Shown here: positions 1-64,000 of the stretch, piece by piece
How the letters are laid out: every line of letters starts with the position of its first letter
Position numbering within the stretch: the first letter of the stretch is position 1
Assembly: GCA_964440805.1 (NCBI GenBank)
Contig: CAYTTR010000009.1
Coordinates: 1,658-65,657, forward strand
Source of the DNA: an uncultured Eubacteriales bacterium
GTDB lineage: Bacteria; Acidobacteriota; Aminicenantia; Aminicenantales; Aminicenantaceae
Reading direction: 5' to 3'
DNA length: 64,000 nt
Translations under genes and position numbers: made by a program
Notes under the pieces: generated by a model
What the model was told of the DNA's origin: nothing
The model's input: the letters and a program-made list of their open reading frames with translations, nothing else
Database searches by the model: none

Positions 1-28
1 GATTTTATTTTTAATAGGATTTTATCAG

Positions 29-304
29 ATGAAAGTTAGAGTTTTAGTTTCATTCAAAGAAAGCGTCCTAGATCCCCAAGGGCAAACCGTAAAAAATGCT
101 CTTCACTCTCTGGGTTATAATCTCGTCAAGGATGTAAGGCAGGGAAAAGTTTTTGAATTGGAACTTGAAGGCATCTCCGAAGAAGAGGCCCAACGATTAA
201 TTCCTGAAATTGCCGATAAGGTCTTAGCCAATCCTATAATCGAAAAATTTCACTGGGAAATTCTTTCCAGCCAAAGCTTTTCCCAACGGACACAAAAGCG
301 GTGA
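29..304 (+). CDS. purS: phosphoribosylformylglycinamidine synthase subunit PurS
   Basis: 91-aa ORF with the PurS fold signature (MKVRVLV..ESVLDPQGQTV..ALHSLGY); immediately followed by purQ and purL. Confidence 0.85.
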   Translation: MKVRVLVSFKESVLDPQGQTVKNALHSLGYNLVKDVRQGKVFELELEGISEEEAQRLIPEIADKVLANPIIEKFHWEILSSQSFSQRTQKR

Positions 305-359
305 AAACCCAGCTTAAAACCTGCTTCATTATTACCCGGCTCACAAAAAGAAGGACCGG

Positions 360-1049
360 ATGAAATTCGGTGTAGTTGTATTTCCCGGTTCCAATTGTGA
401 TTATGATACATATCATGTAACTAAAAAAGTTTTCGGTCAGGATACAGTTTTTCTCTGGCATAAAGATCATGACCTGCAAAAAGCGGATTGTTTAATTCTG
501 CCCGGTGGATTTTCTTATGGAGATTATCTCCGTTCAGGGGCTATTGCCAAATTTTCTCCTCTAATGCAAGAAGTCAAGGAATTCGCTCTTAAGGGAGGTT
601 TGGTCCTGGGTATCTGTAACGGATTTCAGGTCCTTCTTGAACTCAACCTTCTTCCAGGAGCCATGATCAGAAACAAAAACCTCAAGTTTCTTTGCCAGCA
701 AGTTCACCTTCATATTGCCAATTCAGTGACCCCATTTACCAACTCGGGGAAAAAAAGCCAGGTATTGAAAATACCCATTGCCCATTATGACGGCAATTAT
801 TATGCTCCACCTGAAACCCTGACCGCTTTGAAAAAGAATAATCAAATTGTTTTCCAATATTGTGACTCAGAAGGCCAGCTCACTGAAAAATCCAACGTAA
901 ACGGCTCCCTGGAAAACATCGCCGGTTTGATAAACAGAGAAGGAAACGTTTTGGGTATGATACCCCACCCTGAAAGGGCCTCTGAAAATCTTTTGGGAAG
1001 TGATGATGGACGAGTGATTTTCGAATCTATTATTAAATATGTAGGTTAA
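360..1049 (+). CDS. purQ: phosphoribosylformylglycinamidine synthase glutaminase subunit PurQ
   Basis: 229 aa; class I glutamine amidotransferase motifs (GICNGFQ, HPE at C-terminus); purS-purQ-purL order. Confidence 0.9.
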
Positions 1050-1090
1050 GAAGAAATGAGTCAGACTAATAGGAAAGGAAGGAGCTGAGC

Positions 1091-3304
1091 TTGATCGACC
1101 AAAAGATAATCAAGGACCACAACCTGACAGAAGAAGAATTCCAAAAAATAGTTGAACTTATCGGCCGCGAACCAAACCTGACCGAGCTGGGAATATTTTC
1201 TCTTATGTGGTCAGAGCACTGCAGCTATAAAAGCTCCAAGATTCATTTGAAAAAATTCCCAATTTCCGGGGAAAGAGTGATTCAAGGACCGGGAGAGAAT
1301 GCAGGTATTATCGATATCGGTGAGGGAATGGCGGCTGTTTTTAAAATTGAATCCCACAACCATCCTTCTTTCATAGAGCCCTACCAGGGAGCAGCCACTG
1401 GGGTAGGAGGCATTCTGAGGGATATTTTCACCATGGGTGCCCGGCCTATAGCTCTTCTGGATTCTCTGCGCTTCGGTCCTCTTGAAAACCAGAAAAACAA
1501 AGTAATTATGGAGGGTGTGGTTTCAGGCATATCAGGTTACGGCAACTCTACCGGTGTACCTACCGTAGGTGGTGAAGTCTACTTTAATAAATGCTATTCC
1601 CTGAATCCTTTAGTCAATGTTTTTTGCTTGGGATTGGCCAGAAAAAATAAAATTTTTTATGCCAAGGCTGAAGGTATTGGAAATCCGGTGCTTTATGTAG
1701 GCTCTAAAACTGGACGGGATGGAATCCATGGAGCCACCATGGCCTCAGCCGAATTCGACGATGATTTCGAACAAAAACGGCCCAATGTTCAGGTAGGAGA
1801 TCCATTCAAGGAAAAACTTCTCCTGGAAGCCTGCCTGGAAATCATGGCCAAAGACCTGATTATCGGCATTCAGGATATGGGAGCAGCCGGCCTTACCTGT
1901 TCCACCACAGAGATGGCCTCAAAATCCGGGGCTGGAATCGAAATCGATCTTGACCTGGTCCCTCAAAGGGAAGAAGACATGACCCCGCACGAAATCATGT
2001 TGTCCGAATCTCAGGAAAGAATGCTTCTGGTGGCTAAGAAAGATAAAGTGGAAGAAATCCAGAAAATCTTCTCTAAATGGGATCTTGATGCAGTAGTAAT
2101 CGGCAAAGTGGTGGAAGGTGGACAGTTGAAAGTCAAATATAAAAGCCAAGTTGTAGTGGATATTCCCGTGAATGCAGTGGTCAATCTTTGTCCGGTTTAC
2201 CACCGGGAAGGGAAAGAACCTACAGAGAGAAAAGCTAATGTCCTGACCAAGCTCCCTCCTGCCCCAATCAATCTCGAGCAAGACTTCCTCCGTCTTCTTT
2301 CTTCTCCCACCATTGCCTGCAAAGAATGGATCTACAGACAATACGACCATATGGTTCAAATAAATACGGTTTTTCTTCCCGGAGCAGATGCTTCCTTATT
2401 ACGCTTGAAAGGAAAGAAAAAAGCTATCGCTATATCCCTTGACGGCAATTCCCTTTACTGCCGTCTTGAGCCAAAAAAAGGTGGTAAAATTGCGGTGGCC
2501 GAAGCCTGCCGGAATCTGACTTGTGTCGGAGCCTACCCGGTAGGAGTTACCAATTGCCTGAACTTTGGTAATCCCGAGAAACCGGAGGTCATGTGGGAAT
2601 TCAAAGAAGTTGTGGAAGGAATAGCCGAAGCCTGCCGGGATTTCAATATTCCGATAACCGGCGGGAATGTCAGCTTCTACAACGAAACTGGAGGAAAATC
2701 AATTTTCCCTACCCCCGTAGTTGGAGTCGTTGGTCTAATCGATGATATCAAGCTTACGGTTGATCCTGGTTTTAAAGAAGAAGGAGATTTTATCTTTCTT
2801 ATCGGAAACACCAGGGAAGAATTGGGAGGTTCAGAGTACCTCAAAGAAATTCACAGACAAGAACTGGGGCCAGTTCCGGAAATTGACCTGGAACTGGAAA
2901 AGAAAGTTCAGTTGCTTTGTCGACAAGCTATAAATAAAAAGCTTCTAAGGTCTGCCCATGATCTTTCTGAAGGAGGTCTGGCTGTAGCAATTTCAGAGAG
3001 CTGCTTCTGGAGTCCCCGGAAACTTGGCTCCACCATTTACCTTGAACCTGATCAACTGGCACATGTTTTTCTCTTCAGTGAAAGCCAATCTCGCCTTCTT
3101 GTTTCATTGAAAAAAGAAAAAGACTTTCTGGCTCTTTCGCAAGAAGTTAGAGTTCCCGTCTCCCGGTTGGGTCAAACGGGGGGAAAAATGATTTCCTTTA
3201 TTCAAGGTGATAAAAGCATTCTCTCTGTGCCAGTGGAACAGGCTTATTTTGCCTGGAAAAATAGCATACCTAATTTATTCAATCTATTGGGAGAAAAGGA
3301 ATAA
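1091..3304 (+). CDS. purL: phosphoribosylformylglycinamidine synthase subunit PurL (FGAM synthase II)
   Basis: 737 aa; TTG start with AGGAAGGAG SD; two AIR-synthase-related repeats typical of small PurL. Confidence 0.9.
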
Positions 3305-3323
3305 ATCCCGGAAACAAAGTCTA

Positions 3324-4214
3324 ATGAAGATCAATAAAATAACTAAACGCATTCACACCTGGATCATCACATTTCTCCTAATGTTTTGCCTCTTGCCTTC
3401 CTTCATGCAAGGACAGATCAGGATAAAATTTTCTACTGGTATTAATTATCTTTCTCTAAATGAAGTCAATCAAACTCTTGTCGACTGGAAAAAAAGCCTG
3501 GAACTCACCACCGCCACGATGCACAATTGGAATTTTACTGGAGGAAAGATAAAGGAACTTCATAAAGCTTTTGAATTTGAGGGAGAATTGTTGGCCGAAG
3601 TCTTACCTTTTCTTTCAGTGGGTCTTGGCTCAGGGTACCTTCATGGAGAATCTGAAGAAAAAGATACCTGGGCAACTTTAGACAGGGTTCGGGGAGATAT
3701 AGTTTTGGGAGAATACATTTATATAAGGCCTACCAAGGCCAGCGGTATTCCTGTAACTTTGAACCTTTATGCTCATCTTCCCTTGACATCAAGGTTAAAA
3801 CTTTTTCTTAAAGGAGGAGGAGGCTATCTCTGGGCTAAATACATTGAGCAGAATGGATTAAAGCTGGTTTCTGATGAACGCTTCAGCTATTCTGAATCTT
3901 ATAATACTTCTGGCAGCAGCCCCTTGGTTCAGGCTGGTTTGGGAATGCGCCTGGAGCTTAAACCAAACTTGAGCTTGGTAGTAGAAGGGCAAATCCGGAA
4001 AGCTAGAGTTAAAGGATTCACTGGTGAGAATAAAGCTGGAGATGAGGGTACTCTCTATTTCATTGAAGAACTCCAAGAAGAATCTGGCTCTTGGTTGGTT
4101 AAACATCTTTTGTCATCCGAGTTTCCAGAAGGAGAAAATATCCGGTCAGTCAAGGATGCTGTGGTTGATTTCAGTGGATTTTCACTTAAACTAGGTTTCA
4201 TAATAAATTTCTAA
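3324..4214 (+). CDS. putative outer-membrane beta-barrel protein (hypothetical)
   Basis: The track ORF 3207..4214 overlaps purL, so the start was moved to the internal ATG at 3324. That start gives a signal peptide (MKINKITKRIHTWIITFLLMFCLLPSFMQGQ). Alternating hydrophobic pattern and C-terminal ...INF aromatic terminus. Confidence 0.45.
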   Translation: MKINKITKRIHTWIITFLLMFCLLPSFMQGQIRIKFSTGINYLSLNEVNQTLVDWKKSLELTTATMHNWNFTGGKIKELHKAFEFEGELLAEVLPFLSVGLGSGYLHGESEEKDTWATLDRVRGDIVLGEYIYIRPTKASGIPVTLNLYAHLPLTSRLKLFLKGGGGYLWAKYIEQNGLKLVSDERFSYSESYNTSGSSPLVQAGLGMRLELKPNLSLVVEGQIRKARVKGFTGENKAGDEGTLYFIEELQEESGSWLVKHLLSSEFPEGENIRSVKDAVVDFSGFSLKLGFIINF

Positions 4215-4219
4215 GAAGG

Positions 4220-4861
4220 ATGACTATGACTGAAGAAATATTTCGCAGCCCAAAAAAAAGAGGGAAGGTGGTTGTTTTTCTCTCCGGACGCGGCTCTAAT
4301 TTTTTGGCCATTCATGATGGCATAAAGGAAGGAAGGATTAATGCAGATATAGTCCTTGTTTTCAGCAACAAGAAGGAAGCTAAGGGATTGGAGCTTGCCC
4401 GGGAGCAGGGATTGGAGACTTTCTTTCTCGATCCTAAGGAATTTGGTAGTAGGGAAGAATACGACCAGAGAGCCGCAGAAGAAGTAGAAAAGCGAAAAGC
4501 AGACCTTATCTGTCTTGCAGGTTACATGAGAATAATCACTCCTCAGTTTTGTCAACGGTTCAAAAACAGAATGATGAACATACACCCTGCCTTATTACCT
4601 TCTTTTCCGGGGCTCCATGTCCAGAAAAAGGCCGTGGAATGGGGAGTCCGCTATTCTGGTGCCACTGTTCATTTTGTGACCCCGGAAGTTGATATGGGTC
4701 CCATCATTCTCCAGGCAGTTGTGCCGGTAAAACAGGGTGACACGGAAGATAGCTTGAGCCAAAGAATACTCAAGGAAGAACACAAGATTTATCCTGAAGC
4801 AGTCAAACTTTATTTCGAAGGAAGAATTGAAGTCAGGGGAAGAAGAGTATTCATCCTTTAA
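4220..4861 (+). CDS. purN: phosphoribosylglycinamide formyltransferase PurN
   Basis: 213 aa; folate-dependent formyltransferase motifs (VVFLSGRGSN..., NIHPALLP, HFVTPEVDMGPII). Confidence 0.85.
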   Translation: MTMTEEIFRSPKKRGKVVVFLSGRGSNFLAIHDGIKEGRINADIVLVFSNKKEAKGLELAREQGLETFFLDPKEFGSREEYDQRAAEEVEKRKADLICLAGYMRIITPQFCQRFKNRMMNIHPALLPSFPGLHVQKKAVEWGVRYSGATVHFVTPEVDMGPIILQAVVPVKQGDTEDSLSQRILKEEHKIYPEAVKLYFEGRIEVRGRRVFIL

Positions 4862-5200
4862 ATCACATTTCAGTCTATTCCGTCTATCTGGTCTATTTGG
4901 TCTATTTGGTCTATTTGGTCTATTTAGTCTGGATAGGGCAAGACAAGAGAGAAAAGCGAGACGAGCGAGAAAGAGAAGCGTTACTTGCGTTTATTGAGTT
5001 ACTTGCGTTCTTTGTGAGCGACCGTAGGGAGCGTGGCGATCCCAAATTCGTCCGGGAAGGGAAAAGAGAGGCGTTTCATTCTGCCTTTCCCGGTTTATTA
5101 GTAGATTGCCGCGTCACTCGGCTACGCCTCGTTCCTCGCAATGACGGAGCGTCATTTTCATTGCTTGAGTGTGGTAAGCTTGACATGGGGAATTAGCTTG
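4862..5200. repeat. repeat-rich GC-elevated intergenic element, family copy A (5x GGTCTATTT tandem repeat, purine-rich GCGAG block, duplicated GTTACTTGCGTT motif)
   Basis: Tandem 9-mers at 4885-4930; shares ordered blocks (gtctattc ... gcgag/gaagag ... gcgtt-act-tgcgtt) with 6588-6790 and, inverted, 25025-25397. Confidence 0.4.
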
Positions 5201-5329
5201 AAAATGACTGCCCTTTAAGGCAGCAATGCTTTAAATGGATAATCAAACAGAGGATCTTCCTTGAAAATATTTGGTAAAACATATATTTTAAATTTCTATC
5301 AACTTATAATTACAACGATGAGGATTTAA

Positions 5330-6586
5330 ATGAACGAAGTTGGAAAACAACTGGATTACCTCAAAAAAGGATGTGTGGATATCATTCAGGAAGAAGAATT
5401 CAAGTCAAAAATTGAGAATTCTTTGAAAGAAAAGACACCTTTGCGGATTAAGGCAGGATTTGATCCCACTGCTCCTGATATCCATTTAGGTCATACCGTC
5501 TTGATCCGTAAAATGAAACACTTTCAGGATTTTGGCCATGATGTAATTTTTCTCATTGGTGATTTCACCGGACTAATCGGAGATCCTTCCGGAAGATCTG
5601 CGACAAGGCCGGCTATGACCAGGGAACAAATAAATGAAAACGCCGAAACTTACAAAGAACAGATCTTCAAGATTCTGGATCCAGATAAAACTATAATTGA
5701 TTTCAACTCCCGCTGGCTGGCAAAATTGACAAGCTTTGATATTATCAATCTGTCTGCCAAGTATACAGTTGCCCGGCTTCTGGAAAGGGATGATTTTTCC
5801 AGAAGACTAAAAAACGGCCTTCCCATCTCAGTTCATGAACTTCTTTACCCTTTAATGCAAGCCTATGATTCAGTAGCCCTGAAGGCAGATGTGGAGCTGG
5901 GAGGCACTGACCAGAAATTCAACCTGCTGGTAGGAAGAGAGATTCAAAGGGAATTCGGCCAGGAACCTCAGGTAGTAATGACCATGCCTCTTTTAGAAGG
6001 ACTTAACGGAGTTGAAAAAATGAGCAAGTCACTCCAGAATTATGTGGGAATCACTGAAGCTCCTGAAGAAATGTTCGGTAAATTAATGTCTATTTCCGAT
6101 GAATTAATGTTCCGTTATTACGAACTTCTGACAGACATACCCCTTTCTCAAATAGAACAATTGAAAGCTGATATTCAAAAGGGAAAGGTTAACCCCCGCG
6201 ACCTCAAAACCGGGCTGGCCCGGACTATTGTGGCCGATTTCTGGGGAAAGAAAAAAGCCGAGGAAGCCCGGATGGAATTCGACCGGGTGTTCAAACATAA
6301 AGAGATCCCTTCAGAAGTAAAAGAAATACCGGTCAGCCAACCGGTATACCCTTTGGTGAATCTATTGGTGGAAGAAAAAATCCTGCCTTCCAGGGGAGAA
6401 GCCAAACGGCTGATCCGGCAAGGAGGGATTTACTTAGATGGACAGAGGGTCGATGATATCGACATCAAAATAGAACTTAAGACCAAAAAGGAAACTATTC
6501 TCAGGATTGGAAAAAGAAAATTCTTCAAACTGGTTTTTGGGGACGTTCCCCAAAGGGACACCCCTTTCCCTGAAGAAAAACAATAA
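5330..6586 (+). CDS. tyrS: tyrosine--tRNA ligase TyrS
   Basis: 418 aa; class I HIGH (HLGH) and KMSKS motifs; C-terminal S4 domain; last ~15 codons are encoded by a REP-like repeat. Confidence 0.9.
6539..6570 (+). repeat. REP-like dispersed element copy 1 (GGGGACGTTCCCCAAAGGGACACCCC) inside tyrS 3' end
   Basis: Near-identical 26-mer also at 61738-61771, variant at 29883-29914 and reverse-complement tandem at 29995-30033. Confidence 0.5.
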
Positions 6587-6587
6587 T

Positions 6588-6790
6588 AGAGTCTGTTCAG
6601 TCTATTCAGTTGATTAAATGAAGAGGAGCATGGCGAGCAGGAAGAGTTTATAGCGTTTACTGCGTTTTTTGCGTCAGTAGCATTTATTTACTTTTATCTG
6701 GTTTGTTTAGTTTATCCACTCAATCTGGTTTGTCTGGTATAACTTGGTGAAAGAGGCAAGGCTGGCAAAAAAAATGAGACTAAATAAACA
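6588..6790. repeat. repeat-rich intergenic element, family copy B
   Basis: Contains AATCAACTGAATAGACTGAACAGACT (reverse complement; 24/25 identity to 25336-25360), GCGTTTACTGCGTT, GGTTTGTCTGG and AGGCAAGGCTGGC blocks shared with copies A and C. Confidence 0.4.
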
Positions 6791-6816
6791 AGATAAAAAA
6801 GAAAAGAACCGAAAAA

Positions 6817-8295
6817 TCAATAAGGAGGAGGGAAAAACTTTGGTTTTCGGCCGAAAATCTTTTTATATATTTGAGGATAAGCATCCTTTCCTCCAATTAG
6901 AAGACAGGTAAGAGGAAGTACTTTTTCTGCCTCTGCCCTCATTTTCCCCGCAATATTCCGGATATCCCACTGAGCTGTAGCGTCTTCCCTGAGGCGTGAG
7001 ATATGATACAGTTCTCTGGCATTTACCTTTAAAAGAACCCTTCTACGATGAGCATTAGTCAGGATATATGAGGCTCCATTTTCAAGGCACCGATTGAGTT
7101 CTTCATAAACCTCATCCGTTTTCCGGATAACTTCGAGAAATTGCTTTTCTTCCCCGATTTCCTTGACGGAAGGAGGCACAATTACTCCAAGCGAGGGATC
7201 ATATTCCTGAACCGTCAAGGTAGCCATTCTATGCCTTTTAAGCTGGGCAAAGCAGGCTGCTGAGACCACAAGTTCAAAGGTCAGATCTATAAACTCCCAT
7301 TCCCTAAGAGCCGCATCATAAAACTCCATATGGCGGAAGGCCGTTTTTACGAGATCCATTTTCTCATCACGGCTTATTTTTTTTACCCGATCTAAACACT
7401 CTCCATATGACGCCTTTAAGGCAGAAAGAAGAAGAGCTGCCAGTAGTTTTTCATCTCCATCCGGAGTAAAGTCAATCAGGCGGACATCTTCTCGACTTGG
7501 ATTTTCTCCATGAATTAAATCTTTGGCTTTATTCTTTAAGTCTTCAGGCGTTTGGGCATCAAAATCACTGGCCTCTGTGAAAAGAATAATAGAGGGAGCA
7601 ACTTCCTTGGCCAATTGATATATATTCCGGTTAAGCTCAGCCAGTTCAATTAGTTTTTTGGCTGCCATTCGTCGGATAAAATATTCCAAATTGCGGGCAT
7701 TGAGAGTCATCCCCAATTGCCCCAGAGTAGCAAGACAGACAGCATAGCGGGCATCTTCTTTGGCCCAACCTTCCAAAAGAGAATGTTTTTTTGGATTTTC
7801 AGCCAAGTCTTTATGGCATTGGAAAATAAAAGGCCTGAGTTTCTTATAAAGCCTGAAATAGAGATCGTTTTGCAGCTTAACCGTCTTTAGGAAAATACTT
7901 TCCTTGCCCGCCTTTTTGACTTCTTCCGGCAGGAGAAAATCACCTTGTAAAGTGATGTATCGTTGTGATTTCTCAGTATATGAACCAAGCCTGAATCGCT
8001 CGATTTCTTCAATAGCCAACCGGCTGACACCGATTATATCAAAGTTAAATACTGCATGTTCAGCTACTGAATGATGTCCCATTTTGAAAATTATATTCCG
8101 GTTGGAACGCCTGGCCCTTTCCACTTCTTCTCTGGCAATTTTTCTTAACCGGTCGACCGGCCGGGGATCCCGGGAAATCCGGGCATAAGCAGCAGAAAGG
8201 GTTTCCGGAGTTACATCATCACGTGAAGGAGAATTTTTTTTCAGTTCCTTTAGGACTTGGGCATCAACATTATAACCTGCTAAGATGACTTTCAT
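6817..8295 (-). CDS. thyX: FAD-dependent thymidylate synthase ThyX-like, tandem two-domain form
   Basis: Two ThyX-like halves. Domain 1: HHSVAEHAVFNF...RFRLGSYTEKSQRY (RHR replaced by RFR, Ser retained) and NARNLEYF. Domain 2: RHRMATLTVQEY (RHR retained, Ser lost) and NARELY...AQWDIRNIA. Start chosen at the second ATG (AGAGAGAA SD) rather than track 8334. Confidence 0.55.
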   Translation of the reverse strand: MKVILAGYNVDAQVLKELKKNSPSRDDVTPETLSAAYARISRDPRPVDRLRKIAREEVERARRSNRNIIFKMGHHSVAEHAVFNFDIIGVSRLAIEEIERFRLGSYTEKSQRYITLQGDFLLPEEVKKAGKESIFLKTVKLQNDLYFRLYKKLRPFIFQCHKDLAENPKKHSLLEGWAKEDARYAVCLATLGQLGMTLNARNLEYFIRRMAAKKLIELAELNRNIYQLAKEVAPSIILFTEASDFDAQTPEDLKNKAKDLIHGENPSREDVRLIDFTPDGDEKLLAALLLSALKASYGECLDRVKKISRDEKMDLVKTAFRHMEFYDAALREWEFIDLTFELVVSAACFAQLKRHRMATLTVQEYDPSLGVIVPPSVKEIGEEKQFLEVIRKTDEVYEELNRCLENGASYILTNAHRRRVLLKVNARELYHISRLREDATAQWDIRNIAGKMRAEAEKVLPLTCLLIGGKDAYPQIYKKIFGRKPKFFPPPY

Positions 8296-8432
8296 GGTTC
8301 TCTCTACAATAAAAAGAGGCTGAAAAAATGTCAATATAACAACCTGTTCATTAAATATTTATTTTGAGTTAATCACATTATAGAAAAAACTAAATAAATT
8401 TTTCCTTGATTTTTTATTTTATTAATCCTATA

Positions 8433-8460
8433 TTGACTATACATTCGATACAATTAGAAT
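8433..8460 (+). promoter_or_regulatory. candidate sigma70 promoter for the porin-cytochrome operon (TTGACT-16 bp-TAGAAT)
   Basis: -35 TTGACT at 8433-8438 and -10 TAGAAT at 8455-8460 in an AT-rich 250-bp leader upstream of 8591. Confidence 0.3.
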
Positions 8461-8590
8461 GTTTTTATGAATGGAGCGAGAAAAAATCGTCCGAAAATCT
8501 CATTTTGTCTGCCAATTTCCGTTCTTTTCTTTAAAGAAGATAATGTTAATTTTTTTATTCTAAAGAAAATCCGTTACAAGGAGGTCCGGC

Positions 8591-9457
8591 TTGCCCATTT
8601 TAATTAAATCAGTTAAAAGCAAAAACCCTATTACTTCTTTTTTCCAAATTACCAGCGGGATTATCTTCATCTTTCTAATCATTTTTTTCCTAACAGCCGC
8701 CAGAGTTCCTATCCAAGAAACAACAGTGGAAACATGTTCTGTATGTCATGAGGAAGCAGGACTAAAATTCGCTTCCAATCCCCACTCATCAATTGAAAAC
8801 TGTTCTCTCTGTCACCCTGGGGAAAAAACTCATTTGGAAGAAGGAGGGGGTTCCAATATTTTTGCCTTTAAAGCTGAAGATATACCTAATCAAAAAACTG
8901 AAATATGCCTTCAATGCCACAGTAAAGAAGCGGGCCGATATCAATCAAGTCCTCATGGAAAATCTTCCTATGACTGCCTGACTTGTCACCAGATTCACCA
9001 AGAAAACTCCTTTCCATCGCTTCTAAAATCCGAGGAGACAAAAACATGTTCTTCCTGTCACGGGGAAATCTTGTCCCTTTTTCAGCTTAATGAAAAACAC
9101 CGTCTGCTTGAAGGAATCCTGAGTTGTTCAAGCTGTCACGACCCCCATGGCCCCTCGACCCAGACAATTATGGCCGGATTCAAGCATGAATCATGCCTTA
9201 AATGTCACCGGGATAAAGGAGGTCCATATCTTTACGAACATGGGGCCTCCCGTATAGAAGGGTGCACATCTTGTCACGAAGTTCACGGATCACCCAATCA
9301 GCATCTTTTGATAACCCAAAGTGTGGCTGATCTATGTTTCAGTTGCCATGGGGCTGCTCCTGCCTGGCATTCCCGCTTTGATTCCTATTCTACCAACTGT
9401 ACGGTTTGCCATACGGCAATCCATGGCTCCAATCTCAGTAAGATTTTCTTGAAATAG
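8591..9457 (+). CDS. periplasmic decaheme c-type cytochrome (MtrA/MtoA/OmaB-like)
   Basis: 288 aa; N-terminal hydrophobic anchor or signal sequence; 10 CxxCH motifs (CSVCH, CSLCH, CLQCH, CLTCH, CSSCH x2, CLKCH, CTSCH, CFSCH, CTVCH); first gene of a tightly spaced three-gene cluster. Confidence 0.75.
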   Translation: MPILIKSVKSKNPITSFFQITSGIIFIFLIIFFLTAARVPIQETTVETCSVCHEEAGLKFASNPHSSIENCSLCHPGEKTHLEEGGGSNIFAFKAEDIPNQKTEICLQCHSKEAGRYQSSPHGKSSYDCLTCHQIHQENSFPSLLKSEETKTCSSCHGEILSLFQLNEKHRLLEGILSCSSCHDPHGPSTQTIMAGFKHESCLKCHRDKGGPYLYEHGASRIEGCTSCHEVHGSPNQHLLITQSVADLCFSCHGAAPAWHSRFDSYSTNCTVCHTAIHGSNLSKIFLK

Positions 9458-9467
9458 GAGGAAGAGA

Positions 9468-11330
9468 ATGAAACAAACAAAATATATTCCTCTAATAATG
9501 ATTATCCTCTGGCTGAGCCTGGTTACTCTCGGCTATGCTGAAAACAATGATAAAGATTTCTCCCTGAGCTTCCGCCTTGGATACCGGGCAGTGGATCAAA
9601 GTGGAACCCTCCAAAAATACAAAGAAGATATTAATTTAGAAGATGGAATGAGACTTTTTGATTTTACTTTCAAACTGAGCCCCACAAATGAATTGAGCAA
9701 GCTATTTGACCGCGTGGATATAAATGTCTTTAACTTCGGAGGAGATCCTTTCGAAGCCTTAACCCTGTCTGTCCAAAAATACAGCACTTATCAAGTCCAA
9801 TTCAGCCGGAAAAAATCATCCTATTATTACGCCGACCAACATGAAACAGGAGGAGTCATTTACAATCCTCATACCTTTGATTTCAGGAGAATCACCGACA
9901 GCGGACTCCTCAAGATTTGGCTTCTTCCTTCGGTTAACTTTTATTTGGATTTCAACCGTTATGACAAAAGCGGCGAGAGTATTACTACCCTGGATATTAA
10001 CAGGATAGAATTTGAATTTAACCAGCCGATTCAAGAAAAAAGCAAAGAAATTGCCGTTGGATTGAATGCTCAGCCTTTCAAGGAATTCTCGGTCGTACTT
10101 GAAGAAAGAATACTTGATTATGAGAACTCCAACAGTCTTTTCCTCCCAGGGTATGCTGACGGCGGCGAAGGAGCCAGGTATCCTTCTTCATTGAACTTTT
10201 TCAATCTCAATCAACCATACACCTTGAAAAGTTACAGTCATACCTTGAAAATTTATTCCCAACCAATAAAAAGAATTCTCCTCTCCGGCTCTGCTAAAAT
10301 AACCGACCAGGATCTTGATTTAACCTACCAGGAATCAGCTGATGGAATTAATTACCTGGGAAAATTTTTTGATTATTCTTTTCCGGGAATGGGCAAATTT
10401 CAAAGAAAGATTGGTCTTTATGACCTTGACCTTTCTTTTCTTTTATTTGACCGGCTGGCAATTACCGGCGTAATAAGATACCACGATTTTGAACAAGAAG
10501 GAGAAATGACTGTTTCCGGAGAGAAAAAGACCATGGATTTGAACTATGACACTCTCAGCCTGGAAGGAGGAATTCAGTACCGATTTTCATCTGTCATCGG
10601 TTTGCTTGCCGGTTATCGAAACGAGACCCGCACTCTTGAGGGAGTAGAAACGGTAGATTACGAAGAAAAAACGGTAAGACAGGGATTGTTTGGAAACATA
10701 AAGGTCAGTCCTTCCCGGAAATTTACTCTCAATGCCGATTATCAGTTTGGAACCTATGATCACCCATTTACTCTTGTTTCGCCAGCCGAATTTCACCGCT
10801 TCTCTGCCAAGGCCAGATTAAACCAAAAGCTTGTTTCTTTTTCTGCTTCCTATATTTTCACCAAATCAAAGAACGATATTTGGCAAAACGATTGGTCCTC
10901 CACCAGGCATAACTTTGCCTTTTCAGGAAGCTATAAGGGTAAGAACATTAATGGTTCGGCCAGCTATTCTTATGTTCTGCAAAAACACCAAGGGAACCGA
11001 CAGGTAGACTATCCACCCTCTTTTTCCGGACCAGCAGGAACTTTCCTCTGGGAAATCCTCTATGAAGGAAAATCAAATATCCTTAATGGAAACTTATCCG
11101 CCAAGATGGCCGAAAACTGGAATATAGGAGGATTATTTAATTATTACACTAATAAGGGTTTCTGGGAAATTTCCCGCCTCTGGCTCAAAGGTTACATTGA
11201 ATATCTTTTTGAAGAGGGGTTCTTAGCCCAAATAGGGTATCGGTATGTTGATTTCAAAGAGAAAGACTCAGGATTTAATGATTATTCAGCCAATATTCTG
11301 GAATTATCCTTTGGCTACCGCTGGGAATAA
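9468..11330 (+). CDS. outer-membrane beta-barrel porin-like protein (MtrB/OmbB-like sheath of a porin-cytochrome conduit)
   Basis: 620 aa; signal peptide MKQTKYIPLIMIILWLSLVTLGYA; Y/F/W-rich alternating strands throughout. The 11-nt and 15-nt intergenic gaps, each carrying an SD, couple it to both flanking cytochrome genes. Confidence 0.6.
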   Translation: MKQTKYIPLIMIILWLSLVTLGYAENNDKDFSLSFRLGYRAVDQSGTLQKYKEDINLEDGMRLFDFTFKLSPTNELSKLFDRVDINVFNFGGDPFEALTLSVQKYSTYQVQFSRKKSSYYYADQHETGGVIYNPHTFDFRRITDSGLLKIWLLPSVNFYLDFNRYDKSGESITTLDINRIEFEFNQPIQEKSKEIAVGLNAQPFKEFSVVLEERILDYENSNSLFLPGYADGGEGARYPSSLNFFNLNQPYTLKSYSHTLKIYSQPIKRILLSGSAKITDQDLDLTYQESADGINYLGKFFDYSFPGMGKFQRKIGLYDLDLSFLLFDRLAITGVIRYHDFEQEGEMTVSGEKKTMDLNYDTLSLEGGIQYRFSSVIGLLAGYRNETRTLEGVETVDYEEKTVRQGLFGNIKVSPSRKFTLNADYQFGTYDHPFTLVSPAEFHRFSAKARLNQKLVSFSASYIFTKSKNDIWQNDWSSTRHNFAFSGSYKGKNINGSASYSYVLQKHQGNRQVDYPPSFSGPAGTFLWEILYEGKSNILNGNLSAKMAENWNIGGLFNYYTNKGFWEISRLWLKGYIEYLFEEGFLAQIGYRYVDFKEKDSGFNDYSANILELSFGYRWE

Positions 11331-11345
11331 AAACAGGAGGAGGCT

Positions 11346-13487
11346 ATGAAAAATATACTTAGGATTTTGATGATTACTGTAATATTACCGGGAGCAGTTG
11401 TTTTCATTGCCGGAGCCAAAACGGATAATTTTACCGGACTCCTGTCCCTGGTTTCCCATGCTGAAAAGCTCTGGCAAAGTTCAGGCCATGCCGACTCAAA
11501 AGCAGAAGCCTTTACCCATTGGGATGAGGAAGGTTCTATTCCCACTTCTTGCGCCAAGTGCCACTCCACACCTGGTTTTCAAGATTTTCTGGATAATGGT
11601 GAGGTTAACAGCCCAGCCCCACTGGGCACCACAATAGAATGTGAAGCCTGTCATATAAACAAGGAAACCGGAGCTGTTCGGGAACATACAGCGGTTACTT
11701 TTCCCTCTGGAGCGGTAGTAGAGAACCTGGGACCTGAAGCTCTCTGTATGGAATGCCATCAAGGAAGAGCTTCAAAAAAAGATGTTGACATGACTATCGA
11801 CAGCGCCGGTGTCATTGATCCGGACACCCCTTCTTCTTTGTTAAGGTTTGTCAATATCCACTACTATGCGGCTGCCTCTACCCAGTTGGGAACACTTGTT
11901 GAGGGAGGATATGAATATCAAGGAAAATCATATGATGCCCGGTTTTCTCATTTAACCGGCTATAATGCCTGCATAACTTGTCATAATCCTCATTCTCTTG
12001 AAGTGGAATTGGGTCCTTGCCATACCTGCCATGAAGGAGTGAAAGACCCCAAGGATATCCGTTATTACGGGTCGTTTGTTGATTATGACGGAGACGGTAA
12101 TATCACTGAGGGTATGTTTTACGAAATTGAAGACATTAAAAACATCCTTTATCAGGTAATGCAGAGTTATGCCCGGGAAGTGATTAATATTCCTATTGTT
12201 TACGATTCTCATACTTATCCTTATTTCTTCACCGATGTAAACGGGAATGGAGAGCCTGATCCCGAAGAGTTGAACTACGGAAACCGGTATACTTCTTTTT
12301 CCGCCCGCCTGCTCCGGGCAGCTTATAATTATCAGGTTGCCCAAAAAGATCCCGCGGCTTACGCCCACGGCGGCAAATATATTATCCAGATTCTTTATGA
12401 TTCAATAGAGGATCTTAACCGTCAGCTGGCTTCTCCCCTTTCTTTAAACGTAGCCAGAGTAGATGAAGGTCATTTCGACGGATCATCTGAAGCCTGGAGA
12501 CATTGGGATGAAGACGGCGAAGTTCCAAGTTCATGTTCAAAATGCCATAGTGCCGAAGGCCTTGCCTATTTTCTGGAAAATGGAGATTTGGCTTCCCAGG
12601 AAATTTCCAATGGAATGTTATGTGCCACTTGTCATACAACCCCTCCTCATGTGAGACGAGTCGGTCAAGTGACCTTTCCTTCCGGCGAAGTAGAAGACAT
12701 GGGAGACACTTCCAATCTTTGTCTTCAGTGCCATCAAGGACGGGCTTCAAAATATTCCGTGGAGTCAACTATTGCCTCTTCTCCCGGGCCTTACGGGTTT
12801 ATAAATATCCATTACTTTCCGGCTGCAGCTGTTCTTTTCGGCTCTGAAGTCAAAGGGGGATTTGAGTACGCCGGGAAAATCTACGCCGGCCAGCAAACTT
12901 TCCCCAATCATTTAGGCAAATTCGACACTTGTGTTGAATGTCATATGGGAACAAAAAGTGAAGCCAAGCCTTACGACCATCAAGGGAGACTCCACAATGT
13001 CCAAACACCTAATCCTGAAGATTGTGTCTACTGCCATGGACAGGATATTTCCCAGCCGTATCCGGGCGCAGATCCGGCTAAATTCAGTTTTGAGGGGATC
13101 AGGCCAGCTTCCATTCCCGACTTCGATGGGGATGGAAACCGGAGTGAATCTATTAAAGACGAAATTAAGGGTCTGGAAAAAGAACTATATGCCTGGATAC
13201 AAAAATATGCTTTGGAAAAACTGGGAGCTCCCATTGTTTACGATTCTCACAACTATCCTTATTTCTTCAATGACCTCAATGCCAATGGCAAAGTCGACCC
13301 CGGGGAAAATATTTATCCCAATCAATTTAGGCAATTTAATACCCGGCTTCTCAAAGCAGCCTATAATTTTCAGCTTAGTAAAAAAGAACCCTGCGGATAT
13401 ATTCATAATGCCTGGTATGTGGCTCAGCTCTTGGTGGATTCAATTATCGACTTGGGAGGAGATTCGGCTAAATACTCCTGGCGATAA
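11346..13487 (+). CDS. large decaheme c-type cytochrome with internal tandem duplication (candidate outer-surface MtrC/OmcB-like cytochrome)
   Basis: 713 aa; signal peptide; 10 CxxCH (CAKCH, CEACH, CMECH, CITCH, CHTCH, CSKCH, CATCH, CLQCH, CVECH, CVYCH). The two ~350-aa halves share W(R)HWDE(D/E)G..P.SC.KCHS, VYDSH.YPYFF.D.N.NG..DP.E and RLL(R/K)AAYN(Y/F)Q. Confidence 0.7.
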   Translation: MKNILRILMITVILPGAVVFIAGAKTDNFTGLLSLVSHAEKLWQSSGHADSKAEAFTHWDEEGSIPTSCAKCHSTPGFQDFLDNGEVNSPAPLGTTIECEACHINKETGAVREHTAVTFPSGAVVENLGPEALCMECHQGRASKKDVDMTIDSAGVIDPDTPSSLLRFVNIHYYAAASTQLGTLVEGGYEYQGKSYDARFSHLTGYNACITCHNPHSLEVELGPCHTCHEGVKDPKDIRYYGSFVDYDGDGNITEGMFYEIEDIKNILYQVMQSYAREVINIPIVYDSHTYPYFFTDVNGNGEPDPEELNYGNRYTSFSARLLRAAYNYQVAQKDPAAYAHGGKYIIQILYDSIEDLNRQLASPLSLNVARVDEGHFDGSSEAWRHWDEDGEVPSSCSKCHSAEGLAYFLENGDLASQEISNGMLCATCHTTPPHVRRVGQVTFPSGEVEDMGDTSNLCLQCHQGRASKYSVESTIASSPGPYGFINIHYFPAAAVLFGSEVKGGFEYAGKIYAGQQTFPNHLGKFDTCVECHMGTKSEAKPYDHQGRLHNVQTPNPEDCVYCHGQDISQPYPGADPAKFSFEGIRPASIPDFDGDGNRSESIKDEIKGLEKELYAWIQKYALEKLGAPIVYDSHNYPYFFNDLNANGKVDPGENIYPNQFRQFNTRLLKAAYNFQLSKKEPCGYIHNAWYVAQLLVDSIIDLGGDSAKYSWR

Positions 13488-13502
13488 AGGAAGCATCCTC
13501 AA

Positions 13503-13700
13503 AACCGTGATAACGTGATAAGAGGAAGGGTATGGGATTCGTCCCCCGCTCGATTCCTTAGTGAGGAATCTCGCTCCCATTCGGGCTTCGCTCTCCTCTC
13601 CTCCGGAGAGAAACCATGCCCGCTCTGCCCTCATAGGGGATTCCTCATCCCATACCCTTCCTCTTCTTTAATAATACAATCCCTATCACGGAAATAGGGA
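13503..13700. repeat. GC-rich intergenic element with nested perfect inverted repeats (MITE-like or structured RNA)
   Basis: 19-bp perfect IR AAGAGGAAGGGTATGGGAT (13520-13538) / ATCCCATACCCTTCCTCTT (13647-13665); outer IR CCGTGATA (13505-13512) / TATCACGG (13684-13691); internal hairpin GATTCCTTAGTGAGGAATC. Confidence 0.5.
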
Positions 13701-13792
13701 TGCTTGCGGCAATAAATCTTTTTTGACAAAAGGGGGCTCGAATTTTATTATGGTTCCTCTTTATAAAAAAAATATCTGAAGGAGGAATAGCT

Positions 13793-15157
13793 ATGTTTAT
13801 AGGCAGAGGAAAAAAATCTTTCTTTTTAAGTTTTTTCTTATCATTATTGGTCATTACTCCTCTTCTCTTTTCAATTGAAGAGGTAGCCGGGGTCAAGGAT
13901 ACAAAAAATATCCTGCCTGAAAAAGAGCGGGCCAGAGTCTGGAATGAATGGCTTCGCTGGAGACTTGATAATATAATTCCGGAACTTATGAGGCGGGAAG
14001 GGATTGATATGTGGCTGATTATCAATCGTGAATATAATGAAGATCCGGTCTATCTCAGCCTGATGCCCTGGCCGACTATGGCTGCCCGCCGGACTTCCAT
14101 TTTGATCTTTTTTGACCACGGAGATGAGAAAGGAGTAGAAAGGCTTTCCGGAAGTTACTATGACACTCCTGGGTGGTATAAAACAACCTGGAAAGACAAG
14201 ACAAAAAAACAGTTTGTAAGTCTTGCCGAAACCATCCGGAAACTAAATCCCCGAAAAATCGGCATCAATGTTTCACCTACATTCAGGTTCGGTGACGGAT
14301 TGACTGCCAGTCTGAAAGACAAGCTGATAGAGCACCTGGGGCCGGATCTTTCAAAAAGACTGGTTTCAGCAGAAAATCTGTGTCTCGGCTGGCTGGAAAC
14401 CCGTAGTCCCATGGAAATCAGTGTCTACCGACACATCTGTGGCATCGCTCATGATATCATCGCTGAGTTTTTTTCAAACCAGGTTATCACGCCAGATATC
14501 ACCACCACTGATGATGTCATCTGGTGGATTCGCCAGAGAATTACAGACCTGGGACTGGATACCTGGTTTCAACCATCTATATCAATCCAGCGTTATGCCA
14601 CAGAGGCAGAGAAATATAAAGAGAATCCAAAGGTCATCCGGAGGGGAGATCTTCTTCATTGTGATGTAGGCATCAAGTACTTGGGACTTTGTACCGATAT
14701 GCAATGGCAGGCTTATGTTTGCCGGATTGGAGAAAAGAATGCACCTGAAGGAATAAAACGTGCCTTCGAACGGGCTTTAAAGGTCGGCGAAATCTTTATG
14801 GCCGAGTTTAAAGCCGGCCGGACCGGAAATGAAATCACTGATTCAGCCATGGAAAAAGCTGCTGCTGCCGGTTTACGGCCTTTGATTTATTCACATCCCC
14901 TGGGTTTACACGGTCACGCAGCCGGAACTTCAATGGATGCCCGGCCTGAGGATAGGGCTCCGGAAGGAATTCGCCTGGAAATGGAATATCCTCTTAATTA
15001 CAATACCTGCTACGCCATTGAATTCAGCAGCACCTCCAGCATTCCGGAATGGGATGGACAAGACGTCCGGATAGGTTTCGAAGAAGATGCTGTCTTCACT
15101 GAAAATGGCTGCCGCTATATTGACGGCCGCCAGAAAAAGATTCTTCTAATAAAGTGA
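13793..15157 (+). CDS. secreted M24-family metallopeptidase (Xaa-Pro aminopeptidase/prolidase-like)
   Basis: 454 aa; signal peptide; pita-bread fold metal-ligand motifs (HPLGLHGHAAG, EMEYPL, YAIE). Confidence 0.55.
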   Translation: MFIGRGKKSFFLSFFLSLLVITPLLFSIEEVAGVKDTKNILPEKERARVWNEWLRWRLDNIIPELMRREGIDMWLIINREYNEDPVYLSLMPWPTMAARRTSILIFFDHGDEKGVERLSGSYYDTPGWYKTTWKDKTKKQFVSLAETIRKLNPRKIGINVSPTFRFGDGLTASLKDKLIEHLGPDLSKRLVSAENLCLGWLETRSPMEISVYRHICGIAHDIIAEFFSNQVITPDITTTDDVIWWIRQRITDLGLDTWFQPSISIQRYATEAEKYKENPKVIRRGDLLHCDVGIKYLGLCTDMQWQAYVCRIGEKNAPEGIKRAFERALKVGEIFMAEFKAGRTGNEITDSAMEKAAAAGLRPLIYSHPLGLHGHAAGTSMDARPEDRAPEGIRLEMEYPLNYNTCYAIEFSSTSSIPEWDGQDVRIGFEEDAVFTENGCRYIDGRQKKILLIK

Positions 15158-15177
15158 ACTCCCAAGGATAAAAAAGA

Positions 15178-15657
15178 TCAAGTTATTACTTTGTCAATAT
15201 CTTTTTCGCCATAATCGGCAAATTCCTGAGCCAGAGCATATTCGCTTTTCAACATAAGAAAGTGGCTGTGCTCGATCCGGCTGAGATACTCTAAAATAGA
15301 CCTGCTTTTGCCTTCGGTTTTCCGGGAGAATTCTGCATAAAACCTCTCAGCAGCTTCTTCTGCTTTCATTGCCTGGTTTAATATATCTACTAAGGAAGTA
15401 TCGGCCTTTAAGTTTATTGAAGGAATTAAGACATCATCTGCTTTTTCCGGAATATCAAGATTTTCCTGAGGATATAATTTTTCCGTCAGTTTTTCCAATA
15501 TCTGCCTGTGCTTTTCTTCTTCAAAAGCCAGCATCCGGAATTTTTCTTTAAGAAGCGGATTCTGGAGGCGGGATGAAATTTCAGAGTATACTTGGTAGCT
15601 GTCAATTTCTGACCGTATTGCCAGCCCGAGGAGTTCAGGCACATCTTTATCTATCAT
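15178..15657 (-). CDS. ferritin-like diiron-domain protein (rubrerythrin-like, no rubredoxin domain)
   Basis: 159 aa; paired E..H four-helix-bundle motifs (EEEKHRQILEKL, RIEHSHFLML); paralogous to 25398..25865 and 33852..34304. Confidence 0.55.
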   Translation of the reverse strand: MIDKDVPELLGLAIRSEIDSYQVYSEISSRLQNPLLKEKFRMLAFEEEKHRQILEKLTEKLYPQENLDIPEKADDVLIPSINLKADTSLVDILNQAMKAEEAAERFYAEFSRKTEGKSRSILEYLSRIEHSHFLMLKSEYALAQEFADYGEKDIDKVIT

Positions 15658-15721
15658 TGATTTGCTCCTTTACAATAAATTGGCTTATCCATCTTTGAAG
15701 TTAATTCTAATTACCCAAAAA

Positions 15722-17143
15722 TCAACCTTTCATAACTCCAACCGGAATTACCTTGGCCACCAGACTGCCCAATCCGGCCCGGTGGGATACCTGGACTACT
15801 TCATCAACATCCTTATAGGCTCCGGAAGCTTCTTCAGCCACACCTTTCCAGGAAGTAGATTTAAGAGAGATACCTTTATTTTCCAAATCTTTTTTTATTT
15901 CTTCTCCTCGAAATTTCCTTAAAGCTTCATGCCGGGACATCAAACGCCCTGCACCATGAGCAGTGGAACCGAAACTGAGTTCTTCAGCTTCTTTTGTGCC
16001 GCAGAGAATATAGGAAGCTGTGCCCATGCTTCCGGGAATAATAACGGGTTGTCCAACAGTTCTTAACGTCTCAGGAATTTCTTGGCGGCCGGCACCGAAA
16101 CTCCTGGTGGCTCCTTTCCGGTGAACACAGAGCCTGAGATTTTTGCCCTCAATCCGGTGAACTTCGAATTTAGCCACATTATGACAAACGTCATAAACCT
16201 GATCCATTCCCTTATCTGTTCCCAAAATTTTTTTAAATACATCTCTTACCCAGTGAGCAATCATCTGCCTGTTGGCAAAGGCGTAATTTACTGCAGCACA
16301 CATGGCTTTATAATATTTTTTCCCCAAATCAGAGTTTATGGGAGCATAGGTAAGCTCCCGGTCAGCTAAATGCTTAGTACCGAAAGTATTCTCCATCTGC
16401 CTGATATAGTCGGAAGCTACCTGGTGACCAAGTCCCCGGCTTCCGCAATGGATCATAACCATGATTTGTCCTTTTGAATGGATTCCGAAAACCCCGGCTG
16501 TTTTGGAATCAAAGATTTCTTCAACCTGCTGAATTTCCAAGAAATGATTTCCTGCTCCCAGAGTCCCCAACTGGGGCAATCCTCTTTCTTTGGCCCTCCT
16601 GGAAACACAGCCGGGATCAGCATCCTTCATCCTTCCATATTCTTCTGTCCTCTCCAGATCTCTCCGAGTGCCAAAGCCATTAGTTACAGTCCATTCTGCT
16701 CCCCGGCGCAAAACTTCTTCCAACACTTGAAAGCTGATCTCTTTTGACCTCCCTTTTCCTACTCCGGCAGGAACCTGATTAAAAATTCCATTCATCAAAG
16801 CCCCCAGGTTGTCTCTGAGTTCATCAACTTTGTAATCTGTCTTTAACAGCCGGACTCCGCAGTTTATGTCATACCCCACTCCTCCCGGAGAAATCACTCC
16901 TTCTTCAATGTCAAAAGCAGCCACACCCCCTATGGGAAATCCATACCCTTGATGTCCATCGGGCATAAGAAAGGAAGCTTTCCTGATACCGGGGAGACAG
17001 GCAACATTTACTGCCTGGTGCAGTGTTTTATCCTTCCTCATGCTTTCCAGAAGCTTGGATGAAGCATAGATAAAAGCCGGCACCTTCATCTTGCCTTCTT
17101 CCGGGATTTTCCAAACATTTTCTTTAATTTTTTTTATATTCAT
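15722..17143 (-). CDS. rtcB: RNA-splicing ligase RtcB
   Basis: 473 aa; hallmark RtcB motifs (HQGYGFPIGGVAAFD, GAGNHFLEIQ, CGSRGLGHQVA, HNVA). Confidence 0.9.
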   Translation of the reverse strand: MNIKKIKENVWKIPEEGKMKVPAFIYASSKLLESMRKDKTLHQAVNVACLPGIRKASFLMPDGHQGYGFPIGGVAAFDIEEGVISPGGVGYDINCGVRLLKTDYKVDELRDNLGALMNGIFNQVPAGVGKGRSKEISFQVLEEVLRRGAEWTVTNGFGTRRDLERTEEYGRMKDADPGCVSRRAKERGLPQLGTLGAGNHFLEIQQVEEIFDSKTAGVFGIHSKGQIMVMIHCGSRGLGHQVASDYIRQMENTFGTKHLADRELTYAPINSDLGKKYYKAMCAAVNYAFANRQMIAHWVRDVFKKILGTDKGMDQVYDVCHNVAKFEVHRIEGKNLRLCVHRKGATRSFGAGRQEIPETLRTVGQPVIIPGSMGTASYILCGTKEAEELSFGSTAHGAGRLMSRHEALRKFRGEEIKKDLENKGISLKSTSWKGVAEEASGAYKDVDEVVQVSHRAGLGSLVAKVIPVGVMKG

Positions 17144-17154
17144 TTTCTTCTCCT

Positions 17155-17577
17155 TTAAACATCAACCACAACCTCGATAGAAACAGTTTTGTTACTTTTA
17201 ATTTTCATTTCATTATAGGTTATGGCTTTTATTTCTCCGGTTATTTCATATTTTTCTTTCCTCTCGTCCCCTTTCAAGATACAATCCAAATAGTGAAGAT
17301 TTTTTTCTTTTTTTATCCTCAGATTATCCGCTCTTTTAAAAACAAGACCTTTGGTTTCAAAAAGAAAAAGAATTTCCTCCAGAAAACTAACCAGAAGCTG
17401 CTCCAAATCCTTGCCTTTCACCTGAACTTTGGGTTCGAGTTTTTCTTCAATCGTGCCCGGATCCCACATCAAAGAACAAAAAGCCAAGGCTGCATTGGAA
17501 AAAGCTTCCTCAAGTGAAGCCCCTCTTGCTTGAAACTTAATATCTCCTGTATGCGGAAGGTAACGAAACTTTTTCAC
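17155..17577 (-). CDS. archease (RtcB activator)
   Basis: 140 aa; N-terminal YLPHTGDIKF..G.SLEEAFSNAALAF archease signature; directly downstream of rtcB. Confidence 0.75.
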   Translation of the reverse strand: MKKFRYLPHTGDIKFQARGASLEEAFSNAALAFCSLMWDPGTIEEKLEPKVQVKGKDLEQLLVSFLEEILFLFETKGLVFKRADNLRIKKEKNLHYLDCILKGDERKEKYEITGEIKAITYNEMKIKSNKTVSIEVVVDV

Positions 17578-18945
17578 TCAGCTTTCTCCCAGTTCCTTTA
17601 TTTTAACTTTCTGGATAATTTTTCTCTGCAGCTCCTTTAGAGACGGTGATATTTCCACCGGAAAAAGGGGAGGCCGGGAAGATAATGATTTATATCTTTC
17701 CTCAAGGAGTTTGAATTCCTCCTGAAAAACTTCTCTTATTCCTGTCAACCGGGGAAGCTCGCCCTTTATTTTTCCTCCCTTCATAACTTCTGAAAGAAGG
17801 CATTCGGCACCATCCATCTCTTCCTGCCGAAGCCCGATTACATCCTTTACCAAATTTCCTTTTTTATCTTTGAATCTAAAAATCTGCTTATCTGATGTTA
17901 GAATTTTTTTCCCTGGGCTTAACTTTAAAACCGGCTGCCCGTCGTATTTAACCAGCTTATAGGCCATATCAGAATAAGGAGCGTCTGCAGATACTCCCAT
18001 TTTAGTCCCTACTCCGAATGAATCTATTTCCGCCTTTTCTTTCAAGATTTTCTGAATTTTATATTCATCAAAAGCTCCAGAAGCGAAAATTTGAGTGCCC
18101 TTCAGACCTTCCCGGTCTAAAATTTGCCTGGCTCTCCGGCTTAATTGAGCCATGTCCCCACTGTCCAGTCTTATCCCCAGGAGATTATGTCCCCGGCCTT
18201 TCATTTGTTTTCCCACCTGAGCCGCTTTACGGCATCCTTCAATAGTATCGTAAGTGTCCACAAGCAAGACCGTGTTTTCAGGAAAAGAACGGGCATAAGC
18301 CTGAAATGCCTCCATTTCATTGGGAAAACTGGATATATAAGAATGGGCCATGGTTCCATAAACAGGAATTCCATAAACTTTCCCAGCCATAACGTTACTT
18401 GTCCCTATGAACCCCGCTAAGTAGCTGGACCGGGCTGCTTTCATTCCGGCATCTATTCCCTGGCATCTTCTAAGGGAAAAATCAACCAGCTTTCTTCCTT
18501 GAGCGGCATAAAAACAGCGGGCTGCCTTGGTTGCCAGCAAAACCTGAACATTAACCGCATTAATAATAAAAGTCTCCACTATTTGAGATTCAATAATGGG
18601 AGCAGTCACTTCCATAATCGGCTCATTAGCAAAGAAAATGCGTCCTTCCGGGATAGCCCTGACCTCTCCTGAAAAATACAATTTTTCCAGATAGGAAAGA
18701 AAACTTTCTTTAAATAATTTAAGGCCGGCCAAATAATCGAGCTCTTCAGAGGTAAAACTTAGGTTTTCCAGGTAGCGAAGCACATCCTCGAGACCGGCTG
18801 AAACAAAATATTTCCGGCCGGGCGGATAATTCCGGATGAAAAGGCTGAAAGTGGCCGGAGCAAACATTTTATTTTCCCAATAGGAAGCAGCCATGGTCAG
18901 TTCATAAAGATCGGTTAATAAAGCCTCGTTTTCTCTATCAATCAT
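17578..18945 (-). CDS. pncB: nicotinate phosphoribosyltransferase
   Basis: 455 aa; NAPRTase family N-terminus (ALLTDLYELTMAASYW) and catalytic region. Confidence 0.8.
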   Translation of the reverse strand: MIDRENEALLTDLYELTMAASYWENKMFAPATFSLFIRNYPPGRKYFVSAGLEDVLRYLENLSFTSEELDYLAGLKLFKESFLSYLEKLYFSGEVRAIPEGRIFFANEPIMEVTAPIIESQIVETFIINAVNVQVLLATKAARCFYAAQGRKLVDFSLRRCQGIDAGMKAARSSYLAGFIGTSNVMAGKVYGIPVYGTMAHSYISSFPNEMEAFQAYARSFPENTVLLVDTYDTIEGCRKAAQVGKQMKGRGHNLLGIRLDSGDMAQLSRRARQILDREGLKGTQIFASGAFDEYKIQKILKEKAEIDSFGVGTKMGVSADAPYSDMAYKLVKYDGQPVLKLSPGKKILTSDKQIFRFKDKKGNLVKDVIGLRQEEMDGAECLLSEVMKGGKIKGELPRLTGIREVFQEEFKLLEERYKSLSSRPPLFPVEISPSLKELQRKIIQKVKIKELGES

Positions 18946-19040
18946 GATTTATTCCTTCTTTATTAAATAAAGGAGTAGTAACTTTTTATTAATTATTATT
19001 CAGATTCCTCCAGAAATCAAATTTCAAATTTTTTTGAATA

Positions 19041-19192
19041 GGAGAACATCAGGTATGCCCAGAGCGACATTGAGGCGTTATTCTTCTCAAGCTACTCTTC
19101 GAGGGAATCCGACTTTGTCGGACGGCGAGGATGCAGTGAGAGAAAGGCGAAAAAGCGCCGAAGTAAAGCAAAGAGCATACCTGATGTTCTCC
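19041..19192. repeat. GC-rich intergenic element bounded by a perfect 18-bp inverted repeat
   Basis: GGAGAACATCAGGTATGC (19041-19058) / GCATACCTGATGTTCTCC (19175-19192) flanking a ~116-bp GC-rich core; same architecture as 13503-13700. Confidence 0.5.
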
Positions 19193-19296
19193 TGTTCAAT
19201 GGATTCAACCACACAAAAAGGAAGAAAACCAAATGTTTTAACAAAATGATATTGAGGCGATAGGTTAAATAAATTCTTTCGGATTAGTCAACATTT

Positions 19297-19305
19297 TTGG
19301 TATAA
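19297..19305 (+). promoter_or_regulatory. candidate extended -10 promoter element (TGgTATAAT) for the Cbc-type cytochrome gene
   Basis: TGGTATAAT at 19297-19305, 35 nt upstream of ATG 19340, with GGAGAAGGA SD at 19321-19329. Confidence 0.35.
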
Positions 19306-19339
19306 TGGACGGCAGAAAAAATGGAGAAGGATTGGGGTC

Positions 19340-20911
19340 ATGAGAACAAAAAAGAGAGCCAATTCATCCCTCTGGGTTATGCTGATATTCTTTTGTCTTG
19401 CCGGAATATGCTATCTCTTTCCTCAAGAGTCTAACCAAGACTATGAAAAAATAACCAGTGATGATTGCAGCGGATGCCATGAGAAAAGTAAACATGGAAC
19501 AGACTTCACACAAGACCTCTCCCATTCTATCCATGAAGGATTTGAATGCTTAGACTGCCATCTCGATAAGAAAACCTTCCCTCATCAAAAAATACCTGAT
19601 TTCGAATTACCTTGCCATAGCTGCGCTTCCTGTCATGAAGAAGAAGCCCAAACATATAAAATTCACGGATGAGCTTTGGTAGCCGAATGTCAAGATGCGC
19701 CGTCTTGTGCAGGCTGTCACGGTGAGCTGGTAAGCCGAGGTCAGACAGATGCTCCGGTATGCACTGACTGCCATGGAGAACACGGCATCTTTTCTCCTAA
19801 TGATCCCCGCTCACCAGTTTCCAGCATCAGATTGGCTGAAGCCACCTGTGCCCCCTGTCATGAATCCGTCAGGCTCTCGGAAAAGTACGGCCTTCCCCTG
19901 GGGCGTTTGGCCTCATTTATAGACAGTTACCACGGCCTGAAAACAAAAGCCGGAGATCAATATGTGGCCAATTGTGCTTCCTGCCACGGAGTTCATAAAA
20001 TACTGCCCAGTTCTGATCCGGAGTCCACAATCCATCCCGCTAATCTTCAAAAAACTTGCGGCGAGTGTCATTCCGGGATTTCTGCTGAATTGGCCCAATC
20101 CCCCATTCACGGCCTGGGAGGTGAAGGCCTCCAGACCAAAGCTGCCAGCATTGTTCAGAATATCTATATTGCCGCCATTATTATTATTATCGGACTAATG
20201 GGCATCCATTGGCTTATCGACCTTATCAGGCAGATAATTTTGGTTGCCCGAAAAAAACCTCAGGTCAGGCGGATGAATGCCAATGAACTCTGGCAACATA
20301 CCCTTCTCATGCTCAGTTTTATTGTCCTGGTTGTCACCGGCTTCTCTCTCAGGTTTGATCAGGCCTGGATTACACGGTTTTTCTTCGGCTGGGAAGGCGG
20401 TTTTAAACTGAGAGGAACCATCCACAGAGTGGCTTCGGTTGTTCTCATCGTGACTACTATATGGCACGTTATTTACCTTTTCTCCAGGAGAGGCCGGAGA
20501 TTTTTTGTCGATATGTGGCCCCGCTTAGGTGATTTCCGCGACTTTATTCAGAAAATCTTGTTTAATCTGGGACTTTCCAAAAAAGAACCCCGGTTCGGGA
20601 GATTCAGTTATATCGAGAAAGCTGAGTATTGGGCTCTTATCTGGGGAAATGCAGTGATGATAGTAACCGGAATACTTCTTTGGTTTGACAATTATTTTGT
20701 CAGAATTTTCCCCAAAGGAGTGCTTGATGTTTCTTTGGTCATTCATTATTACGAAGCCATTCTGGCTTCTCTTGCCATTTTAATCTGGCATCTGTACTCT
20801 ACCGTCTTTAATCCCCGCGTCTATCCCATGAATCCTTCATGGCTTACCGGCAAAATGCCGGAAGACATGTTTATTCACGAACACCAAGCAGTCAAAAAAG
20901 AAGAGATTTAA
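19340..20911 (+). CDS. inner-membrane multiheme cytochrome c fused to diheme cytochrome b (Cbc/CbcL-like quinol oxidoreductase), interrupted by one in-frame TGA at 19670-19672
   Basis: Track ORFs 19340..19672 and 19676..20911 are in the same frame, separated by TGA plus one codon. Only the first ORF has a signal peptide. There are 3+5 CxxCH motifs, then five His-bearing TM helices of PF01292 type (HydC/FdnI-like). Confidence 0.6.
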
Positions 20912-21218
20912 TTAGCCTGGATTATTCACCAGTCGAGGTTGCCGTAGATACGAGGCACAGGGCACGCAGCTGTGGTCTCTCCACCGCAAGTGTCCTGTAA
21001 CGAAGTAGATGCGCCAAGCGCGGCTCGCCTGAAGGGTAAAAAAGGCTGGTTTTAGATAAGATTTGATGAAAGGATTTAATGAACTTAATTTCTTTACCTA
21101 CACCACAATAAAACCTCTTAAGTCATAGGTATTTGTGATATAAAAAGTATCGGCCTTTTTTATGAATGGTTCAGGTTAGTCAAAGAAAATAAAAAATAAA
21201 ATAAACAAACAAATTATT

Positions 21219-22229
21219 CTAAAAGACCCCGGCAATCTTCTGACTACAATGTGGACATAAGCCTTTTCTGATGAGGCTTTCTGCCAGGAAGAATCCATTC
21301 CTCTTGATTAAAATTTTCCCACACGATGGACAAAGGGTGTCCTCTGATTCTCCCAAAACATTACCGATATAAAGATAGTGAAGACCTTCTTCTTTTCCAA
21401 TCTCAACCGCTCGCCTTAATCTCTCCATGGGAGTGGGGCGGGAATCCGTAAATTTATAATCGGGATGAAAACGGCTGATATGCCAGGGGATATTGGGATC
21501 AACGCCGGCCAGAAACCGGGCTATCTCCCGCAGCTCCTTATCACTGTCGTTCTCTCCTGGGATTATCAAGGTGGTTACCTCAACCCATATATCATTTTTT
21601 TTCAAAAAGCTTATACAATCCAAAACCGGCTGTAAGCGGGCCTTACACATTTTTTTATAAAATTCATCTCTAAATGATTTAAGATCCACATTGGCAGCAT
21701 CCAGCCAGGGCGAAATTTTTTCAACAGCCTCCTGGGTTAGGTAACCGTTAGTGACAAAATTATTTCCCAGGCCTTCTTTTTTTGCCAGCTTGGCTGTCTC
21801 ATAGGCATACTCAAAAAAAATTGTCGGTTCAGTATAAGTATAAGAAATACTGCTGCAGTCATTGGTTAAGGCTTGCCTGACCACTTCTTCAGGGGAAAGT
21901 TTATACCCGGAAAAAACCTTTTCTTTCTGCCGGGAAGCCTGGGATATCTGCCAATTCTGACAAAAAGGGCATTGAAAGTTGCAGCCGATAGTGGCAATGG
22001 AAAAGGCTTTAGTGCCGGGAAGAAAGTGATATAAAGGTTTTTTTTCAATCGGATCTACATGGGCTGCTATAACTTCTCCGAAAACATGGGTATAAAGTTT
22101 GCCCTCCTTGTTTTCTCTAACCCGGCAAATTCCCCAGTTCCCTGGATTTATTTCACACCTATGAGCACAGAGAAAACAGTTGACCCGGTCTTCATCAAGA
22201 GTCTTATAGAGCATGGCTTCTCGAATCAT
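21219..22229 (-). CDS. radical SAM enzyme, AmmeMemoRadiSam/PFL-activase-like
   Basis: 336 aa; CNFQCPFCQNWQIS CxxxCxxC cluster motif with QN..IS tail; additional N-terminal Cys pairs. Confidence 0.6.
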   Translation of the reverse strand: MIREAMLYKTLDEDRVNCFLCAHRCEINPGNWGICRVRENKEGKLYTHVFGEVIAAHVDPIEKKPLYHFLPGTKAFSIATIGCNFQCPFCQNWQISQASRQKEKVFSGYKLSPEEVVRQALTNDCSSISYTYTEPTIFFEYAYETAKLAKKEGLGNNFVTNGYLTQEAVEKISPWLDAANVDLKSFRDEFYKKMCKARLQPVLDCISFLKKNDIWVEVTTLIIPGENDSDKELREIARFLAGVDPNIPWHISRFHPDYKFTDSRPTPMERLRRAVEIGKEEGLHYLYIGNVLGESEDTLCPSCGKILIKRNGFFLAESLIRKGLCPHCSQKIAGVF

Positions 22230-22250
22230 TAAATCACCTCCTAATCCGGA

Positions 22251-22883
22251 TTATTCCGCAGAAGGGCAAAGCTGCCGGAGTATACATTGGGAACAATTGG
22301 GATTTTTGGCCTGACAAATCTTCCGGCCGTGGTTGACCAGCATATAGTTAAAGTCCAGCCAGTCTTCTCTGGGAATCAAATTCATCAAATCTTTCTCAAT
22401 TTTATCGGGATTCTTTTCCCGGCTCAGTCCCAGTCGGCCGGCCAATCTTTTCACATGGGTATCCACCGCAATCCCTTCAGCCTTCCGGAAAACACTGGAG
22501 AGAATTATATTGGCTGTTTTACGGGCTACTCCGGGTAATTTCACTAATTTATCCATAGTATCCGGTACTTGACCGGAAAATTCCTTTTCTATAACGGCAG
22601 CAGCTTCCTGAATACTTTTGGCTTTATTCCGGTAAAACCCGGTTGGACGGATAATTTTTTCCAGCTCCTCACGGTCTGCCTCGGCTAAATCAGAGGCGGT
22701 GGGATATTTTTCAAACAACCGGGGAGTAATTTGGTTAACCTTAGCATCTGTGCATTGAGCCGAAAGGATTGTGGCTACCAGAAGTTGGAGAGGATTTTTA
22801 TAGTGTAAGGCTGTCCGGCTCTGAGGATATTTTTCCCTAAGAAGACTTATTATCTTTTTTATTCTTTCTTTCTCATTTTTCAT
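22251..22883 (-). CDS. nth: endonuclease III (DNA-(apurinic or apyrimidinic site) lyase)
   Basis: HhH-GPD motif (LVKLPGVARKTANIIL), catalytic Lys/Asp and the C-terminal Cx6Cx2Cx5C [4Fe-4S] loop. Start moved to the internal ATG (MKNEKERIKK) to avoid a 28-nt overlap with nrdJ. Confidence 0.8.
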   Translation of the reverse strand: MKNEKERIKKIISLLREKYPQSRTALHYKNPLQLLVATILSAQCTDAKVNQITPRLFEKYPTASDLAEADREELEKIIRPTGFYRNKAKSIQEAAAVIEKEFSGQVPDTMDKLVKLPGVARKTANIILSSVFRKAEGIAVDTHVKRLAGRLGLSREKNPDKIEKDLMNLIPREDWLDFNYMLVNHGRKICQAKNPNCSQCILRQLCPSAE

Positions 22884-22891
22884 TTCTTTCC

Positions 22892-25024
22892 TCAAAACAA
22901 GCATTGTCCTCTGATACATCCACCGGAGAACTCAGAATGAGCTGAGATAAAATCCCTTTCCCAATCCTCCGTCCCCTCACTTTCATCTCCAGGGAAAAAA
23001 AGCACCTGGTCATCCTTAGAACCGTAGCGGTAAACAGTAATCCCTTTGCATTTCAATTGATAAGCTCTTAAATAGATATCTTTCACCTGTTCTACCGGGG
23101 CTTCATGAGGAAGATTAACTGTCTTGGAGACCGAGTTATCCGTAGATGCTTGAAAAGCAGCTTGTATGCGCAAATGCTGCTCCGGGGAGACATCGAAGGC
23201 AGTGACAAAAATCTCCCGGATATCTTCAGGTATTTCTTTGACATTCTGGATAGAACCAAGGCGTCCGGCATAAGCCAAGAAATCCCTGGTATCCAGGCCT
23301 CTTTCTTTCATCTTTTTTTCAAAGAGAGGATGCACCTCGAGCAAACGGGTTCCAGAAAGGACTTTCCGCACATAGCTGAGGGCAAACAACGGCTCTATTC
23401 CACTGGAGCAATCAGCTATGATGCTTATGGTCCCGGTGGGAGCAATAGTGTTGACTGTGGCATGGCGTAACTTGATTCCTTTTTTGGAATAAACCGACCG
23501 CTCGTAGTTTGGAAAAACCCCTCTCTCTTCTGCCAAAGATGCCGACGCTTTTAAGCTCACCTGATGGAAAACTCTCATCAGCCTTGAAGCCATTTCTTCA
23601 GCCTTAGGCGAGTTATAAGGGATTCCCATCTTGATTAACATATCGGCAAAACCCATCACTCCCAGGCCAATTTTCCGGTTGCCTTTGGTCATTTTTTCTA
23701 TTTCAGGCAGCGGATAACGGTTGACTTCAATCACATCATCCAGAAAACGAACTGCCCAGTGAATTGCCTCTTTCAATTCGAGCCAGTCCAGAGCTCCGTT
23801 GCTGACAAGTTTGGAAAGGTTCAATGAACCCAAGTTACAGCTTTCATAAGGCAAAAGTGGAACCTCGCCGCATGGATTAGTAGCTTCAATTCTTCCCAGT
23901 TCGAGCAGGGGGTGGCGGCGGTTGATTTCATCAAGAAATATCAAGCCCGGATCTCCCGACCTCCAAGCAGCAAAAACAATGAGATCAAAAAGTGAACGGG
24001 CTTTAACTTTTCTGACTGTTTCTTTGTTTCTGGGATTAATCAAATCAAATTCCTCATCATTCATTACCGCATCCATAAAAGCATCGGTGACTCCCACAGA
24101 AAGATTAAAATTGGGCAGGGTCTCTTTTTCCAATTTGGCCTCAATGAAATCAAAGATATCAGGGTGATCACAACGAAGAATCCCCATATTGGCACCCCGG
24201 CGCCGTCCTCCCTGGACAATTACTTGGGTAGCCTGATTAAAAATGCTCATGAAAGACAGCGGACCAGACGCTTTTCCCTTAGTGGTGGAGACGAGATCTC
24301 CTTCCGGCCTTAACTGAGAAAAATCGAATCCGCAGCCGCCGCCCGTCTGATGAATAAGGGCCATATTCTTAAGAGCTTCAAAAATGCCGCTCATCGAATC
24401 CTCAACCGGAAGAACAAAACAGGCGGACAATTGGCCTAAGGGAGTACCGGCATTCATCAGAGTCGGAGAATTAGGCAAAAATTCCAGGCCGGACATCATC
24501 TGAAAAAACTTTTCTTCGACTTCTTCCCGGTTTTTTTTTGACTTGAACTCCAGCTCTGCTTCGCTGACGGTTCGAGCTACCCGGGCGAACAATTCGCCCG
24601 GAGTTTCCACCACCCTCTGATTATCATCCTTCAGGAGATACCGTTTATTGAGGACAAAAAGACTGTTCAAGGGGAGTTTAAGGTCGTCTTTCAGACCGTA
24701 AGCTGTTTTTAGTTGCCGAATATCGCCTCTCTGCTGGCGGTAAAGTATGTATTTTTTGGCTATAAAAGAATAGCCGGCCTCCATTAAACTTTTTTCCACG
24801 ATATCCTGGATTTCTTCAACTGAAGGAACGGCTCCCTTGAATTGCTCGGAAATTTTACTCAAACAGCGGGGAAGAACATCAGTCGCAATCTTTATAGCCT
24901 TCTCTTCATCCTGAACTATCTCCAAGGAAGCAGCTTTAATGGCTTGGCTGATTTTGGAGGGATCAAACCTTACAATCTGGCCGTCTCTCTTTCTGATTTT
25001 TTGCGGCTGCTCTTCATTGGACAT
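22892..25024 (-). CDS. nrdJ: adenosylcobalamin-dependent ribonucleotide reductase (class II, NrdJ) with N-terminal ATP-cone
   Basis: 710 aa; ATP-cone (KRDGQIVRFDPSKI), active-site EATNPCGE, ...CNLGSLNL; no separate radical-generating subunit nearby. Confidence 0.85.
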   Translation of the reverse strand: MSNEEQPQKIRKRDGQIVRFDPSKISQAIKAASLEIVQDEEKAIKIATDVLPRCLSKISEQFKGAVPSVEEIQDIVEKSLMEAGYSFIAKKYILYRQQRGDIRQLKTAYGLKDDLKLPLNSLFVLNKRYLLKDDNQRVVETPGELFARVARTVSEAELEFKSKKNREEVEEKFFQMMSGLEFLPNSPTLMNAGTPLGQLSACFVLPVEDSMSGIFEALKNMALIHQTGGGCGFDFSQLRPEGDLVSTTKGKASGPLSFMSIFNQATQVIVQGGRRRGANMGILRCDHPDIFDFIEAKLEKETLPNFNLSVGVTDAFMDAVMNDEEFDLINPRNKETVRKVKARSLFDLIVFAAWRSGDPGLIFLDEINRRHPLLELGRIEATNPCGEVPLLPYESCNLGSLNLSKLVSNGALDWLELKEAIHWAVRFLDDVIEVNRYPLPEIEKMTKGNRKIGLGVMGFADMLIKMGIPYNSPKAEEMASRLMRVFHQVSLKASASLAEERGVFPNYERSVYSKKGIKLRHATVNTIAPTGTISIIADCSSGIEPLFALSYVRKVLSGTRLLEVHPLFEKKMKERGLDTRDFLAYAGRLGSIQNVKEIPEDIREIFVTAFDVSPEQHLRIQAAFQASTDNSVSKTVNLPHEAPVEQVKDIYLRAYQLKCKGITVYRYGSKDDQVLFFPGDESEGTEDWERDFISAHSEFSGGCIRGQCLF

Positions 25025-25397
25025 ATTTACTTCCTCCCTTCCCCTGTTTTATGCCGGGAAAAAGAATCAAACCATTAATTGAAAATCTTAATAGTCTCCC
25101 CACCAGTTCTCTTATCTTCTCGCCCACCTATCTTGTTTATCTTGTTTATCTTGTTTATCTTGTTTATTTAGTCTCACTTATCTCGCCAGCCTCGCCTTTT
25201 CCAGCCATTTATGTTAGACAAACCAAATAAATCCAACAAACGTTATTAACGCAATGAACTTTTCTTTCCCCTTTAGCTCGACTCCTTTTATTTAGCTGAA
25301 TTAACCGAATAGACTGAGTAGACTAAATAAACCGAACAACTGAATCAACTGAATAGACTTAACAGACATTCTTTCTTTTAAATTGATTCTGCTTAAT
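25025..25397. repeat. repeat-rich intergenic element, family copy C (4x CTTGTTTAT tandem repeat) in the nrdJ leader
   Basis: Tandem 9-mers at 25131-25166; shares AATCAACTGAATAGACT, GGTTTGTCT and AGGCGAGGCTGGC blocks (inverted orientation) with copies A and B. Confidence 0.4.
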
Positions 25398-25865
25398 TCA
25401 AGGACCAATGTGAACAAATTCCTCACCAAAATGAAACTCTTCAACATTGTAATAATCAGGAAACTTTTCCAGGAGGTCCATCTCGGATTTTATTATATAG
25501 TAATGGCTTCTTTCTACTCGAGTCAAGTACCGGAAAATCTTATTGCTTTGAACACCAGCCACTTTCTCTGATGCCTTATGATAAAATTCCTCAGCAGATT
25601 TCTCTGCTTCCAAGGCTATTTTGAATAAATCTTTCACTGAAGATTGGTCATCAATTTTCGCTTGACCGTAAGCAAGAAAAGATTCCCCAGGCAATTTTAG
25701 AGGAGATTCCGGGAACTTCCGGGTAAAAAATCTTTCCAGGAGCTCTTTGTGTTTTTTTTCTTCCATAACAAGGAATTCGATCTTCTTGAGAAGCAGCTGG
25801 TTGCGTATGAGCTGCTTCAAATGAGAATAATAATCTGCAGCTTCAACTTCAGATTTAACGGCCAT
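25398..25865 (-). CDS. ferritin-like diiron-domain protein (rubrerythrin-like paralog)
   Basis: Track ORF 25398..26027 overlaps the rubrerythrin gene by 95 nt (25933-26027), so the start was moved to the internal ATG at 25865 (GAGGAA SD upstream). E..H motifs (EEKKHKELLERF, RVERSHYYIIKSE). Confidence 0.5.
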   Translation of the reverse strand: MAVKSEVEAADYYSHLKQLIRNQLLLKKIEFLVMEEKKHKELLERFFTRKFPESPLKLPGESFLAYGQAKIDDQSSVKDLFKIALEAEKSAEEFYHKASEKVAGVQSNKIFRYLTRVERSHYYIIKSEMDLLEKFPDYYNVEEFHFGEEFVHIGP

Positions 25866-25932
25866 GGAAATAATTTCCTCGGGAGTGAGATTTTTAACTT
25901 CTCTATATTCCTTCACAGTTAAATACCTTGGT

Positions 25933-26436
25933 TTAAAATTCTTCAAATTTTTCACGAGGGGAACCGCAAACAGGGCATTTTGCCGGAGCTTCGCCTTCGA
26001 CCGTGAAACCGCACACAGAACAAACATTTAATACCGTAATATCAGCATCTTTCCCTTGAGCAGCTGCTTCTTTAGCCTTCTTGTATAATTTTTCATGAAC
26101 CTTTTCAGCCGCCAGGGCCCAACTTGTTGCGGTTTCCGCTCCTTTTTCTCCTTGCTTACGGGCAACTTCGATATAGACGGGATACATTTCGTTGACCTCA
26201 AAACCTTCTCCTTCAATGGCGGTTTCGAGATTCTCTACAGTGCTTTTAATTCCCGAGAGAGTGCGGAGGTGATTGGCGGCATGGATTTGTTCAGCATATG
26301 AATTGGCCCGGAAAAGCCTGGCGATGTTCTTGAAATTCTCTTTTTCTGCTTTTTCAGCAAAAGACAGATACCTCATATGAGCCTGACTTTCTCCGGAAAA
26401 AGCTTCTTGGAGATTAATTCCGGTCATTTTTTTCAT
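25933..26436 (-). CDS. rbr: rubrerythrin
   Basis: 167 aa; diiron four-helix bundle (ESQAHMRY, EGEGFEVNEMYP, EKVHEKLY) plus C-terminal rubredoxin-like CxxC...CxxC. Confidence 0.85.
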   Translation of the reverse strand: MKKMTGINLQEAFSGESQAHMRYLSFAEKAEKENFKNIARLFRANSYAEQIHAANHLRTLSGIKSTVENLETAIEGEGFEVNEMYPVYIEVARKQGEKGAETATSWALAAEKVHEKLYKKAKEAAAQGKDADITVLNVCSVCGFTVEGEAPAKCPVCGSPREKFEEF

Positions 26437-26497
26437 TTCGATCCTCCTTATTTTTGTATCATAAAATCCGAACTTTGATTAACTCAATCAAGGTTAA

Positions 26498-27403
26498 TCA
26501 AAGCTGGATCATTTTCTCAATTGCCGTTAAAGCTTTTTCTCTTACTTCCGGGATAACTTCAATGGGATAACGTTCTTCTTCCAAAGCTTTAAGAACACTT
26601 AAAAGAGTAATTTTTTTCATATTGGCGCAAAAAGCTGATTCATTGGCCGGAATAAACTCAACCTCAGGATTGATTTTTTTCAGACGGTGAATGATTCCGG
26701 TTTCTGTGCCGATTATTACAAATTTTTTACCTGTAGAGGCTGCTTCTTTGACCATTTTCCCGGTGGAAAAAACTTTGTCCGCCAGGTCTATCACTTCAGG
26801 CCGGCACTCCGGATGAACCCAAATTTCCGCCCGGGGGTATAATTCTTTTTTCTTTTTTATATCCATGGCCTGAATATTATTATGGACATAACAATAGCCG
26901 TCCCAAGGGATCAACTTCTTTTTAGTGTTCCGGGATATATAACCGGCCAAGTTCTTATCTGGGATAAACAGAACCGTTTTATCCGGAACTGATTCCACTA
27001 CCCTCAAAGCATTGGAAGAAGTACAACAAACGTCGGACTCGGCTTTGACATCAGCAGAAGTGTTGATATAGCAAACAACCGGTTTTTCCGTATAGCGCTT
27101 TTTCCACTCTATGAGTTCTTCAGAAGTTATCATATCCGCCATAGGGCAACCGGCGTTTATTTCGGGCAATAAAACAGTTTTCTCAGGAGAAAGCATCTTG
27201 GCTGTTTCAGCCATAAAGTGAACTCCACAGAAAACGATGATATCTTCATCCACAGCAGCTGCTCTCTGGCTCAGCTCTAAGGAATCTCCTACAAAATCCG
27301 CTACATCCTGGACTTCTCCCCGTTGATAATTGTGGGCCAGAATTAGGGCGTTTTTTTTGTTTTTGAGGTAGTCTATTCTCTTTATTGTTTTATCAACATC
27401 CAA
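26498..27403 (-). CDS. nadA: quinolinate synthase NadA
   Basis: 301 aa; NadA family motifs (ILAHNYQ, CGVHFMAET, three-Cys Fe-S ligands). Confidence 0.9.
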   Translation of the reverse strand: MDVDKTIKRIDYLKNKKNALILAHNYQRGEVQDVADFVGDSLELSQRAAAVDEDIIVFCGVHFMAETAKMLSPEKTVLLPEINAGCPMADMITSEELIEWKKRYTEKPVVCYINTSADVKAESDVCCTSSNALRVVESVPDKTVLFIPDKNLAGYISRNTKKKLIPWDGYCYVHNNIQAMDIKKKKELYPRAEIWVHPECRPEVIDLADKVFSTGKMVKEAASTGKKFVIIGTETGIIHRLKKINPEVEFIPANESAFCANMKKITLLSVLKALEEERYPIEVIPEVREKALTAIEKMIQL

Positions 27404-27433
27404 GAGACACCTCCTCTTTTAAAAATATGATTT

Positions 27434-27688
27434 TTATTCTTTGACTTTCTTGATATAGATCTTGTAGACTCCATTCTTTTCTTCCATTTTCAAGCATCCC
27501 TGTCCTGTCTGTCTGCACCAGGCCGGGATATCTTCTTTGATTCCTTTATCAGTGGCTATGATTTCCAGTATTTCGCCCACTTTTAATTTCTTGATTATCT
27601 CGGATGTTTTAATAACCGGCATAGGACAGAGTAATCCAAAACAATCTAATGTGTGATCAGCTTTAATGGTCATTAACCAGGTTTCCAA
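27434..27688 (-). CDS. TusA/SirA-family sulfur-carrier protein
   Basis: 84 aa with the CPMP active-site motif (LDCFGLLCPMPVIKT). Confidence 0.7.
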   Translation of the reverse strand: METWLMTIKADHTLDCFGLLCPMPVIKTSEIIKKLKVGEILEIIATDKGIKEDIPAWCRQTGQGCLKMEEKNGVYKIYIKKVKE

Positions 27689-27709
27689 TCAGATTTATTC
27701 AATACTATT

Positions 27710-28285
27710 TTAAACCCTGACCACTGTTGCTCCACAATGAGGACATTTTTCCTCATCTTTACGTCTGGGTTGATTGCATTCAGGGCATTTTTCCAGTTCA
27801 ACCTGACAGCTTTTACAAAATTTTTCAAATCCTTCTAAGGGGCCTTCACAATAGGGACAATTAATTTGTTTCTTCCTCTCTCTATCAGCTTCAGGCTTGT
27901 CTTTATTATCGCGGCCTTTCTTTTTTTCAAGGTAGTTCTCAATTGCTTTATGAAGGGCATCAGCTCCCAGGTTGGAACAATGCATTTTATTCTTGGGTAA
28001 ACCTCCCAATTCATCTGCCACTATTCTGTTGGTTATTTTCATGGCTTCATCAAGGTTTCTCCCTTTGGCCATTTCACTGACCATGCTGGAGACAGCAATA
28101 GCAGCCCCGCAGCCAAAGGTCTGAAATTTGACATCTTCAATCCTGTCATCTTTGACTTTAATATAGAAAGTCATCATGTCTCCACAAACTGGATTTCCCA
28201 CCTTTCCTATCCCGTCAGCATTTTCAATTTTTCCTACATTTCGGGGATTTTGAAAATGGTCCATAACTTTTTCACTATATATCAT
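27710..28285 (-). CDS. iscU: Fe-S cluster assembly scaffold IscU/NifU-N with C-terminal zinc-ribbon extension
   Basis: Conserved scaffold Cys (GNPVCGD, FGCGAAIA, HCS) and C-terminal CPYC...CKSC...CPEC...CPHC. Confidence 0.8.
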   Translation of the reverse strand: MIYSEKVMDHFQNPRNVGKIENADGIGKVGNPVCGDMMTFYIKVKDDRIEDVKFQTFGCGAAIAVSSMVSEMAKGRNLDEAMKITNRIVADELGGLPKNKMHCSNLGADALHKAIENYLEKKKGRDNKDKPEADRERKKQINCPYCEGPLEGFEKFCKSCQVELEKCPECNQPRRKDEEKCPHCGATVVRV

Positions 28286-29460
28286 TTCTCCTCCTCCAAG
28301 TACTCCGAATACAGAGGCGACATCTGTCTCAGTCTTTCAATAATGGGAGGAAAGACTTCCAGGAGATAATCTATGTCTTCCCTTGTATTTTCCTCCACAA
28401 AACTGAACACCAAAGAACCCTGGGCCACAGAATGATCCAGTCCCATGGCCAGAAGAACATGAGAGGCTTTTAGGGCTCGGGAAGTACAGGCTGAGCCGCT
28501 GGAAGCTGCGATTCCCTTCATATCGAGATTGAGCAACATAGCCTCTCCTTCAACAAAACGCACACAAAAACTGGCATGGTGAGGAAGCCTTCTTTCAGGA
28601 TGCCCGGTCAGAATAACATGGTTAACTTTTTTGGGAAGAAGTTTGATCAAACGATCGCGAAGAGGAAGAATATTTGTTTCTCTTTCCTTCATCCTCTGCT
28701 GGGCAAGTTCTGCAGCCCGGCCCATCCCAACTATTCCAGCCACATTTTCAGTTCCTGCCCGGAGGCCACTTTCCTGGATTCCTCCATGAATCAAAGGAAT
28801 TATTCTGGTTCCTTTTTTTATAAAAAGAGCAGCTGCTCCCTTAGAACCATAGAACTGGTGACCAGCCAAACTCATTGCATCAACCTTCAAGTTTCGTACA
28901 TCAATGGGAATATTTCCAGCAGCTGCTACGGCATCAGAGTGAAAAAGAACTTCCTTCTCCTGACAAACAGCAGCAATTTCTTTTACGGGCTGACTGGTGC
29001 CAACTTCACTGTTGGCCGTCATTACCGAAACAAGGATGGTATCAGGAGTAATCATTTTCTCTACATCTTCGGGATCAATCAATCCATGTGAATCACAAGG
29101 AACATGACTCAACTTAAATCCCATTTTTTCAAGCTGGAGGCCTGAGTGCAGAACAGATTGATGTTCAATAGAAGAAAGTATAATATGATTACCTTTCTTC
29201 CGATTAGCCAAGGCAAGCCCTTTTATGGCCATGTTATTGGACTCAGAGCCGCTGGAAGTAAAATATATCTCTTCGGGCTTGGCTTTTAATAACCTGGCGA
29301 CTTTTTCCCGGGCCTGTTCTATAGCCTTGTAAGCTTGCTGGCCAAAGGAGTGGAGACTCTGTGGATTACCGAAATGATTATTGAGATAAGGAACCATCGC
29401 TTGCCCTACCTCTTCTGAGATAGGTGTAGCAGCGATATGATCGAAATAAATCCTTTTCAT
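28282..29460 (-). CDS. iscS: cysteine desulfurase IscS/NifS
   Basis: 392 aa; class V aminotransferase fold; PLP Lys region and catalytic SSGSACTS loop. Confidence 0.85.
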   Translation of the reverse strand: MKRIYFDHIAATPISEEVGQAMVPYLNNHFGNPQSLHSFGQQAYKAIEQAREKVARLLKAKPEEIYFTSSGSESNNMAIKGLALANRKKGNHIILSSIEHQSVLHSGLQLEKMGFKLSHVPCDSHGLIDPEDVEKMITPDTILVSVMTANSEVGTSQPVKEIAAVCQEKEVLFHSDAVAAAGNIPIDVRNLKVDAMSLAGHQFYGSKGAAALFIKKGTRIIPLIHGGIQESGLRAGTENVAGIVGMGRAAELAQQRMKERETNILPLRDRLIKLLPKKVNHVILTGHPERRLPHHASFCVRFVEGEAMLLNLDMKGIAASSGSACTSRALKASHVLLAMGLDHSVAQGSLVFSFVEENTREDIDYLLEVFPPIIERLRQMSPLYSEYLEEEK

Positions 29461-29492
29461 TTCTTCCTTTGACCTTATCCTTATCCAGATGA

Positions 29493-29711
29493 TTAAACAG
29501 CCACTACTTCTTTAACTTCCGGAATTTCCTTTTTCAGGAGACGCTCAATTCCCATCTTCAGGGTAATCTGGGACATCGGACACCCCCCGCAAGCTCCGGT
29601 AAGTCTGACTTTAACCACTCCATCCTTTACTTCCACCAGCTCTACATCTCCTCCATCAGCTTTTAAGCTGGGACGGATTTTAGCCAAAGTCTTTTCTACC
29701 TGTTCTCTCAT
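29493..29711 (-). CDS. NifU C-terminal-domain (Nfu-type) Fe-S carrier protein
   Basis: 72 aa; GACGGCPMS CxxC motif characteristic of Nfu/NifU-C. Confidence 0.6.
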
Positions 29712-29882
29712 TATTCTGTTCCTCCTAAAAGATAATCCAGGTTAAATAATATCTTATTACTTTTTTATTCCAAACTCCATTAAAACCTGAAGAGTTTTTA
29801 ACTTGTAATCTCCTTCTATTTCTTATCAATTCTATATGATTACTGTATATTTTAAAGCTTACCCATCTTAAAGTCAACAACA

Positions 29883-30033
29883 GGGGACTTTCCCCAAAGG
29901 GACACCTCTTCCCCAAGACATTTAAATTTTTTTTGTTCCTATCTTTTAATAATAATTGATCGTAAGGATAATAAATCTAATTCTCTTCTGGAAAGGGTGT
30001 CCTTTTAGGGAACGCCCTTTAGGGAACGTCCCC
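29883..30033. repeat. inverted pair of REP-like elements (copy 2 forward at 29883-29914; tandem reverse-complement copy 3 at 29995-30033) flanking an AT-rich 80-bp spacer
   Basis: GGGGACTTTCCCCAAAGGGACACCTCTTCCCC versus GGGTGTCCTTTTAGGGAACGCCCTTTAGGGAACGTCCCC; same family as 6539-6570 and 61738-61771. Confidence 0.5.
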
Positions 30034-30034
30034 T

Positions 30035-31372
<1,338 letters not shown>

Positions 31373-31427
31373 TCATTTTTTTCTTCCACCGGAAGGATTC
31401 TACCAAATGGCCTTAGGGGAGACAAGC

Positions 31428-32483
31428 TCAAAAAAGCACTGCTATCTGGAAAGAAAACCGGTCCTCTTCTAAATCTGCATTCAGGTCAGTATTCCAGTCA
31501 TATTCGAATTTAAGGAAAAGAACTCTGTCAATGGCATAAACTGCGCCCAAAGCCCATCGGTTCTTACTTATATTAGTCCCTTCGCCTGGCAAATCCTCTC
31601 CAGCAAATCCCTTTCCATGAAAAGGATCGGTGTAAGTTACTTTCTGATAGCTCAAAACAGGAGTTAGACCTCCCCAATTCAGAGTTGCTTGGACAAAATA
31701 ACCATCAAGTTCTCCGGTCAAAAATTCTTCTGGATTCTCAATTTTAGCCCCACTATATTCAGCCAAGAGAGAAAAAGAGGAAGTTACCCAGGAAAAATAA
31801 AATCCCTGCAGGTGAATCCAGCGCAGATTTCCATCATCATATTTCCCTTGATAACGGGAATAACCGACTTCAAAATTTTCCTCAAGCTGCCAGGTGATTT
31901 GTCCACCAATCCCCTTATTGGCATTGTTATCAGCCCACTGCTGCCCCTGACTCAATGTCGATGCTTCGGCCAGGCCATTTCCTGCATAGACTGCATAACG
32001 GAGGCCTCCCCATAGGCCTTGGATTCCAATCCCAAGATCACGCCATCGTTCGGGATAAGTGTATTCGAGGTTCAGGGGACGGTGGATAAGAGCTGTTTCA
32101 TGAGCCCTGAAAAGCTCATTATAAATTCCGAAGGGAACCAAGTACAGCCCTAACCGGAACTCAAACGTTATTGAGGGCTTGAACCTCATCCAGGCCCTAT
32201 CCAGACTGAAAGAATCGTTCCCTTGCAAATGAAACTCCCCCAGAAAATCCACGTTGGAGGTAATTTCTTCACTAAAAATCATTCCCAAAACAGGCCGGTA
32301 AAACTCACCATGAGTATAATCAGTGTCTACTTGTCCCTTTGAATAAGTACAGGAAAGATAAAAAGATGTTTTTCCCGCTAAATTAACTGGAACAATAACA
32401 GCCAGTCCCAAACAAAGACTGAACACCTTCTTTTTTAAAGAATTGAAAAATCGAAATCGTCTTCCAAAATATCTTTTTTCCAT
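31428..32483 (-). CDS. putative outer-membrane beta-barrel porin (hypothetical)
   Basis: 351 aa; signal peptide; aromatic-rich alternating strands; C-terminal ...QIAVLF. Overlaps the upstream gene's end by 49 nt. Confidence 0.45.
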   Translation of the reverse strand: MEKRYFGRRFRFFNSLKKKVFSLCLGLAVIVPVNLAGKTSFYLSCTYSKGQVDTDYTHGEFYRPVLGMIFSEEITSNVDFLGEFHLQGNDSFSLDRAWMRFKPSITFEFRLGLYLVPFGIYNELFRAHETALIHRPLNLEYTYPERWRDLGIGIQGLWGGLRYAVYAGNGLAEASTLSQGQQWADNNANKGIGGQITWQLEENFEVGYSRYQGKYDDGNLRWIHLQGFYFSWVTSSFSLLAEYSGAKIENPEEFLTGELDGYFVQATLNWGGLTPVLSYQKVTYTDPFHGKGFAGEDLPGEGTNISKNRWALGAVYAIDRVLFLKFEYDWNTDLNADLEEDRFSFQIAVLF

Positions 32484-33637
32484 TGGCTAATATCTTTCTT
32501 TTGCTTAACAGCCCGGCTCATTTCATTAATCCCTTTTTTAAGACCCAACCAGATTGCTCCTGCGGCTTTCCCATCCTCAAGGACAATTTTTTTATAAATT
32601 CCTCTCTCCCTGTCTTCTCTCTTTATTTCTTCAAAATTATCCCCTTCGGGATTAATAAGACCCAGAGAAGTCAAATCGATTCCCATCACTTTCAGGGTAT
32701 TGGAGGGTACGGTTCCCCTATACTTTTTCTCTTGACCAGCAATATTGGCAGCTGCTACCTGAGCCTGATCATAGGTTGCCGGAATTATACCATAAGTCAC
32801 TCCTTGAAACTGAGTTACATCTCCGGCAGCATAGACTTTGGAATGACTGGTCCGGCATAATTCATCAATCACCACTCCCTGGTTAACTTCAAGTCCAGCC
32901 TCCTTGGCCAGCCCGGTGTTCGGACGGACTCCGGCTGCCACCAATGCTGTCTCAGTCCTCATTTCCTTCCCCTCTTGAAAACGAATTCCGGAAATTTCCT
33001 CTCTTCCAAGCAATTCTTTAGTCATCATACCCACATGAACACTAATCCCCATTTTTTCGATTAAATCTTTAAGGATTTCTCCTCCGCGAGGATCGAGTTG
33101 CTTAGGCAGGAGATAGGAGAAATATTCCACAATATCTACTTCGGCCCCCCGGGTTTTAAGAGCCCTGGCAACCTCCAATCCCAAAAGGCCTCCTCCGATT
33201 ATAATAATCTTTCTCTTCTTATCTACCCTGTCTGTTAAAAAATCAGCATCATCAAGAGTTCTCAGGGACAATACCCCTTGTTTATCCATGCCTTTAAAAG
33301 GAGGAAAAAATGGCCTTGCGCCATTGGCCAGAACCAGAATGTCATATTTCTCCTTTTCTCCTCCCCGTGGTTCCACTTCTCTACTTTGAAGAAAAAGTTT
33401 CTCCACCGGTTTTTCAAACTTAACAGAGATATTGCGGGACTCAAACCATTGCCCGGAAAAAGGGAACAGTTTCTCGCGGGGAAGTTTCCCCGCCAGATAT
33501 TCGATAAGATTAGGTCTGGGATAATAATGATACTTCTCCTGGGCAAAGATATCTATAACTGTTTTATCATCCAGCTCCCTTAGTGTTTTGGCCAGAATCA
33601 CTCCCGCCAGGCCATTGCCTATAATTATTACACGCAT
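32435..33637 (-). CDS. FAD/NAD(P)-dependent pyridine-nucleotide-disulfide oxidoreductase, NADH:rubredoxin reductase-like
   Basis: 400 aa; two Rossmann GxGxxG motifs (IIIGNGLAG; IIIIGGGLLG); sits immediately downstream of a rubredoxin gene. Confidence 0.6.
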   Translation of the reverse strand: MRVIIIGNGLAGVILAKTLRELDDKTVIDIFAQEKYHYYPRPNLIEYLAGKLPREKLFPFSGQWFESRNISVKFEKPVEKLFLQSREVEPRGGEKEKYDILVLANGARPFFPPFKGMDKQGVLSLRTLDDADFLTDRVDKKRKIIIIGGGLLGLEVARALKTRGAEVDIVEYFSYLLPKQLDPRGGEILKDLIEKMGISVHVGMMTKELLGREEISGIRFQEGKEMRTETALVAAGVRPNTGLAKEAGLEVNQGVVIDELCRTSHSKVYAAGDVTQFQGVTYGIIPATYDQAQVAAANIAGQEKKYRGTVPSNTLKVMGIDLTSLGLINPEGDNFEEIKREDRERGIYKKIVLEDGKAAGAIWLGLKKGINEMSRAVKQKKDISQWKKDILEDDFDFSIL

Positions 33638-33662
33638 GCTATTTTATAAGAAGAGATAAATT

Positions 33663-33824
33663 TCAGTCTATTTTACGAAAAAATTCTTTTCCCACTCCAC
33701 ACTGAGGACAAACCCAGTCATCGGGAAGTCCTTCAAAGGGAGTTCCCGGTTCTATTCCATTTTCCGGGTCTCCCATTTTTGGATCATAAATATAGCCACA
33801 AGCTGTGCATTCCCATTCATCCAT
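33663..33824 (-). CDS. rub: rubredoxin (53 aa; not in ORF track)
   Basis: Manual translation of the minus strand gives [53 protein letters not shown], with both canonical CxxCG knuckles. Confidence 0.8.
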
Positions 33825-33851
33825 TGATTTCTCCTTTCTTTGGTCTCATTT

Positions 33852-34304
33852 TTAATAACCTTCTAAAACACGGGTTTCATATTCGCTTTCCAGACGGAGC
33901 TTATGCGATTTCTCTTGAGCCACCAGGAATTGAAAAAGCCTTTTTATTTCCTCGGATTTTGCCCGCTCGGCCAGATCACTGTAAAGCTCCACTGCTTTCT
34001 GCTCTTTCTTGGCAGCAAAGATTAAAATATCCTGAAATTTCATATCCTCTTCAAGTGGTTCTTCCACCAGATAATCGGAAATCTTCATATCATCAACCCT
34101 TGGAATTGAACCGGTTTCAAGGATTTTCCTGTCCAGTCCTTGGAGCAATCGCTTGTGATTCATTTCTTCTGACTGAAGATCACTGAGAAGTTCTTTCAAT
34201 CCCGGAGTCTTGGCTTTTTTTTGAAGCTCACCATATCTGTTTATGGCTTCTTCCTCCCTTTCTATGGCAAATTGAATAACCGAATCGAAATCAGAAAAAT
34301 CCAT
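33852..34304 (-). CDS. ferritin-like diiron-domain protein (rubrerythrin-like paralog)
   Basis: 150 aa; E..H motif pairs (EREEEAINRY, EEMNHKRLL, AQEKSHKLRLE). Confidence 0.55.
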   Translation of the reverse strand: MDFSDFDSVIQFAIEREEEAINRYGELQKKAKTPGLKELLSDLQSEEMNHKRLLQGLDRKILETGSIPRVDDMKISDYLVEEPLEEDMKFQDILIFAAKKEQKAVELYSDLAERAKSEEIKRLFQFLVAQEKSHKLRLESEYETRVLEGY

Positions 34305-34562
34305 TCTCCTTTCTCCTCATAATCATTATTTCTCCCTCCTTCCTCAAAAAAAATAAAGACATCAGAAAGATGAGATTTTTGCATGAATATTATAAATAAA
34401 AAAACAGCTATTGTGAAATTTATAATAAAAAACGCTAGAATTTTTTCAATGGAGACATACCATTCTCTCCCAATTTGACGACGGCTTAAAAATTTGATGG
34501 AACTCCGGGAATGTTTTTTACCTTGATTTCAGCAGCTGTTTTAATTATTATTTTCATCTACA

Positions 34563-34931
34563 ATGAAAATAAAACACTGGTTAATTCTGATCTCAAGTTG
34601 GTTGGTTCCCGGGCTAGGTCATATGGTTCAGAAAAAAACCAACCGGGCCTTAATTTTTTTTGCCTGTATTAGCTTGATGACCTTGATGGGGCTTCTGGCA
34701 GGAGGTAGAATCTATTCTTTCCAATTGGAGAATCCTCTGACTATCCTGGCTTTTTTTTCTGATCTGGGCAATGGCCTTTTCTACTTCATATCCCGAAAAA
34801 TCGGATTGGGACTGGGGGACCTGAAAAGAACTTCTTACGAATTTGGAACAGCTTTCCTGGCTGGAGCAGGACTCCTGAACTATCTCGTCGCTCTCGATGC
34901 CCTGGATATCGCTTTAGGGAGAAAAAAGTGA
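34563..34931 (+). CDS. small integral membrane protein (hypothetical)
   Basis: 122 aa with 3-4 predicted TM helices; no recognisable family. Confidence 0.35.
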   Translation: MKIKHWLILISSWLVPGLGHMVQKKTNRALIFFACISLMTLMGLLAGGRIYSFQLENPLTILAFFSDLGNGLFYFISRKIGLGLGDLKRTSYEFGTAFLAGAGLLNYLVALDALDIALGRKK

Positions 34932-35104
34932 TCCTGGAAAGCCATTTCTTTTCTCTTGTTATTTATGCCTTGCTGGTCAGCCTGGTTTTATCCTTGATAA
35001 GAAGAAATGACCGGAAAGCAAGGATTAAGCATTTCATCTCTCTTTTCCTCATCATGGTCCTCGGAGCTTTTCTTTTCGGTTGGTTCATGTATTTGTTCTT
35101 ATAA
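34928..35104 (+). CDS. possible small membrane protein (58 aa, GTG start; not in track)
   Basis: Hydrophobic two-helix ORF overlapping the upstream stop (GTGA); weak support. Confidence 0.2.
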   Translation: MILESHFFSLVIYALLVSLVLSLIRRNDRKARIKHFISLFLIMVLGAFLFGWFMYLFL

Positions 35105-35158
35105 AGAGTCTTTTAAAAACAGGAACCGCATAATGTCAGCTTTTCGGCCTCATAAAAT

Positions 35159-35824
35159 ATGATAGAGCTTTACCACATCTGGAAACAATACCAGAAGCCC
35201 CATTGGGCGCTGTCAGATATCACCTTTTCCTTAAACAGAGGAGATTTCTGTTTTATAACCGGTCCCAGCGGGTCGGGAAAGACCACCCTGTTGAAAATCA
35301 TATACCAGAATATTTTCCCTTCTCAGGGACAAATAATTATCGATGGGAAAAACATTCTTCGAATCCCCAGTCATAAAATATACCAACTGAGGAGGACCAT
35401 GGGTATTGTTTTCCAGGATTTTCGTCTCCTTTTTCATAAAAAAGTATTTGATAACGTGGCTGTTGTTCTTCAGGTTCTGGGAATACCCAGAAAAGAAATC
35501 AGGCGTCGCGTCTTCAATGCACTCAGAATGGTAAATCTCCACCATAAAATGTGGGATTTTCCCTCACAACTTTCCTATGGAGAACAACAGAGAGTAGCCA
35601 TCGCCCGGGCAGTAGTCAATCATCCAAAAATCATCTTAGCCGACGAACCCACTGGAAATCTGGATCCTGAATTGGCCTTCGAAATTATGAGCTTCTTCAA
35701 AGAAATTAATAAACAAGGAGCCACCGTAATTATCTGCACTCATGACCGGGAACTAATCCGACATTTCGGAGAAAAAATTCTCTTTCTCTATAAAGGAAAA
35801 CTTTTAAGAAAGGAAACACTCTGA
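35159..35824 (+). CDS. ftsE: cell-division ABC ATPase FtsE
   Basis: 221 aa; Walker A GPSGSGKTT, LSYGEQQR signature, Walker B ILADEPTGNLD; followed by ftsX. Confidence 0.85.
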   Translation: MIELYHIWKQYQKPHWALSDITFSLNRGDFCFITGPSGSGKTTLLKIIYQNIFPSQGQIIIDGKNILRIPSHKIYQLRRTMGIVFQDFRLLFHKKVFDNVAVVLQVLGIPRKEIRRRVFNALRMVNLHHKMWDFPSQLSYGEQQRVAIARAVVNHPKIILADEPTGNLDPELAFEIMSFFKEINKQGATVIICTHDRELIRHFGEKILFLYKGKLLRKETL

Positions 35825-35901
35825 TTTTTCGACAAATCAAGTACTTTCTCAACGAAACAGCCAACAATCTCTGGCAATTCAGAACAAGGAATATTTTTTC
35901 C

Positions 35902-36720
35902 ATGACCATAATTTGTCTTTCTTTTCTTATCCTGGGAATATTTATGTCTCTTTCCAACAATCTCAAGTATACAGCCCAGCAGATTTCCCAGAATATGCAG
36001 GCTGTTATTTTTATCCTGAAAGACACTGCTCCAGAAGATATAGATGAAATCGAAAAAGTACTCCGGGAATTATCTGTAGTTGACCATTATCAGTTTGTTA
36101 ATGAAGAAGAGGCAGTCCAAAGATTCAAGGAAAGATTCCCTTCCCTTCGGGGAATTGTAGACAATCTCAACACAAATCCATTTCCTTCATCCTTTGAAAT
36201 AACTTTTCGCAAGAAAAATTCATCTTCTGAAGAAATCCTCTCCTCTCTGCACATGATCGAAAAAATGAAAGGAGTGGATGATGTCCAATTTAATCAAGAA
36301 TGGGTAGAAAGGATGCAGTCATTCAGCCGGTTGGCCAGTGCAGTGGGTTTTTTTCTGGGGGGAATTCTCATTTTAGCTTCATTTTTTATCGTTTCCAACG
36401 TAATAAAGTTAAACGTCTACTCACGCCAAGATGAAATAGAAATTCTACGCTTATCAGGAGCCACCAACTTATTTATCAGGACTCCTTTTCTTCTGGAAGG
36501 AATTACTCTTGGAGTTCTGGGAGGAATAGTATCTCTTGGGCTGCTTTTCCTGACCATCCAGATACTTCCTCTTTACCTTGGTTCATCCTTCGGCGCCCTG
36601 AATGATTTAATCAATTTTCGATTTCTTTCCCTGACCCAATGTCTGGCTTTAATAATATCAGGGGCCTTGATAGGATTTCTGGGTAGCCTCAGTTCTATTT
36701 CACGCTTTTTAAAAACATGA
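35902..36720 (+). CDS. ftsX: cell-division permease-like protein FtsX
   Basis: Four TM helices plus a periplasmic loop. The conserved N-terminal region (IFRQIKYFLNETANNLWQFRTRN) lies upstream of the first ATG with no canonical start codon in frame, so the true start is probably non-canonical near 35821-35826. Confidence 0.7.
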   Translation: MTIICLSFLILGIFMSLSNNLKYTAQQISQNMQAVIFILKDTAPEDIDEIEKVLRELSVVDHYQFVNEEEAVQRFKERFPSLRGIVDNLNTNPFPSSFEITFRKKNSSSEEILSSLHMIEKMKGVDDVQFNQEWVERMQSFSRLASAVGFFLGGILILASFFIVSNVIKLNVYSRQDEIEILRLSGATNLFIRTPFLLEGITLGVLGGIVSLGLLFLTIQILPLYLGSSFGALNDLINFRFLSLTQCLALIISGALIGFLGSLSSISRFLKT

Positions 36721-37428
36721 AGAAACAAGGACTGAAGATAGTTTTCTGGCAAGAATGTGAGCCTGGCGGAGAGGCTCAGGAATACGGTACTTGGAAAACT
36801 GGAGAGAAAACTGGTGAGCTGCTTCTATATCCATTTTATGTCCGGGGGAGATAAAAACAGGTTTGACCTTTTCGCGAGTCCGCAAGCAAATTCCAACCAC
36901 CTCACCTGAAGAATTTAAGTAATTCGTCCATCCTCCCCTTTTTTCAGGGGGTACTAATTGAGAACTATAAAAAGGCTTTTTGGCACAGCCAATGGTGCTT
37001 AAACCGAGGAGTAATCCCAAATGGGAAGCCAAGCCCATTTTCCTGGGATGAGCAATTCCATTACCGTCAACAAATAAAACATCTGGTAAATTTCTTAACT
37101 CCTGCAAAGCTTTGCGGCAAGGGGAAAACTCCCTAAAACTCAAGAAGCTGGGAATGTAAGGAATTTTCACCCTATCCATTGAACAGGCGGCTTCCGCTAT
37201 CTCTAGCTCAGGCACTTTAAGTATGACCACAGCAGCCGTGATGAATCTTCCTGAAATATCATAACCACAATCTACTCCTCCTACATAACGGAGTTCTTTT
37301 TCCGACCACTCCGTGAGAAGCCGGGATGCCAAGCGGATTTGAGTTCGAGCTGCCCTTTCAACCTGAAAACCTTCTGTTTTTTTCATTTGAAAATCAAGAG
37401 CTCCTTTCAGGAAGGAAAATAAGAACAA
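36709..37428 (-). CDS. nfi: endonuclease V (deoxyinosine 3' endonuclease)
   Basis: 239 aa; GVDCGYD, PYIPSFLSFRE, VDGNGIAHPRKMGLASHLG, IGCAK motifs. Confidence 0.85.
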   Translation of the reverse strand: MFLFSFLKGALDFQMKKTEGFQVERAARTQIRLASRLLTEWSEKELRYVGGVDCGYDISGRFITAAVVILKVPELEIAEAACSMDRVKIPYIPSFLSFREFSPCRKALQELRNLPDVLFVDGNGIAHPRKMGLASHLGLLLGLSTIGCAKKPFYSSQLVPPEKRGGWTNYLNSSGEVVGICLRTREKVKPVFISPGHKMDIEAAHQFSLQFSKYRIPEPLRQAHILARKLSSVLVSSCF

Positions 37429-37495
37429 GAAAAATTTTTTCTACCTTAATCCATTGACGCATCTGCATTTATATTATATCTTAAAATGCATAAAG

Positions 37496-38272
37496 ATGTC
37501 GTCACTCGGCCAGGATTTAAAAAAAGAGAGAGAATTAAGGGGAATCTCTCTTAAAGAAATTGCAGAATCTACCAAAATCAACCTTCGCTTCTTGAAGGCT
37601 CTGGAAGAAGATCAGATGAATCTACTTCCAGGAAAATTTTTTACAAGAGGAATAATCCGGGCTTATTCCTCTCACCTTGAACTTGATGTGGAAGAAATTT
37701 TGAACCGGTACCAGAAAATCGTTGAGGATGAAGAACAAAAGAAAAAGCAATTAAGAGAAGCAGAAGAAGAGCCCTCTCCTTCCAGGTATGGATTTAGAAA
37801 GGCTGTTATCTATTTTTTTCTTGGGCTGGCTATAATTGCCTTCTTTCTTTTTGTCTCCCGAATCTTAAGAAAAAACCCACCTCCCCAGACTACTACAATT
37901 CTTTCCCCAGCAGGAGTTGAGAAAACCACTTTTCCCTCCATTAAAAAAGAAACAACACCCCCTCAACCTCAATTTAGTGGACTCATCTTTGAGCTATCTT
38001 TTCATCAGGAGACTTGGCTCCAAGTGTATGTTGATGGAGTCTTGAAAATTGACGGAATAAAAATGCCCGGAGAGAAAATCAACTTGGAAGTTGATGAAGA
38101 ATTTCTGATGCATCTGGGAAACGCCGGAGGACTAACTTATACCATTAATGGAGAGGAAGGAAAGATTTTCGGAAAATCCGGACAGGTAGTTAAAAACATC
38201 AGAATTAACCAAGATAATTACACGGAATTCTTAGCCGAAGATGTGTTATCTCCTCAGGCTAATGTCAACTGA
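37496..38272 (+). CDS. rodZ: RodZ-like cytoskeleton protein (HTH-XRE, TM, C-terminal DUF4115-like)
   Basis: N-terminal HTH (LGQDLKKERELRGISLKEIAESTKI), single TM, C-terminal beta-rich domain; start taken at the internal ATG (track ORF begins at 37454). Confidence 0.6.
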   Translation: MSSLGQDLKKERELRGISLKEIAESTKINLRFLKALEEDQMNLLPGKFFTRGIIRAYSSHLELDVEEILNRYQKIVEDEEQKKKQLREAEEEPSPSRYGFRKAVIYFFLGLAIIAFFLFVSRILRKNPPPQTTTILSPAGVEKTTFPSIKKETTPPQPQFSGLIFELSFHQETWLQVYVDGVLKIDGIKMPGEKINLEVDEEFLMHLGNAGGLTYTINGEEGKIFGKSGQVVKNIRINQDNYTEFLAEDVLSPQANVN

Positions 38273-38347
38273 AAATTTCTGGGGAATCCGGTTTTACTTC
38301 CTCTCTTGTCAAACAGCAAAATATAGTCCAAAATAAAGACCTCTAAC

Positions 38348-40513
38348 ATGGAAGATTCAAAGAGAAAAGGGCCCCGCTTAATTGGAGGAATCATTCTACT
38401 TCTAGTGCTTTTATTCATAATCATCGAAATTTTCATCCGGGAAACACAGGAATTTTCACCAACTTCTGTAACCAACATCCTGTTGACTACACTTCAGGTA
38501 ATAGTTCTTTTAATGTTTCTAATTCTCCTTTCCGTATTAGGAAGGAACTTGATCAAGCTTTATTTAGAGAGAAAGCGTAAGGTCATTGGAGCTCAATTTA
38601 AAACACGACTGCTGATCTTTTTTATCTCTCTTTCCCTTGTGCCTACCTTGCTTTTATTTCTTTTCGCCAGCGATTTAATAAGCAGGAATATTGAAAGCTG
38701 GTTTAAAACCCCAATGGACAAAGTCCTTCAGGATACTAATGATCTGGCTGATGGCTTCTATCGCGATGCAGAGGAAATAACCCTTCATTATGCTCAACAA
38801 CTCAGCAAGAGTATAAGAAAGGAAAATCTCATCAACCTGGAAAAGCAGCTACCTCTCCAGAAATTTGTCAGGGACAAACTGGTTGAATACAAGCTGGATG
38901 AAATCAGTATCTACTTAGGCGAGGAAGAGCTCTTTGCCTATCTTAATCCCAATCTTCCCTACCAATATTACAGAGATTTAAGCCTTAATATTGTTAAACG
39001 GGCTCACCTGGGAGAAATGTTTTCCAGTATACTTCCGATGGGACAGGGAGAAATGATTCGCAGAGGAGTTTCTTTTAACATCCCCGGAGCTGGAGATGCC
39101 CTGGTGGTCACGGGAAAATACCTTCCTCAGAATTATGCCCAAAAAATCAACAATATCAGCACCTTTGTCCAGAGATACCAGCAACTCAAGATCCAAAAAA
39201 CACCCTTTAAAACTTTTTACTTGATAACTCTTTTGTTCATAACGCTTCTGATCATCTTTGCAGCTACCTGGATTGCCTTCCATCTAGCCAAAGGAACCAC
39301 TGTCCCCATAGAAAAGCTTGCCCAGGCTACAAGAGAAGTTTCCCGGGGAAATCTCGATGTTCAGGTGGAAGACCCGGCCTCAGATGAACTGGGAATTCTA
39401 ATAGAATCCTTTAACCAGATGATAGCCGATCTTAAAGAAAGTCAAAAAAACATTGCCCAGAAAACTTCAGAACTGGAAAACCGTAAAAAATACATCGAAA
39501 CTGTCCTAGATAATGTTTCAACCGGAGTGATCACCCTGGATGCCAAGGGCCAAATTACTACAATAAATCCCTCAGCCAGGGAGATGCTGGGTCTTTCTTC
39601 TCAAAACTTAGTGGGAAAAACCTTTAAGGATATTCTGGATAGAAAGGAATACACTGAAATCGCAGACATCATCCAGAAAGGATTGGAAAAGCATCATAAA
39701 ATTCCCAACAAAGAAATAAGATTGAACTTAGACAGCCAGAATTTGACCTTCTCTCTTACTATTTCTCCTCTTTCCCTGTCTCAGGAAAAACCTCAAGGCC
39801 TAATTGTGGTTATTGACAATCTCACTCAACTTATCAAAGCTCAAAAGATTGCAGCCTGGAAAGAAGTTGCCCAAAGAGTCGCCCACGAAATTAAAAACCC
39901 TCTGACTCCCATTCAGCTTTCTGCAGAAAGAATCATAAAAAATCTTCGTAAAAAAGGAACAGACGGAGAAAAAATCATAATCGAAGGGGCCCAGACCATA
40001 GTTCAAGAAGCCAGTACCATCAAGTCATTAATTGACGAATTTTCCTCTTTTGCCAGAATGCCTTCAATTCAGCTTCAGTCTGTCAACATTCATGAATTGC
40101 TAACTCAGACTCTGGCCTTATTTCAGGGAATTTTTACCGAAGTTGAATTTGAGACTGAATTTTCCCGGGATGTACCTGCTTCAATAAAAATTGACCCTGA
40201 TCAGATGAAAAGAGTTTTTATTAACTTAATCGATAATGCCATTGAAGCCATGAATAAAAAAGGGAAAATTTGTATTAAAACTTTGTTTGATAAGGAAAAT
40301 AATCTAACTAAAGTCGAGGTGGCTGACTCAGGCCCGGGTATTTCAGAAACAGACAAAGAGAAACTTTTTCTGCCCCACTTCTCAACCAAAAAGAAAGGTA
40401 CCGGCCTGGGATTAGCTATTGTTAATCAGGTTATCACTGAACATAATGGAACAATAGAAGTTGTTGACAATAATCCTCAAGGGGCGAAATTTATTATTCA
40501 GGTACCTGCATGA
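38348..40513 (+). CDS. sensor histidine kinase, NtrY-like (TM sensor, HAMP, PAS, HisKA, HATPase)
   Basis: 721 aa; H-box VAHEIKNPLTPI; N, G1 and G2 boxes (LIDNAIEA, VADSGPGI, GTGLGLAIV); ATGA-overlapped with the downstream regulator. Confidence 0.7.
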   Translation: MEDSKRKGPRLIGGIILLLVLLFIIIEIFIRETQEFSPTSVTNILLTTLQVIVLLMFLILLSVLGRNLIKLYLERKRKVIGAQFKTRLLIFFISLSLVPTLLLFLFASDLISRNIESWFKTPMDKVLQDTNDLADGFYRDAEEITLHYAQQLSKSIRKENLINLEKQLPLQKFVRDKLVEYKLDEISIYLGEEELFAYLNPNLPYQYYRDLSLNIVKRAHLGEMFSSILPMGQGEMIRRGVSFNIPGAGDALVVTGKYLPQNYAQKINNISTFVQRYQQLKIQKTPFKTFYLITLLFITLLIIFAATWIAFHLAKGTTVPIEKLAQATREVSRGNLDVQVEDPASDELGILIESFNQMIADLKESQKNIAQKTSELENRKKYIETVLDNVSTGVITLDAKGQITTINPSAREMLGLSSQNLVGKTFKDILDRKEYTEIADIIQKGLEKHHKIPNKEIRLNLDSQNLTFSLTISPLSLSQEKPQGLIVVIDNLTQLIKAQKIAAWKEVAQRVAHEIKNPLTPIQLSAERIIKNLRKKGTDGEKIIIEGAQTIVQEASTIKSLIDEFSSFARMPSIQLQSVNIHELLTQTLALFQGIFTEVEFETEFSRDVPASIKIDPDQMKRVFINLIDNAIEAMNKKGKICIKTLFDKENNLTKVEVADSGPGISETDKEKLFLPHFSTKKKGTGLGLAIVNQVITEHNGTIEVVDNNPQGAKFIIQVPA

Positions 40514-41871
40514 ATAAAGAAAAAATTTTAGTTATCGACGATGAAGCGGGGATCAGGTCAACTCTGACGGGAATCCTTGAAGACGAAGGATACCCTGTCA
40601 CTTCGTTGGAAACAGGTGAACAAGGACTTGACCTTCTCCGGAAGGAAAATTTCGACTTAATCCTGCTTGACATATGGCTTCCTGGAATAAGCGGTTTGGA
40701 AACCCTGGAAAAGATCAGGGAATTTGAGGAAACCATCCAGATCATCATGATCACTGGCCATGGCTCGGTTGAATCAGCGGTCAAAGCAACCAAGTTGGGA
40801 GCTTATGACTTTCTGGAAAAACCACTTTCCCTGGAAAAAGTAGTCCTGACAATAAAAAATGCTCTCCGTCAGAAAAAGCTGGAAGAGGAAAATATTCTTC
40901 TCCGGGAGAGAATGAGAGCCAAACATCCTTTGGTTGGCAAAAGTGAGACTATCCAGGAATTAAGAAAAAAAATAGCTGCTGCTGCTCCCAATAAGGCCAG
41001 CGTCCTCATTTATGGTGAAAATGGGGCAGGCAAAGAGCTGACCGCTAGATTAATTCATAGAAACAGTACCCGGAAAAACAGGCGTTTTGTTCAAATCAAT
41101 CCAGCCGCCATTCCTGAGGAATTAATTGAAATTGAGCTATTCGGCCACACCGACGATTATATAGCCAGCACAGGAGTTAACAAGAAAGGGAAGATATATC
41201 TGGCAGACCGGGGAACTCTTTTCTTGGACGAAATAAGTGAGTTGAGTCTAAGGATGCAAGCGAAACTCATCCAAGTCCTGGAAGAAGGAAAATTGGAGTC
41301 ACCTGAAAATTCTGCACCGGATTCTATTGATATCCGGGTAATCGCCACCACTACCAGGAACCTGCGAGAAATGGTAAATCAAAAAAAGTTCCGGGAAGAC
41401 CTGTTCTTTAAACTCAATGTAATCCCTCTTGTTATCCCTCCCCTCAGAGAAAGAAAAGAAGATATCCCTTTGCTTATCAATTATTTCCTGAAATATTTCT
41501 CCATCGAGTTCGGCAAAAAAGAGAAAACAATGAGCAAGGAAGCAATGGAAGCCTTTCTCAACTACTCCTGGCCGGGAAATGTCAGTGAACTCATCAATGT
41601 TGTCGAAAGATTCGTAATCATGGTTCAGGAAGACGAAATCCAAGCTTCTCACCTTTCCCTTCTTGTGGAACCCCGAGAAATCCAATTCATAAACGGCATG
41701 GAACATGATATCCCCCTGCCAAAAGCAATCAAGGCTTTTGAGAAGTCTTTCATCCAGCGGACTCTTCTCCATAATAAATGGAAGATTTCCAGAGCTGCAG
41801 CAGCTCTCCAGGTTGAAAAAAAAGTCCTCGAAAAAAAAATTGAGGATCTTGGAATAAGAATTTCAGGATAA
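40510..41871 (+). CDS. sigma54-type AAA+ response regulator (NtrX/NtrC-like) with degenerate GAFTGA loop
   Basis: 453 aa; receiver (ILVIDDE...D54-like LDIWLPG), Walker A GENGAGKE, C-terminal Fis-type HTH; the ESELFGHxxGAFTGA position reads IELFGHTDDYIASTG. Confidence 0.75.
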   Translation: MNKEKILVIDDEAGIRSTLTGILEDEGYPVTSLETGEQGLDLLRKENFDLILLDIWLPGISGLETLEKIREFEETIQIIMITGHGSVESAVKATKLGAYDFLEKPLSLEKVVLTIKNALRQKKLEEENILLRERMRAKHPLVGKSETIQELRKKIAAAAPNKASVLIYGENGAGKELTARLIHRNSTRKNRRFVQINPAAIPEELIEIELFGHTDDYIASTGVNKKGKIYLADRGTLFLDEISELSLRMQAKLIQVLEEGKLESPENSAPDSIDIRVIATTTRNLREMVNQKKFREDLFFKLNVIPLVIPPLRERKEDIPLLINYFLKYFSIEFGKKEKTMSKEAMEAFLNYSWPGNVSELINVVERFVIMVQEDEIQASHLSLLVEPREIQFINGMEHDIPLPKAIKAFEKSFIQRTLLHNKWKISRAAAALQVEKKVLEKKIEDLGIRISG

Positions 41872-41986
41872 AATTTTCTCCCAACCTCCCCCTATTCAAC
41901 ATTTAAAAAATGCTTATCTGGTTTTTACTTTTATTTACAGTCTTTCCTTTTTTGTGCTATGGTTAAGTTTACAATAGAGGGACAAA

Positions 41987-43348
41987 ATGAAAGGCTCGGC
42001 TCTGAGAATAGTCATCAGTTCAGCCCGGAAATTCATCAATATGGGAGCTCTTTCCCGGCTTTGGAATCTGCTCAAAAAGCTTCACTCTGCTGATATCGCC
42101 ACTGTAATGGACCATTTTACTTCCAGGGAAAAACTCATCCTGTTTAATGTTCTCTTCGATAAAGATAAGAAAAAAGCGGCCGAGGTTTTGAGTGAGCTCG
42201 ACCCGGGAGATGCCGCCCAGATTCTGAATAATCTTCCTGTCCATCAAATATCCTCTATCCTGCAAATGATTGCTTCTGATGATGTGGCTTCCATCCTCCA
42301 GGAGCTGCCTCAGGAAATTCAGGAGGCTGTTCTGGAGAAAATGGAGGATAAGCCCTCTGAAGACGTTAAAGAACTTCTTTTCTATGAAGAAGAAACCGCT
42401 GGCCGGATTATGTCCCCTAATTTCTATGCCTTGAACATGAATACCAATGTTTCCGACGCAATTACTGCCGTGCAACTGGAAGGAGATGTGGAATCGGCTT
42501 TTTATCTTTATGTAGTAGATGATGAAGGCCATCTCATGGGAGTGGTCTCTTTAAGACAGCTTCTTTTTGCCCGGCCCAACACCAAACTCAAGGACATCAT
42601 GACCAGCGAGGTTATTTCGGTCACAACTGAAACCGACCAGGAAGATGTGGCCCGGGCAGTGGCAGACTACAACCTGGTAGCCATCCCGGTTGTAGACAAG
42701 GAAAACAAGCTGGTCGGAGTGGTCACTGTGGACGATGTCATTGATGTCATCGATCAGGAGGCCACCGAGGATATTTACAAGATGGTTTCACTGGATACTA
42801 CAGACAGAATTCAAGATAGCCCCTTTTCATCAATCAAAAAGCGTCTTCCCTTTCTTATAATCAGCCTTCTCACCGCTTCACTGGCTCCTTTTGTGGCCAA
42901 CTATTTCAAAGGCACTCTTGAACAATATGTAACTCTTGCTGTGTTGATGCCTCTGGTTATGGCCCTCGGAGGTATAGCAGGCAATCAAACTATAGCCCTT
43001 ACAGTGAGAGAAATTGCTATTGGCCAGGTAGAATGGATATCAGCCAGAAAAGCTTTGTTCAAAGAAATTCTGGTTGGTCTGGGAAATGGGATTATCCTGG
43101 GAACCATGCTTGGTCTGTCAACCTGGGTCCTGATGAATAATCCCTACCTTGGCTTGATAATAGGGCTGGCCCTCATCATCAACTTGTTCGTTGCCGCCTT
43201 TCTGGGAACCCTTATTCCACTTTTTCTAAAACTTATTCACCTCGATCCAGCTTTGGGTTCAGTCAACTTTCTGACCATGTGCACTGATTCCATCGGACTT
43301 ATTTCATTTCTGGGGTTGGGAACTCTTTTTTTAAAATATTTAAACTAA
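41987..43348 (+). CDS. mgtE: magnesium transporter MgtE
   Basis: 453 aa; MgtE N-domain, tandem CBS domains, five C-terminal TM helices. Confidence 0.85.
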   Translation: MKGSALRIVISSARKFINMGALSRLWNLLKKLHSADIATVMDHFTSREKLILFNVLFDKDKKKAAEVLSELDPGDAAQILNNLPVHQISSILQMIASDDVASILQELPQEIQEAVLEKMEDKPSEDVKELLFYEEETAGRIMSPNFYALNMNTNVSDAITAVQLEGDVESAFYLYVVDDEGHLMGVVSLRQLLFARPNTKLKDIMTSEVISVTTETDQEDVARAVADYNLVAIPVVDKENKLVGVVTVDDVIDVIDQEATEDIYKMVSLDTTDRIQDSPFSSIKKRLPFLIISLLTASLAPFVANYFKGTLEQYVTLAVLMPLVMALGGIAGNQTIALTVREIAIGQVEWISARKALFKEILVGLGNGIILGTMLGLSTWVLMNNPYLGLIIGLALIINLFVAAFLGTLIPLFLKLIHLDPALGSVNFLTMCTDSIGLISFLGLGTLFLKYLN

Positions 43349-43352
43349 ACCT

Positions 43353-44120
43353 ATGCCTCTGGAGCAATCCGAAGCTCTTATCCTCCGCTCCTTTGATACT
43401 GGAGAACAGGATAAAATCGTTATTTTCTTCACCTGTGAACTTGGTTTTCTTCACGGCATTGCCAAAGGAGCTCGAAAATTCAATAACCGCTTTGGCAGCA
43501 CTCTTGAACCATTTTCTCATGTTCAAATTTTTTATTATGAAAAAGAACACAAGGACCTGGTTACCCTCAATAATGCTGACCTCAAGGAATCTTTTTTCGA
43601 ACTTCTATCCGATTATCAAACTGCTTGCAATCTCTCTTACCTTGGGGAAATAACAGAAGAATTTTTTCCCCAAAGGCACAAAGAAGAAGTTCTCTTCCGC
43701 CTCCTTCTGGCAACGCTTAAAGCCTTGAAAAAAGGAAGTGATCTCAATTTTACTACAGCTTATTTTGAAGCCTGGTTAATGAAAATAACCGGCTTTTGTC
43801 CGGATTTTTCTCTTTGCCTTAAGTGCCGGAAAAGAATAAATGGATATTCCTGGCTGGCCAGGAAAAAAGAAGGAGTCTATTGTGCCTTATGTGCTCCGGA
43901 TAAAAAGACTACGGTCCCTTCTGAAATACTAGAATTCATGAGCTGGATTAAAAAAAATCCGCCTTTTTCTCCAACACTACCGCCTGTAACTTCAGAACAA
44001 CTGACTCTGATTCGCAAAATTTTTCAAGATATTATTGTTTTCCACCTCGAGAAAACACCCAAAACACTTCATCTTATTCAACTCCCAGAAAATCAATCCT
44101 CATTTGGCAAAAAAGATTAA
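43353..44120 (+). CDS. recO: DNA repair protein RecO
   Basis: 255 aa; N-terminal OB fold (EALILRSFDTGEQDKIVIFFT) and C-terminal Cys4 zinc motif (CLKC...CALC). Confidence 0.8.
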   Translation: MPLEQSEALILRSFDTGEQDKIVIFFTCELGFLHGIAKGARKFNNRFGSTLEPFSHVQIFYYEKEHKDLVTLNNADLKESFFELLSDYQTACNLSYLGEITEEFFPQRHKEEVLFRLLLATLKALKKGSDLNFTTAYFEAWLMKITGFCPDFSLCLKCRKRINGYSWLARKKEGVYCALCAPDKKTTVPSEILEFMSWIKKNPPFSPTLPPVTSEQLTLIRKIFQDIIVFHLEKTPKTLHLIQLPENQSSFGKKD

Positions 44121-44144
44121 TCACACTAAAGATATTCTTTACAT

Positions 44145-44717
44145 CTACTTGCCTTTTCTCTGAAGAAGATTTGTCCGGACTATTCTCTTAAAAGAAGAAG
44201 TCCTAGAAGGAAAAATTCCTTCACTAACCCGGCTTACTTCTTCCACAGTAAAAAATGCTTTGGGATTGTACTTTTGAATAATTTTTACCACATCTTGAAC
44301 ATCAGCTCTTCGAAGCACAATATAAACCACATTCACCGGACCGGAGACACCTTCGGCATCAATGCTGGTCACTCCGTAATTCATGTTTCTTAAGACTTCT
44401 ACCAGTTGACTGGCATCTTTGTTGGTGATTAATCTAATAACTGACATTCCTAAAGCCAGTTTTCTCTCGATCTCCATACCCAGATAACTTCCTAAGGCAA
44501 ACCCTCCTGCATAAGCCACAAAATACAACATATTATCCATATTCTTCATGATTTGCTGAATAGCCACAATCCAGATAAGAACCTCAAAAAACCCAACCAG
44601 CGGGGCCAGCTTCCTGAGTCCCCTGGAAACAAAAACAATGCGGAGGGTTTGAAGGGATACATCCAATATCCGGGCAATAACTATCAGCAAAGGCAATATC
44701 ACCCATTTAAACATCAA
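44145..44717 (-). CDS. DUF2179-domain membrane protein (UPF0316/YitT-like)
   Basis: 190 aa; three N-terminal TM helices plus a C-terminal ~80-aa DUF2179-like domain. Confidence 0.5.
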   Translation of the reverse strand: MMFKWVILPLLIVIARILDVSLQTLRIVFVSRGLRKLAPLVGFFEVLIWIVAIQQIMKNMDNMLYFVAYAGGFALGSYLGMEIERKLALGMSVIRLITNKDASQLVEVLRNMNYGVTSIDAEGVSGPVNVVYIVLRRADVQDVVKIIQKYNPKAFFTVEEVSRVSEGIFPSRTSSFKRIVRTNLLQRKGK

Positions 44718-44859
44718 TCTTCTCTCGGATTAAATTCAGATTATTAGGTTAATTGAAACCAGTCCAGGAATTCAAGCTTTTTTCAAGAGTCCCCTCTTTT
44801 GGAGCCGATTTAGCATATAAAGGAATGGGATGAAGACAAAGCAGTGATATTTTCAAAGC

Positions 44860-44935
44860 TGGTGGAGCTGAGGGGATTTGAACCCCCGACCTCTTGACTG
44901 CCAGTCAAGCACTCTCCCAACTGAGCTACAGCCCC
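44860..44935 (-). tRNA. tRNA-Ala (anticodon GGC), CCA encoded
   Basis: Reverse complement is GGGGCTGTAGCTCAGTTGGGAGAGTGCTTGACTGGCAGTCAAGAGGTCGGGGGTTCAAATCCCCTCAGCTCCACCA; cloverleaf folds with a G3:U70 alanine identity pair; anticodon loop CTGGCAG. Confidence 0.85.
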
Positions 44936-45005
44936 ACAGGGAAAAACATATTACCTGACAATCCTTTTTCAGTCAAGAAAAATAAGAAGTTTCAGTGACA
45001 TAGAG

Positions 45006-45034
45006 TTAACAATTTATTAAAAAAATGTTAGAAT
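45006..45034 (+). promoter_or_regulatory. candidate sigma70 promoter for ftsH (TTAACA-17 bp-TGtTAGAAT)
   Basis: -35 TTAACA at 45006-45011 and extended -10 TGTTAGAAT at 45026-45034, ~20 nt upstream of ATG 45056; same TAGAAT -10 as at 8455. Confidence 0.35.
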
Positions 45035-45055
45035 TTGTTTTTGGAAGATAATAAA

Positions 45056-46966
45056 ATGCCTACACCGAAAAAACAACCTCAATCATATAAAAACATTCTA
45101 TTCTGGATTGCTGCTGGAATAGTCATTATTATACTCTGGAGCCTGCTCCAATCCTCGGGAAGAGCAAAAACAGAAATTAACTTCAGTGTGTTCCTTGATG
45201 AAGTTGAGAATAATAAAATATCGGAAGTTACCATAGAGGGAGCTCAAATAACAGGAAAATATACTGACGGAACTTCTTTCAAGAGCACGGCTCCTCCTCA
45301 GTATGATGATCTGGTAAAAATTCTCCGTGAGCACAAGGTGGTTATTCAAGTAAAAGATACCTCGCGAAGCCCTTGGTTCTCTTATCTTTTTACCTGGTTT
45401 CCCATCATTCTTCTCATCCTTTTCTGGATTTTCTTCATGCGACAAATGCAAGCCGGTGGAAACAAAGCCCTTTCTTTCGGGAAAAGCCGGGCCAAGCTTT
45501 TTTCCGGAATACAAAAAAAAGTGACCTTTAAAGATGTGGCTGGAGTTCAAGAAGCAAAAGAAGAGCTCCATGAAATCATTGAATTTTTAAAGAATCCTAA
45601 GAAGTTTCAAAAATTAGGCGGCCGCATTCCTAAAGGAGTTATTCTGGTGGGAGCTCCAGGAACAGGAAAAACTCTTTTGGCCAGAGCTGTAGCTGGAGAA
45701 GCCAATGTTCCTTTTTTCTCCATTAGTGGTTCTGATTTTGTGGAGATGTTTGTGGGAGTTGGAGCTTCCCGAGTAAGAGACCTCTTTGAGCAAGGCACAA
45801 AACAGGCTCCTTGCCTGATCTTCATCGATGAAATCGACGCTGTTGGCAGACAAAGAGGAGCAGGATTAGGTGGTGGCCACGATGAAAGAGAACAAACACT
45901 CAACCAGCTTCTGGTGGAAATGGACGGTTTTGATTCAAACGAAGGAATAATTCTTATTGCAGCCACCAACCGGCCGGATATTCTGGACAGCGCTTTATTA
46001 AGGCCAGGACGGTTCGACCGTCACATTGTGGTCAACATGCCCGATGTTAAAGGCCGCGAAGAGATACTCCGGGTTCATGCAAGGAAAATTCCCCTTGACA
46101 GTGATGTCAATCTTCAGGTTTTAGCCCGCTCTACACCAGGTTTTTCCGGGGCTGACCTGGCTAATCTGGTCAACGAAGCTGCCCTCCTGGCCGCCCGTTT
46201 TGGCCAGGAAAACGTCATGATGAAGGATTTCGAAAGCTCCAAAGACAAGGTCCTTATGGGAGTAGAAAGAAAAAGCATGATCATCAGCGAAGAAGAGAAA
46301 CGCTTCACTGCTTATCATGAAGCCGGACATGCCTTGATAGCAGCCATGATTCCAGAAGCTGATCCTATTCACAAAGTTACCATTATTCCCAGGGGATTAG
46401 CACTCGGAGTTACCCAGCAACTTCCCCTTGATGACCGTTATACATATTCCAAGGATTATCTCGAAGCCCAGTTGTCTGTATTGTTAGCCGGCCGGGCGGC
46501 TGAAAATTTCTTTCTTAATAAGACAACCACCGGCGCTGCCAATGATTTTGAAAAAGCAACAGAAATCGCCCGAAAAATGGTTTGCCAGTATGGAATGTCA
46601 GACCTTGGACCGCTAACCTATGGAGAAAGGGACGACTTGGTCTTCCTGGGCAAAGATTTAGCCATGCATAAAAACTTCAGTGAAAAAACAGCTGAGCTGA
46701 TTGATGAGGAAGTAAAGAAAATTGTCATGCAAAACTACAATCGCGCCCTGGAGATATTGCAAAACAACAAAAAGAAGCTGGAGGCTGTCGCTTTAAGCTT
46801 ATTGGATAAAGAAGTCCTTTCTTCCGATGAAATTGAAAAAATTCTGAAAGAAAAACCTGTTAGACGTGCCAGGAAAGCTGCTCCGCGGGACTCAAAAACA
46901 AAATCCAGCAAAGCTAAAAAAAATAAAAAAGAAAAGCCTTCTTCCAGAAAAGGGATAATTGCCTGA
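45056..46966 (+). CDS. ftsH: ATP-dependent zinc metalloprotease FtsH
   Basis: Two TM helices, AAA+ Walker [17 protein letters not shown] zinc site. ATG at 45056 (GGAAGA SD) preferred over the TTG at 45035, which sits at the predicted transcription start. Confidence 0.9.
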
Positions 46967-47876
46967 AATCATGACAAGACCAGGTGCCAAGCTCGAGATT
47001 AAAGAAAAAACTTTTATCCTGGGGCAAAAAACCTGGTTGATGGGTGTCCTCAATGTAACTCCGGATTCTTTTTCTGATGGAGGATTTTTCCTGGATAAGG
47101 AAAAAGCAGTAAAAAAAGGCCTTGAAATGGAGGCCGAAGGAGCCCAAATTATCGATGTGGGGGGAGAAAGCAGCCGACCTGGCTCAGATCCGGTCTCCCT
47201 GGAAGAAGAGTTCCTCAGGGTAATTCCGGTAATTACTGGCCTTAGAGAAAAATCCCAAATTTTTATATCTATAGATACAACCAAAGCTGCTGTGGCTGAA
47301 CAGGCTCTTGCTGCAGGGGCAGATATAATAAATGATATTAGTGCTGGCCGGTTTGATGAAAATATGTTTTCTTTGGCCGCAGAAAAAAAAGTTCCCATAA
47401 TACTCATGCACATGCAAGGAAAACCCAAAACCATGCAAAAAAATCCTTCCTATTCCAACTTGACTGCCGAGATAAAAGATTTTTTGGAAGAAAGGATATC
47501 CGCTGCTCTTGAGAGCGGCATAGAAAGTGAGCAGATCATCCTAGATCCAGGAATAGGTTTTGGGAAAAATTTATTTCATAATCTTGAAATACTCCGGAAG
47601 CTGGAGTTTTTAAATGAGTTCCGCCGCCCTCTCCTGCTGGGAGTTTCCAGAAAATCTTTTATCGGTGAAATCCTTAGCCTTCCCCCGGATAAAAGACTGG
47701 AAGGGACTCTCGCCGCCTGTATCATAGGAATCTCCAAGGGAGCCCATATACTTCGAGTCCACGATCTCAAGGAGGTAAAAAAAGCAGTCGAAGTAGCAGA
47801 GGCAATCTTATCGTATCCAGAAAAAGATAACCGTTCTCTGGACCCAGAAGAAAAAAAGAGGCTCCATGCTAACTGA
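46959..47876 (+). CDS. folP: dihydropteroate synthase FolP
   Basis: 305 aa; pterin-binding TIM barrel motifs ([32 protein letters not shown]); start may be the ATG at 46971. Confidence 0.85.
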
Positions 47877-48633
47877 AATTATTCACTCCCTAAGAGCCTT
47901 TACCCTGGGAGATTTTATCGATATTCTTCTGGTAACCATCATCATCTATTCATTTTTCAGATTAATCAAGGACACCAAAGCTTATCAAATGGCTATTGGC
48001 CTGGCTATTGTTGGCCTCTTTTTTATAATCACCCAATGGGGAAAATTATATATTTCCCACTGGCTGATCGAAAACTTCATTACTTATCTAATCATTGCCA
48101 TTATCGTTCTTTTTCAGGGGGAAATAAGGAGTTTTCTGACGACCATCGGCTCAAGATCTCTGAGAAGACCATATGCCCTCAAAACTTTCAAAGAAAAGCT
48201 GGAAGACCTCTACTTAGCTGTAGACTTTCTGTGTTCCAAACAAATCGGCGCTCTTATTGCTATAGAAAAGGATGTCTCCTTGAAAAGCTACATTGACCGG
48301 GGAACAAAGGTCGACGGAGCCCTGTCCAAGGATCTTCTGGTTAGCATTTTTTATCCTCATGCACCTCTTCATGACGGGGCTGTAATCATTCAAGGTAATA
48401 AAATAGCTGCCGCCGGATGCCTTCTGCCTTTACCCCAAACCCACAAGCTGGGAGAAAATTTCTTGACCCGGACCAGGCATTTAGCAGCCATCGGACTTTC
48501 CCAGGAAACGGATGCAGCTGTTATTGTGGTTTCAGAAGAAACCGGCGATATTTCCCTGGCTATTGGCGGAGAACTCAATCAACAGCTTGACAAAGAAGAA
48601 CTTAAAAACAAATTAACTCAACACTTAAAATAG
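47866..48633 (+). CDS. cdaA: diadenylate cyclase CdaA (membrane-anchored DAC domain)
   Basis: 255 aa; three N-terminal TM helices; DAC motifs DGA (PLHDGAVII) and RHRAA-like (TRHLAAIGLS); ftsH-folP-cdaA-cdaR-glmM synteny. Confidence 0.85.
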   Translation: MLTEIIHSLRAFTLGDFIDILLVTIIIYSFFRLIKDTKAYQMAIGLAIVGLFFIITQWGKLYISHWLIENFITYLIIAIIVLFQGEIRSFLTTIGSRSLRRPYALKTFKEKLEDLYLAVDFLCSKQIGALIAIEKDVSLKSYIDRGTKVDGALSKDLLVSIFYPHAPLHDGAVIIQGNKIAAAGCLLPLPQTHKLGENFLTRTRHLAAIGLSQETDAAVIVVSEETGDISLAIGGELNQQLDKEELKNKLTQHLK

Positions 48634-48637
48634 AACC

Positions 48638-49357
48638 ATGATAAATTTCATAAAAAACCTTTTCTTAAGAAACTGGGGATTGAAACTTTTTTCTTTTCTT
48701 CTGGCTTTCATTCTCTGGTTAACTCTGATTCCCGAAGAAAAAACATTCCTGGAAAAAACCATCAGCATACCATTGGAACTCCATAATATTCCACCAAACA
48801 TCGAACTGGTAGAAAAACCTCCTTCCTCAGTAGATGTCAGAATTAGAGCCCCTCAAAGTATCATTGGACAAATCAGTCCGGCTAATGTCCACCTTGTTCT
48901 TGATTTAAGACAGGCTGATGTCCAGCAGAGCGAGTACCCTCTGACAAAGAATATGGTCAGCCTTCCGCCCGGGGTTGAACTCAAGGACATTCATCCCAGT
49001 CAAATTTCACTTAAACTGGAACAATCCAAGGAAGTCATGCTGGAAGTCAAACCTAATCTTATAGGAAACCCACCAGAAGGATTTATTCTGGAAAAAGTGG
49101 AAGTCATTCCTCCAAAAATTCCCATCAGGGGACCGGAAAGCCGTTTCCAAAAAAATTACAAGGTCAGTACTACTCCTGTTGTTCTCTCTAATATTACCGA
49201 GTCCATAGAAAGAGAAGTCACTCCTATTCCTCCCAATCCTGACCTAAGAATAGCTTCGACGAAAACAACGGTTTTAGTCCGGCTTCTCATCAAAAAGGAA
49301 GAGAACAACTCTCAACCTTCCTCCAAAATAAGAAAAAAGGGGTCTCTTCCATCTTGA
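48638..49357 (+). CDS. cdaR: CdaA regulatory protein CdaR (YbbR-domain protein)
   Basis: 239 aa; N-terminal TM plus YbbR-like repeats; position between cdaA and glmM. Confidence 0.7.
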   Translation: MINFIKNLFLRNWGLKLFSFLLAFILWLTLIPEEKTFLEKTISIPLELHNIPPNIELVEKPPSSVDVRIRAPQSIIGQISPANVHLVLDLRQADVQQSEYPLTKNMVSLPPGVELKDIHPSQISLKLEQSKEVMLEVKPNLIGNPPEGFILEKVEVIPPKIPIRGPESRFQKNYKVSTTPVVLSNITESIEREVTPIPPNPDLRIASTKTTVLVRLLIKKEENNSQPSSKIRKKGSLPS

Positions 49358-49412
49358 ATCCTGCTGCTATTTCAATATAATGAATTCTAAGTAAGAAGAT
49401 TCAGGTAACATA

Positions 49413-50753
49413 ATGGACAAACTCTTTGGAACTGATGGAATAAGAGCTGTGGCAGGAACTTTTCCCCTTGATTACAATTCTGTTTACGCTCTGGGAAGAG
49501 GGCTGGTCAGACTTCTTCAAAAAGAAGGTCTTTCTCCTTTCATCCTTATTGGTAGAGACACCAGAGAATCAGGGATTTGGCTGGAAGAGGCTTTACTTCA
49601 AGGAATAGCCGATGAAGGCGGATCCGCTGAATCGGCCGGAGTTATTCCCACCTCAGCTATTTCTCTTTTAACCAAAGATGAATCTTTTTCAGTGGGAGTA
49701 GTTATTTCTGCTTCCCATAATCCCTATGAAGATAATGGTATTAAAATATTCTCCGGTAAGGGAATAAAAATTCCATCTTCATGGGAAAAATATCTAGAGG
49801 GATACATGCGGAAATTCTCTGGAAAAGGCCAACCCAGAAACATTTTTCCCCCCAACTCTTCCCGGTTTACCCAAAATTACCTAAATTTTCTAAAAAGCCG
49901 TTTTTCTCCTGCTCAATCCATAAAACATATGAAAATAGTCTGTGATTGTGCCAACGGCTCTTCCTCAAATTATTCTGCCCGGTTATTTTCCGAACTGGGT
50001 TTTGAAGTAATCCCAATCTGTAATAATCCTGATGGAAAAAATATAAACCATCTCTGCGGTTCTCTCCACCCCCAAAAACTTGTCCAAACTGTTCTGGAGA
50101 ACAAGGCTGATTTAGGAATTGCTTATGACGGGGATGCTGATAGAGCCATCTGGGTAGACGAAACAGGAAAAATTCTCAACGGTGATCATACTTTATATAT
50201 TTTATCAGGTTATCTAAAAGAAACCAAACGGCTTAAATCAGATTTCATTGTCGCTACTGTCATGAGCAACCTGGGTTTGGAAACTGCTTTGAAGGAAAAA
50301 GATTTGAAGCTCTTGCGGACTCAGGTTGGCGACAAATTTGTCCTTGAAGCAATGCTGGAAATCGGAGCTAATCTTGGGGGTGAACGTTCCGGCCATACCA
50401 TTCTTCTCGATGAATGCCCAACTGGAGACGGCCTGCTCACCAGCCTGAAAATTCTGGAGGCTATGCTTTATTACAATTCTCCCCTGTCCCAGCTTGTTAA
50501 CAGCTATCTGGAATACCCTCAACTTCTCACAAATATCAAAGCTCAAAGGAGAGTAGATCTCCAAAGCATTCCGGAGTTCAGAAAAGTCTTCCAGGAAATC
50601 ACCGGTAAACTGGGAAACAATGGACGGCTCCATATCCGTTTCTCCGGAACAGAACCGGTTGTTCGTATCATGATTGAGGGACAGGATTTAAATGAAATCA
50701 CCAATTATGCCGAACTTATGAAGACAACGCTTGAAAAATATCTGGATAGTTGA
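49413..50753 (+). CDS. glmM: phosphoglucosamine mutase GlmM
   Basis: 446 aa; LFGTDGIRAVAG and catalytic phosphoserine loop SASHNP. Confidence 0.9.
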   Translation: MDKLFGTDGIRAVAGTFPLDYNSVYALGRGLVRLLQKEGLSPFILIGRDTRESGIWLEEALLQGIADEGGSAESAGVIPTSAISLLTKDESFSVGVVISASHNPYEDNGIKIFSGKGIKIPSSWEKYLEGYMRKFSGKGQPRNIFPPNSSRFTQNYLNFLKSRFSPAQSIKHMKIVCDCANGSSSNYSARLFSELGFEVIPICNNPDGKNINHLCGSLHPQKLVQTVLENKADLGIAYDGDADRAIWVDETGKILNGDHTLYILSGYLKETKRLKSDFIVATVMSNLGLETALKEKDLKLLRTQVGDKFVLEAMLEIGANLGGERSGHTILLDECPTGDGLLTSLKILEAMLYYNSPLSQLVNSYLEYPQLLTNIKAQRRVDLQSIPEFRKVFQEITGKLGNNGRLHIRFSGTEPVVRIMIEGQDLNEITNYAELMKTTLEKYLDS

Positions 50754-50799
50754 AGCAGATAGAAATATGAAATGAATTTCCTTTGACTGAGGAGGAAAA

Positions 50800-51510
50800 A
50801 TGAGACTTTCGGTTAATATTGACCATTTTGCTACTCTCCGGGAAGCAAGAAAAAGCAATGAACCTGAGCCGGTTCTGGCAGCCCTTCTTGCTGAACAGGC
50901 CGGGGCAGGAGGAATCGTTTGCCATATACGGGAGGATCGTCGTCACATCAAGGAACGGGATCTTCATCTTTTAAGGAAAACTGTAAAAACACAGCTCAAC
51001 GTGGAAATGGCTGCCACCAAAGAGATGAAGAAAATCGCCTTAGATATAAAACCTGACACTGTCACTCTTGTCCCTGAGAAAGAAAACGAATTGACCACTG
51101 AAGGCGGCCTGGACGTTTTGACTCATTTTGAGAATCTGAAATCCCATATCCAAGAACTTCGTCAGGCTGGCATAAGAGTCAGTATATTTGTCGACCCAGA
51201 TTTAAAACAAGTGGAAGCTTGTCATCAGGCCGGAGTAGATCTGATTGAAATTAACACCTCTGCTTATGCCGAAGCCAAAAGTGAGAAAAGCCGGCAAGAG
51301 GCGCTGGAAGTAATTAAAGAAATATCCTGTAAGGGACACAATGTTGGCCTGGAAATTCATGCCGGACACGGTCTTGATTATAGAAATATTTCTCCTTTGG
51401 CTGACATCCAGGAAATAACCGGTTTTAGTATAGGTTTTGCTATAGTAGCCCGTTCGGCCATCGTAGGGATAGAGATAGCAGTAAGAGAAATGGTCAACCA
51501 GGTGGAGTAA
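50800..51510 (+). CDS. pdxJ: pyridoxine 5'-phosphate synthase PdxJ
   Basis: 236 aa; LSVNIDHFATLR, HIREDRRHI motifs. Confidence 0.9.
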   Translation: MRLSVNIDHFATLREARKSNEPEPVLAALLAEQAGAGGIVCHIREDRRHIKERDLHLLRKTVKTQLNVEMAATKEMKKIALDIKPDTVTLVPEKENELTTEGGLDVLTHFENLKSHIQELRQAGIRVSIFVDPDLKQVEACHQAGVDLIEINTSAYAEAKSEKSRQEALEVIKEISCKGHNVGLEIHAGHGLDYRNISPLADIQEITGFSIGFAIVARSAIVGIEIAVREMVNQVE

Positions 51511-51514
51511 TTTA

Positions 51515-52744
51515 ATGGAAGACTTCGGAATCAATTTTGAACGCCTGAAAAAAGATATCTGTGAACTCGGTGAAATAGGCTGCAATCAAGAAGGAGGCAT
51601 AAGCCGGCCTTCTTTCAGCCGGGCTGACCTTAAAGCCAGAGACTGGTTTAAAAAGAAAATCCAGGAAGCTGGTTTGATTTTAAGGGAAGACGGAGCAGGA
51701 AATATTTTCGGCCGGATTGAAGGCAAGGGGAAAACGGTTATGACCGGCTCTCATCTGGATACTGTAGTAAATGGAGGCAAATTTGACGGGTCAGCAGGAG
51801 TTCTGGCTGGCTTGGAATGCCTGCGCATAATTAAAGAAGAAAATATCTCCATATCAAAACCTATTGAAGTGGCTTCTTTCACTGATGAAGAGGGAAATCT
51901 GACCGGTGATTTCCTGGGAAGCAGAGCTTTCACTGGAACATTAAACAAGGAGCAACTTCAAAATGGCAGAACACAGTTCGGCCTTCCTTTAAGCGAAATC
52001 CTGAAAAACACTCCATTTACTCTGGAAAGTATTCTTGAATCCGACAAAGACCGGCCGGAAATTGAAGCCTTTCTGGAACTTCACATTGAACAGGGAGATG
52101 TTCTGGAATCAGAAGGAAAATCCATTGGGATTGTCGATCGATTTGCCGGCAAACAAGACTGGGCTTGTGCCTTTATTGGGGAGGCTTCCCATGCAGGAAC
52201 AACTCCATTTGAGCTGAGGCATGACGCTTTTCTGGGGCTGGCTGATTTAGCCTTAAAAGCCACCCATTACGTAGCGAAAAATCACTATGGGAGCCTGCTT
52301 ACTGTTGGCCAGGCAAAAACCTTCCCCGGCAACTTTTCAACCATTCCCGGCCGGGTAGAATTCACTCTCGATTTCAGATCCACTTCTCCCGAAAGCCTCC
52401 AGCAAATCTCTTCCTATATCCAGGAAACCGCTCATTCCATTGCTCAGACACGGGGTTTGTCTTTTCAATTCAAAATAGTTGATCAGACAGAACCGATGGA
52501 AATTCCTTTTTCTATTGCCACCTTACTGGGGAAAAAATGTGACCAACTCGGTTATGAATATATGAGGCTTCCCAGCCGGGCCGGTCATGATGCTCAAATA
52601 CTGTCTCAGATAACCAAGTCAGGATTAATATTTATTCCTTGCCAGGATGGAATAAGTCATTCTCCGGCAGAAAATATTCTATGGGAGGATCTGGAAAAAG
52701 GCTCTACTCTTCTACTAAAATCTCTTCTGCCGCTTGCTTCCTGA
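51515..52744 (+). CDS. M20-family Zn-dependent amidohydrolase (allantoate amidohydrolase / N-carbamoyl-L-amino-acid hydrolase family)
   Basis: 409 aa; GSHLDTVVNGGKFDGSAGV, FTDEEG, metal ligands typical of hydantoinase/carbamoylase-family amidases. Confidence 0.7.
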   Translation: MEDFGINFERLKKDICELGEIGCNQEGGISRPSFSRADLKARDWFKKKIQEAGLILREDGAGNIFGRIEGKGKTVMTGSHLDTVVNGGKFDGSAGVLAGLECLRIIKEENISISKPIEVASFTDEEGNLTGDFLGSRAFTGTLNKEQLQNGRTQFGLPLSEILKNTPFTLESILESDKDRPEIEAFLELHIEQGDVLESEGKSIGIVDRFAGKQDWACAFIGEASHAGTTPFELRHDAFLGLADLALKATHYVAKNHYGSLLTVGQAKTFPGNFSTIPGRVEFTLDFRSTSPESLQQISSYIQETAHSIAQTRGLSFQFKIVDQTEPMEIPFSIATLLGKKCDQLGYEYMRLPSRAGHDAQILSQITKSGLIFIPCQDGISHSPAENILWEDLEKGSTLLLKSLLPLAS

Positions 52745-52763
52745 ATCATTTTGTTCAGAAGCC

Positions 52764-53183
52764 TTACATATCTTCAGGGTCTGGCTTAAAACGCCGGGCT
52801 TCTTTTTTCTGGCTACGCTTTCTTTTTTCCTCGAGCATTTTCAACTGGGCTCTTCTTGATCTCTTTCTTTTCTGTCTTCTTATTTTGGCTATTTTTTTCT
52901 GTTCCTCGCTTTTTTTCCCCCGAATCAAGGTTTCAATTTTGTCTACCAGAATTCTTCTGGCCAGAAATCTATTAAGTGCCTGAGAGCGTTCTTCCTGGCA
53001 TTTTACTTCAATCTGAGTAGGGACGTGCTTGAGATAAACACAGGTTTCTACTTTATTTACTCTTTGCCCCCCCTTCCCGCTTGATCGAACAAACTTTTCC
53101 TCAATGTCTTTCTCAAAAACATTCAATTCCTCCATTTTTTTCCGGAGGGCTTTCTCTTTTCTGGGGCTTACTTTAAAAATCAA
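52764..53183 (-). CDS. arfB: alternative ribosome-rescue factor ArfB-like peptidyl-tRNA hydrolase (GGQ protein)
   Basis: 139 aa; RF-1-type GGQ loop (SSGKGGQRVNKVET) and a Lys/Arg-rich C-terminal tail. Confidence 0.7.
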   Translation of the reverse strand: MIFKVSPRKEKALRKKMEELNVFEKDIEEKFVRSSGKGGQRVNKVETCVYLKHVPTQIEVKCQEERSQALNRFLARRILVDKIETLIRGKKSEEQKKIAKIRRQKRKRSRRAQLKMLEEKRKRSQKKEARRFKPDPEDM

Positions 53184-53288
53184 TTCTCAGTACATATATA
53201 TGTGATGATACTACAGGCAAGGAATGATCCAGAGAGTTTTCTTTTCTTTTTACCCGCCAACAGAAACTGTTCAAATCATTAATGATTA

Positions 53289-54116
53289 TCAAACTGACTT
53301 CTTCTTGTTTTCCGAGACTAAAAACTTGCCGCAGTTCTCACAAATATAAATATCATTACTTCCTTCTATGGCGGAACTCATGCTGGTAGCCAGATTTATA
53401 TTACAACTTTGACATACTCCATCAATAACTTCAGCTACCGCATATCCATAGCGTTCCATAAGCCTGTCGAAGCGGTCGAGAAGGGAAGCATCCAGTTCCA
53501 TTCTGATTATTCCAGCTTGTTTTTTCAGCTTCTCTTTCTCTCCCTCTGAGGCATTCTTCAAGGCCATTTCGAGTTCTTGGAGCTTCCAGAGGAGACCTGC
53601 CCGGTGGATAATTTTATCATCCTGTCGAGGAAGAAAAAGGGTTATTTCAGAAAGGACATCGTGCAGCTCTTTCTGATTACTGGCAGAAAAAAGTCTCTTG
53701 CGAAAATCCGGCCTTCTTAGGAACTGGGCTAATCCAGCAAAAAGATGATTAAAAAGTCCCGGAATAGTTGGGTTCCAGATAATCATAATTATCAGATGGA
53801 CTTTTTTCTTATCAATGGAATCAAAATCTATTCCCTCAGTCGAACGGCCGACAACCACTTGAATATCCTCTCCAGCGTCTACCCTGGCATGGGGGAGAGC
53901 CACATGATGTCCAATGGCTGTTGATTCCAATCTTTCCCGGTCACAAAGCCGGGTCAGAAGAAGCTTTTTGTTTTTGATCAATCCCTGGCTGGCTAAGACT
54001 TCCAGTAATTCATCAAAAGCCTGGATTTTATCATTTGCCTTAAGATTGTAAATAATTTGGGACGGTTTCAAAAAGTCGGAAAAATGAGAACTACTTAAAA
54101 GGTTTCGCTTTTCCAT
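53289..54116 (-). CDS. PTS EIIA(Ntr)/PtsN-like domain fused to C-terminal coiled-coil C4 zinc ribbon
   Basis: N-terminal PTS_EIIA_2 domain with phosphorylatable His region (IGHHVALPHARV). C-terminal ~100 aa with CQSC...CENC, resembling PF02591-type zinc-ribbon proteins. Confidence 0.55.
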   Translation of the reverse strand: MEKRNLLSSSHFSDFLKPSQIIYNLKANDKIQAFDELLEVLASQGLIKNKKLLLTRLCDRERLESTAIGHHVALPHARVDAGEDIQVVVGRSTEGIDFDSIDKKKVHLIIMIIWNPTIPGLFNHLFAGLAQFLRRPDFRKRLFSASNQKELHDVLSEITLFLPRQDDKIIHRAGLLWKLQELEMALKNASEGEKEKLKKQAGIIRMELDASLLDRFDRLMERYGYAVAEVIDGVCQSCNINLATSMSSAIEGSNDIYICENCGKFLVSENKKKSV

Positions 54117-54271
54117 TAACTAATTATTTTAACACAAAATATAGCTGCGATTAAAGAAAATTTTAATTAACCTCTTTTTTTTCTGAACAACCCGAGATAC
54201 AAAATAGATTGGAGAATTTTCTGTTAGTGCAATATAATAACAAAAGTGGGATAAAAAAGTAGGAGAAAGTT

Positions 54272-54856
54272 ATGGAAGAAATTTTAGCCAAAATTTCTTT
54301 AAGCCAATTAGCTCTCATACCGGCTCTTATCTGCCTGATCTTGTTTTTCAGAGCCCTTTTCTCTAAGGGAAACTCTTATTTTCTCAAACCGTTTTTATTG
54401 CTTCTTGTATTTTTTGCCCTTTTCATTTTTCTCAATGAGCAAGATTACGGAAAACAGACTCTTCTTGAACTCAAAGAAAAACACTTCCCCAAAAAAATTC
54501 TTCCTCTGAACTACACTGTTAACCAAGTTTCTTCTGGAGGATTACAAAAAAAAATATATATTTTCAACGACCCTAGACCCAAAATAACTTTGGTTGCCAT
54601 GGAAGGGGGGAAGTATTTTGTCATGAAAAAAGTTGATGCTCTCAATGCAGTACTCCGCAAACTAAAACTCCCTCCGGTCAAAGAGGGAGTGGCGGAATTA
54701 GCCACTGTTACAGGCTCAACTCTTGATACCGCAAAATTCCGCTGGGAACGTTACAATGGAGGAACATTAACTGTAATCAAGGAACTCTGCCGGGACAAAG
54801 ATGCTCTTACTTTTTACCATTGCATCACTTCCATCATTGTGGAAAACATTTATTAA
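54272..54856 (+). CDS. hypothetical membrane-anchored protein
   Basis: 194 aa; two N-terminal TM helices plus a soluble domain; no family recognised. Confidence 0.35.
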   Translation: MEEILAKISLSQLALIPALICLILFFRALFSKGNSYFLKPFLLLLVFFALFIFLNEQDYGKQTLLELKEKHFPKKILPLNYTVNQVSSGGLQKKIYIFNDPRPKITLVAMEGGKYFVMKKVDALNAVLRKLKLPPVKEGVAELATVTGSTLDTAKFRWERYNGGTLTVIKELCRDKDALTFYHCITSIIVENIY

Positions 54857-55027
54857 CCTGTATTATTGGGAAATCAAGATATACGTAACCCATTTCAGAA
54901 AACCAATACATATTTCTGACTTGCAAGCCTTTTATTATAAAATAGCTTGAAAATAATGAATCTTGCCTATTGGGTCTGTTCAGATAAATAAAAGAAAAGA
55001 GGCGGAATGAGTGAGGAAAGCAACCGG

Positions 55028-56164
55028 TTATGAAGAAGAGTGTTTTTTTGGCCAAAAGCTTGCTGCCAAAATAAGCAGGACCAAGGCCAAATAAAAACCG
55101 CTTATCATCTTGAAGAAAGTCCCCCTATAAAGTATTCTTTTAAAGAGAAGACTCTCACCCGGACGAGGTAGAGGGAGCGGGTCCCATAATAATCCGTATT
55201 GCCGGCAAAGACCTTTAATATAAAGAAGATGAATCACCGGAATCCCCTGCTCCATCATTGAAAAAATCATTCCCTTTCGCAGAGAAGCAGTCGGTATGTC
55301 CGGCTCAACCAAGCCCGGTTTAATTTCAAGCACGGCCGAGTCTGTTCCCAGATTGGCATAACTCCCCCCGATATTTACAAAAGCCTTAATCCCGTCGGGG
55401 TTTTTTGAAAAATAACGGTAAAGCCTCAGCCTTTCTTGAATATTTCTCTTCAGATCAGGCTCCTGGATAAAAGGGATTTCGCTCTTTTTTATTTCTTCCA
55501 GGAGAAAAGCCTTTCCTTCTTCACTTATACCCCCCGCCGTATCTTTTTCTCCTCCTAATGAGACCGCCACCGGTTCGAAATCAAAGATTCCGGCTTTTCT
55601 CAGACAGGAATAAATTTTCAACCAATTCATTTCCGGGATATTGGCTCCCCACTGCGATGCTCCCAGTGAATATATCGATAAGGGTTTGACTTTCATGGCT
55701 TTGGCCGCTGATAAAACCGCTAAAATCAATGAAGGAAAGGAAGCAGAAGCACCTATAACCACTTCGTCCCCGGCTGTCACTCCGGCCCGGTGAAAAAGAT
55801 AGACCATAAGAGCGGCGAAATTGGGATTGGAGGTTGTTCTTTTTGCCTCCAACTGGCCGAGTGTGGTAGTGATTGAAGAATGCTTGATTCCGATGATTCC
55901 GGTTAAATTGGGATCAACCTCTGGTTCCAAAGGAATCTCCTTTATAATCCGGCATTTCTTAACAGACTCCAAGGCTTCAGCCATGGTCAAAGCAGCCAAC
56001 CGCATTTCTTTGGCCAGTTTTTCCTGTCTCTCCCCAGGAAAAAAATAAACCCAGAAAATAAAAAAAATGCTCAAAACAAAGACAATACTCAGGTGAATTT
56101 TTCTTCTGCTGTCTTCTTTACAAGAACAGATGATTCTCCTCCGGAAAACATTAAATTTTCTCAT
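55028..56164 (-). CDS. poly-gamma-glutamate system accessory membrane protein (PgsA/CapA-replacing family)
   Basis: 378 aa; N-terminal TM anchor; no CapA metallophosphatase motifs; placement directly downstream of pgsB-pgsC, as in lineages lacking CapA. Confidence 0.45.
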   Translation of the reverse strand: MRKFNVFRRRIICSCKEDSRRKIHLSIVFVLSIFFIFWVYFFPGERQEKLAKEMRLAALTMAEALESVKKCRIIKEIPLEPEVDPNLTGIIGIKHSSITTTLGQLEAKRTTSNPNFAALMVYLFHRAGVTAGDEVVIGASASFPSLILAVLSAAKAMKVKPLSIYSLGASQWGANIPEMNWLKIYSCLRKAGIFDFEPVAVSLGGEKDTAGGISEEGKAFLLEEIKKSEIPFIQEPDLKRNIQERLRLYRYFSKNPDGIKAFVNIGGSYANLGTDSAVLEIKPGLVEPDIPTASLRKGMIFSMMEQGIPVIHLLYIKGLCRQYGLLWDPLPLPRPGESLLFKRILYRGTFFKMISGFYLALVLLILAASFWPKKHSSS

Positions 56165-56168
56165 AGAA

Positions 56169-56606
56169 TTATCCCATTCTGAAAAGAAGACGAATCAGGA
56201 CAAAAGTAATTGAAGAGGCAGAAACCAAGGCGGCAAGGGTAGGAAGAATTTTTTGCCTGGAAAGATTATTAGCCAGAAGTCCTGGAATAATCCAGCCAAT
56301 GGCCTTGAACTCCGGATCAACCGGAAAATATTTCGGAGCAAACAATGAAAAAAGCACTCCCCAGAAAATTCCAAGAAGAAGGAACATAATGAACCTTCTT
56401 TTTCCAAAAAGAATCAGATAATTTTCAAAGAGACGGTAACAAAACAGGCTCAAAAATGATATCACCAAAGTAGCCAGGCACTTCTCTGGCTGGTCAAGAT
56501 AATAGGCGAAATACACCGGAACAATGAGTCCGCCGGGATATATATTAAAAATCTCCGAGAAAAGAAGAGCCACCAGCAGCCCTGTTATCAGCGTTTCAAG
56601 GATCAC
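56169..56606 (-). CDS. pgsC: poly-gamma-glutamate biosynthesis membrane protein PgsC/CapC
   Basis: 145 aa, 4-5 TM helices; LVALLFSEIFNIYPGGLIVPVYFA...FGKRRF matches the CapC family; overlaps pgsB by 11 nt. Confidence 0.75.
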   Translation of the reverse strand: MILETLITGLLVALLFSEIFNIYPGGLIVPVYFAYYLDQPEKCLATLVISFLSLFCYRLFENYLILFGKRRFIMFLLLGIFWGVLFSLFAPKYFPVDPEFKAIGWIIPGLLANNLSRQKILPTLAALVSASSITFVLIRLLFRMG

Positions 56607-57801
56607 GTTTTTCTCCTTTTTCTTCCCAGAAATCTACCATCTCTCTTCCCAGGCCACCGATATTCCCCAGTCCAACCAGAATGCCAGCTTCTTTCTCCTT
56701 CGAAAAGATGGTTTCAAGGATATGCTGCGCCCTCATGGATTTTAAAACCACCATCTTTCCCTTAAAGAAGGAGGCCGTCTTTCTATGAAACACATTGGCT
56801 TGTTTTCCTATTAAATAAATTGATTTAATTTCCGGGAAAAGGTTTTTTCTCAAAGCTTCTATCCATTGATAAGTCCGGTCTCCCCGGTCTGGCCTGAGGC
56901 TTAAAAGACCGCTTATTTTTCTGCCTTCACTCCAGCTTGTTTGCTTTATCCGGTCAAAAATAAGGCGGGTTGACTCCGGGTCATTGGCAGCAAAAATACT
57001 GACACAAAGCCAGGGTTCAAGAGAAGGGCTAACTTTCAACCACCAGGCCTTCAATGCCCCGAAATCAGGAGAATAGGACATCATTCCCCGCCGGATTACT
57101 TCAGACTCGATTCCCAGCAAACCTGTCACAGCCTCTGAGAGCCTGATGTTTTCTTCAAACATGAAGCCAGGGTTGATTTTCTCCCGAAAAAAATTCACTT
57201 GATTTACCTCTGGGCTTACCTGTATAAGGTGTGATTTCTTCCGGAAAGCTGCCTCTTTAAAAACAGAATAACATTCCTCCTGAGGAATGACCACGGTGGA
57301 TTTCCAGGGTATAGCCAGAGAAAGGGAAGAGGCTATTTTCTCCATGGTTTCACCTTGCTGAGGAATATGATCAAGACGGACATTAGTAATCACCAGATAA
57401 TGAGGCTTAAAAATCTGACATGATTCCATCTGAAGACACTCAGGATGAATGCTCATCAATTCACAGATTGAAGCCTTAGCTCCTGATTGAGAACAATGCT
57501 TGAGGAACCTTTTGACCTCCAGTATAGAAGGCAGGCCTCGCCGCTTTATTTCCTCTTCCTTTCCGTCCGGATATATTATAACCGGCTTAGAACCGGTTAT
57601 TTTGGCCATAGGCGAAAAACCGGCCTCTCTCAGAATAGAAGTAATCATCCTGGTCACAGTGGATTTTCCTCTTGAACCAGTGACTGCAATCCGTAAAGGA
57701 ATGGAATTCTTCCTGCGGGAAAGAAAATATTTTTCTCCCCAAAGGTAAAGGCAGTATATTCCAATGCCTGTTGATGAAAGCAGTAACTCACTCCAGTACA
57801 T
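56596..57801 (-). CDS. pgsB: poly-gamma-glutamate synthase PgsB/CapB (Mur-ligase-family amide ligase)
   Basis: 401 aa; N-terminal TM; Mur ligase P-loop VTGSRGKSTVTRMI. Confidence 0.8.
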   Translation of the reverse strand: MYWSELLLSSTGIGIYCLYLWGEKYFLSRRKNSIPLRIAVTGSRGKSTVTRMITSILREAGFSPMAKITGSKPVIIYPDGKEEEIKRRGLPSILEVKRFLKHCSQSGAKASICELMSIHPECLQMESCQIFKPHYLVITNVRLDHIPQQGETMEKIASSLSLAIPWKSTVVIPQEECYSVFKEAAFRKKSHLIQVSPEVNQVNFFREKINPGFMFEENIRLSEAVTGLLGIESEVIRRGMMSYSPDFGALKAWWLKVSPSLEPWLCVSIFAANDPESTRLIFDRIKQTSWSEGRKISGLLSLRPDRGDRTYQWIEALRKNLFPEIKSIYLIGKQANVFHRKTASFFKGKMVVLKSMRAQHILETIFSKEKEAGILVGLGNIGGLGREMVDFWEEKGEKRDP

Positions 57802-57863
57802 TAAACCTGGCTCGTGCCCTGAAAATTTAGGCGGTTTAAATCCTTCTCTGAATTAACCCCGAT

Positions 57864-60197
57864 TTAAAAAGGATGAGGGGGCCTCACCGTCTGATCTCCC
57901 TCTCCTCTTGTCTTTCTGAGGACCCTCAGCAGTGTTCTGGAGAAAATATTGGCTAAATCACCTCTTTCATACTTTGCTTCCAGCAACCTGGAGAGCAGTT
58001 GAAGCATTTGGTTTCTTCCAGCTTCTCCCCACAGGCAAGCTTCATTAACAATCATTAAATGGCCGGTGCCAATTTCTTTTTTTAATAAATCCAGTTTCTG
58101 AAAATAACCCCCGGGTGATTCTTCTGCCTGCAATAGAAGACCTATGGCTCCGCTCTTCTCCTTTACTAAATCCAGAATCTCTTTTCCCGGAACTTCTGCG
58201 CTTAGAAACACAACCGGTTTCTTTGACTCTCTGAGAAGAATTTTGACTTCAGTTTCACTGCTGTTCTTTATCATCAACAACAGCCCTGCCGAGTTTAAGG
58301 CTTTGAGCCATTCTTTTCCTTTTTCGCTTAAGCTGTCTTCATTAAAAATTATACCGGGATTATCAAGGAAAAGAAAACCTATTCCCTGGTCAGCCAAAAC
58401 TCCGGCCCAGCGGTGATTCTCCTGGAAAAGCTGGATACTATTAAGGCCGGAGATAACCGTAGTTTTGCCCTGACGGACAGAGCCTGAAATACGGTTTGAC
58501 GAGGTGTAATAGACCAGGCCATCGGTTTTATTCACTTTCTCCTTTCCATCAATGATTTTTTCCAAAAGATCCAGAAAAGCCTTATCAGCAGCCAGTCCCT
58601 TGTTTATCTGAAGAAGAGACATCTGGACATCAACAAGGGAGTCTTTGGAATTTCCGTGGTTTTTTACGACATTTTCAAGTGGACTCAGCCGGTAATTCAC
58701 CAAATCCTGATAACGCAATTGAAAAGTTTCTTCCCTTAAAGGCAGAATAAAATCTCTAACTTCATTTGCCAGAGCCACTGTAGCAGCACAAACAAAATCA
58801 CCGGTTCTCTTTAGAAGTTCTGGTTGAATCAGATCATATTCATCCCTGCTATGATGATACTTCAAGAAAGAATCCTCGGTGATGGCAAAAAAGGCAGGGA
58901 CTCCTTTCATTAAGAACGGTGTGTGATCCGAACCTCCTGGGCCTCCCCGGCCGGGAGTAAGATATTCCATTGTTTCCTGAGGTATACTTCCCTCAAGGAA
59001 AGCCCAAACTTCTGGAGCATAATACTTTCCTCCAAGGGAAATCTTGCCGCTTCCAATTCCCACCATATCCAGATTGATATTGGTTACAGCTTTTTCCAGA
59101 GGAATAGCAGGATTGTCAGCGTAATGCCTTGAACCCAAAAGCCCCTGCTCTTCACCGGCCCATAAAGCAAAAACCACGGTCCTTTTCGGTTTAAAGCCTC
59201 TCTGTTTCATCGCCCTGGCCACTTCCATAACCACCGCAGTACCCGAGGCATTGTCATTGGCTCCATTCATCACATCTCCCATGGGAGTGATCCCCAGATG
59301 ATCCAGGTGAGCTCCGATTATAATGTATTCATCCTTGAGCTTTTTATCCGAGCCGCTGATTTTGGCCAGGACATTTTTGGTTGGACGTTCCGGGTCAAAA
59401 ACAGACCGCACCGAAATAAAAACTTTAATACCGGTGTTTAAAGATTGGGGCTGCAAATCTTTATTAATCCGGCTGAAGGCTGTTCTCAAGTCGATAGGAA
59501 GATCCTTTAAAATAAACTCAACCACCTTGTTTTCAACACTCAAAATAAAGAAATCAGGCTTGTAGATTTCCTTTTCTGTTCTAAACCGGAAATAACGGCT
59601 CTGGCTTGAAGGCAGTTGAAACAAAACAACTCCAGCCGCACCCAGTTTCTGAGCAGTTTCTATTTTACTCTTCAGGCTGGATTCTTCTTTAAACTCTTCT
59701 CGGAGCTTAGAGGGAGCTCCTTCAGTCAAAAGAACCAGTTTACCTTCAATCTCTATTCCTTCATAGTCATCATATTCTTTATCGGGAGCATGGATGCCGT
59801 ACCCAACAAAAACGATTTCTCCGACTAAACTGCCGGAGCCGGAATATCTCTGGACTCTCCAGTCTTCTCCATAATAAAAACTCCTTCGTTCCCTGGGAGA
59901 TATCACTTCAAGAACAACTCCTTCTTGGATATGGCTGTGTTCAATAGTAAAATTCTGAAAATAGATCCCTTCGTCTCCGGCCGGCTCAAGACCCCATTCC
60001 TTGAATTTTGAGGCTATATATTCTTCGGCCATGACTGCCCCGGGCTGGCCGCTTTTACGGCCTTCCATCTCATCAGAAGCCAGAACCTTGATATAATTCA
60101 AGGCCGCCTGGGGATCAAATTCAGCCTTCTTTTCTTCCCCCGCAAGAGGAGTTATAAGAAGAAATAAGATTAGGAACAGATTAAGGTGTTTTTTCAA
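57864..60197 (-). CDS. secreted M28-family zinc peptidase with PA domain and large C-terminal domain (glutamate carboxypeptidase II-like architecture)
   Basis: 777 aa; signal peptide; PA-domain insert; M28 metal ligands (GAHLDHLG, NDNASG, EEQGLLGS, HHSRDEYD); ~300-aa C-terminal extension. Confidence 0.65.
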   Translation of the reverse strand: MKKHLNLFLILFLLITPLAGEEKKAEFDPQAALNYIKVLASDEMEGRKSGQPGAVMAEEYIASKFKEWGLEPAGDEGIYFQNFTIEHSHIQEGVVLEVISPRERRSFYYGEDWRVQRYSGSGSLVGEIVFVGYGIHAPDKEYDDYEGIEIEGKLVLLTEGAPSKLREEFKEESSLKSKIETAQKLGAAGVVLFQLPSSQSRYFRFRTEKEIYKPDFFILSVENKVVEFILKDLPIDLRTAFSRINKDLQPQSLNTGIKVFISVRSVFDPERPTKNVLAKISGSDKKLKDEYIIIGAHLDHLGITPMGDVMNGANDNASGTAVVMEVARAMKQRGFKPKRTVVFALWAGEEQGLLGSRHYADNPAIPLEKAVTNINLDMVGIGSGKISLGGKYYAPEVWAFLEGSIPQETMEYLTPGRGGPGGSDHTPFLMKGVPAFFAITEDSFLKYHHSRDEYDLIQPELLKRTGDFVCAATVALANEVRDFILPLREETFQLRYQDLVNYRLSPLENVVKNHGNSKDSLVDVQMSLLQINKGLAADKAFLDLLEKIIDGKEKVNKTDGLVYYTSSNRISGSVRQGKTTVISGLNSIQLFQENHRWAGVLADQGIGFLFLDNPGIIFNEDSLSEKGKEWLKALNSAGLLLMIKNSSETEVKILLRESKKPVVFLSAEVPGKEILDLVKEKSGAIGLLLQAEESPGGYFQKLDLLKKEIGTGHLMIVNEACLWGEAGRNQMLQLLSRLLEAKYERGDLANIFSRTLLRVLRKTRGEGDQTVRPPHPF

Positions 60198-60317
60198 AAT
60201 AACCTCCTACTTTTTTTATACCTGAAATAAGAGACGTTATTATACCTAATCAGGAGAAAGATAAAAAAGAAAATTTATTGCTTGAAAAAAGTTTATGGAT
60301 AAATAAAGTTAAATTGA

Positions 60318-60659
60318 CTTCAATATAAAATCTATTCCGGCGAAGAATATCGAATTGCCATTATGGACCAGGGAAAAGTTCTTGCCGTAGGGACACTGGA
60401 AGAATTGATTCAGATTGTGGGCGAGAAAGACATCACCTATATTTGCGGAGATTTCAAAGCAAATCAGGCTGGAGAAATCCTTGGTTCGATTAAAAAAGAA
60501 TCCATCCTTTCTCTTCAGGATGGTAAGGCCGTCCTGGCTGTACCTTTGCTGCTGGAAAAATTCTTTAAAACCGGCCTTGTTATCCACGACGTTTCTATCA
60601 AGAAACCCAGTCTGGAAAGTGTTTTTCTAAAACTGACCGGAAAGGAACTGAGGGAATGA
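60318..60659 (+). pseudogene. ABC transporter ATP-binding protein remnant (C-terminal ~110 codons only)
   Basis: The reading frame opens just after a TGA at 60315 with ...SGEEYRIAIMDQGKVLAVGTLEEL, the post-H-loop region of ABC ATPases. Walker A, signature and Walker B are absent. Confidence 0.6.
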
Positions 60660-61734
60660 GAAATCTCTTCCTTCTGATATCAAAAGACCTCAGAAGAAGA
60701 TGGAAAAACCCGGCCGTAATCATTGGATTCATGTTAATTCCCGTTGTCTTTACTTTTATTTTTGGGGCTGTCTTCGGAAAGGAAGTTGAAAAGAGCTTAA
60801 CTCAGAAAAATATTTGATTGAGGAAATTGATTCTGAAGAAAAAGTCAGATCTCGTGTTCTTATTATTCCTGAAGGATTTTCTGATAGAGTTAAGACTGGA
60901 GAAAAAACAAATCTTACCATAAAAAGGCATCCTGATAGCGATCCTCAATATTCACAAGCTGCTTATTCCCACGTGTTGAAGGCCATCATCAAGACGATCA
61001 CGGGACTTGTTGGATCAGTTCAATTAGCAGAAGAGAAAGATGAATCTCAGGGTATTGAAGAGATTTTTTTGAGTTACCAGCCGCAACGATTAATCACTCT
61101 TCGCTCCGAACTGGCAACTCCCAGAAAAGCCATTCCTTCGGGCTATAACCACACCATCCCGGCTATGACCGTTATGTTCATCCTTTTTACTGTCCTTATG
61201 TACGGAGGAATCACCTTGCTTGAAGAAAGAAGACAAGGACAACTTGAACGAATAGTGATCAATCCAATCTCCTTCTCTCTTCTGTTAGCTGGAAAATGGC
61301 TGAGCCGATTTCCTCTGGGAATGTTCCAACTAACAGTGCTCTTTCTTGCAGGATACCTTCTTTTCGACTTTAACCTGGGCTCTTCCCTTTTTTCTGTACT
61401 GTTGATATCCCTATTTTTCTGTAGGGCCATAGCCGGACTTAGCTTGCTTATGGGAAGCCCTTTTGAAAAAGAAGAGCTTTTAGTGGTTGTCAGTATCCTC
61501 TTGGCCAACCTGATGGCCGGATTGGGAGGATGCTGGTGGCCTCTTGAATTAGTTCCACCTGCCATGAAAACCGTGGGCTTATTCTTTCCCACTGGCTGGG
61601 CAATGGAAGCTTTTCACAAGTTGATATTCTTTGGAGAATCATTAACTGGAGTAAAGACTCATATCCTGGTCTTAAGCGGATTCGCCTTGGTTTTTCTTAC
61701 TCTGGCTGTCAAATTTTTCCGCTGGAAAAAATAA
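60657..61734 (+). pseudogene. ABC-2 type permease disrupted by frameshift (TM1 fragment 60657-60815; remainder 60814-61734 in a different frame)
   Basis: N-terminal TM1 ORF ends at TGA 60813-60815; a downstream ORF in another frame carries the extracytoplasmic loop and five TM helices. Confidence 0.5.
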
Positions 61735-61737
61735 AAA

Positions 61738-61771
61738 GGGGGGACGTTCCCCAAAGGGACACCCCCTCCCC
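61738..61771 (+). repeat. REP-like dispersed element copy 4 (GGGGGGACGTTCCCCAAAGGGACACCCCCTCCCC)
   Basis: Sits 4 nt after the ABC permease stop; matches 6539-6564 exactly over the core. Confidence 0.5.
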
Positions 61772-62017
61772 TGGAGCCGGTTCCGGAAACCAGATTAAGT
61801 TATCTATGCGATTTTAGATACTTTTAGGCTCATCTGCACCCTTTTGTCCCGCCAGAAACGATTTCCGGTTTTCCCCTGATACAATTTACATTTCCCGGCC
61901 ATGGTTAAATGGAAAACATTCCCTCAAGTCAACCTTAAAATTTGTTTTGTTTTCATCTCTCACATCTTGGTATAATTAAATTGAATCAAGAGCTAAAGTT
62001 AAATAAGGAGAAGCTCC

Positions 62018-62929
62018 ATGAGAAAGTCATTAATGACTATCATAATATGCTTTTTATCCTGGGCCGCCTTCTTGATGACCATCAGTCCCCCTGTCTTCTC
62101 CAGGGTTTTCGCTCTTGTGGAAGGAACAGTGACCTCAGTGGACGGAAAGCCAATCCCAAACGCCAGGGTGATTTTTATCTTCAACGAGGACGGAGGAAAA
62201 ATTGAATTAACAGCGGATAAGAAGGGAAAATGGAGAAAGGCCAATCTTCGCCCGGGAGAATATACCATAGGCTTCATTGCCGATGGATATGAGCCACAGA
62301 ATTTCAACATCCAGCTTTCTGCCATAAAAAAAAACCCTCCCCTTAATATCCAGTTATCTCCAATTACTGAATCCCCGTTTTTAAAGGCCGATGCTCTTTA
62401 CCAGGAAAAAAAATATGAAGAAGCCCTGCAGGAGTATAAAAATGTTCTGGAAAAAAACCCTGATCTATACCAGGCCTACGAAAAGATCGGAATCTGTTAT
62501 CTGAGGATGGAAAATCAGGAAATGGCCATCGACTACTTCATAAAAATGCTCGAATGCGATCCTCAATCCCAGGATGCTCTGATCAACCTCAGCGCCATAT
62601 ATTTTGAACAGGGGCGCCTAGAGGAGGGAATGAAATACTTTAAACAGTTCGATGAATCAAGGCTGACAGATCCTGGAACTTTTTATAACCTCGGGATTCT
62701 TCTTTTTAAAAACCATCAGATAGAAATGGCCCTAAACTATCTCCAGAAATGCGTGGCCCTTAACCCAGGTTTTGTTGATGGTTACTATCAACTTGGATTG
62801 GCCAATATAAATAAAGGAGACCTGGAAGAAGCCAAGAAGAATTTTGAAAAAGTTATCGAATTGGCTCCTGAATCAGAAAAAGCGGCCCTGGCCAGAACCA
62901 TACTGGAAAATATCAAAAGGTCCTCTTGA
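62018..62929 (+). CDS. secreted TPR-repeat protein with N-terminal carboxypeptidase-regulatory-like (CarbopepD_reg) beta-sandwich domain
   Basis: 303 aa; signal peptide; VEGTVTSVDGKPIPNARV...GEYTIGFIADGYEP followed by 5-6 TPR units. Confidence 0.6.
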   Translation: MRKSLMTIIICFLSWAAFLMTISPPVFSRVFALVEGTVTSVDGKPIPNARVIFIFNEDGGKIELTADKKGKWRKANLRPGEYTIGFIADGYEPQNFNIQLSAIKKNPPLNIQLSPITESPFLKADALYQEKKYEEALQEYKNVLEKNPDLYQAYEKIGICYLRMENQEMAIDYFIKMLECDPQSQDALINLSAIYFEQGRLEEGMKYFKQFDESRLTDPGTFYNLGILLFKNHQIEMALNYLQKCVALNPGFVDGYYQLGLANINKGDLEEAKKNFEKVIELAPESEKAALARTILENIKRSS

Positions 62930-63445
62930 GCAGAAATTAAAGAAAAACACAAACTGCCTCCTTCAGGTTTCGCCCCGTTTTTCCATAATCAATTCTTAAC
63001 CTTCATTATGGTCGAACTGTGATCTCGAAATCTATGACAGGCCTTTCAACGAATAATTTTCAAACAGGAAAAAATGAGCAGAGGAAGCGAGTATAGAGTA
63101 AAAAATAATCCAATATTTTGGATAACATACATAATATTGGATAATAAAAACAAAAAGCGAGACACCGGTTTTTTCTAACTTATTTATATATTTAAATTTA
63201 ATTTTTTATTTAAATTGGCACAAATATTGCAAAAAATAAAAGACAAACATAATTGGGCAGATGTCAGACAATTCCAAAAATTAGGAGGTGAAAATAAAAG
63301 CAGACCATTAAATAAAGAGGTAAATGTTCGGAATCAAGGCTCCTAATGGAGTTCAGATTTCTAGGTGCTGGTAATTAAAAATTACTTCTAAAAACCATGA
63401 AGTAATCACGATTCCCGATAATTCGGGAAAAGGGGAAATAAGCAA

Positions 63446-64000
63446 ATGAGAAAAAGCATCGGTTCGATTTTAATTGTATTTTCTCTCTTCTTTATCACTT
63501 CTGTTTTCTTATCTGCACAGGCACGAACAGGGACTCTCAAAGTCATTGTTATCGACGACACAGGGAGTGTTGTGCCGGGTGTTTCGCTCACACTTTCAAG
63601 TCCTGTTATGATGGGGGAAAAGATACTGGTCACGAATGTATTGGGAGAGGCACTATTCATCAACCTGACTCCGGGAATATACGAACTCAAGTCAAACATT
63701 GAAGGATTCCAGGAAAAGATATCCAAGGATGTAGAGATATCTTTAGACAGACAGACCATGCTACAGGTTGAGATAAAACCGGCGGCCATCGAGGAATCCG
63801 TGACGGTAATTGCTGTATCTCCTACTGTGGACACCACAAAATCGGTCATTGCCGAACACGTCACTCATCAAACAGTGGAGTCCTTGCCTGTTGCCCGGGA
63901 TTTTGTCGGCTACCTCCAGCTTGCAGCAGGCGTCAACGTTGTTCCCAACTCCCAGGGAAGGGACACTCCCCAGGATCCGGCCGGAAAAGGTGGCCTCAAT
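63446..64000 (+). CDS. TonB-dependent receptor, 5' partial (CarbopepD_reg domain plus start of plug); not in ORF track because it has no stop in the window
   Basis: Manual translation gives MRKSIGSILIVFSLFFITSVFLSAQARTGTLKVIVIDDTGSVVPGVSLTL...TVESLPVARDFVGYLQLAAGV (TonB-box/plug signature) and continues past the window end. Track ORF 63406..63864 (-) is antisense to it. Confidence 0.6.
   Translation, partial: MRKSIGSILIVFSLFFITSVFLSAQARTGTLKVIVIDDTGSVVPGVSLTLSSPVMMGEKILVTNVLGEALFINLTPGIYELKSNIEGFQEKISKDVEISLDRQTMLQVEIKPAAIEESVTVIAVSPTVDTTKSVIAEHVTHQTVESLPVARDFVGYLQLAAGVNVVPNSQGRDTPQDPAGKGGLN

Follow-up and report, generated by a model that had tools for sequence, protein, structure and literature searches.

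The gap between purN and tyrS raises the question of what fills the 468 bp of intergenic distance from the purN stop (4861) to the tyrS start (5330), and whether this sequence serves the gene downstream. The window, by which we mean the whole stretch of 64,000 nucleotides that was analyzed, derives from an uncultured member of the Aminicenantaceae, and no GTDB species representative has a TyrRS more than 73% identical to the one encoded here; the matches are without exception Aminicenantes/Saccharicenans MAGs. That the gap is unusually long, as an earlier note on this DNA had remarked, was borne out: relatives have 0-150 bp at this place (353 bp in one), and within the window it ranks third-longest. 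The same note described the gap as a 468-bp leader of tyrS with a GC-rich core and as one of three copies of an intergenic element family, for which sRNA genes, riboregulatory leaders or non-autonomous mobile elements with variable minisatellites were suggested. The comparative basis of the present analysis consists of three copies (A, B and C) and three related genomes. One genome, GCA_048622495.1 (loci L081 and L093), is from a strain of the window's species, with flanking genes 98.1-99.5% identical at the nucleotide level; another, the Logan assembly SRR28875795 (loci L082, L094 and L114), represents a sister species whose genes are ~80% identical.

Identity at a lag of nine nucleotides divides the gap into parts. 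In its left part this identity reaches 0.65, with shuffles at 0.27 (z 10.5), in the GC-rich part that follows it is 0.29 (z 0.9), and in the part next to tyrS the 9-bp periodicity is absent. The gap accordingly reads as a composite of three parts: a partial copy of the repeat, a GC-rich hairpin insert that is not related to it, and the promoter-proximal region of tyrS (Table 1). Copies B and C each give a lag-9 identity of 0.53 (z 8.9 and 9.0, respectively), again against 0.27 in shuffles. The four 90-nt windows with the highest values in the entire 64 kb all fall within A, B and C (0.59-0.73, against a mean of 0.27), and in 755 kb of other loci the periodicity was found only at the orthologues of these copies.

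Table 1. Features of the purN-tyrS gap, the related copies and the adjoining genes (positions in the window).
Feature	Positions	Strand	Basis or remark
purL	1091-3304		Pfam assignment
purN	4220-4861	+	Pfam assignment
Copy A, partial (left-half) family member	4865-5015	+	purN/tyrS gap; lag-9 identity, profile, BLAST
GTCTATTYN tandem array (VNTR) of A, 6.4 units, four perfect GGTCTATTT	4873-4930	+	TRF period 9, 89% matches
Purine-rich 9-mer block (GAGAnnAGn units), then duplicated GTTACTTGCGTT block	4935-5015	+	9-mer register, direct repeats
GC-rich hairpin insert, single-copy in window	5016-5150	+	Non-periodic, absent from B and C
REP-like motif GATTGCCGCGTCACTCGGCTACGCCTCGTTCCTCGCAATGAC	5104-5145	+	3' end overlaps palindrome AATGACGGAGCGTCATT (5140-5156)
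tyrS-proximal region kept in sister species	5151-5329	+	Hairpin and promoter-like site
Promoter-like site, TTGAAA-17-TATTTT	5261-5289	+	Consensus scan only; ~40 nt before tyrS start codon
tyrS	5330-6586	+	Pfam assignment
Copy B, full family member	6588-6812	+	Directly after tyrS stop; between convergent tyrS and thyX 3' ends
thyX	6817-8334	-	Pfam assignment
ATP-cone ribonucleotide reductase (nrd, class II)	22892-25024	-	Pfam assignment
Copy C, full family member	25101-25383	-	Rubrerythrin-like stop to nrd start; nhmmer covers 25383-25101
Right-hand inverted array of C	25129-25167	-	TRF period 9, 4.3 copies, 100% matches
Left-hand degenerate GTCTATT-type array of C	25296-25367	-	TRF period 9, 7.2 copies (~7 units), 71% matches
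Rubrerythrin-like gene	25398-26027	-	Pfam assignment

When the elements are cut into 9-mers, almost all of each one proves to be 9-periodic. T-rich units (GTCTATTYN, GTTTGTYTN and GCGTTTAYT) alternate in blocks with purine-rich ones (GAGAnnAGn, AAGATAAAC and GGCGAGATA/AGTGAGACT), and reverse-complementing a purine-rich block gives sequence similar to the T-rich units. The element appears to be built almost wholly from diverged 9-bp units of roughly the form GTYTATYYN, of which the purine-rich blocks would be inverted copies. The 9-bp phase is not strictly kept, given that the register shifts by 1 nt between blocks and that TRF reports 3-4% indels in the left array of C.

Copy A begins a few nucleotides past the purN stop codon. 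Its array is real, although the five tandem 9-mers reported at first come down to four perfect copies of GGTCTATTT (at 4890, 4899, 4908 and 4917) with degenerate units on either side. The other motifs quoted earlier were all found, namely GCGAGACGAGCGAGAAAGAGAAGCG at 4956, GTTACTTGCGTT twice (4980 and 4998) and AATGACGGAGCGTCATT at 5140. The block downstream of the array can be aligned to the GGAG..GCGAGC..GAAGAG / GCGTT blocks that B and C contain, a profile built from B and C matches A at 4836-4962 (nhmmer, E 3.4e-6), and BLAST aligns A with C at 64% identity over 140 nt (E 3e-5). On this evidence A is classed as a weak and distant member of the family that is truncated and has no right end. 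The proposal that A, B and C contain the same ordered blocks is therefore upheld for ~4865-5015 only, and the GC-rich core together with its palindrome (5016-5156) has to be taken out of the family, as it is without counterpart in B or C.

Between B and C, 83-108 nt match at 78-81% identity (E 1e-16), and part of what matches is non-repetitive, for example GGCTGGAAAAGGCGAGGCTGGCGAGATAAGTGAGAC; further matches of 25-29 nt reach 90-96%. Because the B/C match extends to blocks outside the arrays, the dispersed copies share ancestry beyond the simple repeat. With this match, and with A recovered by the B/C profile (E about 3e-6), the existence of an intergenic element family was confirmed; chance similarity of low-complexity sequence does not account for it. 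Over the ~1.9 Mb searched, the B/C profile gave no further match beyond A and the orthologous copies. Inverted 9-mer arrays are present in B (6692-6711 and 6779-6798) and in C (25135-25174/25320-25358, 70%), where they are degenerate and lie internally or subterminally, and A has none. The right-hand array of C consists of four AAGATAAAC units in the orientation of the element, which read CTTGTTTAT on the plus strand, and it matches B at 6779-6805. The CTTGTTTAT array is consequently an inverted array of the far end and does not replace the GGTCTATTT array of A, as had been supposed. The real counterpart of the latter is the degenerate left-hand array of C, which is 96% identical to 6591-6615 of B over 25 nt.

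All three copies are intergenic, lying between called genes, and each of them starts ~3-30 nt past a stop codon, that of a preceding gene in the same orientation, an arrangement expected by chance in ~1 in 8 cases. Either preferred insertion at such places or a 3' UTR function may lie behind this proximity, which with n=3 is not significant. No ORF spans B or C, which have stops in all frames. A 99-aa ORF runs across A (4897-5196); it matches no Pfam family and is missing from the sister species, and is therefore probably a spurious, repeat-derived translation. A coding reading was rejected on these grounds. Also rejected was a DnaA-box cluster or origin-like element, as TTATCCAC occurs once (6712) and the units are, on inspection, without the CACA half.

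The middle piece of the gap is of a different kind. Its stems (~5032-5041/5105-5114 and 5052-5058/5087-5093) fold as DNA with a z of -2.0, and the insert is present in the strain (L081), with unrelated sequence taking its place in the sister species (L082). It contains one instance, the only one in the window, of the pattern GATTGC...CTCGCAATGAC, which we take to be of a kind known from MAG annotations. In the form GATTGC-N6-36-CTCGCAATGAC this pattern was found in at least 120 unrelated IMG/VR viral contigs. Among the matches listed (1.08 Mb) it occurs 202 times, with two or more occurrences per contig in 43 contigs, and often in inverted pairs. Given its multiple copies across viral contigs, GATTGC...CTCGCAATGAC can be described as a widespread, REP-like hairpin motif. 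The insert resembles REP/REPIN sequences in its GC-rich hairpin motif, whose flanks (GATTGC ... CTCGCAATGAC) are conserved and which is multi-copy and often forms inverted pairs across contigs, but differs from them in having a single clear copy in this window. A second, inverted copy within the GC core was rejected, since its candidate at 5007-5040, with a score of 9 where shuffles give 7.5 +/- 1.5, has no statistical support. A literature search found no published name for the motif and no paper quoting it. As a separate observation, intergenic regions of this species are reshaped by no fewer than three unrelated families of short repeats, one of which lengthens the reading frame of tyrS at its 3' end.

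Comparison with the near-identical strain reveals how the arrays behave. The array of A is shorter in the strain by exactly 27 bp (3 units), that of B by 9 bp (one unit, at 6590), and the right-hand array of C has 4 AAGATAAAC units in the window against 3 in the strain (-9 bp). Over the 9.75 kb aligned between the window and L081, the 27 bp and 9 bp in the arrays of A and B are the only indels longer than 3 bp. The idea that the 9-mer arrays are variable minisatellites, together with the copy-number comparison between strains that had been proposed along with it, is thereby substantiated by whole-unit differences at A, B and C. A phase-variable role for the arrays is unlikely, as no array is situated within an ORF or a promoter spacer.

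Locus C differs between the two strains in another way. The gap between the rubrerythrin-like gene and nrd is almost equally long (373 bp in the window and 374 bp in the strain), and the flanks and the ends of the element are identical, yet overall identity is 77%. Over its interior of ~210 nt the strain copy has 82-83% identity with B, whereas the interior of the window copy matches B at 64%. This chimeric make-up points to exchange (gene conversion) among copies of the family. An assembly collapse is unlikely to be the cause, given that the same interior is 83%, and not 100%, identical to copy B of its own strain.

The sister species and more distant relatives provide an order of events. In the sister species the long purN-tyrS gap is retained with an array that is diverged yet 9-periodic, and copy B is degenerate. 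The gap between the rubrerythrin-like gene and nrd measures 111 bp in the sister (L094) and 146 bp in a more distant relative (L096), both without the element, so C was gained in the lineage of the window. Neither A nor B has any similarity in twelve more distant Aminicenantes loci (L001-L012), one of which, L010, has a tyrS-thyX gap of 98 bp without the element; hence both originated in the ancestor that the window species shares with its sister. With A, B and C as BLAST queries, 80 tyrS loci of GTDB representatives gave no match. Taken together, the loci compared place the gain of C after the split from the sister species and that of A and B before it, in the ancestor of both, and the family appears, as far as examined, to be confined to one species pair.

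We contend that the element is a lineage-specific, non-coding, interspersed minisatellite or mosaic repeat, shaped by slippage and by recombination or mobilization, that is selfish or neutral, and that the gap before tyrS consists of three unrelated pieces; we would put the probability of this reading at roughly 0.6. It draws on the shared ancestry of the copies, the gain and loss of whole units between strains, the new intergenic copies and the exchanged interiors. Under this reading, the number of units would change through slipped-strand mispairing, template switching could create the inverted blocks, and ectopic recombination, gene conversion or a mobilizing enzyme would spread and homogenize the copies. 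The elements would settle just past stop codons as DNA that is probably selfish or neutral, and tyrS would not be regulated by them.

Spread by transposition in the strict sense is the first alternative. It can be envisaged that the elements are classical MITEs, for which a transposase encoded elsewhere binds the subterminal inverted 9-mer arrays and moves the elements to intergenic sites. The elements are small and non-coding, B and C bear inverted 9-mer arrays toward their ends, the presence of C differs between species, and A and B are absent from distant Aminicenantes, all of which would be consistent with such mobility. However, neither a clean terminal inverted repeat nor a target-site duplication could be defined at the copies examined, and in the alignment of the empty site of L094 to C of the window the flanks have diverged so far that neither boundaries nor a duplication can be made out. 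Copy A is without a right end, the 9-bp periodicity runs through the whole element and not through its ends alone, no mobilizing gene or transposase was noticed among the 8 window ORFs scanned, and ~56 kb of sister contig contained no copies at new sites. The chimeric copy C of the strain, moreover, suggests recombination over transposition. We therefore regard MITEs as a rather unlikely explanation.

A function at the level of RNA, whether as sRNA genes or as 5' or 3' UTR structures such as a riboregulatory leader of tyrS or mRNA-stabilizing 3' hairpins, is less probable still and in our judgment improbable. REP sequences in E. coli are an example of mRNA-stabilizing 3' hairpins. All three copies lie directly 3' of a co-oriented gene and are thus probably transcribed as 3' UTR, and C as RNA forms a long imperfect hairpin (z -2.5). 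On the other hand, B as RNA gives a z of -0.6, and folds with DNA parameters give z values of +0.1 and +1.8, those of the C copies of the window and the strain being no better than shuffles. Interiors are swapped and arrays resized between the strains, and pairing is not visibly maintained. At the gathering score Rfam recognized in the whole window tRNA-Ala only, and permissive scans of 4800-6900, 24980-25440 and 20880-21240 gave no credible match. Scans found no promoter/terminator pair within the left part of A, B or C, which argues against the sRNA genes suggested at the outset. A scan detected no intrinsic terminators in B or C, and the single intrinsic-terminator match in A (5066-5089) lies inside the GC core.

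The third piece of the gap bears directly on the supposed leader. The region next to tyrS is 75% identical to that of the sister species (L082) over 193 nt and includes a hairpin with a perfect 10-nt inverted repeat (5151-5160/5199-5208). The TTGAAA of its promoter-like site, in the place of a -35 hexamer, aligns with a CTTGAAA just upstream of tyrS in L002, L003, L005, L006 and L007, and the site is likely to be the tyrS promoter, as predicted from sequence. Since it is the sole promoter-like site and lies 3' of all the repeat material, the repeats are not part of a tyrS leader, and the description of the gap as a 468-bp leader had to be abandoned. Copy B cannot be a leader either, because it lies between two convergent 3' ends. 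A T-box riboswitch leader, which the locus resembles in having a long non-coding stretch upstream of tyrS, was rejected, as 4800-6900 yielded no T-box match at the gathering score or at E values up to 10; unlike such a leader, the locus has its promoter-like site 3' of the repeats, and the region is absent in other Aminicenantes. With no Rfam family found even at permissive thresholds, the riboregulatory leader of the earlier note finds no counterpart here.

Binding of a protein to the repeats is a further alternative, and a very doubtful one. The 9-bp units would then be iteron- or operator-like sites, and a putative coating protein could regulate or organize the neighboring purN, thyX and nrd. 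Contiguous units in both direct and inverted orientation are reminiscent of omega/ribbon-helix-helix operators or partition-site arrays. The neighbors include purN, thyX and the gene of a class II ribonucleotide reductase, a 99% identical protein of which (P0121) carries the NCBI name adenosylcobalamin-dependent. In addition, the periodicity at A is kept in the sister despite divergence of the units, which could reflect selection rather than continuing turnover. These points are offset by the poor conservation of units within and between copies, by the 1-nt drift of register between blocks, by unit numbers that differ between near-identical strains and by the resemblance of the only perfect runs to recent slippage. 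Furthermore, B is located between two 3' ends, the sister has the same genes without C, and a candidate protein was not identified. It may be speculated, with very little probability attached, that the units form platforms for cooperative protein binding on DNA or RNA, as operator- or centromere-like arrays beside purN/tyrS, thyX and nrd. If this were true, array length would be a strain-variable tuning knob and the family would not be junk DNA.

Three independent, T-rich, low-complexity minisatellites without any family relationship are scarcely credible, for although A matches B and C weakly and the same 9-mer arrays (GTCTATTYR x3 and GTTTATCTT x3) occur in unrelated viral and giant-virus contigs with dissimilar flanks, this view is largely refuted for B and C, and could apply to A only, by the ~80% identity of B and C over 83-108 nt that take in non-repetitive sequence (GGCTGGAAAAGGCGAGGCTGGCGAGATAAGTGAGAC among it), by the resemblance of the strain copy C to B over ~210 nt and by the block order common to the copies.

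The interspersed minisatellite or mosaic repeat that we favor has likenesses among known bacterial repeats. MIRU are minisatellite-like intergenic arrays that are oriented with the adjoining genes and vary in unit number between strains, with a unit of ~40-100 bp. Like MIRU and MIRU-VNTR loci, the family consists of scattered, gene-co-oriented intergenic tandem arrays whose unit number differs between close strains. Unlike MIRU, it has a unit of 9 bp used in both orientations within one element, is without small ORFs coupling the flanking genes, shows no sequence similarity and belongs to another phylum. With the BOX elements of Streptococcus pneumoniae, the BIMEs/REP of enterobacteria and the neisserial mosaic elements (NIME) it shares a modular, non-coding, intergenic architecture with variable internal modules, partly inverted and hairpin-capable ends, a location at gene 3' ends or between convergent genes, and recombination that keeps copies similar. 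These elements, however, are assembled from distinct 35-60-bp modules, whereas the family derives from one 9-bp unit, is of unexceptional hairpin stability and is so far found in one species pair. SSTR9 / Ft-M3 of Francisella tularensis also has 9-bp tandem units that change in number by whole units between strains. Such typing VNTRs are single loci, while the arrays described here belong to an element that is dispersed in homologous copies and also has conserved blocks outside the arrays.

The resemblance to MIRU, BOX and BIME would accordingly be one of architecture and behavior only, as the libraries searched gave no sequence match, and the use of a single 9-bp unit in both orientations sets the family apart from these and from NIME. 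BLAST of A and B against the plasmids of PLSDB gave no match, and a scan of IMG/VR for a 22-mer gave 0 matches. A scan of JGI metagenomes for GAGACTAAATAAACAAGAT returned 9 matches that have the 19-mer alone in common, which amounts to chance. A search of the literature on Aminicenantes repeats and on 9-bp tandem repeats found nothing relevant.

For the biology of these organisms, the analysis removes a false lead, in that the region upstream of tyrS is not a riboregulatory leader, and documents instead a rapidly evolving family of interspersed minisatellites in a lineage of uncultured Aminicenantes. The discovery of a binding protein or a mobilizing enzyme would raise the interest of the family. 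The family also offers a clean case, if a small one, of sequence exchange among repeat copies at dispersed sites, and given that the arrays account for the sole sizeable indels between two strains in 9.75 kb, they could be exploited as MLVA-like markers for strain typing in metagenomes.

The window harbors a second short repeat family, GGGGACGTTCCCCAAAGGGACACCCC, that is separate from the 9-bp-unit family. One of its copies is contained in the 3' end of tyrS, and for this reason the tyrS ORF reaches 418 aa in the window compared with 405 aa in the sister species. Two further copies (29883-30035) form an inverted pair spanning approximately 150 bp, a MITE-like arrangement. The close strain (locus L081) carries the motif as well, but it was not found in approximately 75 kb of the sister species. 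Another inverted repeat, with arms 116 nt apart, lies within the 394-bp gap from the NAPRTase gene to a gene whose start is at 19340.

Across IMG/VR viral contigs, the hairpin motif GATTGC-(6-36 nt)-CTCGCAATGAC recurs widely and in multiple copies; at least 120 contigs, with GC contents of 30-72%, contain it. Among the matches listed, GATTGCTTCGCTTCGCTCGCAATGAC is the most frequent form, and the motif frequently occurs in inverted pairs with approximately 50 nt between them. Our literature search found no publication quoting the motif.

Coordinates of the repeats, ORFs and differing regions, in the window and in related loci
Feature	Window	Other loci	Remark
GGGGACGTTCCCCAAAGGGACACCCC copies	6539-6575; 29883-29919; 29997-30035 (inverted); 61740-61776
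25-nt inverted repeat	19034-19058 / 19175-19199		arms 96% complementary
Hairpin motif GATTGC-(6-36 nt)-CTCGCAATGAC	5104-5145	L116-L235	IMG/VR viral contigs
335-aa ORF between purL and purN	3207-4214
Three-gene cluster between thyX and M24 peptidase gene	8591-13487	L082 10277-12047	L082: corresponding position in the sister species
Differing region	20915-21314	L093 4924-5056	L093, close strain
Chimeric copy C of the close strain	25101-25383 (orthologue)	L093 853-1140
GGTCTGTTCAGATAAATAAAAGAAAAGAGGCGGAATGAGTGAGG	54962-55010		candidate short relic of the 9-bp-periodic family

The three-gene cluster between thyX and the M24 peptidase gene is common to the window and the close strain (L081). Two of its three genes have Pfam matches, most of them weak or faint, to families of multihaem cytochrome c. 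The corresponding position in the sister species comprises approximately 1.7 kb with a sole ORF of 81 aa. The adjacent ThyX (6817-8334), at approximately 492-505 aa, contains two Thy1 stretches and is about double the usual length; this long form is kept in related Aminicenantes, one of which (L010) encodes a protein of 509 aa with 56% identity. The 335-aa ORF gave no match in Pfam; four relatives (L082, L008, L009 and L010) have ORFs of 288-326 aa in the corresponding place, which may or may not be its homologues.

A gene that ends at 20911 and a radical-SAM gene that ends at 21219 are separated by approximately 300 bp in the window and by a gap of 12 bp in the 98%-identical strain. The extra sequence, which takes in a GC-rich stretch (20920-21040), has no match in Rfam, and the window and L093 also differ at the radical-SAM gene's 3' end.

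Within the 9-bp-periodic family, GGTCTGTTCAGATAAATAAAAGAAAAGAGGCGGAATGAGTGAGG may be a short relic. Its similarity to the junction of the array and the purine-rich block falls short of significance (nhmmer E 0.36; BLAST 28 nt at 82%). Copy C of the close strain is chimeric, combining C-like ends with a B-like interior that is 82-83% identical to copy B over approximately 210 nt. This mosaic indicates exchange between dispersed repeat copies within one species.

Follow-up and report, generated by a model that had tools for sequence, protein, structure and literature searches.

The tyrS reading frame and its C-terminal extension

The 64-kb window (the whole stretch of DNA analysed here) carries a tyrS reading frame of 418 aa at 5330-6586 (+), and the encoded TyrS matches the Pfam families PF00579 (tRNA-synt_1b, residues 34-321), PF22421 (SYY_C-terminal, residues 328-399) and PF01479 (S4, residues 342-378). 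The domains of the enzyme (catalytic and SYY C-terminal/S4) extend to about residue 399-401, all Pfam matches being over by residue 399, and residues 404-418 form a new tail outside all recognised domains. As every Pfam domain of TyrS ends before this tail, an effect on the enzyme would not be expected from the sequence. The first part of the tail, residues 404-412 (GDVPQRDTP), is encoded by an exact copy of a 26-mer, GGGGACGTTCCCCAAAGGGACACCCC, located in sense orientation at 6539-6564 (+); the repeat starts exactly at codon 404 and supplies GDVPQRDT and the first two bases of P412. The remaining residues 413-418 (FPEEKQ) derive from the 22 nt 3' of the repeat (6565-6586, +). This stretch was presumably once the 3' end of tyrS with its UTR and is now translated in another frame, in which the presumed ancestral TGA (6571-6573) is no longer read and TAA at 6584-6586 is the stop in use. 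Deletion of exactly 6539-6564 in silico led to a 405-aa ORF ending in KLVFFP at TGA 6571-6573, corresponding to a gain of 13 residues in the extended form (418 aa vs 405 aa). The bypass of this TGA can be explained by a frame shift, because 26 is not a multiple of 3 (26 = 27 − 1).

A preliminary description of this DNA had proposed that an insertion replaced the native stop of tyrS, and had suggested that TyrS be aligned with its orthologs. We compared TyrS with its best 120 homologs, all of them from Aminicenantes/Acidobacteriota-type metagenome bins. Among these, the 418-aa form with the tail was observed only in P0002 (98% identical), and 118 of the 120 lack the tail; the remaining homologs are mostly 401-413 aa long, with a few up to 426 aa, and all end 2-10 residues past a KRKFFKL-type motif. 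P0002 belongs to an independent assembly, GCA_048622495.1 (locus L010), in which the same insertion is accompanied by nearby SNPs and a 9-nt indel relative to the window. The closest tail-less ortholog (86% identical, locus L009) has 405 aa and ends in KLTYKK, and no copy of the 26-mer was detected across the 7.2 kb of this locus. Together with the 405 aa restored by removal of 26 nt, these comparisons support the proposed replacement of the native stop.

The exact pre-insertion sequence of tyrS is a reconstruction: the intergenic DNA of the 86% ortholog differs from that of the window by 36 nt in length, not 26, and an in-frame gain of 39 nt would likewise yield a 405-aa ancestor of TyrS. A 26-nt event is preferred, as sharp boundaries at 26 nt are seen for the element everywhere else, and the reconstructed empty site at the end of tyrS would then read GTTTTT directly followed by TTTCCCTGA. 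In the simplest reading the insertion, common to two close genomes and absent from the 86% relative, was tolerated and is probably neutral.

A terminator and promoter scan at tyrS gave no match, with no T-run terminator detected, and the tyrS-context region analysed as RNA showed no excess structure (z 0.09). Tandem repeats of similar 9-nt units flank the gene, with 6.4 copies of GTCTATTTG upstream (4873-4930) and 2.3 copies of AGTCTATTC downstream (6590-6610), the window having one more copy of the latter unit than the 98% sister L010. Convergent with tyrS, an ORF of 505 aa at 6817-8334 (-) belongs to the Thy1 (ThyX) family, as PF02511 was matched on its 492-aa orthologs in L009 and L010. A length of 505 aa is about twice that usual for ThyX, and the ORF may represent a duplicated or fused ThyX.

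Further copies of the 26-mer in the window

A second exact copy of the 26-mer is located at 61740-61765 (+), 5 nt past the TAA (61732-61734) of an ABC-2 permease ORF (60814-61734); it is a singlet, with no inverted partner within 300 nt. Matches to the 26-mer were obtained in none of 100 dinucleotide-preserving shuffles of the window. A third copy with two mismatches was found at 29883-29908 (+), and half-motif searches led to a degenerate copy at 29995-30033 (-), which reads GGGGACGTTCCCTAAAGGGCGTTCCCTAAAAGGACACCC and consists of one 26-nt unit with a 13-nt internal duplication. The latter is in sense to purA and begins 1 nt past the purA stop (30035-30037), and the copy at 29883-29908 is its inverted partner across an 86-nt spacer, with no gene before it on its own strand. 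Both form a tail-to-tail inverted, REPIN/BIME-like doublet (29883-30033, -) between purA and a nifU-like gene, and the four sites in 64 kb amount to a density of about one per 16 kb. The copies had already been noticed in the preliminary description, with a range of 61738-61771 that brackets the second exact copy and with variants at 29883-29914 and 29995-30033, where both were located again. Its statement that the three copies outside tyrS lie just downstream of stop codons is true for those at 61740 (5 nt) and 30033 (-) (1 nt) but not for that at 29883 (+), which is the distal arm of the inverted pair downstream of purA.

The minimum-energy fold of the 26-mer as DNA consists of two mini-hairpins (5 bp and 3-4 bp). 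These are the two small hairpins described before, though they are not clearly more stable than the folds of shuffled sequences (z -0.9 to -1.5). The singlet is only weakly palindromic compared to shuffles (z -0.5 to -1.5), whereas the inverted doublet, as RNA read from purA, forms a long hairpin of -59.5 kcal/mol (z -4.66), with none of 200 shuffles as stable. Rfam searches of the whole window at gathering thresholds and of the surroundings of the copies at E-value thresholds led to chance-level matches only. The variant copy GGGGACTTTCCCC (29883-29894) includes GGGACTTTCC, the consensus site of NF-kB in eukaryotes. The resemblance is coincidental and biologically meaningless here, and could cause false motif matches.

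A sharply bounded repeat family

When one genome per species was scanned, the exact 26-mer was detected on eight contigs with unrelated flanks, the MAG labels being Deltaproteobacteria (three contigs of one MAG), Omnitrophota, Desulfaltia, Eubacteriales, Aminicenantes and 'archaeon'. The copy on the contig labelled 'uncultured archaeon' (CAYGBE010000100.1, L007:5068-5093) lies 3 nt past the end of an ORF, and NCBIfam scans of the ORFs on this contig and on the 'Eubacteriales' one (L005) gave no taxonomic marker for or against the labels. A metagenome scan with one degenerate position led to at least 120 contigs, and a scan of viral contigs for the 26-mer to 0 matches, with nothing indicating phage. 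With up to four mismatches allowed, 131 contigs yielded a family of at least 191 copies (176 with unique flanks), and the GC content of the contigs ranges from 34 to 63%; in one genome (MAG210) six copies with up to three mismatches are found on three contigs in about 20 kb of sequence.

The commonest form of the family ends in ACACCCT. Counted position by position, conservation drops sharply on either side of the 26 nt, with flank information of about 0 bits, a weak A/T preference at -5 to -2, T at +1 and a weak family-wide consensus T-G-A-T-T-A-T in the positions after the element. An all-against-all comparison of the flanks for a longer master element recovered only the partner repeat and orthologous loci. 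The tetranucleotide GTAG, conserved at one end of the palindrome in classical group 2/3 REPs, is absent from both strands of the 26-mer. The sequence appeared in no paper when the literature was searched in full text with the 24-nt core of either strand, and no Rfam family was found for it.

At three unrelated loci (L011:9679-9720, L081:36-75 and L128:5166-5205) the same ~14 nt (TGATTATGTCAACT / ATATTATGTCAACT) directly follow the repeat, which may mark a longer sub-family of the element. Tandem arrays with a period of 110 bp were observed at L107:892-1137 and L099:6464-6709, where the 26-nt repeat alternates with an 84-nt spacer conserved between the units and the L099 array is closed by an inverted copy; both look like tandem amplification of a composite unit and not like a CRISPR-type array.

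Inverted copies flank a Y1/HUH transposase gene

A gene for a Y1/HUH transposase of ~195 aa is found between inverted pairs of the repeat in at least seven loci. Doublets of the 26-mer about 790 bp apart enclose an ORF of 194-196 aa at L004 (a Deltaproteobacteria MAG), L021, L054 and L068, and at L131, L132, L133 and L134 four more distant homologs of the transposase (57-65% identical) are flanked by inverted variant repeats of 25-27 nt. All of these variants, e.g. GGGACGTTCCCCAAAGTGCCACCCT and GGGGACGTCCTTTAAAGTACCACCCT, have the outer block GGGGACGT and the inner block CACCCT in common and differ in the middle. The repeat is identical in 26 of 26 positions even where the flanked transposases are as low as ~52% identical (L004 vs L021).

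The transposase matched Pfam Y1_Tnp (PF01797) above cut-off with E 1e-17 to 1e-14, and its best NCBIfam model was REP_Tyr_transpos (NF047646), with 59.4 and 71.9 bits below the curated cut-off of 80; the transposases are a divergent clade. The HUH histidines H60 and H62 and the tyrosine Y120 (RYIERNP motif) are invariant in alignments of 4 and 27 sequences, and in an alignment of 39 sequences H60 and Y120 are invariant and H62 is nearly so. A sequence search of the PDB with one transposase gave no match and a search with a profile gave weak matches (E ~0.03), so that a fold search was needed to place the protein. An AlphaFold (AF2) model calculated from the 39 sequences (pLDDT 89.8) found its best PDB match by Foldseek in 4ER8, the E. 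coli TnpA_REP with its REP hairpin (E 2.4e-8; TM 0.61/0.72; 155 columns at about 17% identity), ahead of the IS608, ISDra2 and IS200 transposases. The family comprises 2645 proteins at E ≤ 1e-10, many of them labelled Omnitrophota, and tblastn detected no gene for such a 'REP-associated tyrosine transposase' (RAYT) in the 64-kb window.

The element had been called REP-like (REP, repetitive extragenic palindrome) from the sequence of the window, and this name has gained substance from the inverted 26-mers and close variants around a Y1/HUH gene elsewhere and from a predicted fold that best matches TnpA_REP. On both grounds, repeat and transposase are assigned to a REP/RAYT system.

REPs at stop codons and as C-terminal codons

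Placement relative to genes was counted with crude ORF calls (at least 80 aa), and as a control we used the mirror image, i.e. an antisense gene approaching the 3' end of the element. A gene on the sense strand stops 0-10 nt before the element for 31 of 121 copies (antisense control 5/127) and reads into or through it for 20 of 121 (control 3/127), and with the range widened to -66 to +30 nt relative to the 5' end of the element, a sense gene ends there for 64/121 copies, compared with 16/127 in the control. The stops preceding the REPs are mostly TAA, not TGA. Among the 149 copies with 250 nt of sequence on both sides, an inverted partner within 250 nt was found downstream for 59 and upstream for none, so doublets are always tail-to-tail, with the GGGGACG ends outward, and their spacers of 4-186 bp are mostly unrelated between loci. 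The identity of flanks with k = 2-5 was no higher than in shuffled pairings, hence no target-site duplication was detected, in line with the expectation for HUH/Y1 transposition. A weak A/T target preference combined with purifying selection elsewhere may account for the closeness to stop codons, and so may a co-opted role at mRNA 3' ends.

We were interested whether other proteins also end in codons of the repeat, and surveyed ORFs of at least 150 aa. The last codons are derived from a REP in methionyl-tRNA formyltransferase (Fmt, ending in GDVPQRDTP), an amidase (LGTFPKGTP), an APH/M23/aminotransferase fusion of 1033 aa (GDVPKRDTHDPDA) and an NAD-dependent epimerase/dehydratase (RGRSQKGHP). 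Several unannotated ORFs likewise end in REP codons, one of them translating two tandem copies: at L089:362-427 (-) two REPs 14 nt apart are translated at the end of a 214-aa ORF, leading to a REP-derived tail of 28 residues. All three reading frames of the REP are used for such C-termini, and another five REPs contribute their first G as the last base of a TAG stop codon. A copy inside a reading frame, regarded as unusual in the preliminary description, is thus contradicted as an exception by the recurrent REP-encoded C-termini (the 20 of 121 copies above; Fmt, the amidase, the epimerase and others); the tyrS tail is a recurrent property of the repeat family and a fairly ordinary event, not an oddity. 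REPs downstream of ORFs, REPs that overlap ORF ends or supply their stop codons, and REPs inside known genes have been reported (Di Nocera et al., 2013, PMC3733652), and in the section of PMC12306157 that cites Liang et al. 2015 a large share of E. coli REPs is placed within 15 nt of a stop codon, where they are able to stall terminating ribosomes.

Proposed insertion at tyrS and alternative explanations

From the boundaries of the repeat, its placement and the transposase between its inverted copies, it is most likely, at a probability of roughly 85%, that the 26-mer is the REP of a REP/RAYT system and was inserted in sense two codons before the stop of tyrS, with a shift of frame that made TyrS 13 residues longer. 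The REP would not be autonomous: a small HUH/Y1 RAYT, presumably encoded elsewhere in the host genome and outside the 64 kb, most likely copies it in trans on single-stranded DNA. This enzyme would recognise the 26-mer as ssDNA, the probable determinants being the invariant GGGGACGT and CACCCT blocks in the role that GTAG has in classical REPs, and by analogy to the family cleavage and rejoining would proceed through a 5'-phosphotyrosine intermediate without target duplication. A single REP copy would have entered in sense two codons before the tyrS stop in the lineage of the window, and translation would since then pass the old TGA (6571-6573) and continue through the repeat and 22 further bases to TAA. 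Mobilisation of the repeat by the transposase is inferred. To our knowledge, RAYT-driven transposition of REPs in vivo has not been demonstrated for any system. Cleavage and strand transfer have been reported in vitro only (PMC8266576).

The strict sense orientation and tight stop-codon closeness might also be explained if the 26-mer were conserved as a regulatory element in cis or as an RNA element, acting as terminator, mRNA stabiliser, ribosome-stalling or protein-binding site, and had been selected in place past stops without being mobile, with the tyrS tail as a by-product. The very stable hairpin of the purA doublet would agree with such a role, and so would the possible stalling of ribosomes by REPs up to 15 nt from a stop, as described in PMC12306157 where Liang 2015 is cited. 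Local evolution at each site, however, could not produce identical 26 nt between unrelated flanks in hosts of 34-63% GC, no T-run terminator is present at tyrS, an Rfam family was not found, the singlet is without significant structure, and the element flanks a transposase gene, all of which makes a purely local element improbable. A secondary, co-opted role of the REP may be compatible with the evidence for mobility. Even less probable is a MITE mobilised by a DDE-type transposase, of which the copies would form the terminal inverted repeats, with singlets as solo ends: about 40% of the copies are indeed in inverted pairs with the GGGGACG ends outward, but the spacers, between 4 and 186 bp long, mostly show no relation from locus to locus, target-site duplication is not above chance, and the sole gene found repeatedly between the pairs encodes a Y1/HUH transposase and not a DDE enzyme. 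The origin of the window from a metagenome-assembled genome and the dependence of the tail on a frameshift-type event could finally raise the suspicion that the extended tyrS frame is an assembly or sequencing artefact, or a decaying gene. We give this hardly any credence, as all TyrS domains are intact with strong Pfam scores, and as the independent GCA_048622495.1 has the same insertion and tail along with its own SNPs and 9-nt indel nearby, so that the insertion is not an artefact of assembly.

Uptake sequences, dif/Xer-like sites, CRISPR repeats and a SECIS-like recoding signal were considered as well and dropped once the association with the transposase appeared. The 26-mer lacks a dyad of 11-bp arms and was not seen in arrays with unique spacers, and the stops before the REPs are mostly TAA and not TGA.

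A REP insertion as the origin of the tyrS tail would explain the odd C-terminus of TyrS by a recent event and not by a new domain or an annotation error. Beyond tyrS, it is conceivable, though in our view somewhat doubtful, that one REP/RAYT system with a nearly invariant, GTAG-less 26-nt REP is common to several phyla of uncultured anaerobes (by MAG labels Aminicenantes, Omnitrophota, Desulfobacterota/'Deltaproteobacteria', an Eubacteriales-labelled MAG and possibly an archaeon), with insertions aimed at, or surviving only around, stop codons and about one copy in six rewriting a C-terminus or stop. If true, this would be an unusually conserved, stop-codon-proximal class of REPs spreading between phyla, unlike the mostly vertical and lineage-specific picture of REPIN/RAYT systems. 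As neither a paper with the sequence nor an Rfam family was found, we regard the REP as previously undescribed, and together with its transposase clade it is defined here in poorly studied sediment phyla. The ~190 copies provide examples of repeats placed nearly on top of stop codons that regularly serve as the last codons of real enzymes, and a near-identical REP across hosts of differing GC content and taxonomy, despite diverged transposases, offers a data set on recognition by RAYTs and on the inter-phylum movement of REP/RAYT systems.

Comparison with known systems

REPs in general are sequences of 20-40 nt able to form a stem-loop, dispersed at tens to hundreds of sites per genome, mainly outside genes and past ORFs where neighbouring genes are unidirectional or convergent, and their RAYTs are single-copy genes that are inherited vertically. 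Translation of a repeat inside otherwise conserved proteins is also seen for the Rickettsia palindromic elements (RPEs), which measure 100-150 bp and are inserted in frame within ORFs. We know of no transposase for RPEs. In contrast to them, the element described here has 26 nt, shifts the frame and touches the extreme C-terminus only. The IS200/IS605 TnpA and its minimal derivatives (PATEs) have the same HUH/Y1 catalytic fold, ssDNA chemistry and lack of target duplication in common with the present system, but their left and right ends differ and the transposase gene moves in many copies, whereas here identical inverted 26-mers are found and it is the 26-mer that is dispersed.

The GTAG- and CGTC-tagged REP superfamilies (Di Nocera et al., 2013, PMC3733652) are similar in their intragenic REPs, the overlap with ORF ends and the supply of stops, and RAYT genes flanked by non-GTAG inverted repeats, one group of them in Acidobacteria, were described in the same work. 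Positions 4-7 of the 26-mer read GACG (CGTC on the opposite strand), but this tetranucleotide is part of hairpin 1 instead of an unpaired tag at the terminus, and unlike the CGTC families the 26-mer has neither an 8-9-bp stem nor a CCA tail; moreover, CGTC families were reported without a dedicated transposase (PMC3733652), while the 26-mer family has one. With the Pseudomonas REPINs (Bertels and Rainey, 2011, PMC3116915; PMC3337134) it has in common that inverted REPs form a long hairpin, that the repeats are RAYT-associated and that singlets and doublets coexist. REPIN spacers are short and conserved, the doublet being the replicating unit, whereas the spacers here, 4-186 bp long, mostly have no relation to each other. 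Because of these variable and unrelated spacers, the single 26-mer looks like the unit of spread, or the doublets look as if they arose secondarily. [quoted passage not shown]

The closest resemblance in predicted transposase fold is to the REP/BIME elements of E. coli and TnpA_REP (4ER8; PMC8266576, PMC3479197). Differences to E. coli are the lack of GTAG and the two mini-hairpins instead of one long imperfect stem in the repeat, a transposase of ~195 aa with an extra C-terminal helical region and very weak sequence similarity to TnpA_REP, and hosts from uncultured sediment phyla (Aminicenantes, Omnitrophota, Desulfobacterota and similar). Both systems nevertheless have a short repeat dispersed past genes, often a few nt from the stop, inverted doublets, and a single small HUH/Y1 gene between inverted copies, and this arrangement, with inverted REPs on either side of a RAYT gene, defines a REPtron (PMC8266576).

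Follow-up and report, generated by a model that had tools for sequence, protein, structure and literature searches.

The locus lies in a window of 64,000 nucleotides, which is the whole stretch of DNA that was analysed, from an uncultured bacterium of the Aminicenantia. Three genes, here called A, B and C, are located on one strand with gaps of 10 nt (A-B) and 15 nt (B-C) and constitute one operon (Table 1). An AGGAGG Shine-Dalgarno site is present inside each of the two intergenic gaps and again 6 nt upstream of the TTG start of gene A, and a hydrophobic, signal-like segment is found at the N-terminus of each of the three products. A previous sequence-only reading of this DNA had described three co-directional genes for proteins of 288, 620 and 713 aa with 10, 0 and 10 CxxCH motifs, which the open reading frames confirm; its Shine-Dalgarno sites and its value for the second gap are also correct, but the first gap had been given as 11 nt. 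The density of ten haem motifs in a protein of the size of A, together with a three-gene order kept in dozens of species, is far beyond chance.

Table 1 Features of the A-B-C operon and its surroundings in the window.
Feature	Position	Strand	Description
Promoter-like site	8433-8460	+	TTGACT-16 nt-TAGAAT; consensus scan; upstream of gene A
Gene A	8591-9457	+	TTG start; 288 aa; 10 CxxCH; MtrA/DmsE-family decahaem c-type cytochrome
Gene B	9468-11330	+	620 aa; signal peptide; 0 CxxCH, no Cys; MtrB-like outer-membrane beta-barrel (predicted)
Gene C	11346-13487	+	713 aa; 10 CxxCH as 5+5; tandem NrfA/OcwA-fold modules
Structured element	13520-13665	+	146 nt; directly 3' of gene C; inverted repeat with a perfect closing stem of 19 bp
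CbcL-like multihaem plus cytochrome b gene, disrupted	19340-20911	+	PF01292 b-type domain; 3+5 CxxCH

The promoter-like site upstream of gene A is a weak candidate, as the regional count of sites of the TTGACT/TAGAAT type is not above that of shuffled sequence. Its first position, 8433, is the coordinate at which the earlier description of the cluster started. At the other end of the operon, the inverted repeat that follows gene C has a fold energy of -71.5 kcal/mol (z = -6.3) and may act as a transcript-end structure. Rfam searches with the operon and with this downstream hairpin gave chance-level matches only, and no second copy of the hairpin arms was detected in the window or among the 84 loci compared.

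The spacing between the ten CxxCH motifs of A is 21-35 residues, and A has 22 histidines in total, 12 of them outside the motifs. A phmmer comparison with MtrA (chain A of PDB 6R2Q) gave an E value of 1.9e-23, and a score of 94 bits was obtained against PF09699. The alignment with TIGR03508 covers profile positions 3-257 of 258 and reaches 162.6 bits, which is below the curated cutoff of 192.2. A possesses the features common to MtrA, DmsE, MtoA and PioA, that is, ten CxxCH motifs in about 300 aa, the capacity for bis-His ligation and a signal peptide. Judged by these sequence comparisons, A is a clear homologue of the MtrA/DmsE family, but is too divergent to count as a curated member of TIGR03508. 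It is predicted to be a haem wire crossing the outer membrane, seated inside the barrel formed by B.

A confident AlphaFold2 model of B (pLDDT 82) is all-beta, with about 26-28 strands, in agreement with the beta-barrel character proposed from the sequence. In a Foldseek search, the best match of the model was MtrB (6r2q_B; E 2.3e-16, TM 0.66/0.63), and the next-best solved barrels were 22-strand TonB receptors, with a TM of about 0.44. At the sequence level, B gave no match to PF11854 or TIGR03509 at E <= 1 and no Pfam or PDB match of its own, and a search of solved structures with the B family profile did not find 6R2Q_B. Among 67 homologues of B, ten match PF11854 (MtrB_PioB), the best with an E value of 9.8e-10, and one homologue that is 52% identical carries the NCBI name 'MtrB/PioB family'. 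B lies outside the MtrB/PioB sequence models; its model is a large barrel with about 26 strands, its nearest fold is MtrB, and its gene is located beside an MtrA-type gene. Based on the model, B is predicted to be an MtrB-like barrel that serves as a sheath for A.

C contains a module of about 340 aa, with a pentahaem part and a helical part, that has been duplicated in tandem. When the single sequences of B and C and their full-length family profiles were compared with solved structures, nothing useful was obtained; a profile of the single C module alone reached OcwA and NrfA by sequence, with weak similarity. OcwA, the cell-surface terminal reductase of Thermincola, is the only significant solved relative of C, followed by the NrfA nitrite reductases, and an S-layer cytochrome of Carboxydothermus was found as a further structural match. 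C shares with the OcwA type an NrfA-like haem core and a helical bundle, with OcwA as its nearest solved structure; its haems number ten, arranged as 5+5, and it has no distal His-His motif, against nine haems, two of them five-coordinate, in OcwA. Membership in the MtrC/OmcA/MtrF/UndA group (TIGR03507; PF22112/PF22113) was considered and rejected, as C resembles these proteins neither in sequence nor in fold and has neither their four-domain architecture of two beta-barrel and two pentahaem domains nor a lipoprotein signal.

The CxxCK motif of the NrfA active-site haem is absent from C, in which all ten motifs are CxxCH, and no match to the Pfam or NCBIfam models of NrfA was obtained. NrfA enzymes are defined, in addition, by a catalytic Arg/Tyr/His triad and a Ca site. 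In both C modules a CH-Q-G-R sequence after haem 3 is invariant, and the haem-1 motif of the module aligns with haem 5 of OcwA, the five-coordinate equivalent of NrfA haem 1. In C the two haem-1 motifs are C69xxCH and C397xxCH, and His202 and His522, or alternatively His172 and His489, are candidate distal ligands of these haems. Each module has five invariant histidines outside the motifs, a number that fits both bis-His ligation of all haems and the NrfA pattern of four distal ligands plus one pocket histidine.

C carries a plain signal peptide with no lipobox and no recognisable surface-sorting signal, and no type II secretion genes were seen in the window. The family to which it belongs comprises 802 clusters at 50% identity (E <= 1e-10), with members of one, two and three modules. 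Three-module members have a lipobox cysteine and long low-complexity linkers, and one member of 1286 aa has Big_2 Ig-like domains; judging from such sequence features, other members of the family look surface-exposed. Homologues of C outside the Aminicenantes were found without any A-B pair, so that the C module is not tied to this conduit, and no consistent partner was observed in their neighbourhoods. For the window protein, a role as outer partner of the A-B pair and as terminal reductase is predicted.

The arrangement of the operon is conserved. The order A-B-C was found in 47 of 49 Aminicenantes-type loci that bear B and have at least 2.4 kb left downstream of it (drawn from L002-L066, L069-L071 and L077), and the two exceptions have a single five-haem module (L003) or a split C (L014). 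Gene A is immediately upstream of B in all loci that have flanking sequence. In more distant loci of Acidobacteriota, Calditrichia and Gemmatimonadota, A-B occurs alone or with other partner cytochromes. At one related locus (L057), the same core is flanked by an 8-haem lipoprotein and a 17-haem protein, an arrangement that fits the concept of a modular MtrAB core (PMC8805035).

The only candidate quinol dehydrogenase near the operon is a CbcL-like gene, which in the window is interrupted by an in-frame TGA at 19670-19672. Its domain composition, PF01292 together with CxxCH motifs, fits the CbcL type, but the split copy does not encode the single polypeptide of that type, in which an exported multihaem domain and a b-type membrane domain are joined. 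Its orthologues encode 11 haems in a single open reading frame of 633-643 aa, with Arg or Thr in place of the TGA, and intact 11-haem copies are present at L014 and L070; compared with these orthologues, the window copy is about 120 aa and three haems short. Selenocysteine insertion or another recoding of the TGA was rejected, since the orthologues have Arg or Thr and not Cys at this position and TGA is the commonest stop codon of the window. Because the gene is split and lacks haems, the complete route from the inner membrane to the cell surface that the sequence-only reading had built on a Cbc-type quinol oxidase is not demonstrated in the window. A CbcL-like inner-membrane protein is a possible quinol-side entry point, and the disruption of the local copy counts against the conduit reading.

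Taken together, these results make it probable that the operon encodes an Mtr-type extracellular electron-transfer conduit, in which an MtrAB core is combined with a cytochrome of OcwA/NrfA fold in place of an MtrC-type surface cytochrome. A would be exported to the periplasm and thread through the MtrB-like barrel of about 26 strands formed by B, and the two together would span the outer membrane with an insulated chain of haems. C would dock on the outer end of A and pass electrons on to acceptors that are insoluble or large, for example Fe(III) and Mn(IV) minerals, humics or partner cells, thereby replacing MtrC by the kind of cytochrome used at the surface of Gram-positive metal reducers. 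This reading is supported by the homology of A, the fold of B, the tight packing of the genes with their Shine-Dalgarno sites and the conservation of their order, and further by the fact that the nearest solved relative of C, OcwA, is a demonstrated cell-surface terminal reductase (PMC6703420). It is also favoured by the absence of CxxCK, by invariant histidines sufficient in each C module for bis-His ligation of all haems, by the surface-exposed look of other members of the C family and by the different cytochromes beside the A-B core at L057. The reading is weakened by the missing lipobox of C and by its NrfA fold, which is typical of periplasmic enzymes, and also by the failure of B to match any MtrB sequence model and the score of A under the TIGR03508 cutoff. 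That no type II secretion genes were seen in the window and that C homologues occur elsewhere without A-B also speak against it.

[quoted passage not shown] The statement that the proteins are not obviously orthologous to any known system has to be revised, as a relationship of A to MtrA and of B to MtrB can be detected. The A-B-C order, which had been set against C-A-B, was read correctly; mtrDEF and Halieaceae mtr clusters are known to have it too (PMC8805035). Cytochromes resembling nitrite or hydroxylamine reductases with catalytic-site ligands had been named as an argument against a conduit; C does have the NrfA/OcwA fold, so that this argument applies in part, but its best match is OcwA, a true terminal reductase of extracellular electron transfer, and CxxCK is absent.

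A less favoured interpretation, which we regard as unlikely, is that A-B is an outer-membrane conduit of the MtoAB or PioAB kind and that C stays in the periplasm, where it would serve as a large store of electrons or carry them between A and the inner membrane; the flow may be inward, with Fe(II), reduced humics or a syntrophic partner as the source. A Sec signal peptide is the only export signal of C, NrfA-fold proteins are normally periplasmic, distant relatives retain A-B without C, and the genes that follow A-B in mtoAB and pioABC encode periplasmic carriers (PMC8805035). On the other hand, MtrA-type proteins themselves reach into the periplasm and normally draw electrons from small carriers, C as a 713-aa decahaem protein greatly exceeds in size the periplasmic partners that are known (MtoD, PioC and CctA), and its nearest solved relatives as well as several members of its family are surface proteins.

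Still more doubtful is a system of the DmsEFAB kind, in which the A-B core would feed a catalytic, NrfA-type C with an open five-coordinate haem 1 in each module, located at the cell surface or in the periplasm and acting on soluble or colloidal substrates such as nitrite, hydroxylamine, sulfite, polysulfide or metal chelates. The fold and haem spacing of the module follow NrfA, and the alignment of the haem-1 motif, the invariant CH-Q-G-R and the histidine count described above are all compatible with such a site, but C matches no NrfA model and possesses neither CxxCK nor the distal His-His motif of OcwA. The tyrosine that follows haem 3 in NrfA also seems to be absent. OcwA itself is weakly active on nitrite and hydroxylamine (PMC6703420). 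In the surface-exposed form of this idea, which we consider improbable, an MtrAB-type core would feed an NrfA-like tandem enzyme whose two haem sites are open. The Aminicenantes could then carry out multi-electron extracellular reduction of nitrogen or sulfur oxyanions or of metal chelates, or the reverse oxidation of extracellular substrates; their respiratory enzyme system would span the outer membrane as DmsEFAB does, but would rely on multihaem catalysis. Finally, B might be an ordinary porin or substrate channel of large size, with A and C as unrelated periplasmic redox proteins that share its operon. The sub-threshold matches of B to the generic OMP_b-brl and DUF2490 models and its lack of an MtrB model match would accord with this, but it is very improbable given MtrB as top structural match well apart from all others, the PF11854 matches in part of the B family, and a homologous A-B pairing across Aminicenantes, other Acidobacteriota, Calditrichia and Gemmatimonadota.

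The Aminicenantes (OP8), which are uncultured and usually regarded as fermenters, are abundant in anoxic sediments, in aquifers and in the deep subsurface. Surveys of gene catalogues have begun to label them iron reducers but do not describe the machinery (e.g. PMC12740246), and literature searches on Aminicenantes with MtrA, MtrB or multihaem proteins found survey-level mentions only. The operon is a concrete candidate for this machinery, found phylum-wide, with a divergent MtrAB core and a cytochrome of OcwA/NrfA fold that is not MtrC. If the conduit reading is true, it would extend the idea of a modular MtrAB core (PMC8805035) to a type of partner so far characterised only at a Gram-positive surface, would explain why MtrC-based searches miss the Aminicenantes, and would allow A, B and C to be used as marker genes for the respiration of minerals or humics by these organisms. 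The C module also defines a large and uncharacterised family of cytochromes with one to three modules.

In comparison with known systems, the operon shares with MtrCAB and MtrDEF of Shewanella (PDB 6R2Q) a decahaem wire, a barrel of about 26 strands and a third ten-haem cytochrome in the operon, and its gene order is that of mtrDEF. A is shorter than MtrA (288 against 333 aa), B is too divergent to match MtrB models, and C has neither the lipobox nor the beta-barrel flavin-binding domains of MtrC, MtrF and OmcA but two NrfA/OcwA-type modules instead. The conduits for Fe(II) oxidation, MtoAB and PioAB(C), likewise have an A-B core with A first and no MtrC, and the distant relatives of the locus that keep only A-B look like this type; the extra genes of MtoAB and PioAB(C) encode the small periplasmic carriers MtoD and PioC, in contrast to the 713-aa decahaem protein found here.

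The Pcc (OmaB-OmbB-OmcB) and Ext clusters of Geobacter follow the same overall logic: one cluster encodes a barrel together with two multihaem proteins, one periplasmic and one on the outer side. In the Geobacter Pcc, Oma is an octahaem protein, and the barrel is smaller and not known to be related to MtrAB. Membership in this group was rejected, since A is a decahaem MtrA homologue; the nearest Geobacter-named models gave weak matches (GSU2203, 142 bits with a cutoff of 325; GSU2204, 22 bits). Divergent porin-cytochrome clusters with MtrA-like and OcwA-like ('OwcA-like') cytochromes have been described from structure models in peat Acidobacteriota and Verrucomicrobiota, in a preprint that mentions neither the Aminicenantia nor a tandem-pentahaem partner (Fiorito et al. 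2026, 10.64898/2026.05.27.727921).

With NrfA, C shares the fold and a weak profile similarity only, and the CxxCK active-site haem is not among the shared features; NrfA is operonic with NrfH or NrfBCD, whereas C is tandem-duplicated and operonic with an outer-membrane conduit. OcwA of Thermincola potens (PDB 6I5B), a nonahaem cytochrome of the outer cell wall (PMC6703420), joins a tetrahaem unit resembling c554 to a pentahaem unit resembling NrfA, whereas C has two five-haem units by tandem duplication. The two five-coordinate haems of OcwA have distal His-His motifs, of which C has none, and one further haem is His-Met ligated. The host of OcwA is Gram-positive and has no outer-membrane barrel, whereas C comes from a diderm bacterium and is linked to a pair of the MtrAB type.

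The decahaem cytochrome A, the barrel protein B and the decahaem cytochrome C are encoded by three co-directional ORFs that form a well-supported candidate conduit for extracellular electron transfer. Both intergenic gaps contain AGGAGG, which also precedes the TTG start of A, and the N-termini of all three products are signal-like hydrophobic segments. The ORFs and motif counts bear out the sequence-only reading of three co-directional genes with a Shine-Dalgarno sequence in each gap and 10 CxxCH motifs in each cytochrome; its gap of 15 nt is confirmed, and the other gap measures 10 nt, not 11 nt. That reading began its cluster at 8433, the start of a promoter-like site. The operon is self-contained, since the genes on its flanks are housekeeping genes (TyrRS, double-domain ThyX, M24 peptidase, rubrerythrin, RtcB, archease and NaPRTase).

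Features of the A-B-C operon, its surroundings and the homologues of C
Feature	Coordinates	Strand	Evidence and remarks
Promoter-like site	8433-8460	+	Sequence scan; such sites not enriched relative to shuffles
Gene A	8591-9457	+	ORF, TTG start, 288 aa, 10 CxxCH
Gene B	9468-11330	+	ORF, 620 aa, cysteine-free
Gene C	11346-13487	+	ORF, 713 aa, 10 CxxCH
Structured element	13520-13665	+	146 nt directly 3' of gene C; perfect 19-bp closing stem AAGAGGAAGGGTATGGGAT / ATCCCATACCCTTCCTCTT
CbcL-like multihaem and cytochrome b gene	19340-20911	+	Haem motifs, PF01292 b-type domain
Homologues of C showing module variety	P0155, P0172, P0226; L081 8001-11204; L086 7001-10861

Two observations concern the immediate surroundings. 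The divergent neighbour (6817-8334, minus strand) encodes a putative duplicated or fused flavin-dependent thymidylate synthase of 505 aa, in which Thy1 (ThyX) matched twice. The element behind gene C has branched hairpins inside its stem (fold z-score -6.3); it matched no Rfam family, and no second copy was found in the window or in 84 related loci.

The alignment of protein A with TIGR03508, the DmsE/MtrA decahaem model, covered the full length and scored 162.6 bits, below the curated cutoff of 192.2. Protein A also matched MtrA of the solved Shewanella Mtr complex 6R2Q (the 333-aa chain A, wrongly labelled in the file) with an E value of 1.9e-23; on these alignments it belongs unmistakably to the MtrA family of cytochromes, though as a divergent member. 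Protein B gave only generic, sub-threshold Pfam matches, and a profile of its family (67 sequences) found no barrel among solved structures by sequence. Ten of the 67 family members matched PF11854 MtrB_PioB (best E 9.8e-10), and a 52%-identical homologue is named 'MtrB/PioB family' at NCBI. The AlphaFold model of B (pLDDT 82, confident) is all-beta with about 26-28 strands, and its best solved match was MtrB (6r2q_B, E 2.3e-16, TM 0.66/0.63), far above the next matches, 22-strand TonB-dependent receptors with TM of about 0.44. By its fold, B is thus an MtrB-like barrel, though it fails the sequence models, in agreement with the barrel originally proposed for the 620-aa protein.

Protein C gave no match to MtrC/OmcA family models and only generic c3/c7 matches in Pfam. 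Its CxxCH motifs fall into two fives (residues 69/99/134/209/225 and 397/426/459/529/560), and because its halves are 40% identical (E 4e-80), C is a ~340-aa module duplicated in tandem. By sequence, a single-module profile made from 42 members found OcwA, the outer cell-wall cytochrome of Thermincola potens, with an E value of 8.6e-4 and an NrfA with 1.9e-3, and paired the first haem motif of the module with OcwA C281xxCH, which is haem 5 by motif order and the equivalent of NrfA haem 1. OcwA is a characterised cell-surface terminal reductase of the NrfA-family fold; two of its haems are five-coordinate, and it acts weakly on nitrite and hydroxylamine (PMC6703420). Neither CxxCK nor a His-His motif occurs in the C sequence; in both modules haem 3 is followed by CH-Q-G-R. 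Outside the haem motifs, exactly five histidines per module are invariant (H48, H172, H202, H216 and H341, with counterparts in module 2). These fit both bis-His ligation throughout and an NrfA-like scheme of four distal and one pocket histidine, and the count is compatible with an open as well as a closed haem 1 in each module. The helical domains each carry two DxDxDG-type motifs, DYDGDGN and DxNxNGxxD, which look like calcium-binding loops.

Proteins with the C module constitute a large, uncharacterised modular cytochrome family, with 1417 clusters at 50% identity (E <= 1e-3; 802 at E <= 1e-10) and one, two or three modules (5, 10 or 15 haems). Three-module members begin with a lipobox cysteine and have long low-complexity linkers, one of them lying in an NrfD/ferredoxin/multihaem cluster that has no barrel gene, and a 1286-aa member carries Big_2 Ig-like domains. 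The module is thus an extracytoplasmic unit of general use in electron transfer, often tethered to the cell surface. Single-module members are named 'polyheme membrane-associated cytochrome C' at NCBI, for example in Limimaricola. In the cultured alphaproteobacterium Limimaricola soesokkakensis, the 362-aa relative (L083/L084 6001-7089) divergently adjoins the nqr (Na+-NQR) operon. A two-module homologue outside the Aminicenantes is solitary, without an A-B pair, and in the data examined the linkage of the module to MtrAB is specific to Aminicenantes.

Proteins identical to B and C are recorded from a single NCBI contig of 77 kb. Homologues of B and C at 45-70% identity came overwhelmingly from metagenome-derived genomes of Candidatus Aminicenantes (OP8; Aminicenantia, within Acidobacteriota). 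Scanning one genome per species yielded about 80 loci with a relative of B. Among the Aminicenantes-type loci (L002-L066, L069-L071 and L077), 49 had at least 2.4 kb downstream of B, and 47 of these kept the order of a 10-haem A, B and a full-length two-module C, so that the synteny proposed as a check is found in related genomes; C has 10 haems in each, except in L063 with 9. The two exceptions are L014, with a split C, and L003, with a single 5-haem module. L001 and L003 belong to the complete Aminicenantes genome CP070825.1, in which the gene after A-B (L003 9885-10781, ~250-300 aa, 5 haems) has one haem core, lacks the second module and represents a pseudogene or a truncated form of C. Upstream, this genome encodes an Rrf2 regulator and a histidine kinase with a sigma-54 response regulator beside it, none of them present in the window. 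More distant loci, in other Acidobacteriota, Thermoanaerobaculia, a Calditrichaceae genome and a Gemmatimonadota genome, have A-B without C.

The Cbc-type gene had been proposed to complete a route from the inner membrane to the surface, which the window does not support. An in-frame TGA (19670-19672) splits its frame, and the copy also lacks ~120 aa, with three haems missing relative to its orthologues in related loci, each of which is one uninterrupted ORF of 633-643 aa carrying 11 haems (L070 15197-17128; L014 11561-13462). With TGA terminating 22 of the 47 long ORFs in the window, more than any other stop codon, recoding is unlikely, and selenocysteine is ruled out, as orthologues carry Arg or Thr at this position. 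This leaves a truncated variant or, more probably, a pseudogene or an assembly error. Only a few loci have a related gene within 8 kb of the cluster.

From the homology, folds and synteny observed for A, B and C, we infer a conduit in which A would be exported and inserted into B as a haem wire across the outer membrane, and C would bind the outer face and reduce minerals, humics or partner cells; an inner-membrane donor and the direction of flow are likewise presumed. The main doubt is where C resides, because it lacks a lipobox and the 64-kb window shows no secretion system. C might instead be periplasmic, with A-B working like MtoAB or PioAB and possibly taking electrons up, which we consider unlikely beside the surface location of OcwA. 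Less probable still, by analogy with DmsEFAB, C could be a catalytic NrfA-like reductase fed by A-B; the NrfA match and the five histidines would suit it, the latter equally suiting bis-His ligation. A reading of the cluster without any conduit is disfavoured by the PF11854 matches in the B family, the kept locus order and MtrB as the best fold match of B.

Aminicenantia are already among the putative iron reducers in surveys (PMC12740246), FeGenie reported homologues of cyc2 or sulfocyanin in one Aminicenantes genome (PMC7005843), and a 2026 preprint (10.64898/2026.05.27.727921) presents Mtr-like clusters of divergent sequence, with OcwA-like cytochromes, from Terriglobia and Verrucomicrobiota of peat. 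The literature found contained no description of the Aminicenantes A-B-C operon or of a tandem-pentahaem partner of MtrAB with the OcwA/NrfA fold. At L057 (5834-12456), A-B is accompanied by an 8-haem lipoprotein upstream and 17-haem and 4-haem proteins downstream in place of C, a naturally occurring exchange of partners on the A-B core. The occurrence of A-B with C, without C or with this set agrees with the published concept that MtrAB is a common core and that the outer cytochromes joined to it vary (PMC8805035), and the A-B-C order itself is already present in the mtrDEF and Halieaceae clusters (PMC8805035).

Follow-up and report, generated by a model that had tools for sequence, protein, structure and literature searches.

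The 64-kb window, by which we mean the whole stretch of DNA that was analysed, contains a three-gene cytochrome cluster that ends with a gene for a 713-aa multihaem protein and is followed by a gene for an M24 peptidase. The non-coding element described here is located between the two, and its features and those of its neighbours are collected in Table 1. Just past the element there is a promoter-like site of the M24 gene that agrees with 11 of 12 consensus positions and is conserved in a syntenic relative (L008). The position of the middle ORF in the cytochrome cluster suggests that its product might be a partner of the cytochromes, such as the porin of a porin-cytochrome conduit. The same order, with this ORF between two multihaem genes, is also found in other Aminicenantes (L015-L018).

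Table 1. Positions of the element, its internal repeats and the neighbouring features in the window.
Feature	Position	Strand	Description
Multihaem protein gene	8591-9457		first of three-gene cytochrome cluster
ORF	9468-11330		620 aa; no Pfam match; middle of cytochrome cluster
Cytochrome ORF	11346-13487	+	713-aa multihaem protein; final gene of the cluster
Left target duplication	13480-13488		GGCGATAAA; adjoins end of homology with L002 and L008
Whole element	13489-13707	+	219 bp, non-coding, MITE-like; ends set where similarity with L002, L008 and L012 stops
Left terminal repeat	13490-13511	+	AAGCATCC - 6 nt - CCGTGAT; matches outer repeat 13491-13512
Tandem duplication	13506-13521	+	CGTGATAA CGTGATAA; adjoins core
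Left 19-bp arm	13520-13538	+	closes GC-rich core; identical in L001 and L002
Core interior	13539-13646	+	108 nt, 60.2% GC; blocks TCGCTCCCATTCGGGCTTCGCTCTCCTCT and GAACCATGCCCGCTC.GCCCTCATAGGGGAT kept in all copies
Inner hairpin	13552-13570	+	GATTCCTTAGTGAGGAATC = GATTCCT-TAGTG-AGGAATC; place of extra 141-nt hairpin block in L002
Right 19-bp arm	13647-13665	+	perfect inverted repeat
Small hairpin	13679-13701		ATCCCTAT-CACGGAA-ATAGGGAT; right outer arm; overlaps right terminal repeat
Right terminal repeat	13685-13706	-	read on - strand: AAGCATCC - 6 nt - CCGTGAT
Right target duplication	13708-13716		GGCAATAAA; 8/9 identical to left copy
M24 promoter-like site	13723-13751		just past element; conserved in L008
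M24 peptidase ORF	13793-15157	+	downstream of element

A preliminary description of this DNA had placed a GC-rich island, bounded by a perfect 19-bp inverted repeat, at 13503-13700. The element is there, but comparison with the other copies described below shows that the true unit is wider. Its core (13520-13665) is closed by the perfect repeat, AAGAGGAAGGGTATGGGAT and its complement, with 108 nt between the arms, and has a GC content of 56.8%, as compared to 42.1% in the window, 41.5% in the upstream flank and 32% in the downstream flank; such a value is attained by 0.07% of all 146-nt windows. The 19-mer is found in the window at the two arms alone when up to three mismatches are allowed, and none of 100 shuffled sequences contained two or more matches. 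The perfect repeat is thus present as described but does not bound the element, since the ends are located 31 and 42 nt further out. The second, outer repeat in the preliminary description (CCGTGATA / TATCACGG) is real and belongs to a 22-nt repeat (13491-13512 / 13684-13705) with 77% complementarity, and the internal palindrome was recovered as the inner hairpin of the core. The CGTGATAA motif that is tandemly duplicated next to the core is single in L002 and L008, and L012 carries two CGTGAT-like motifs 14 nt apart.

Folding of the region is much more stable than that of shuffled sequences: the RNA fold of the + strand was estimated to -97.1 kcal/mol (z = -7.6 relative to shuffled sequences), and the folds of the - strand RNA and of the DNA yielded z = -5.9 and z = -7.3, respectively. 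The small hairpin in the right outer arm scored as terminator-like on the - strand only. One frame is open across most of the element, and a search with the six concatenated frames retrieved no homologues among 5.8 billion proteins. Past the TAA of the cytochrome gene, its frame contains no further stop for 69 codons, across the element (13488-13697); the peptide has no homologue and the open frame is probably a coincidence. Using permissive settings, the best overlapping Rfam matches to the window copy scored 12-14 bits against gathering scores of 50, the L002 copy gave no match, and the whole window yielded one tRNA only at the gathering threshold. A Y RNA or YrlA, to which the nearby RtcB and archease had pointed, was rejected since there was no Rfam match and the other copies are not near RtcB.

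For the identification of related copies, a one-genome-per-species collection was scanned with the 19-mer arm, and further loci were fetched as the genomic contexts of M24 peptidase homologues; later copies were obtained with nhmmer from the fetched loci. The M24 homologues assign the window to Candidatus Aminicenantes, while no record was found of the M24 and cytochrome proteins of the window themselves. The 19-mer scan yielded two loci, both in 'Bacterium isolate GSL_GB14_3' (L001 and L002). The L002 copy (3337-3689) is located between a helicase gene and uvrA, which diverge, and represents the whole unit including the outer repeat, with 141 extra nt within the inner hairpin. The L001 copy is located downstream of a gene for an S9 peptidase, from about 6535 to 6724 or beyond, and is 92% identical in the core, while the core of a copy in L012 (GCA_048622315.1, 3178 to ~3407), between divergent genes for sigma-70 and trehalose synthase, is 79% identical. 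A right-half copy is present at the same sigma-70/trehalose synthase site in L019. The syntenic loci L011, L013 and L014 contain ~50-60 nt where L012 has ~250 nt and are without the element; these loci are too diverged from L012 for an exact empty junction. Finally, L008, L009 and L010 represent a syntenic relative (M24 91% identical) in which the element is located at the same site as in the window, spanning 9707-9917 in L008.

There are thus four independent insertion sites (window/L008, L002, L001 and L012/L019) in at least four assemblies, and the nhmmer matches across loci have E-values as low as 1e-69, with 1e-41 to 1e-63 for the homologous copies at four other loci. The other copies are 211-353 bp in size versus 219 bp for the window copy. 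Their neighbours are unrelated between sites, namely cytochrome and M24 genes, helicase and uvrA, S9 peptidase, and sigma-70 and trehalose synthase, and the orientation varies: the window copy is in sense to its neighbours, that in L001 is antisense, and the genes on either side of the L002 and L012 copies diverge. The preliminary description had allowed for a merely fortuitous palindrome, without other copies or conservation in relatives; we found related copies at unrelated loci in other Aminicenantes assemblies and an insertion common to L008. A chance palindrome that belongs to no repeat family would be consistent with the lack of a second copy within the 64-kb window (BLASTN, and nhmmer with single sequences and profiles), but it is excluded by the homologous copies at the four other loci and by the shuffled sequences. 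Five matches to the 19-mer in metagenomes were all chance matches to a single arm in unrelated sequence, and a scan of viral contigs with a conserved interior 20-mer gave no match. Cytochrome homologues were uninformative as a source of empty sites, the nearest being no more than 70% identical and having different genomic surroundings.

The core of the L001 copy (6535-6790) is inverted relative to the outer arm, and the sequence past the other arm is unlike that of any other copy. Its interior matches the window on the same strand (97/108) while the outer arm matches the reverse complement of the right arm in the window (33/42), an arrangement that is taken from these alignments to be an inversion across the 19-bp repeat. 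The 141-nt block in L002 (3409-3549) contains four strong hairpins, for example CCAAAGGGG-CATA-CCCCTTTGG and ACTGATTTGTGAA-GG-TTCACAAATCAGT. Part of the block resembles the element interior (TCTCGGGCTTGCG versus TTCGGGCTTCGC), and no second copy of it was found among the sequences compared. Just after the gene for trehalose synthase in L020 (3624-3656; also L022, 728-760) there is a fragment without arms that matches two conserved interior blocks (CTCGCTCCC ... GAGGAACCATGCCCGCTC) and that is probably a decayed remnant of the element.

The terminal inverted repeat consists of 22 nt in two parts, AAGCATCC-N6-CCGTGAT, and the window and L002 copies carry the motif at either end; L008 has it on the right and L012 on the left. 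One further match to the terminal motif, at 27491, is located inside a small coding region and was attributed to chance. A check for target-site duplications, as suggested in the preliminary description, identified 9-bp direct repeats that abut the terminal repeats in both copies with intact ends, and the target sequences differ. In L002 the duplication is perfect, with GAGTGAAGA on both sides (3328-3336 and 3690-3698), while the two copies in the window differ at one position (Table 1). The chance of a 9/9 match at a fixed position is ~4e-6 by our own arithmetic. Different 9-bp targets that abut the terminal repeats are the kind of trace expected from transposition with a staggered cut.

The L008 copy is flanked by GGCAATAAA on the left and ATAATAAA on the right. 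Since the left copy in L008 is identical to the right copy in the window, the G in the left copy of the window represents a later substitution. The simplest history would be a single insertion into GGCAATAAA before the two lineages separated, after which an A was replaced by G in the left copy of the window. Independent insertions in the two lineages were rejected, since the two copies share their position, orientation and target, and one later substitution accounts for the imperfect duplication. The candidate duplications are less clear for L012 (6/9) and L001 (6-8/9), in which the far ends have diverged and, for L001, the end itself is uncertain. Two candidates were noted in L001, TGTTATGTT (6/9) and ATTATATTT (8/9), the latter 35 nt further out.

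We conclude, with a probability of roughly 0.8, that 13489-13707 is a MITE-like non-autonomous DNA transposon, one of a family whose members are dispersed over the genomes of Candidatus Aminicenantes. This reading is based on the small size and lack of genes, the terminal repeats, the differing 9-bp duplications, the dispersed copies, their presence or absence at given sites, and the occurrence of truncated and length-variant copies, among them a truncated copy in L019, the 141-nt internal insertion in L002 and a decayed orthologue in L008. Features of this kind are listed for prokaryotic MITEs in a review (PMC10969869). Counted against it are the GC-rich core, the small number of known sites (four), the diverged far ends and imperfect duplications of L001 and L012, the subterminal location of the 19-bp repeat, since a perfect repeat inside the ends is not required by a simple MITE model, and a degree of conservation in the window copy that is much higher than expected for a dead insertion under neutrality. 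A nested arrangement, with the core bounded by the 19-bp repeat inserted into an older outer element, was not supported because the core is not flanked by a duplication in any of the copies. The annotation of 13489-13707 should lose its short ORFs, and the segment should be marked as a repeat or mobile element.

A different route of mobility would be that of a hairpin repeat that moves in single-stranded form, with a Y1 (HUH) transposase recognising the 19-bp hairpin rather than the outer repeat, as in REPIN or REP doublets with RAYT, or in IS200/IS605-derived palindromes. The element resembles these in being a dispersed, intergenic, GC-rich and stable hairpin in AT-rich DNA with a perfect repeat that is internal rather than terminal, and the DNA fold (z = -7.3), the core in both orientations relative to the outer arm and the string of extra hairpins in L002 would all be accommodated. 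However, IS200/IS605 and REP/RAYT elements are not known to duplicate their target or to have terminal inverted repeats, whereas 9-bp duplications abut the 22-nt terminal repeat at two independent insertions, and no Y1 transposase gene was seen near any copy. We consider such an origin very improbable. An integron attC site was also rejected. Such sites are imperfect palindromes that follow a cassette ORF in a cassette array and carry R''/R' core sites (RYYYAAC ... GTTRRRY), while the ends of the element (GGAAGCATC ... GATGCTTGC) lack the GTTRRRY core and the neighbours are housekeeping genes rather than cassettes.

According to the MITE interpretation, the 9-bp target GGCAATAAA, in which the last cytochrome gene has its stop codon, received the insertion and was duplicated on both sides before the lineages of the window and L008 split. 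Since the left 9-bp repeat contains the stop codon TAA (13485-13487), the insertion left the protein unaltered. A DDE-type transposase encoded elsewhere would have recognised the terminal repeats and cut with a 9-bp stagger, as suggested by the duplications. Mobilisation would have occurred in trans; a search of the 64-kb window and ~235 kb of fetched loci revealed neither a transposase nor a complete insertion sequence with such ends. Transcription of the cytochrome operon probably extends into the element and would place it at the 3' end of the mRNA, where a very stable hairpin could block 3' exonucleases or read-through into the M24 gene, which keeps its own promoter-like site.

The copies in the window and L008 have decayed at very different rates. 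When changes were polarised with L001 and L002, 32 were specific to L008 and 4 to the window (binomial p = 2e-6), and with L012 alone as the reference there were 22 L008-specific and 5 window-specific changes (binomial p = 1.5e-3). Seven of the changes in L008 affect the arms and none of these is compensated. A faster clock in L008 overall was ruled out by a relative-rate test on the adjacent M24 gene, for which we counted 7 window-specific and 6 L008-specific changes in the protein, and 32 window-specific and 15 L008-specific changes at third codon positions. The drift of the L008 copy is close to the local neutral rate, while the window copy has hardly changed. The two genomes differ at 50% of four-fold sites.

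The region upstream of the element also differs: the cytochrome cluster of the window (8591-13487) corresponds in L008 (8231-9705) to three remnants of 74-88% identity in which only short ORFs are left, and ~3.2 kb is missing. Around the element, from 13342 to 14240, the identity to L008 outside the element is ~83-93% per 60 nt, as compared to 70-85% deeper in the M24 gene. Differences at third positions amount to 23% in the first 300 nt of M24 versus 42% in the remainder, and to ~19% in the tail of the cytochrome gene. The higher identity of this segment may be due to a tract that recombined more recently, or to constraint on the 5' part of M24.

The asymmetry suggests that the window copy has been maintained either by selection, for example on a hairpin at the 3' end of the mRNA, or by gene conversion. 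If the family is still alive in the window genome, conversion from other copies there would explain the asymmetry equally well. The preliminary description had offered a structured RNA as its second reading. The element would then primarily be a small RNA gene, an attenuator, or a terminator or stabiliser in a 3' UTR; its closing stem and interior would be maintained by selection, and transposition would account at most for its spread. In a weaker form it would be a MITE whose hairpin has been exapted. Several observations are in line with this: the very stable fold of the transcribed strand (z = -7.6), the interior blocks that are kept even in the 79% identical L012 copy, the 4 versus 32 changes since the split without such a bias in M24, the reduction of the operon to remnants in L008, which would fit a function that was linked to this operon and has been lost, and the absence of a canonical intrinsic terminator on the + strand after the cytochrome operon.

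The consensus fold of five copies provides evidence on both sides. Of its 41 pairs, 3 have changed on both sides, a count to be read in the light of the few sequences. The three pairs belong to the closing 19-bp stem and owe their changes to L012, in which the arms are GAGGGGAAGGGCAAGG and, as the reverse complement of the right arm, GAGGGGAAAGGGCAAGG, versus AAGAGGAAGGGTATGG in the window. Such changes fit a hairpin, but binding of both arms by one protein would lead to them just as well, so that they do not separate the two readings. The interior helices contain no compensatory change and several of their pairs are broken. Together with the lack of Rfam matches, the seven uncompensated arm changes in L008, the occurrence in both orientations next to unrelated genes, the inversion of the core relative to the outer arm in L001, and a closing stem of 146 nt that is unlike that of known intrinsic terminators, this argues against a structured RNA, which we consider improbable as a whole. 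The first of the two readings offered is upheld by the copies, the 9-bp duplications and the presence/absence pattern, while a structured RNA as the primary identity is unlikely and a secondary, exapted role for a MITE hairpin is doubtful, if somewhat less so.

In its most specific form, which we regard as a tentative possibility on the basis of these comparisons, the window copy would have been domesticated, with selection on its hairpin as a terminator or exonuclease block at the 3' end of the multihaem cytochrome operon. That operon would be of the extracellular-electron-transfer type. The window copy would for this reason have kept its GC-rich sequence and perfect 19-bp stem nearly intact, and the L008 copy, behind a deleted operon, would have decayed at close to the neutral rate.

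Among known elements, the closest in layout, as compared by its description, is QMITE2 from Coxiella burnetii, a prokaryotic MITE in which a core of 113-145 bp is enclosed by terminal repeats of 23-29 bp and by 7-9 bp direct repeats, and the transcript of which has a very stable fold (PMC10969869). Likewise, the element is <500 bp in size, gene-less and intergenic, with 22-nt terminal repeats, 9-bp direct repeats, a core of ~110-146 nt, truncated and length-variant copies and one long hairpin predicted for the transcript. It differs from QMITE2 in that the host belongs to another phylum (Aminicenantes/Acidobacteriota) and in the extra perfect 19-bp inverted repeat located 31-42 nt inside the ends. 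The GC-rich core, in a 42% GC genome, also sets it apart from prokaryotic MITEs in general, most of which are AT-rich (PMC10969869).

Neither Correia elements of Neisseria nor ERIC sequences of enterobacteria have any sequence relationship to the element, and Correia elements duplicate TA rather than 9 bp. Both are MITEs that are co-transcribed with neighbouring genes and form hairpins that affect the processing or stability of the mRNA; RNase III cleaves at the terminal repeats of Correia elements, and ERIC insertions at the 3' end affect the transcript level (PMC10969869). The element, which directly follows a stop codon and would place a long hairpin in the 3' UTR of an operon, resembles them in this respect if the inference of co-transcription holds. 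The asymmetric conservation gives no more than a hint that the cytochrome operon is affected.

The window also contains another MITE-like element (19024-19231, ~208 bp) that is unrelated to the first but built in the same way, which counts in favour of the MITE reading. It is flanked by the genes for NAPRTase and for a cytochrome b/multihaem protein and has 25-nt arms (19034-19058 / 19175-19199) that are 96% complementary. For this element L008 provides a clean empty site at ~15503-15511, in which the target AG(A/G)AAATCAAAT is present once, while the window contains the target on both sides (AGAAATCAAAT / AGAAAACCAAAT). A relative with arms changed on both sides is located in L020 (3745-3935). 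The adjacent cytochrome b/multihaem gene is a single ORF of 647 aa in L008 (15602-17545), whereas the gene in the window (19341-20911) contains a stop at 19671-19673 and lacks ~340 bp relative to L008; in the genome of the window it has probably turned into a pseudogene or been shortened.

A full-text search of the literature for Aminicenantes and MITEs retrieved no paper. The family thus appears to be undescribed, although the kind of element is well known, and how MITEs are understood to work is unchanged by it. It would represent the first MITE-like family described in the uncultured phylum Aminicenantes, with the element at 19024-19231 as the second, and elements of such kind also break metagenome assemblies. 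The element marks a locus at which one lineage has a multihaem cytochrome operon that a close relative has lost by deletion, and the unequal decay of the orthologous copies provides a small natural test of selection on a hairpin in a 3' UTR. The asymmetric conservation tied to the loss of the cytochrome operon is the only part that may go beyond the routine: if domestication were true, Aminicenantes would carry families of transposon-borne RNA hairpins that have been recruited as the ends of operons.

What the first reader, a model, noticed from the sequence alone, without database searches (positions are those of the whole stretch)
19041..19192. Second IR-bounded GC-rich element (perfect 18-bp inverted repeat) in the pncB/cytochrome intergenic region
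GGAGAACATCAGGTATGC ... GCATACCTGATGTTCTCC flank a 116-bp GC-rich core. The size class and terminal-IR architecture match the 13503-13700 element, but the internal sequence is different. Two such elements within 6 kb, both adjacent to multiheme cytochrome genes, suggest either a family of MITEs with variable cargo or a class of long-stem structured RNAs.
Basis: seen in the sequence. Interest (0 to 1): 0.6.

Follow-up and report, generated by a model that had tools for sequence, protein, structure and literature searches.

The report
Patchy structured RNA element beside pncB
The inverted-repeat element is real and is a recently gained, stem-extended copy of a small, previously undescribed family of folded RNA-like elements that sit next to the NAD-salvage gene pncB in a few Aminicenantes genomes; its function is unknown.

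Summary
The inverted repeat is confirmed and is slightly larger than reported. Arms 19034-19058 and 19175-19199 pair at 24 of 25 positions, 19 of them in a perfect run, around a 116-nt core with 51-54% G+C. This is far beyond chance. It has no Rfam match, no second copy in the window, and no sequence similarity to the 13.5-kb element. Two close relatives (pncB 92% and 78% identical) keep both flanks but lack the roughly 175-200-nt block, so it is a lineage-specific insertion. The element also has homologues directly downstream of pncB in two more distant Aminicenantes MAGs, and a 5' remnant in a third. The three full copies share identical internal-loop sequences, while 13 of 37 stem pairs change on both sides. 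G·U pairs favour the + strand. My best reading is a divergent copy of an undescribed, patchily distributed structured-RNA family with a long closing helix. A classical MITE fits less well, because the termini covary rather than stay conserved and I saw no multiple copies. The element at 13.5 kb belongs to a separate, also patchy, hairpin family. Adjacency to cytochrome genes is incidental, whereas adjacency to pncB recurs. Transcription and function are untested.

The parts
19034..19058 (+). 5' arm of the long closing helix (25 nt). Its inner part, 19049-19060, corresponds to helix P1 of the family.
   Evidence: P1 columns 5-16 of alignment A10.
19175..19199 (+). 3' arm of the closing helix. 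The inner part 19173-19184 is the P1 3' strand. T19039 opposite G19194 forms a G.U pair only on the + strand.
19061..19073 (+). Conserved 5' internal loop AGAGCGACATTGA. The stretch AGCGACATTGA is identical in all three full copies. G19064-C19065 can pair with G19168-C19169.
19074..19079 (+). Helix P2, 5' strand (GGCGTT). It pairs with 19154-19159 (AGCGCC). The homologues have AGATTT/AAATCT, so three pairs changed on both sides.
19095..19133 (+). Apical domain. Helix P4 is 19095-19101 with 19126-19133, around the conserved CGAGGG and GAG(G/T)ATG. The apical hairpin P5 is TCCGAC-TTT-GTCGGA (19108-19122), with three pairs changed on both sides.
19154..19172 (+). P2 3' strand (19154-19159), followed by the conserved 3' internal loop GAAGTAAAGCAAA. 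The family pattern is GAAG..AGC.CAAG.
19028..19229 (.). Block that is absent from the orthologous intergenic region of two relatives. The exact limits are ambiguous: either 19028-19202 or 19035-19229.
   Evidence: Alignment A2; sequences.
19021..19034 (.). Left-hand candidate flanking direct repeats: ATTTCAA (19021-19027) or CAAATTTTTT (19025-19034). TCAAATT is tandemly duplicated at 19017-19030.
   Evidence: Read and compared. Inconclusive because the context is A+T-rich.
19203..19239 (.). Right-hand partners of the candidate direct repeats: ATTCAA (19203-19208) or CAAATGTTTT (19230-19239).
   Evidence: Read. Inconclusive.
19055..19249 (+). 64-codon ORF, preceded by AGGAG at 19040-19044, that spans the element and ends outside it. 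One database record calls it a protein. It is probably spurious.
   Evidence: Its only match is itself among 5.8 billion and 1.84 billion proteins. The frame is not conserved: the L004 copy reads ATG GCT TAA.

Best explanation
The element at 19034-19199 is a divergent copy of a small, undescribed family of structured RNA-like elements, about 165-200 nt long, found in Aminicenantes-type Acidobacteriota. The family has four features. A long terminal helix, 19-25 bp, joins the two ends. A conserved asymmetric internal loop has AGCGACAUUGA on the 5' side and GAAG..AGC.CAAG on the 3' side. A short helix P2 follows. The apical domain is variable and ends in a small hairpin. The window copy lacks a roughly 45-nt subdomain present in the other copies, and it has the longest and most perfect terminal helix. 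The functional strand is the + strand. In two other genomes the element lies directly after pncB on the pncB sense strand, so it is probably made there as the tail of the pncA-pncB transcript. In this genome it arrived recently, as a discrete block, between the divergent pncB and cytochrome promoters. I infer, without direct evidence, that it is transcribed into a stable small RNA. In that reading the terminal helix defines and protects the ends (a perfect 25-bp duplex is a natural RNase III substrate), and the invariant internal loop is the working site that binds a protein or small molecule, possibly connected with NAD salvage. What is shown: the repeat, the insertion polymorphism, the homology, the compensatory changes and the strand bias. 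What is inferred: transcription, processing and function.
For: Homology: nhmmer with the element alone hits L004:5383-5465 (E 6.7e-5) and L006:5377-5458 (E 0.02) in about 0.4 Mb. A 5'-block profile also finds a 30-nt remnant in L007. Structure: on alignment A10, 90% of 111 cells form standard pairs against 33-44% when partners are slid. Thirteen of 37 pairs changed on both sides, and only 1 of 500 shuffles reached this. The loops are sequence-identical. Strand: L004 and L006 fold at -49.5 and -66.5 kcal/mol on + against -32.3 and -52.4 on -, and eleven paired cells are G.U on the + strand. Model R1 scores 139, 101 and 99 bits on the three copies and finds nothing else. Insertion: L018 (pncB 92% identical) and L020 (78%) keep both flanks but lack the block. 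The element is not protein-coding. The repeat is far beyond chance.
Against: There are only three full copies, and two of them are close to each other (pncB 89% identical), so the covariation rests on few independent comparisons. I also derived the tested structure from these same sequences. No promoter or terminator was recognised at any copy. In the window the homologous strand points away from pncB and lies upstream of the cytochrome promoter, so transcription there is unproven. The family is dispensable: it is absent in L051 and reduced to a remnant in L007. There is no expression data and no functional clue beyond the neighbouring genes. All comparison loci were fetched through pncB, which biases the apparent association with pncB.
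Confidence: 0.55

Rival explanations
1. It is a miniature inverted-repeat transposable element (MITE), a non-autonomous DNA transposon. The 25-bp arms are the terminal inverted repeats recognised by a transposase encoded elsewhere, and the fold is a by-product.
For: Filled site in the window against empty sites in close relatives. Its size is about 170 nt, it has terminal inverted repeats and it encodes no protein. Short direct repeats can be read at either plausible boundary (one search compared). The unrelated 13.5-kb element is also insertion-polymorphic at another locus.
Against: There is no second copy in the 64-kb window. All 23 arm-18-mer matches in 241 million metagenome records are single-arm chance matches. 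Nothing was found in plasmids, phages or viral contigs. Among homologues the termini differ in sequence but stay complementary, while internal loops are invariant, which is the opposite of the MITE pattern. G.U pairs favour one strand. The direct repeats are ambiguous in A+T-rich DNA. The whole genome could not be searched.
Confidence: 0.2
2. It is a neutral hairpin created locally by inverted duplication or template switching during replication. It is kept perfect only because it is young, and it has no function.
For: The interior is weakly palindromic as well (17 of 1000 shuffles reach the observed score). The outer arms are almost perfect. The element lies in the least constrained part of a divergent promoter region.
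Against: The homologues at a different locus in other genomes share both the 5' and the 3' loop sequences, and these are not complements of each other. A local inverted duplication cannot explain that. The G+C-rich core has no counterpart in the relatives' empty sites.
Confidence: 0.1
3. It is a 6S-like RNA, a rod-shaped decoy that binds RNA polymerase through a central bubble that imitates an open promoter.
For: It has a rod shape, a 19-25-bp closing stem, a central pair of 13-nt loops and an apical stem, with a total length of 166-200 nt. This general architecture of 6S RNA is recalled from my own knowledge.
Against: There is no match to any Rfam 6S model even at E <= 10. Two nucleotides in each loop strand can pair with each other. 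The L004 and L006 copies have a branched apical domain. The distribution is patchy, with loss and decay in sister genomes, unlike a core 6S gene.
Confidence: 0.07
4. It encodes a small protein. Candidates are the 64-residue + strand ORF and a 28-residue - strand peptide (MLFALLRRFFAFLSLHPRRPTKSDSLEE). In the second case the ribosome-binding site would be sequestered by the long helix, as in type I toxin mRNAs.
For: AGGAG lies 10 nt before an ATG on both strands inside the arms. One public record calls the 64-residue ORF a protein.
Against: The ORF has no homologue in 5.8 billion or 1.84 billion proteins. It runs out of the insertion into flanking DNA. The frame is interrupted in homologues (L004 reads ATG GCT TAA). 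The ribosome-binding-site-plus-ATG arrangement appears on both strands simply because the arms are complementary. The hydrophobic stretch of the 28-mer is too short and is interrupted by two arginines.
Confidence: 0.03

Closest known systems
Whole-length palindromic intergenic repeats and MITEs (ERIC/YPAL of enterobacteria and yersiniae, Correia elements of Neisseria); recalled from my own knowledge
   Same: They are 100-170 nt intergenic elements that fold end to end into a hairpin. They are present or absent at orthologous sites and can be transcribed into RNase III-sensitive stems.
   Different: Those families have tens to hundreds of near-identical copies per genome and conserved termini. 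Here a single copy was seen, the termini covary between homologues, and the internal loops are the conserved part.
6S RNA (Rfam RF00013 and related models)
   Same: A rod-like RNA of about 170-200 nt with a long closing stem and a central two-sided loop.
   Different: No model match. The distribution is patchy and the element is dispensable. Two of the three members have a branched apical domain.
NAD+-I riboswitch (nadA motif) of Acidobacteria
   Same: Same phylum, and adjacency to an NAD-metabolism gene.
   Different: The riboswitch has two tandem bulged stem-loops with an ACANCCCC bulge and lies exclusively upstream of nadA (PMC7297122, PMC6859854). This element has neither feature. It lies downstream of pncB or divergent from it, and it has no Rfam match.
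The 13.5-kb element of the same window (13505-13691)
   Same: G+C-rich, about 150-190 nt, closed by a perfect 19-bp helix and intergenic. It has homologues at a different locus in another genome, with compensatory changes, and it is present or absent between relatives.
   Different: There is no sequence similarity. Its interior is multi-branched rather than rod-like. Its orthologue is retained, with a decayed stem, in L020, which lacks the element studied here.

Membership tests
MITE (non-autonomous DNA transposon) | Terminal inverted repeats and small size, with no transposase gene | tested here: met
   25-nt arms, a 166-nt element and no conserved ORF.
MITE (non-autonomous DNA transposon) | Several to many copies with conserved termini in the genome | tested here: not met
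   There is one copy in the 64-kb window. Arm matches in metagenome contigs are all single-arm chance hits. The homologues' termini differ in sequence. The whole genome was not available, so absence of other copies is not proven.
MITE (non-autonomous DNA transposon) | Target-site duplication of fixed length | tested here: inconclusive
   Two alternative short direct repeats can be read (ATTTCAA/ATTCAA, or CAAATTTTTT/CAAATGTTTT) in A+T-rich DNA (one search compared).
MITE (non-autonomous DNA transposon) | Filled and empty sites among relatives | tested here: met
   L018 and L020 keep the flanks and lack the block.
Any described RNA family (Rfam 15) | Covariance-model match | tested here: not met
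   No family at gathering score in the window. Only noise at E <= 10 on the element and on the L004 copy, and none at E <= 1 on the L004 and L006 loci.
6S RNA | Closing stem, large central bubble and terminal stem; one conserved gene per genome | tested here: inconclusive
   The architecture is roughly compatible. However, there is no model match, and the element is lost or decayed in sister genomes.
NAD+-I riboswitch (nadA motif) | Two tandem bulged stem-loops with an ACANCCCC bulge, upstream of nadA | tested here: not met
   The features are taken from PMC7297122 and PMC6859854. The + strand has no such bulge or tandem domains, the position relative to genes is wrong, and there is no Rfam hit.
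Retron msr-msd RNA | Flanking inverted repeats and an adjacent reverse transcriptase gene | tested here: not met
   The neighbours are pncB, cytochrome genes or a formiminotransferase-cyclodeaminase gene, with no reverse transcriptase. The retron features are recalled from my own knowledge.
Bacterial Y RNA (Rsr/RtcB-linked) | A neighbouring Ro60 (Rsr) gene and a tRNA-like module on a long stem | tested here: not met
   RtcB and archease are next to pncB in the window. However, the ten genes scanned from 9468 to 22229 include no Rsr. The L004 and L006 copies have no archease-RtcB genes after pncB, where the next gene is a formiminotransferase-cyclodeaminase. There is no Y RNA model hit.
Same family as the 13.5-kb element | Shared sequence or shared termini | tested here: not met
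   blastn finds nothing between them. Model R1 does not hit 13.5 kb. The interior architectures differ.

The most novel reading that the evidence does not exclude
The element is a self-contained, horizontally moving structured-RNA gene cassette. A stable RNA with an invariant binding loop, enclosed by a processing helix, would be gained and lost as a unit beside NAD-salvage genes and would act on them or on their product pool. It could be, for example, a new ligand- or protein-binding RNA class tied to nicotinate or NAD metabolism. It would be one of several such cassette families (this one, the 13.5-kb one and the 20.9-kb one) that populate Aminicenantes intergenic regions.
Probability: 0.15. 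Interest if true: 0.75.

Novelty: new variant of a known kind. Interest (0 to 1): 0.5.

Why it matters
If the reading holds, this is a new structured-RNA family from a poorly studied, uncultivated lineage. It shows the classical signature of function, with invariant loops and covarying stems, yet it behaves like an accessory, insertable unit. Its recurrent position next to pncA/pncB gives a testable lead: binding of NAD-pathway metabolites, or of a protein. The same 64-kb window and its relatives contain at least two further unrelated hairpin families with the same patchy behaviour. That pattern points to a general and so far undescribed way in which these A+T-rich genomes acquire G+C-rich structured intergenic modules. 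On the practical side, the 64-residue 'hypothetical protein' called over the element is probably an annotation artefact.

Tried and rejected
- **Rfam scans.** I ran them at gathering score and at permissive thresholds on the window, the element, the 13.5-kb element, the 20.9-kb region and the L004/L006 copies. They returned only noise.
- **Arm 18-mer scan of metagenome contigs**. It gave 23 loci, all single-arm chance matches. This collection may not contain the lineage at all, so the negative result is weak.
- **Core 21-mer and 5'-loop pattern in viral contigs**. Nothing real was found.
- **Distant blastn against plasmids and phages**. No match.
- **ORF-as-probe trick**. The ORF matches only itself.
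- **Exact-protein look-ups to recover the source contig**. The proteins are not on record.
- **Orthologous pncB loci at about 60-68% identity**. The element is absent, or the gene context differs.
- **Similarity of the element to the conserved block upstream of the cytochrome promoter.** It is limited to one 15-mer and is marginal (36 of 1000 shuffles).
- **Common ancestry with the 20.9-kb element or the L049 inverted-repeat element.** The alignment shows none.
- **MAFFT on the full-length copies.** It misaligned the 3' halves. I therefore removed the extra subdomain of L004 and L006 before testing the pairs.
- **Third inverted repeat at 47.5 kb.** It lies inside a long ORF.

Full report
**1. 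The observation**

The two 18-mers are at 19041-19058 and 19175-19192, exactly as reported. The perfect run is 19 nt. The repeat extends to 25 nt (19034-19058 / 19175-19199) with a single T.G opposition and a 116-nt spacer. G+C is 0.51-0.54 inside the element and 0.22-0.30 in the flanks.

In 100 random windows of the same first-order composition, the longest perfect arm at 30-300 nt spacing averaged 12.5 nt and never exceeded 16. Two 19-nt cases in one window are therefore not chance. Both strands fold as a rod, at -79.4 kcal/mol on + and -73.0 on -, with z about -9. The element at 13520-13665 is also real, but blastn finds no similarity between the two and no further copy of either in the window. 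A third repeat at 47.5 kb lies inside a long ORF that I take to be the folP gene.

**2. Context**

The region belongs to an Aminicenantes-type acidobacterium, judged from the best pncB and peptidase relatives. The element sits in a 394-nt gap between two divergent units:
- pncB (17578-18945, - strand), which heads a pncB-archease-RtcB operon;
- a cytochrome operon starting at 19340 on the + strand.

An extended -10 box, TGGTATAAT, at 19298-19306 lies downstream of the element. A pncB promoter-like site at 19020-18992 lies on the element's other side. The element therefore lies between the two promoters, not in either leader.

**3. It is an insertion relative to close relatives**

A MAG contig with pncB 92% identical (L018) and Logan contigs with pncB 78% identical (L020 to L022) conserve both flanking blocks. 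These are ...GAAATCAAATT on one side and AACAAAATGATATTGAGGCGATAGG... on the other. Between the blocks they have only 12-20 nt, where the window has about 215 nt. Parsimony favours a gain in the window lineage after its split from L018.

The exact limits are ambiguous, either 19028-19202 or 19035-19229. Each reading is flanked by a short imperfect direct repeat, which is weak evidence in A+T-rich DNA.

**4. Searches for other copies**

- The arm 18-mer matched 23 metagenome contigs, all with one arm only, as expected by chance.
- Plasmids, phages and viral contigs gave nothing.
- The 71-codon ORF over the element matches only itself among 5.8 billion and 1.84 billion proteins.
- No Rfam family matches.

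**5. The turning point**

nhmmer with the element alone against all fetched loci hit L004:5383-5465 (E 6.7e-5) and L006:5377-5458 (E 0.02). Both hits lie about 20 nt after the pncB stop codon, on the pncB sense strand. They sit between pncA-pncB and a convergent formiminotransferase-cyclodeaminase gene. These copies are about 180-200 nt long.

They share the following with the window element:
- the 5' loop AGCGACATTGA, which is identical in all three;
- CGAGGG and GAG(G/T)ATG around an apical hairpin;
- the 3' loop GAAG..AGC.CAAG, followed by ..CATA.. of the closing helix.

They also carry an extra subdomain of about 45 nt (TCTGACCCACGGACGGGGGGAGTTGCGCA...), which the window copy lacks.

L007, an outgroup to L004, L006 and L051 by pncB identity, keeps only the first 30 nt or so. 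L051 to L053 have 11 nt between the two stop codons and no element. At that locus the element is therefore old and has been repeatedly lost.

**6. Structure**

I removed the extra subdomain, which gave a clean alignment (A10). I then defined six helices from the single-sequence folds and tested them. The results:

| Measure | Value |
|---|---|
| Pairs tested | 37 |
| Cells forming standard pairs | 90% |
| Same, with 3' partners slid by 1-3 columns | 33-44% |
| Pairs changed on both sides | 13 (six in the closing helix, three in P2, three in the apical hairpin, one in P4) |
| Shuffles reaching the observed covariation | 1 of 500 |

In P2 the window copy has GGCGUU/AGCGCC where the homologues have AGAUUU/AAAUCU.

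Eleven paired cells are G.U on the + strand. In agreement with that, the L004 and L006 copies fold much better on + than on - (-49.5 against -32.3 kcal/mol, and -66.5 against -52.4). Invariant loops with covarying stems and a strand bias are the signature of selection on an RNA fold, or at least on a single-strand fold.

Two caveats apply. There are only three sequences, two of them closely related. The structure was also derived from these same sequences.

A covariance model (R1) scores 139, 101 and 99 bits on the three copies. It finds nothing else in 290 kb of window plus relatives, nor in 35 viral loci that carry the loop 15-mer by chance.

**7. What it is not**

- **Not protein-coding.** The ORF is an orphan, it runs out of the insertion, and the L004 copy reads ATG GCT TAA.
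- **Not a classical MITE.** No multiple copies were seen, and among homologues the termini covary rather than being conserved. The filled/empty-site behaviour is MITE-like, however.
- **Not the NAD+-I riboswitch.** That RNA has tandem bulged stem-loops with an ACANCCCC bulge and lies upstream of nadA (PMC7297122, PMC6859854). None of this applies here.
- **Not a recognisable 6S, Y or retron RNA.** There are no model hits. No Rsr or reverse transcriptase gene was found among the neighbours scanned.

No conserved sigma-70-type promoter or intrinsic terminator accompanies any copy. In L004 and L006 the element is most simply the 3' tail of the pncAB transcript.

**8. Relation to the 13.5-kb element**

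That element (full extent about 13505-13691, including an outer CCGTGATA/TATCACGG repeat) belongs to a different family.
- It has an orthologue in L020 with 80% identity, a decayed stem, no compensatory change, and a pseudogenised cytochrome gene upstream.
- It has a 76%-identical homologue at an unrelated locus in L049, between a sigma-70 gene and a trehalose synthase gene. Three closing-stem pairs there are compensatory, and the copy is absent from the syntenic L050.

The two window elements share a lifestyle: each is a patchy, insertable, G+C-rich, stem-closed module. They do not share ancestry or termini. Neither depends on cytochrome genes.

**9. Verdict**

The most likely identity is a recently acquired, stem-extended member of an undescribed structured-RNA family that recurs next to pncB (confidence about 0.55). 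Its function is unknown. My working model is a stable RNA whose terminal helix sets its ends and whose invariant internal loop binds a partner. The main rival is a mobile DNA element, and this is not mutually exclusive with an RNA-level role.

Noticed in passing
window 13505-13691; L020:15530-15712(-); L049:3216-3371(+): The 13.5-kb element has its own family. L020 has an orthologue with a decayed stem next to a pseudogenised cytochrome gene. L049 has a 76%-identical copy at an unrelated locus, between sigma-70 and trehalose synthase genes, with compensatory closing-stem changes. That copy is absent from the syntenic L050.
   Followed up: partly
window 20912-21052; L050:5874-5922; L007:7387-7435(-): A third G+C-rich imperfect rod lies directly after the cytochrome b-type gene. 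It folds much better on + (-58.8 kcal/mol) than on - (-41.5). Its 5' motif, CCTGGATTATTCAYSAGYCGAGRT..GCAGATRCGAGGC..AGGGC, is conserved downstream of unrelated genes in two other genomes. It is absent in L020 and has no Rfam match.
   Followed up: partly
window 29882-30035: Another strong intergenic fold (z -5) has G+C-rich arms (AAAGGGACACC / GGTGTCCTTT) around an A+T-rich interior, plus a tandem CCTTTAGGGAACG repeat. It lies just after the stop codon of the gene at 30035-31357 (-).
   Followed up: no
L049:5673-5827: An unrelated element with 31-nt arms (94% complementary, 93-nt spacer) sits between trehalose synthase and peptidase M24. At the same place L050 carries the 20.9-kb-type motif instead. 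The left arm shares TTATTCAT with that motif.
   Followed up: partly
L001 (Logan SRR7048220 contig), equal to window 19100-20960: The only public short-read contig with this exact sequence ends at the hairpin apex of the element on one side and inside the 20.9-kb hairpin on the other. This suggests that these folds break assemblies or reduce coverage.
   Followed up: no
window 19066-19080 and 19248-19262: The 15-mer GACATTGAGGCGTTA, which overlaps the element's conserved 5' loop, recurs as GATATTGAGGCGATA in the block upstream of the cytochrome promoter. That block is conserved in relatives that lack the element. The match is marginal: 4 of 100 and 36 of 1000 shuffles reach it.
   Followed up: partly
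window 19017-19030 and 13506-13521: Both hairpin elements are immediately preceded by a perfect tandem duplication of 7-8 nt, TCAAATT x2 and CGTGATAA x2. L020 has only one copy of the latter.
   Followed up: no
window 19055-19249 (+): A public record annotates a 64-residue protein over the element (P0121). It has no homologue anywhere and is probably spurious.
   Followed up: yes
window 15722-18945 (-); L018, L020, L023-L025: A pncB-archease-RtcB gene order is conserved across this clade. This is an unusual partner for an RNA-ligase pair.
   Followed up: no
L020:15780-16160: The multiheme cytochrome gene upstream of the peptidase M24 gene is broken into frameshifted fragments in this relative.
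   Followed up: no
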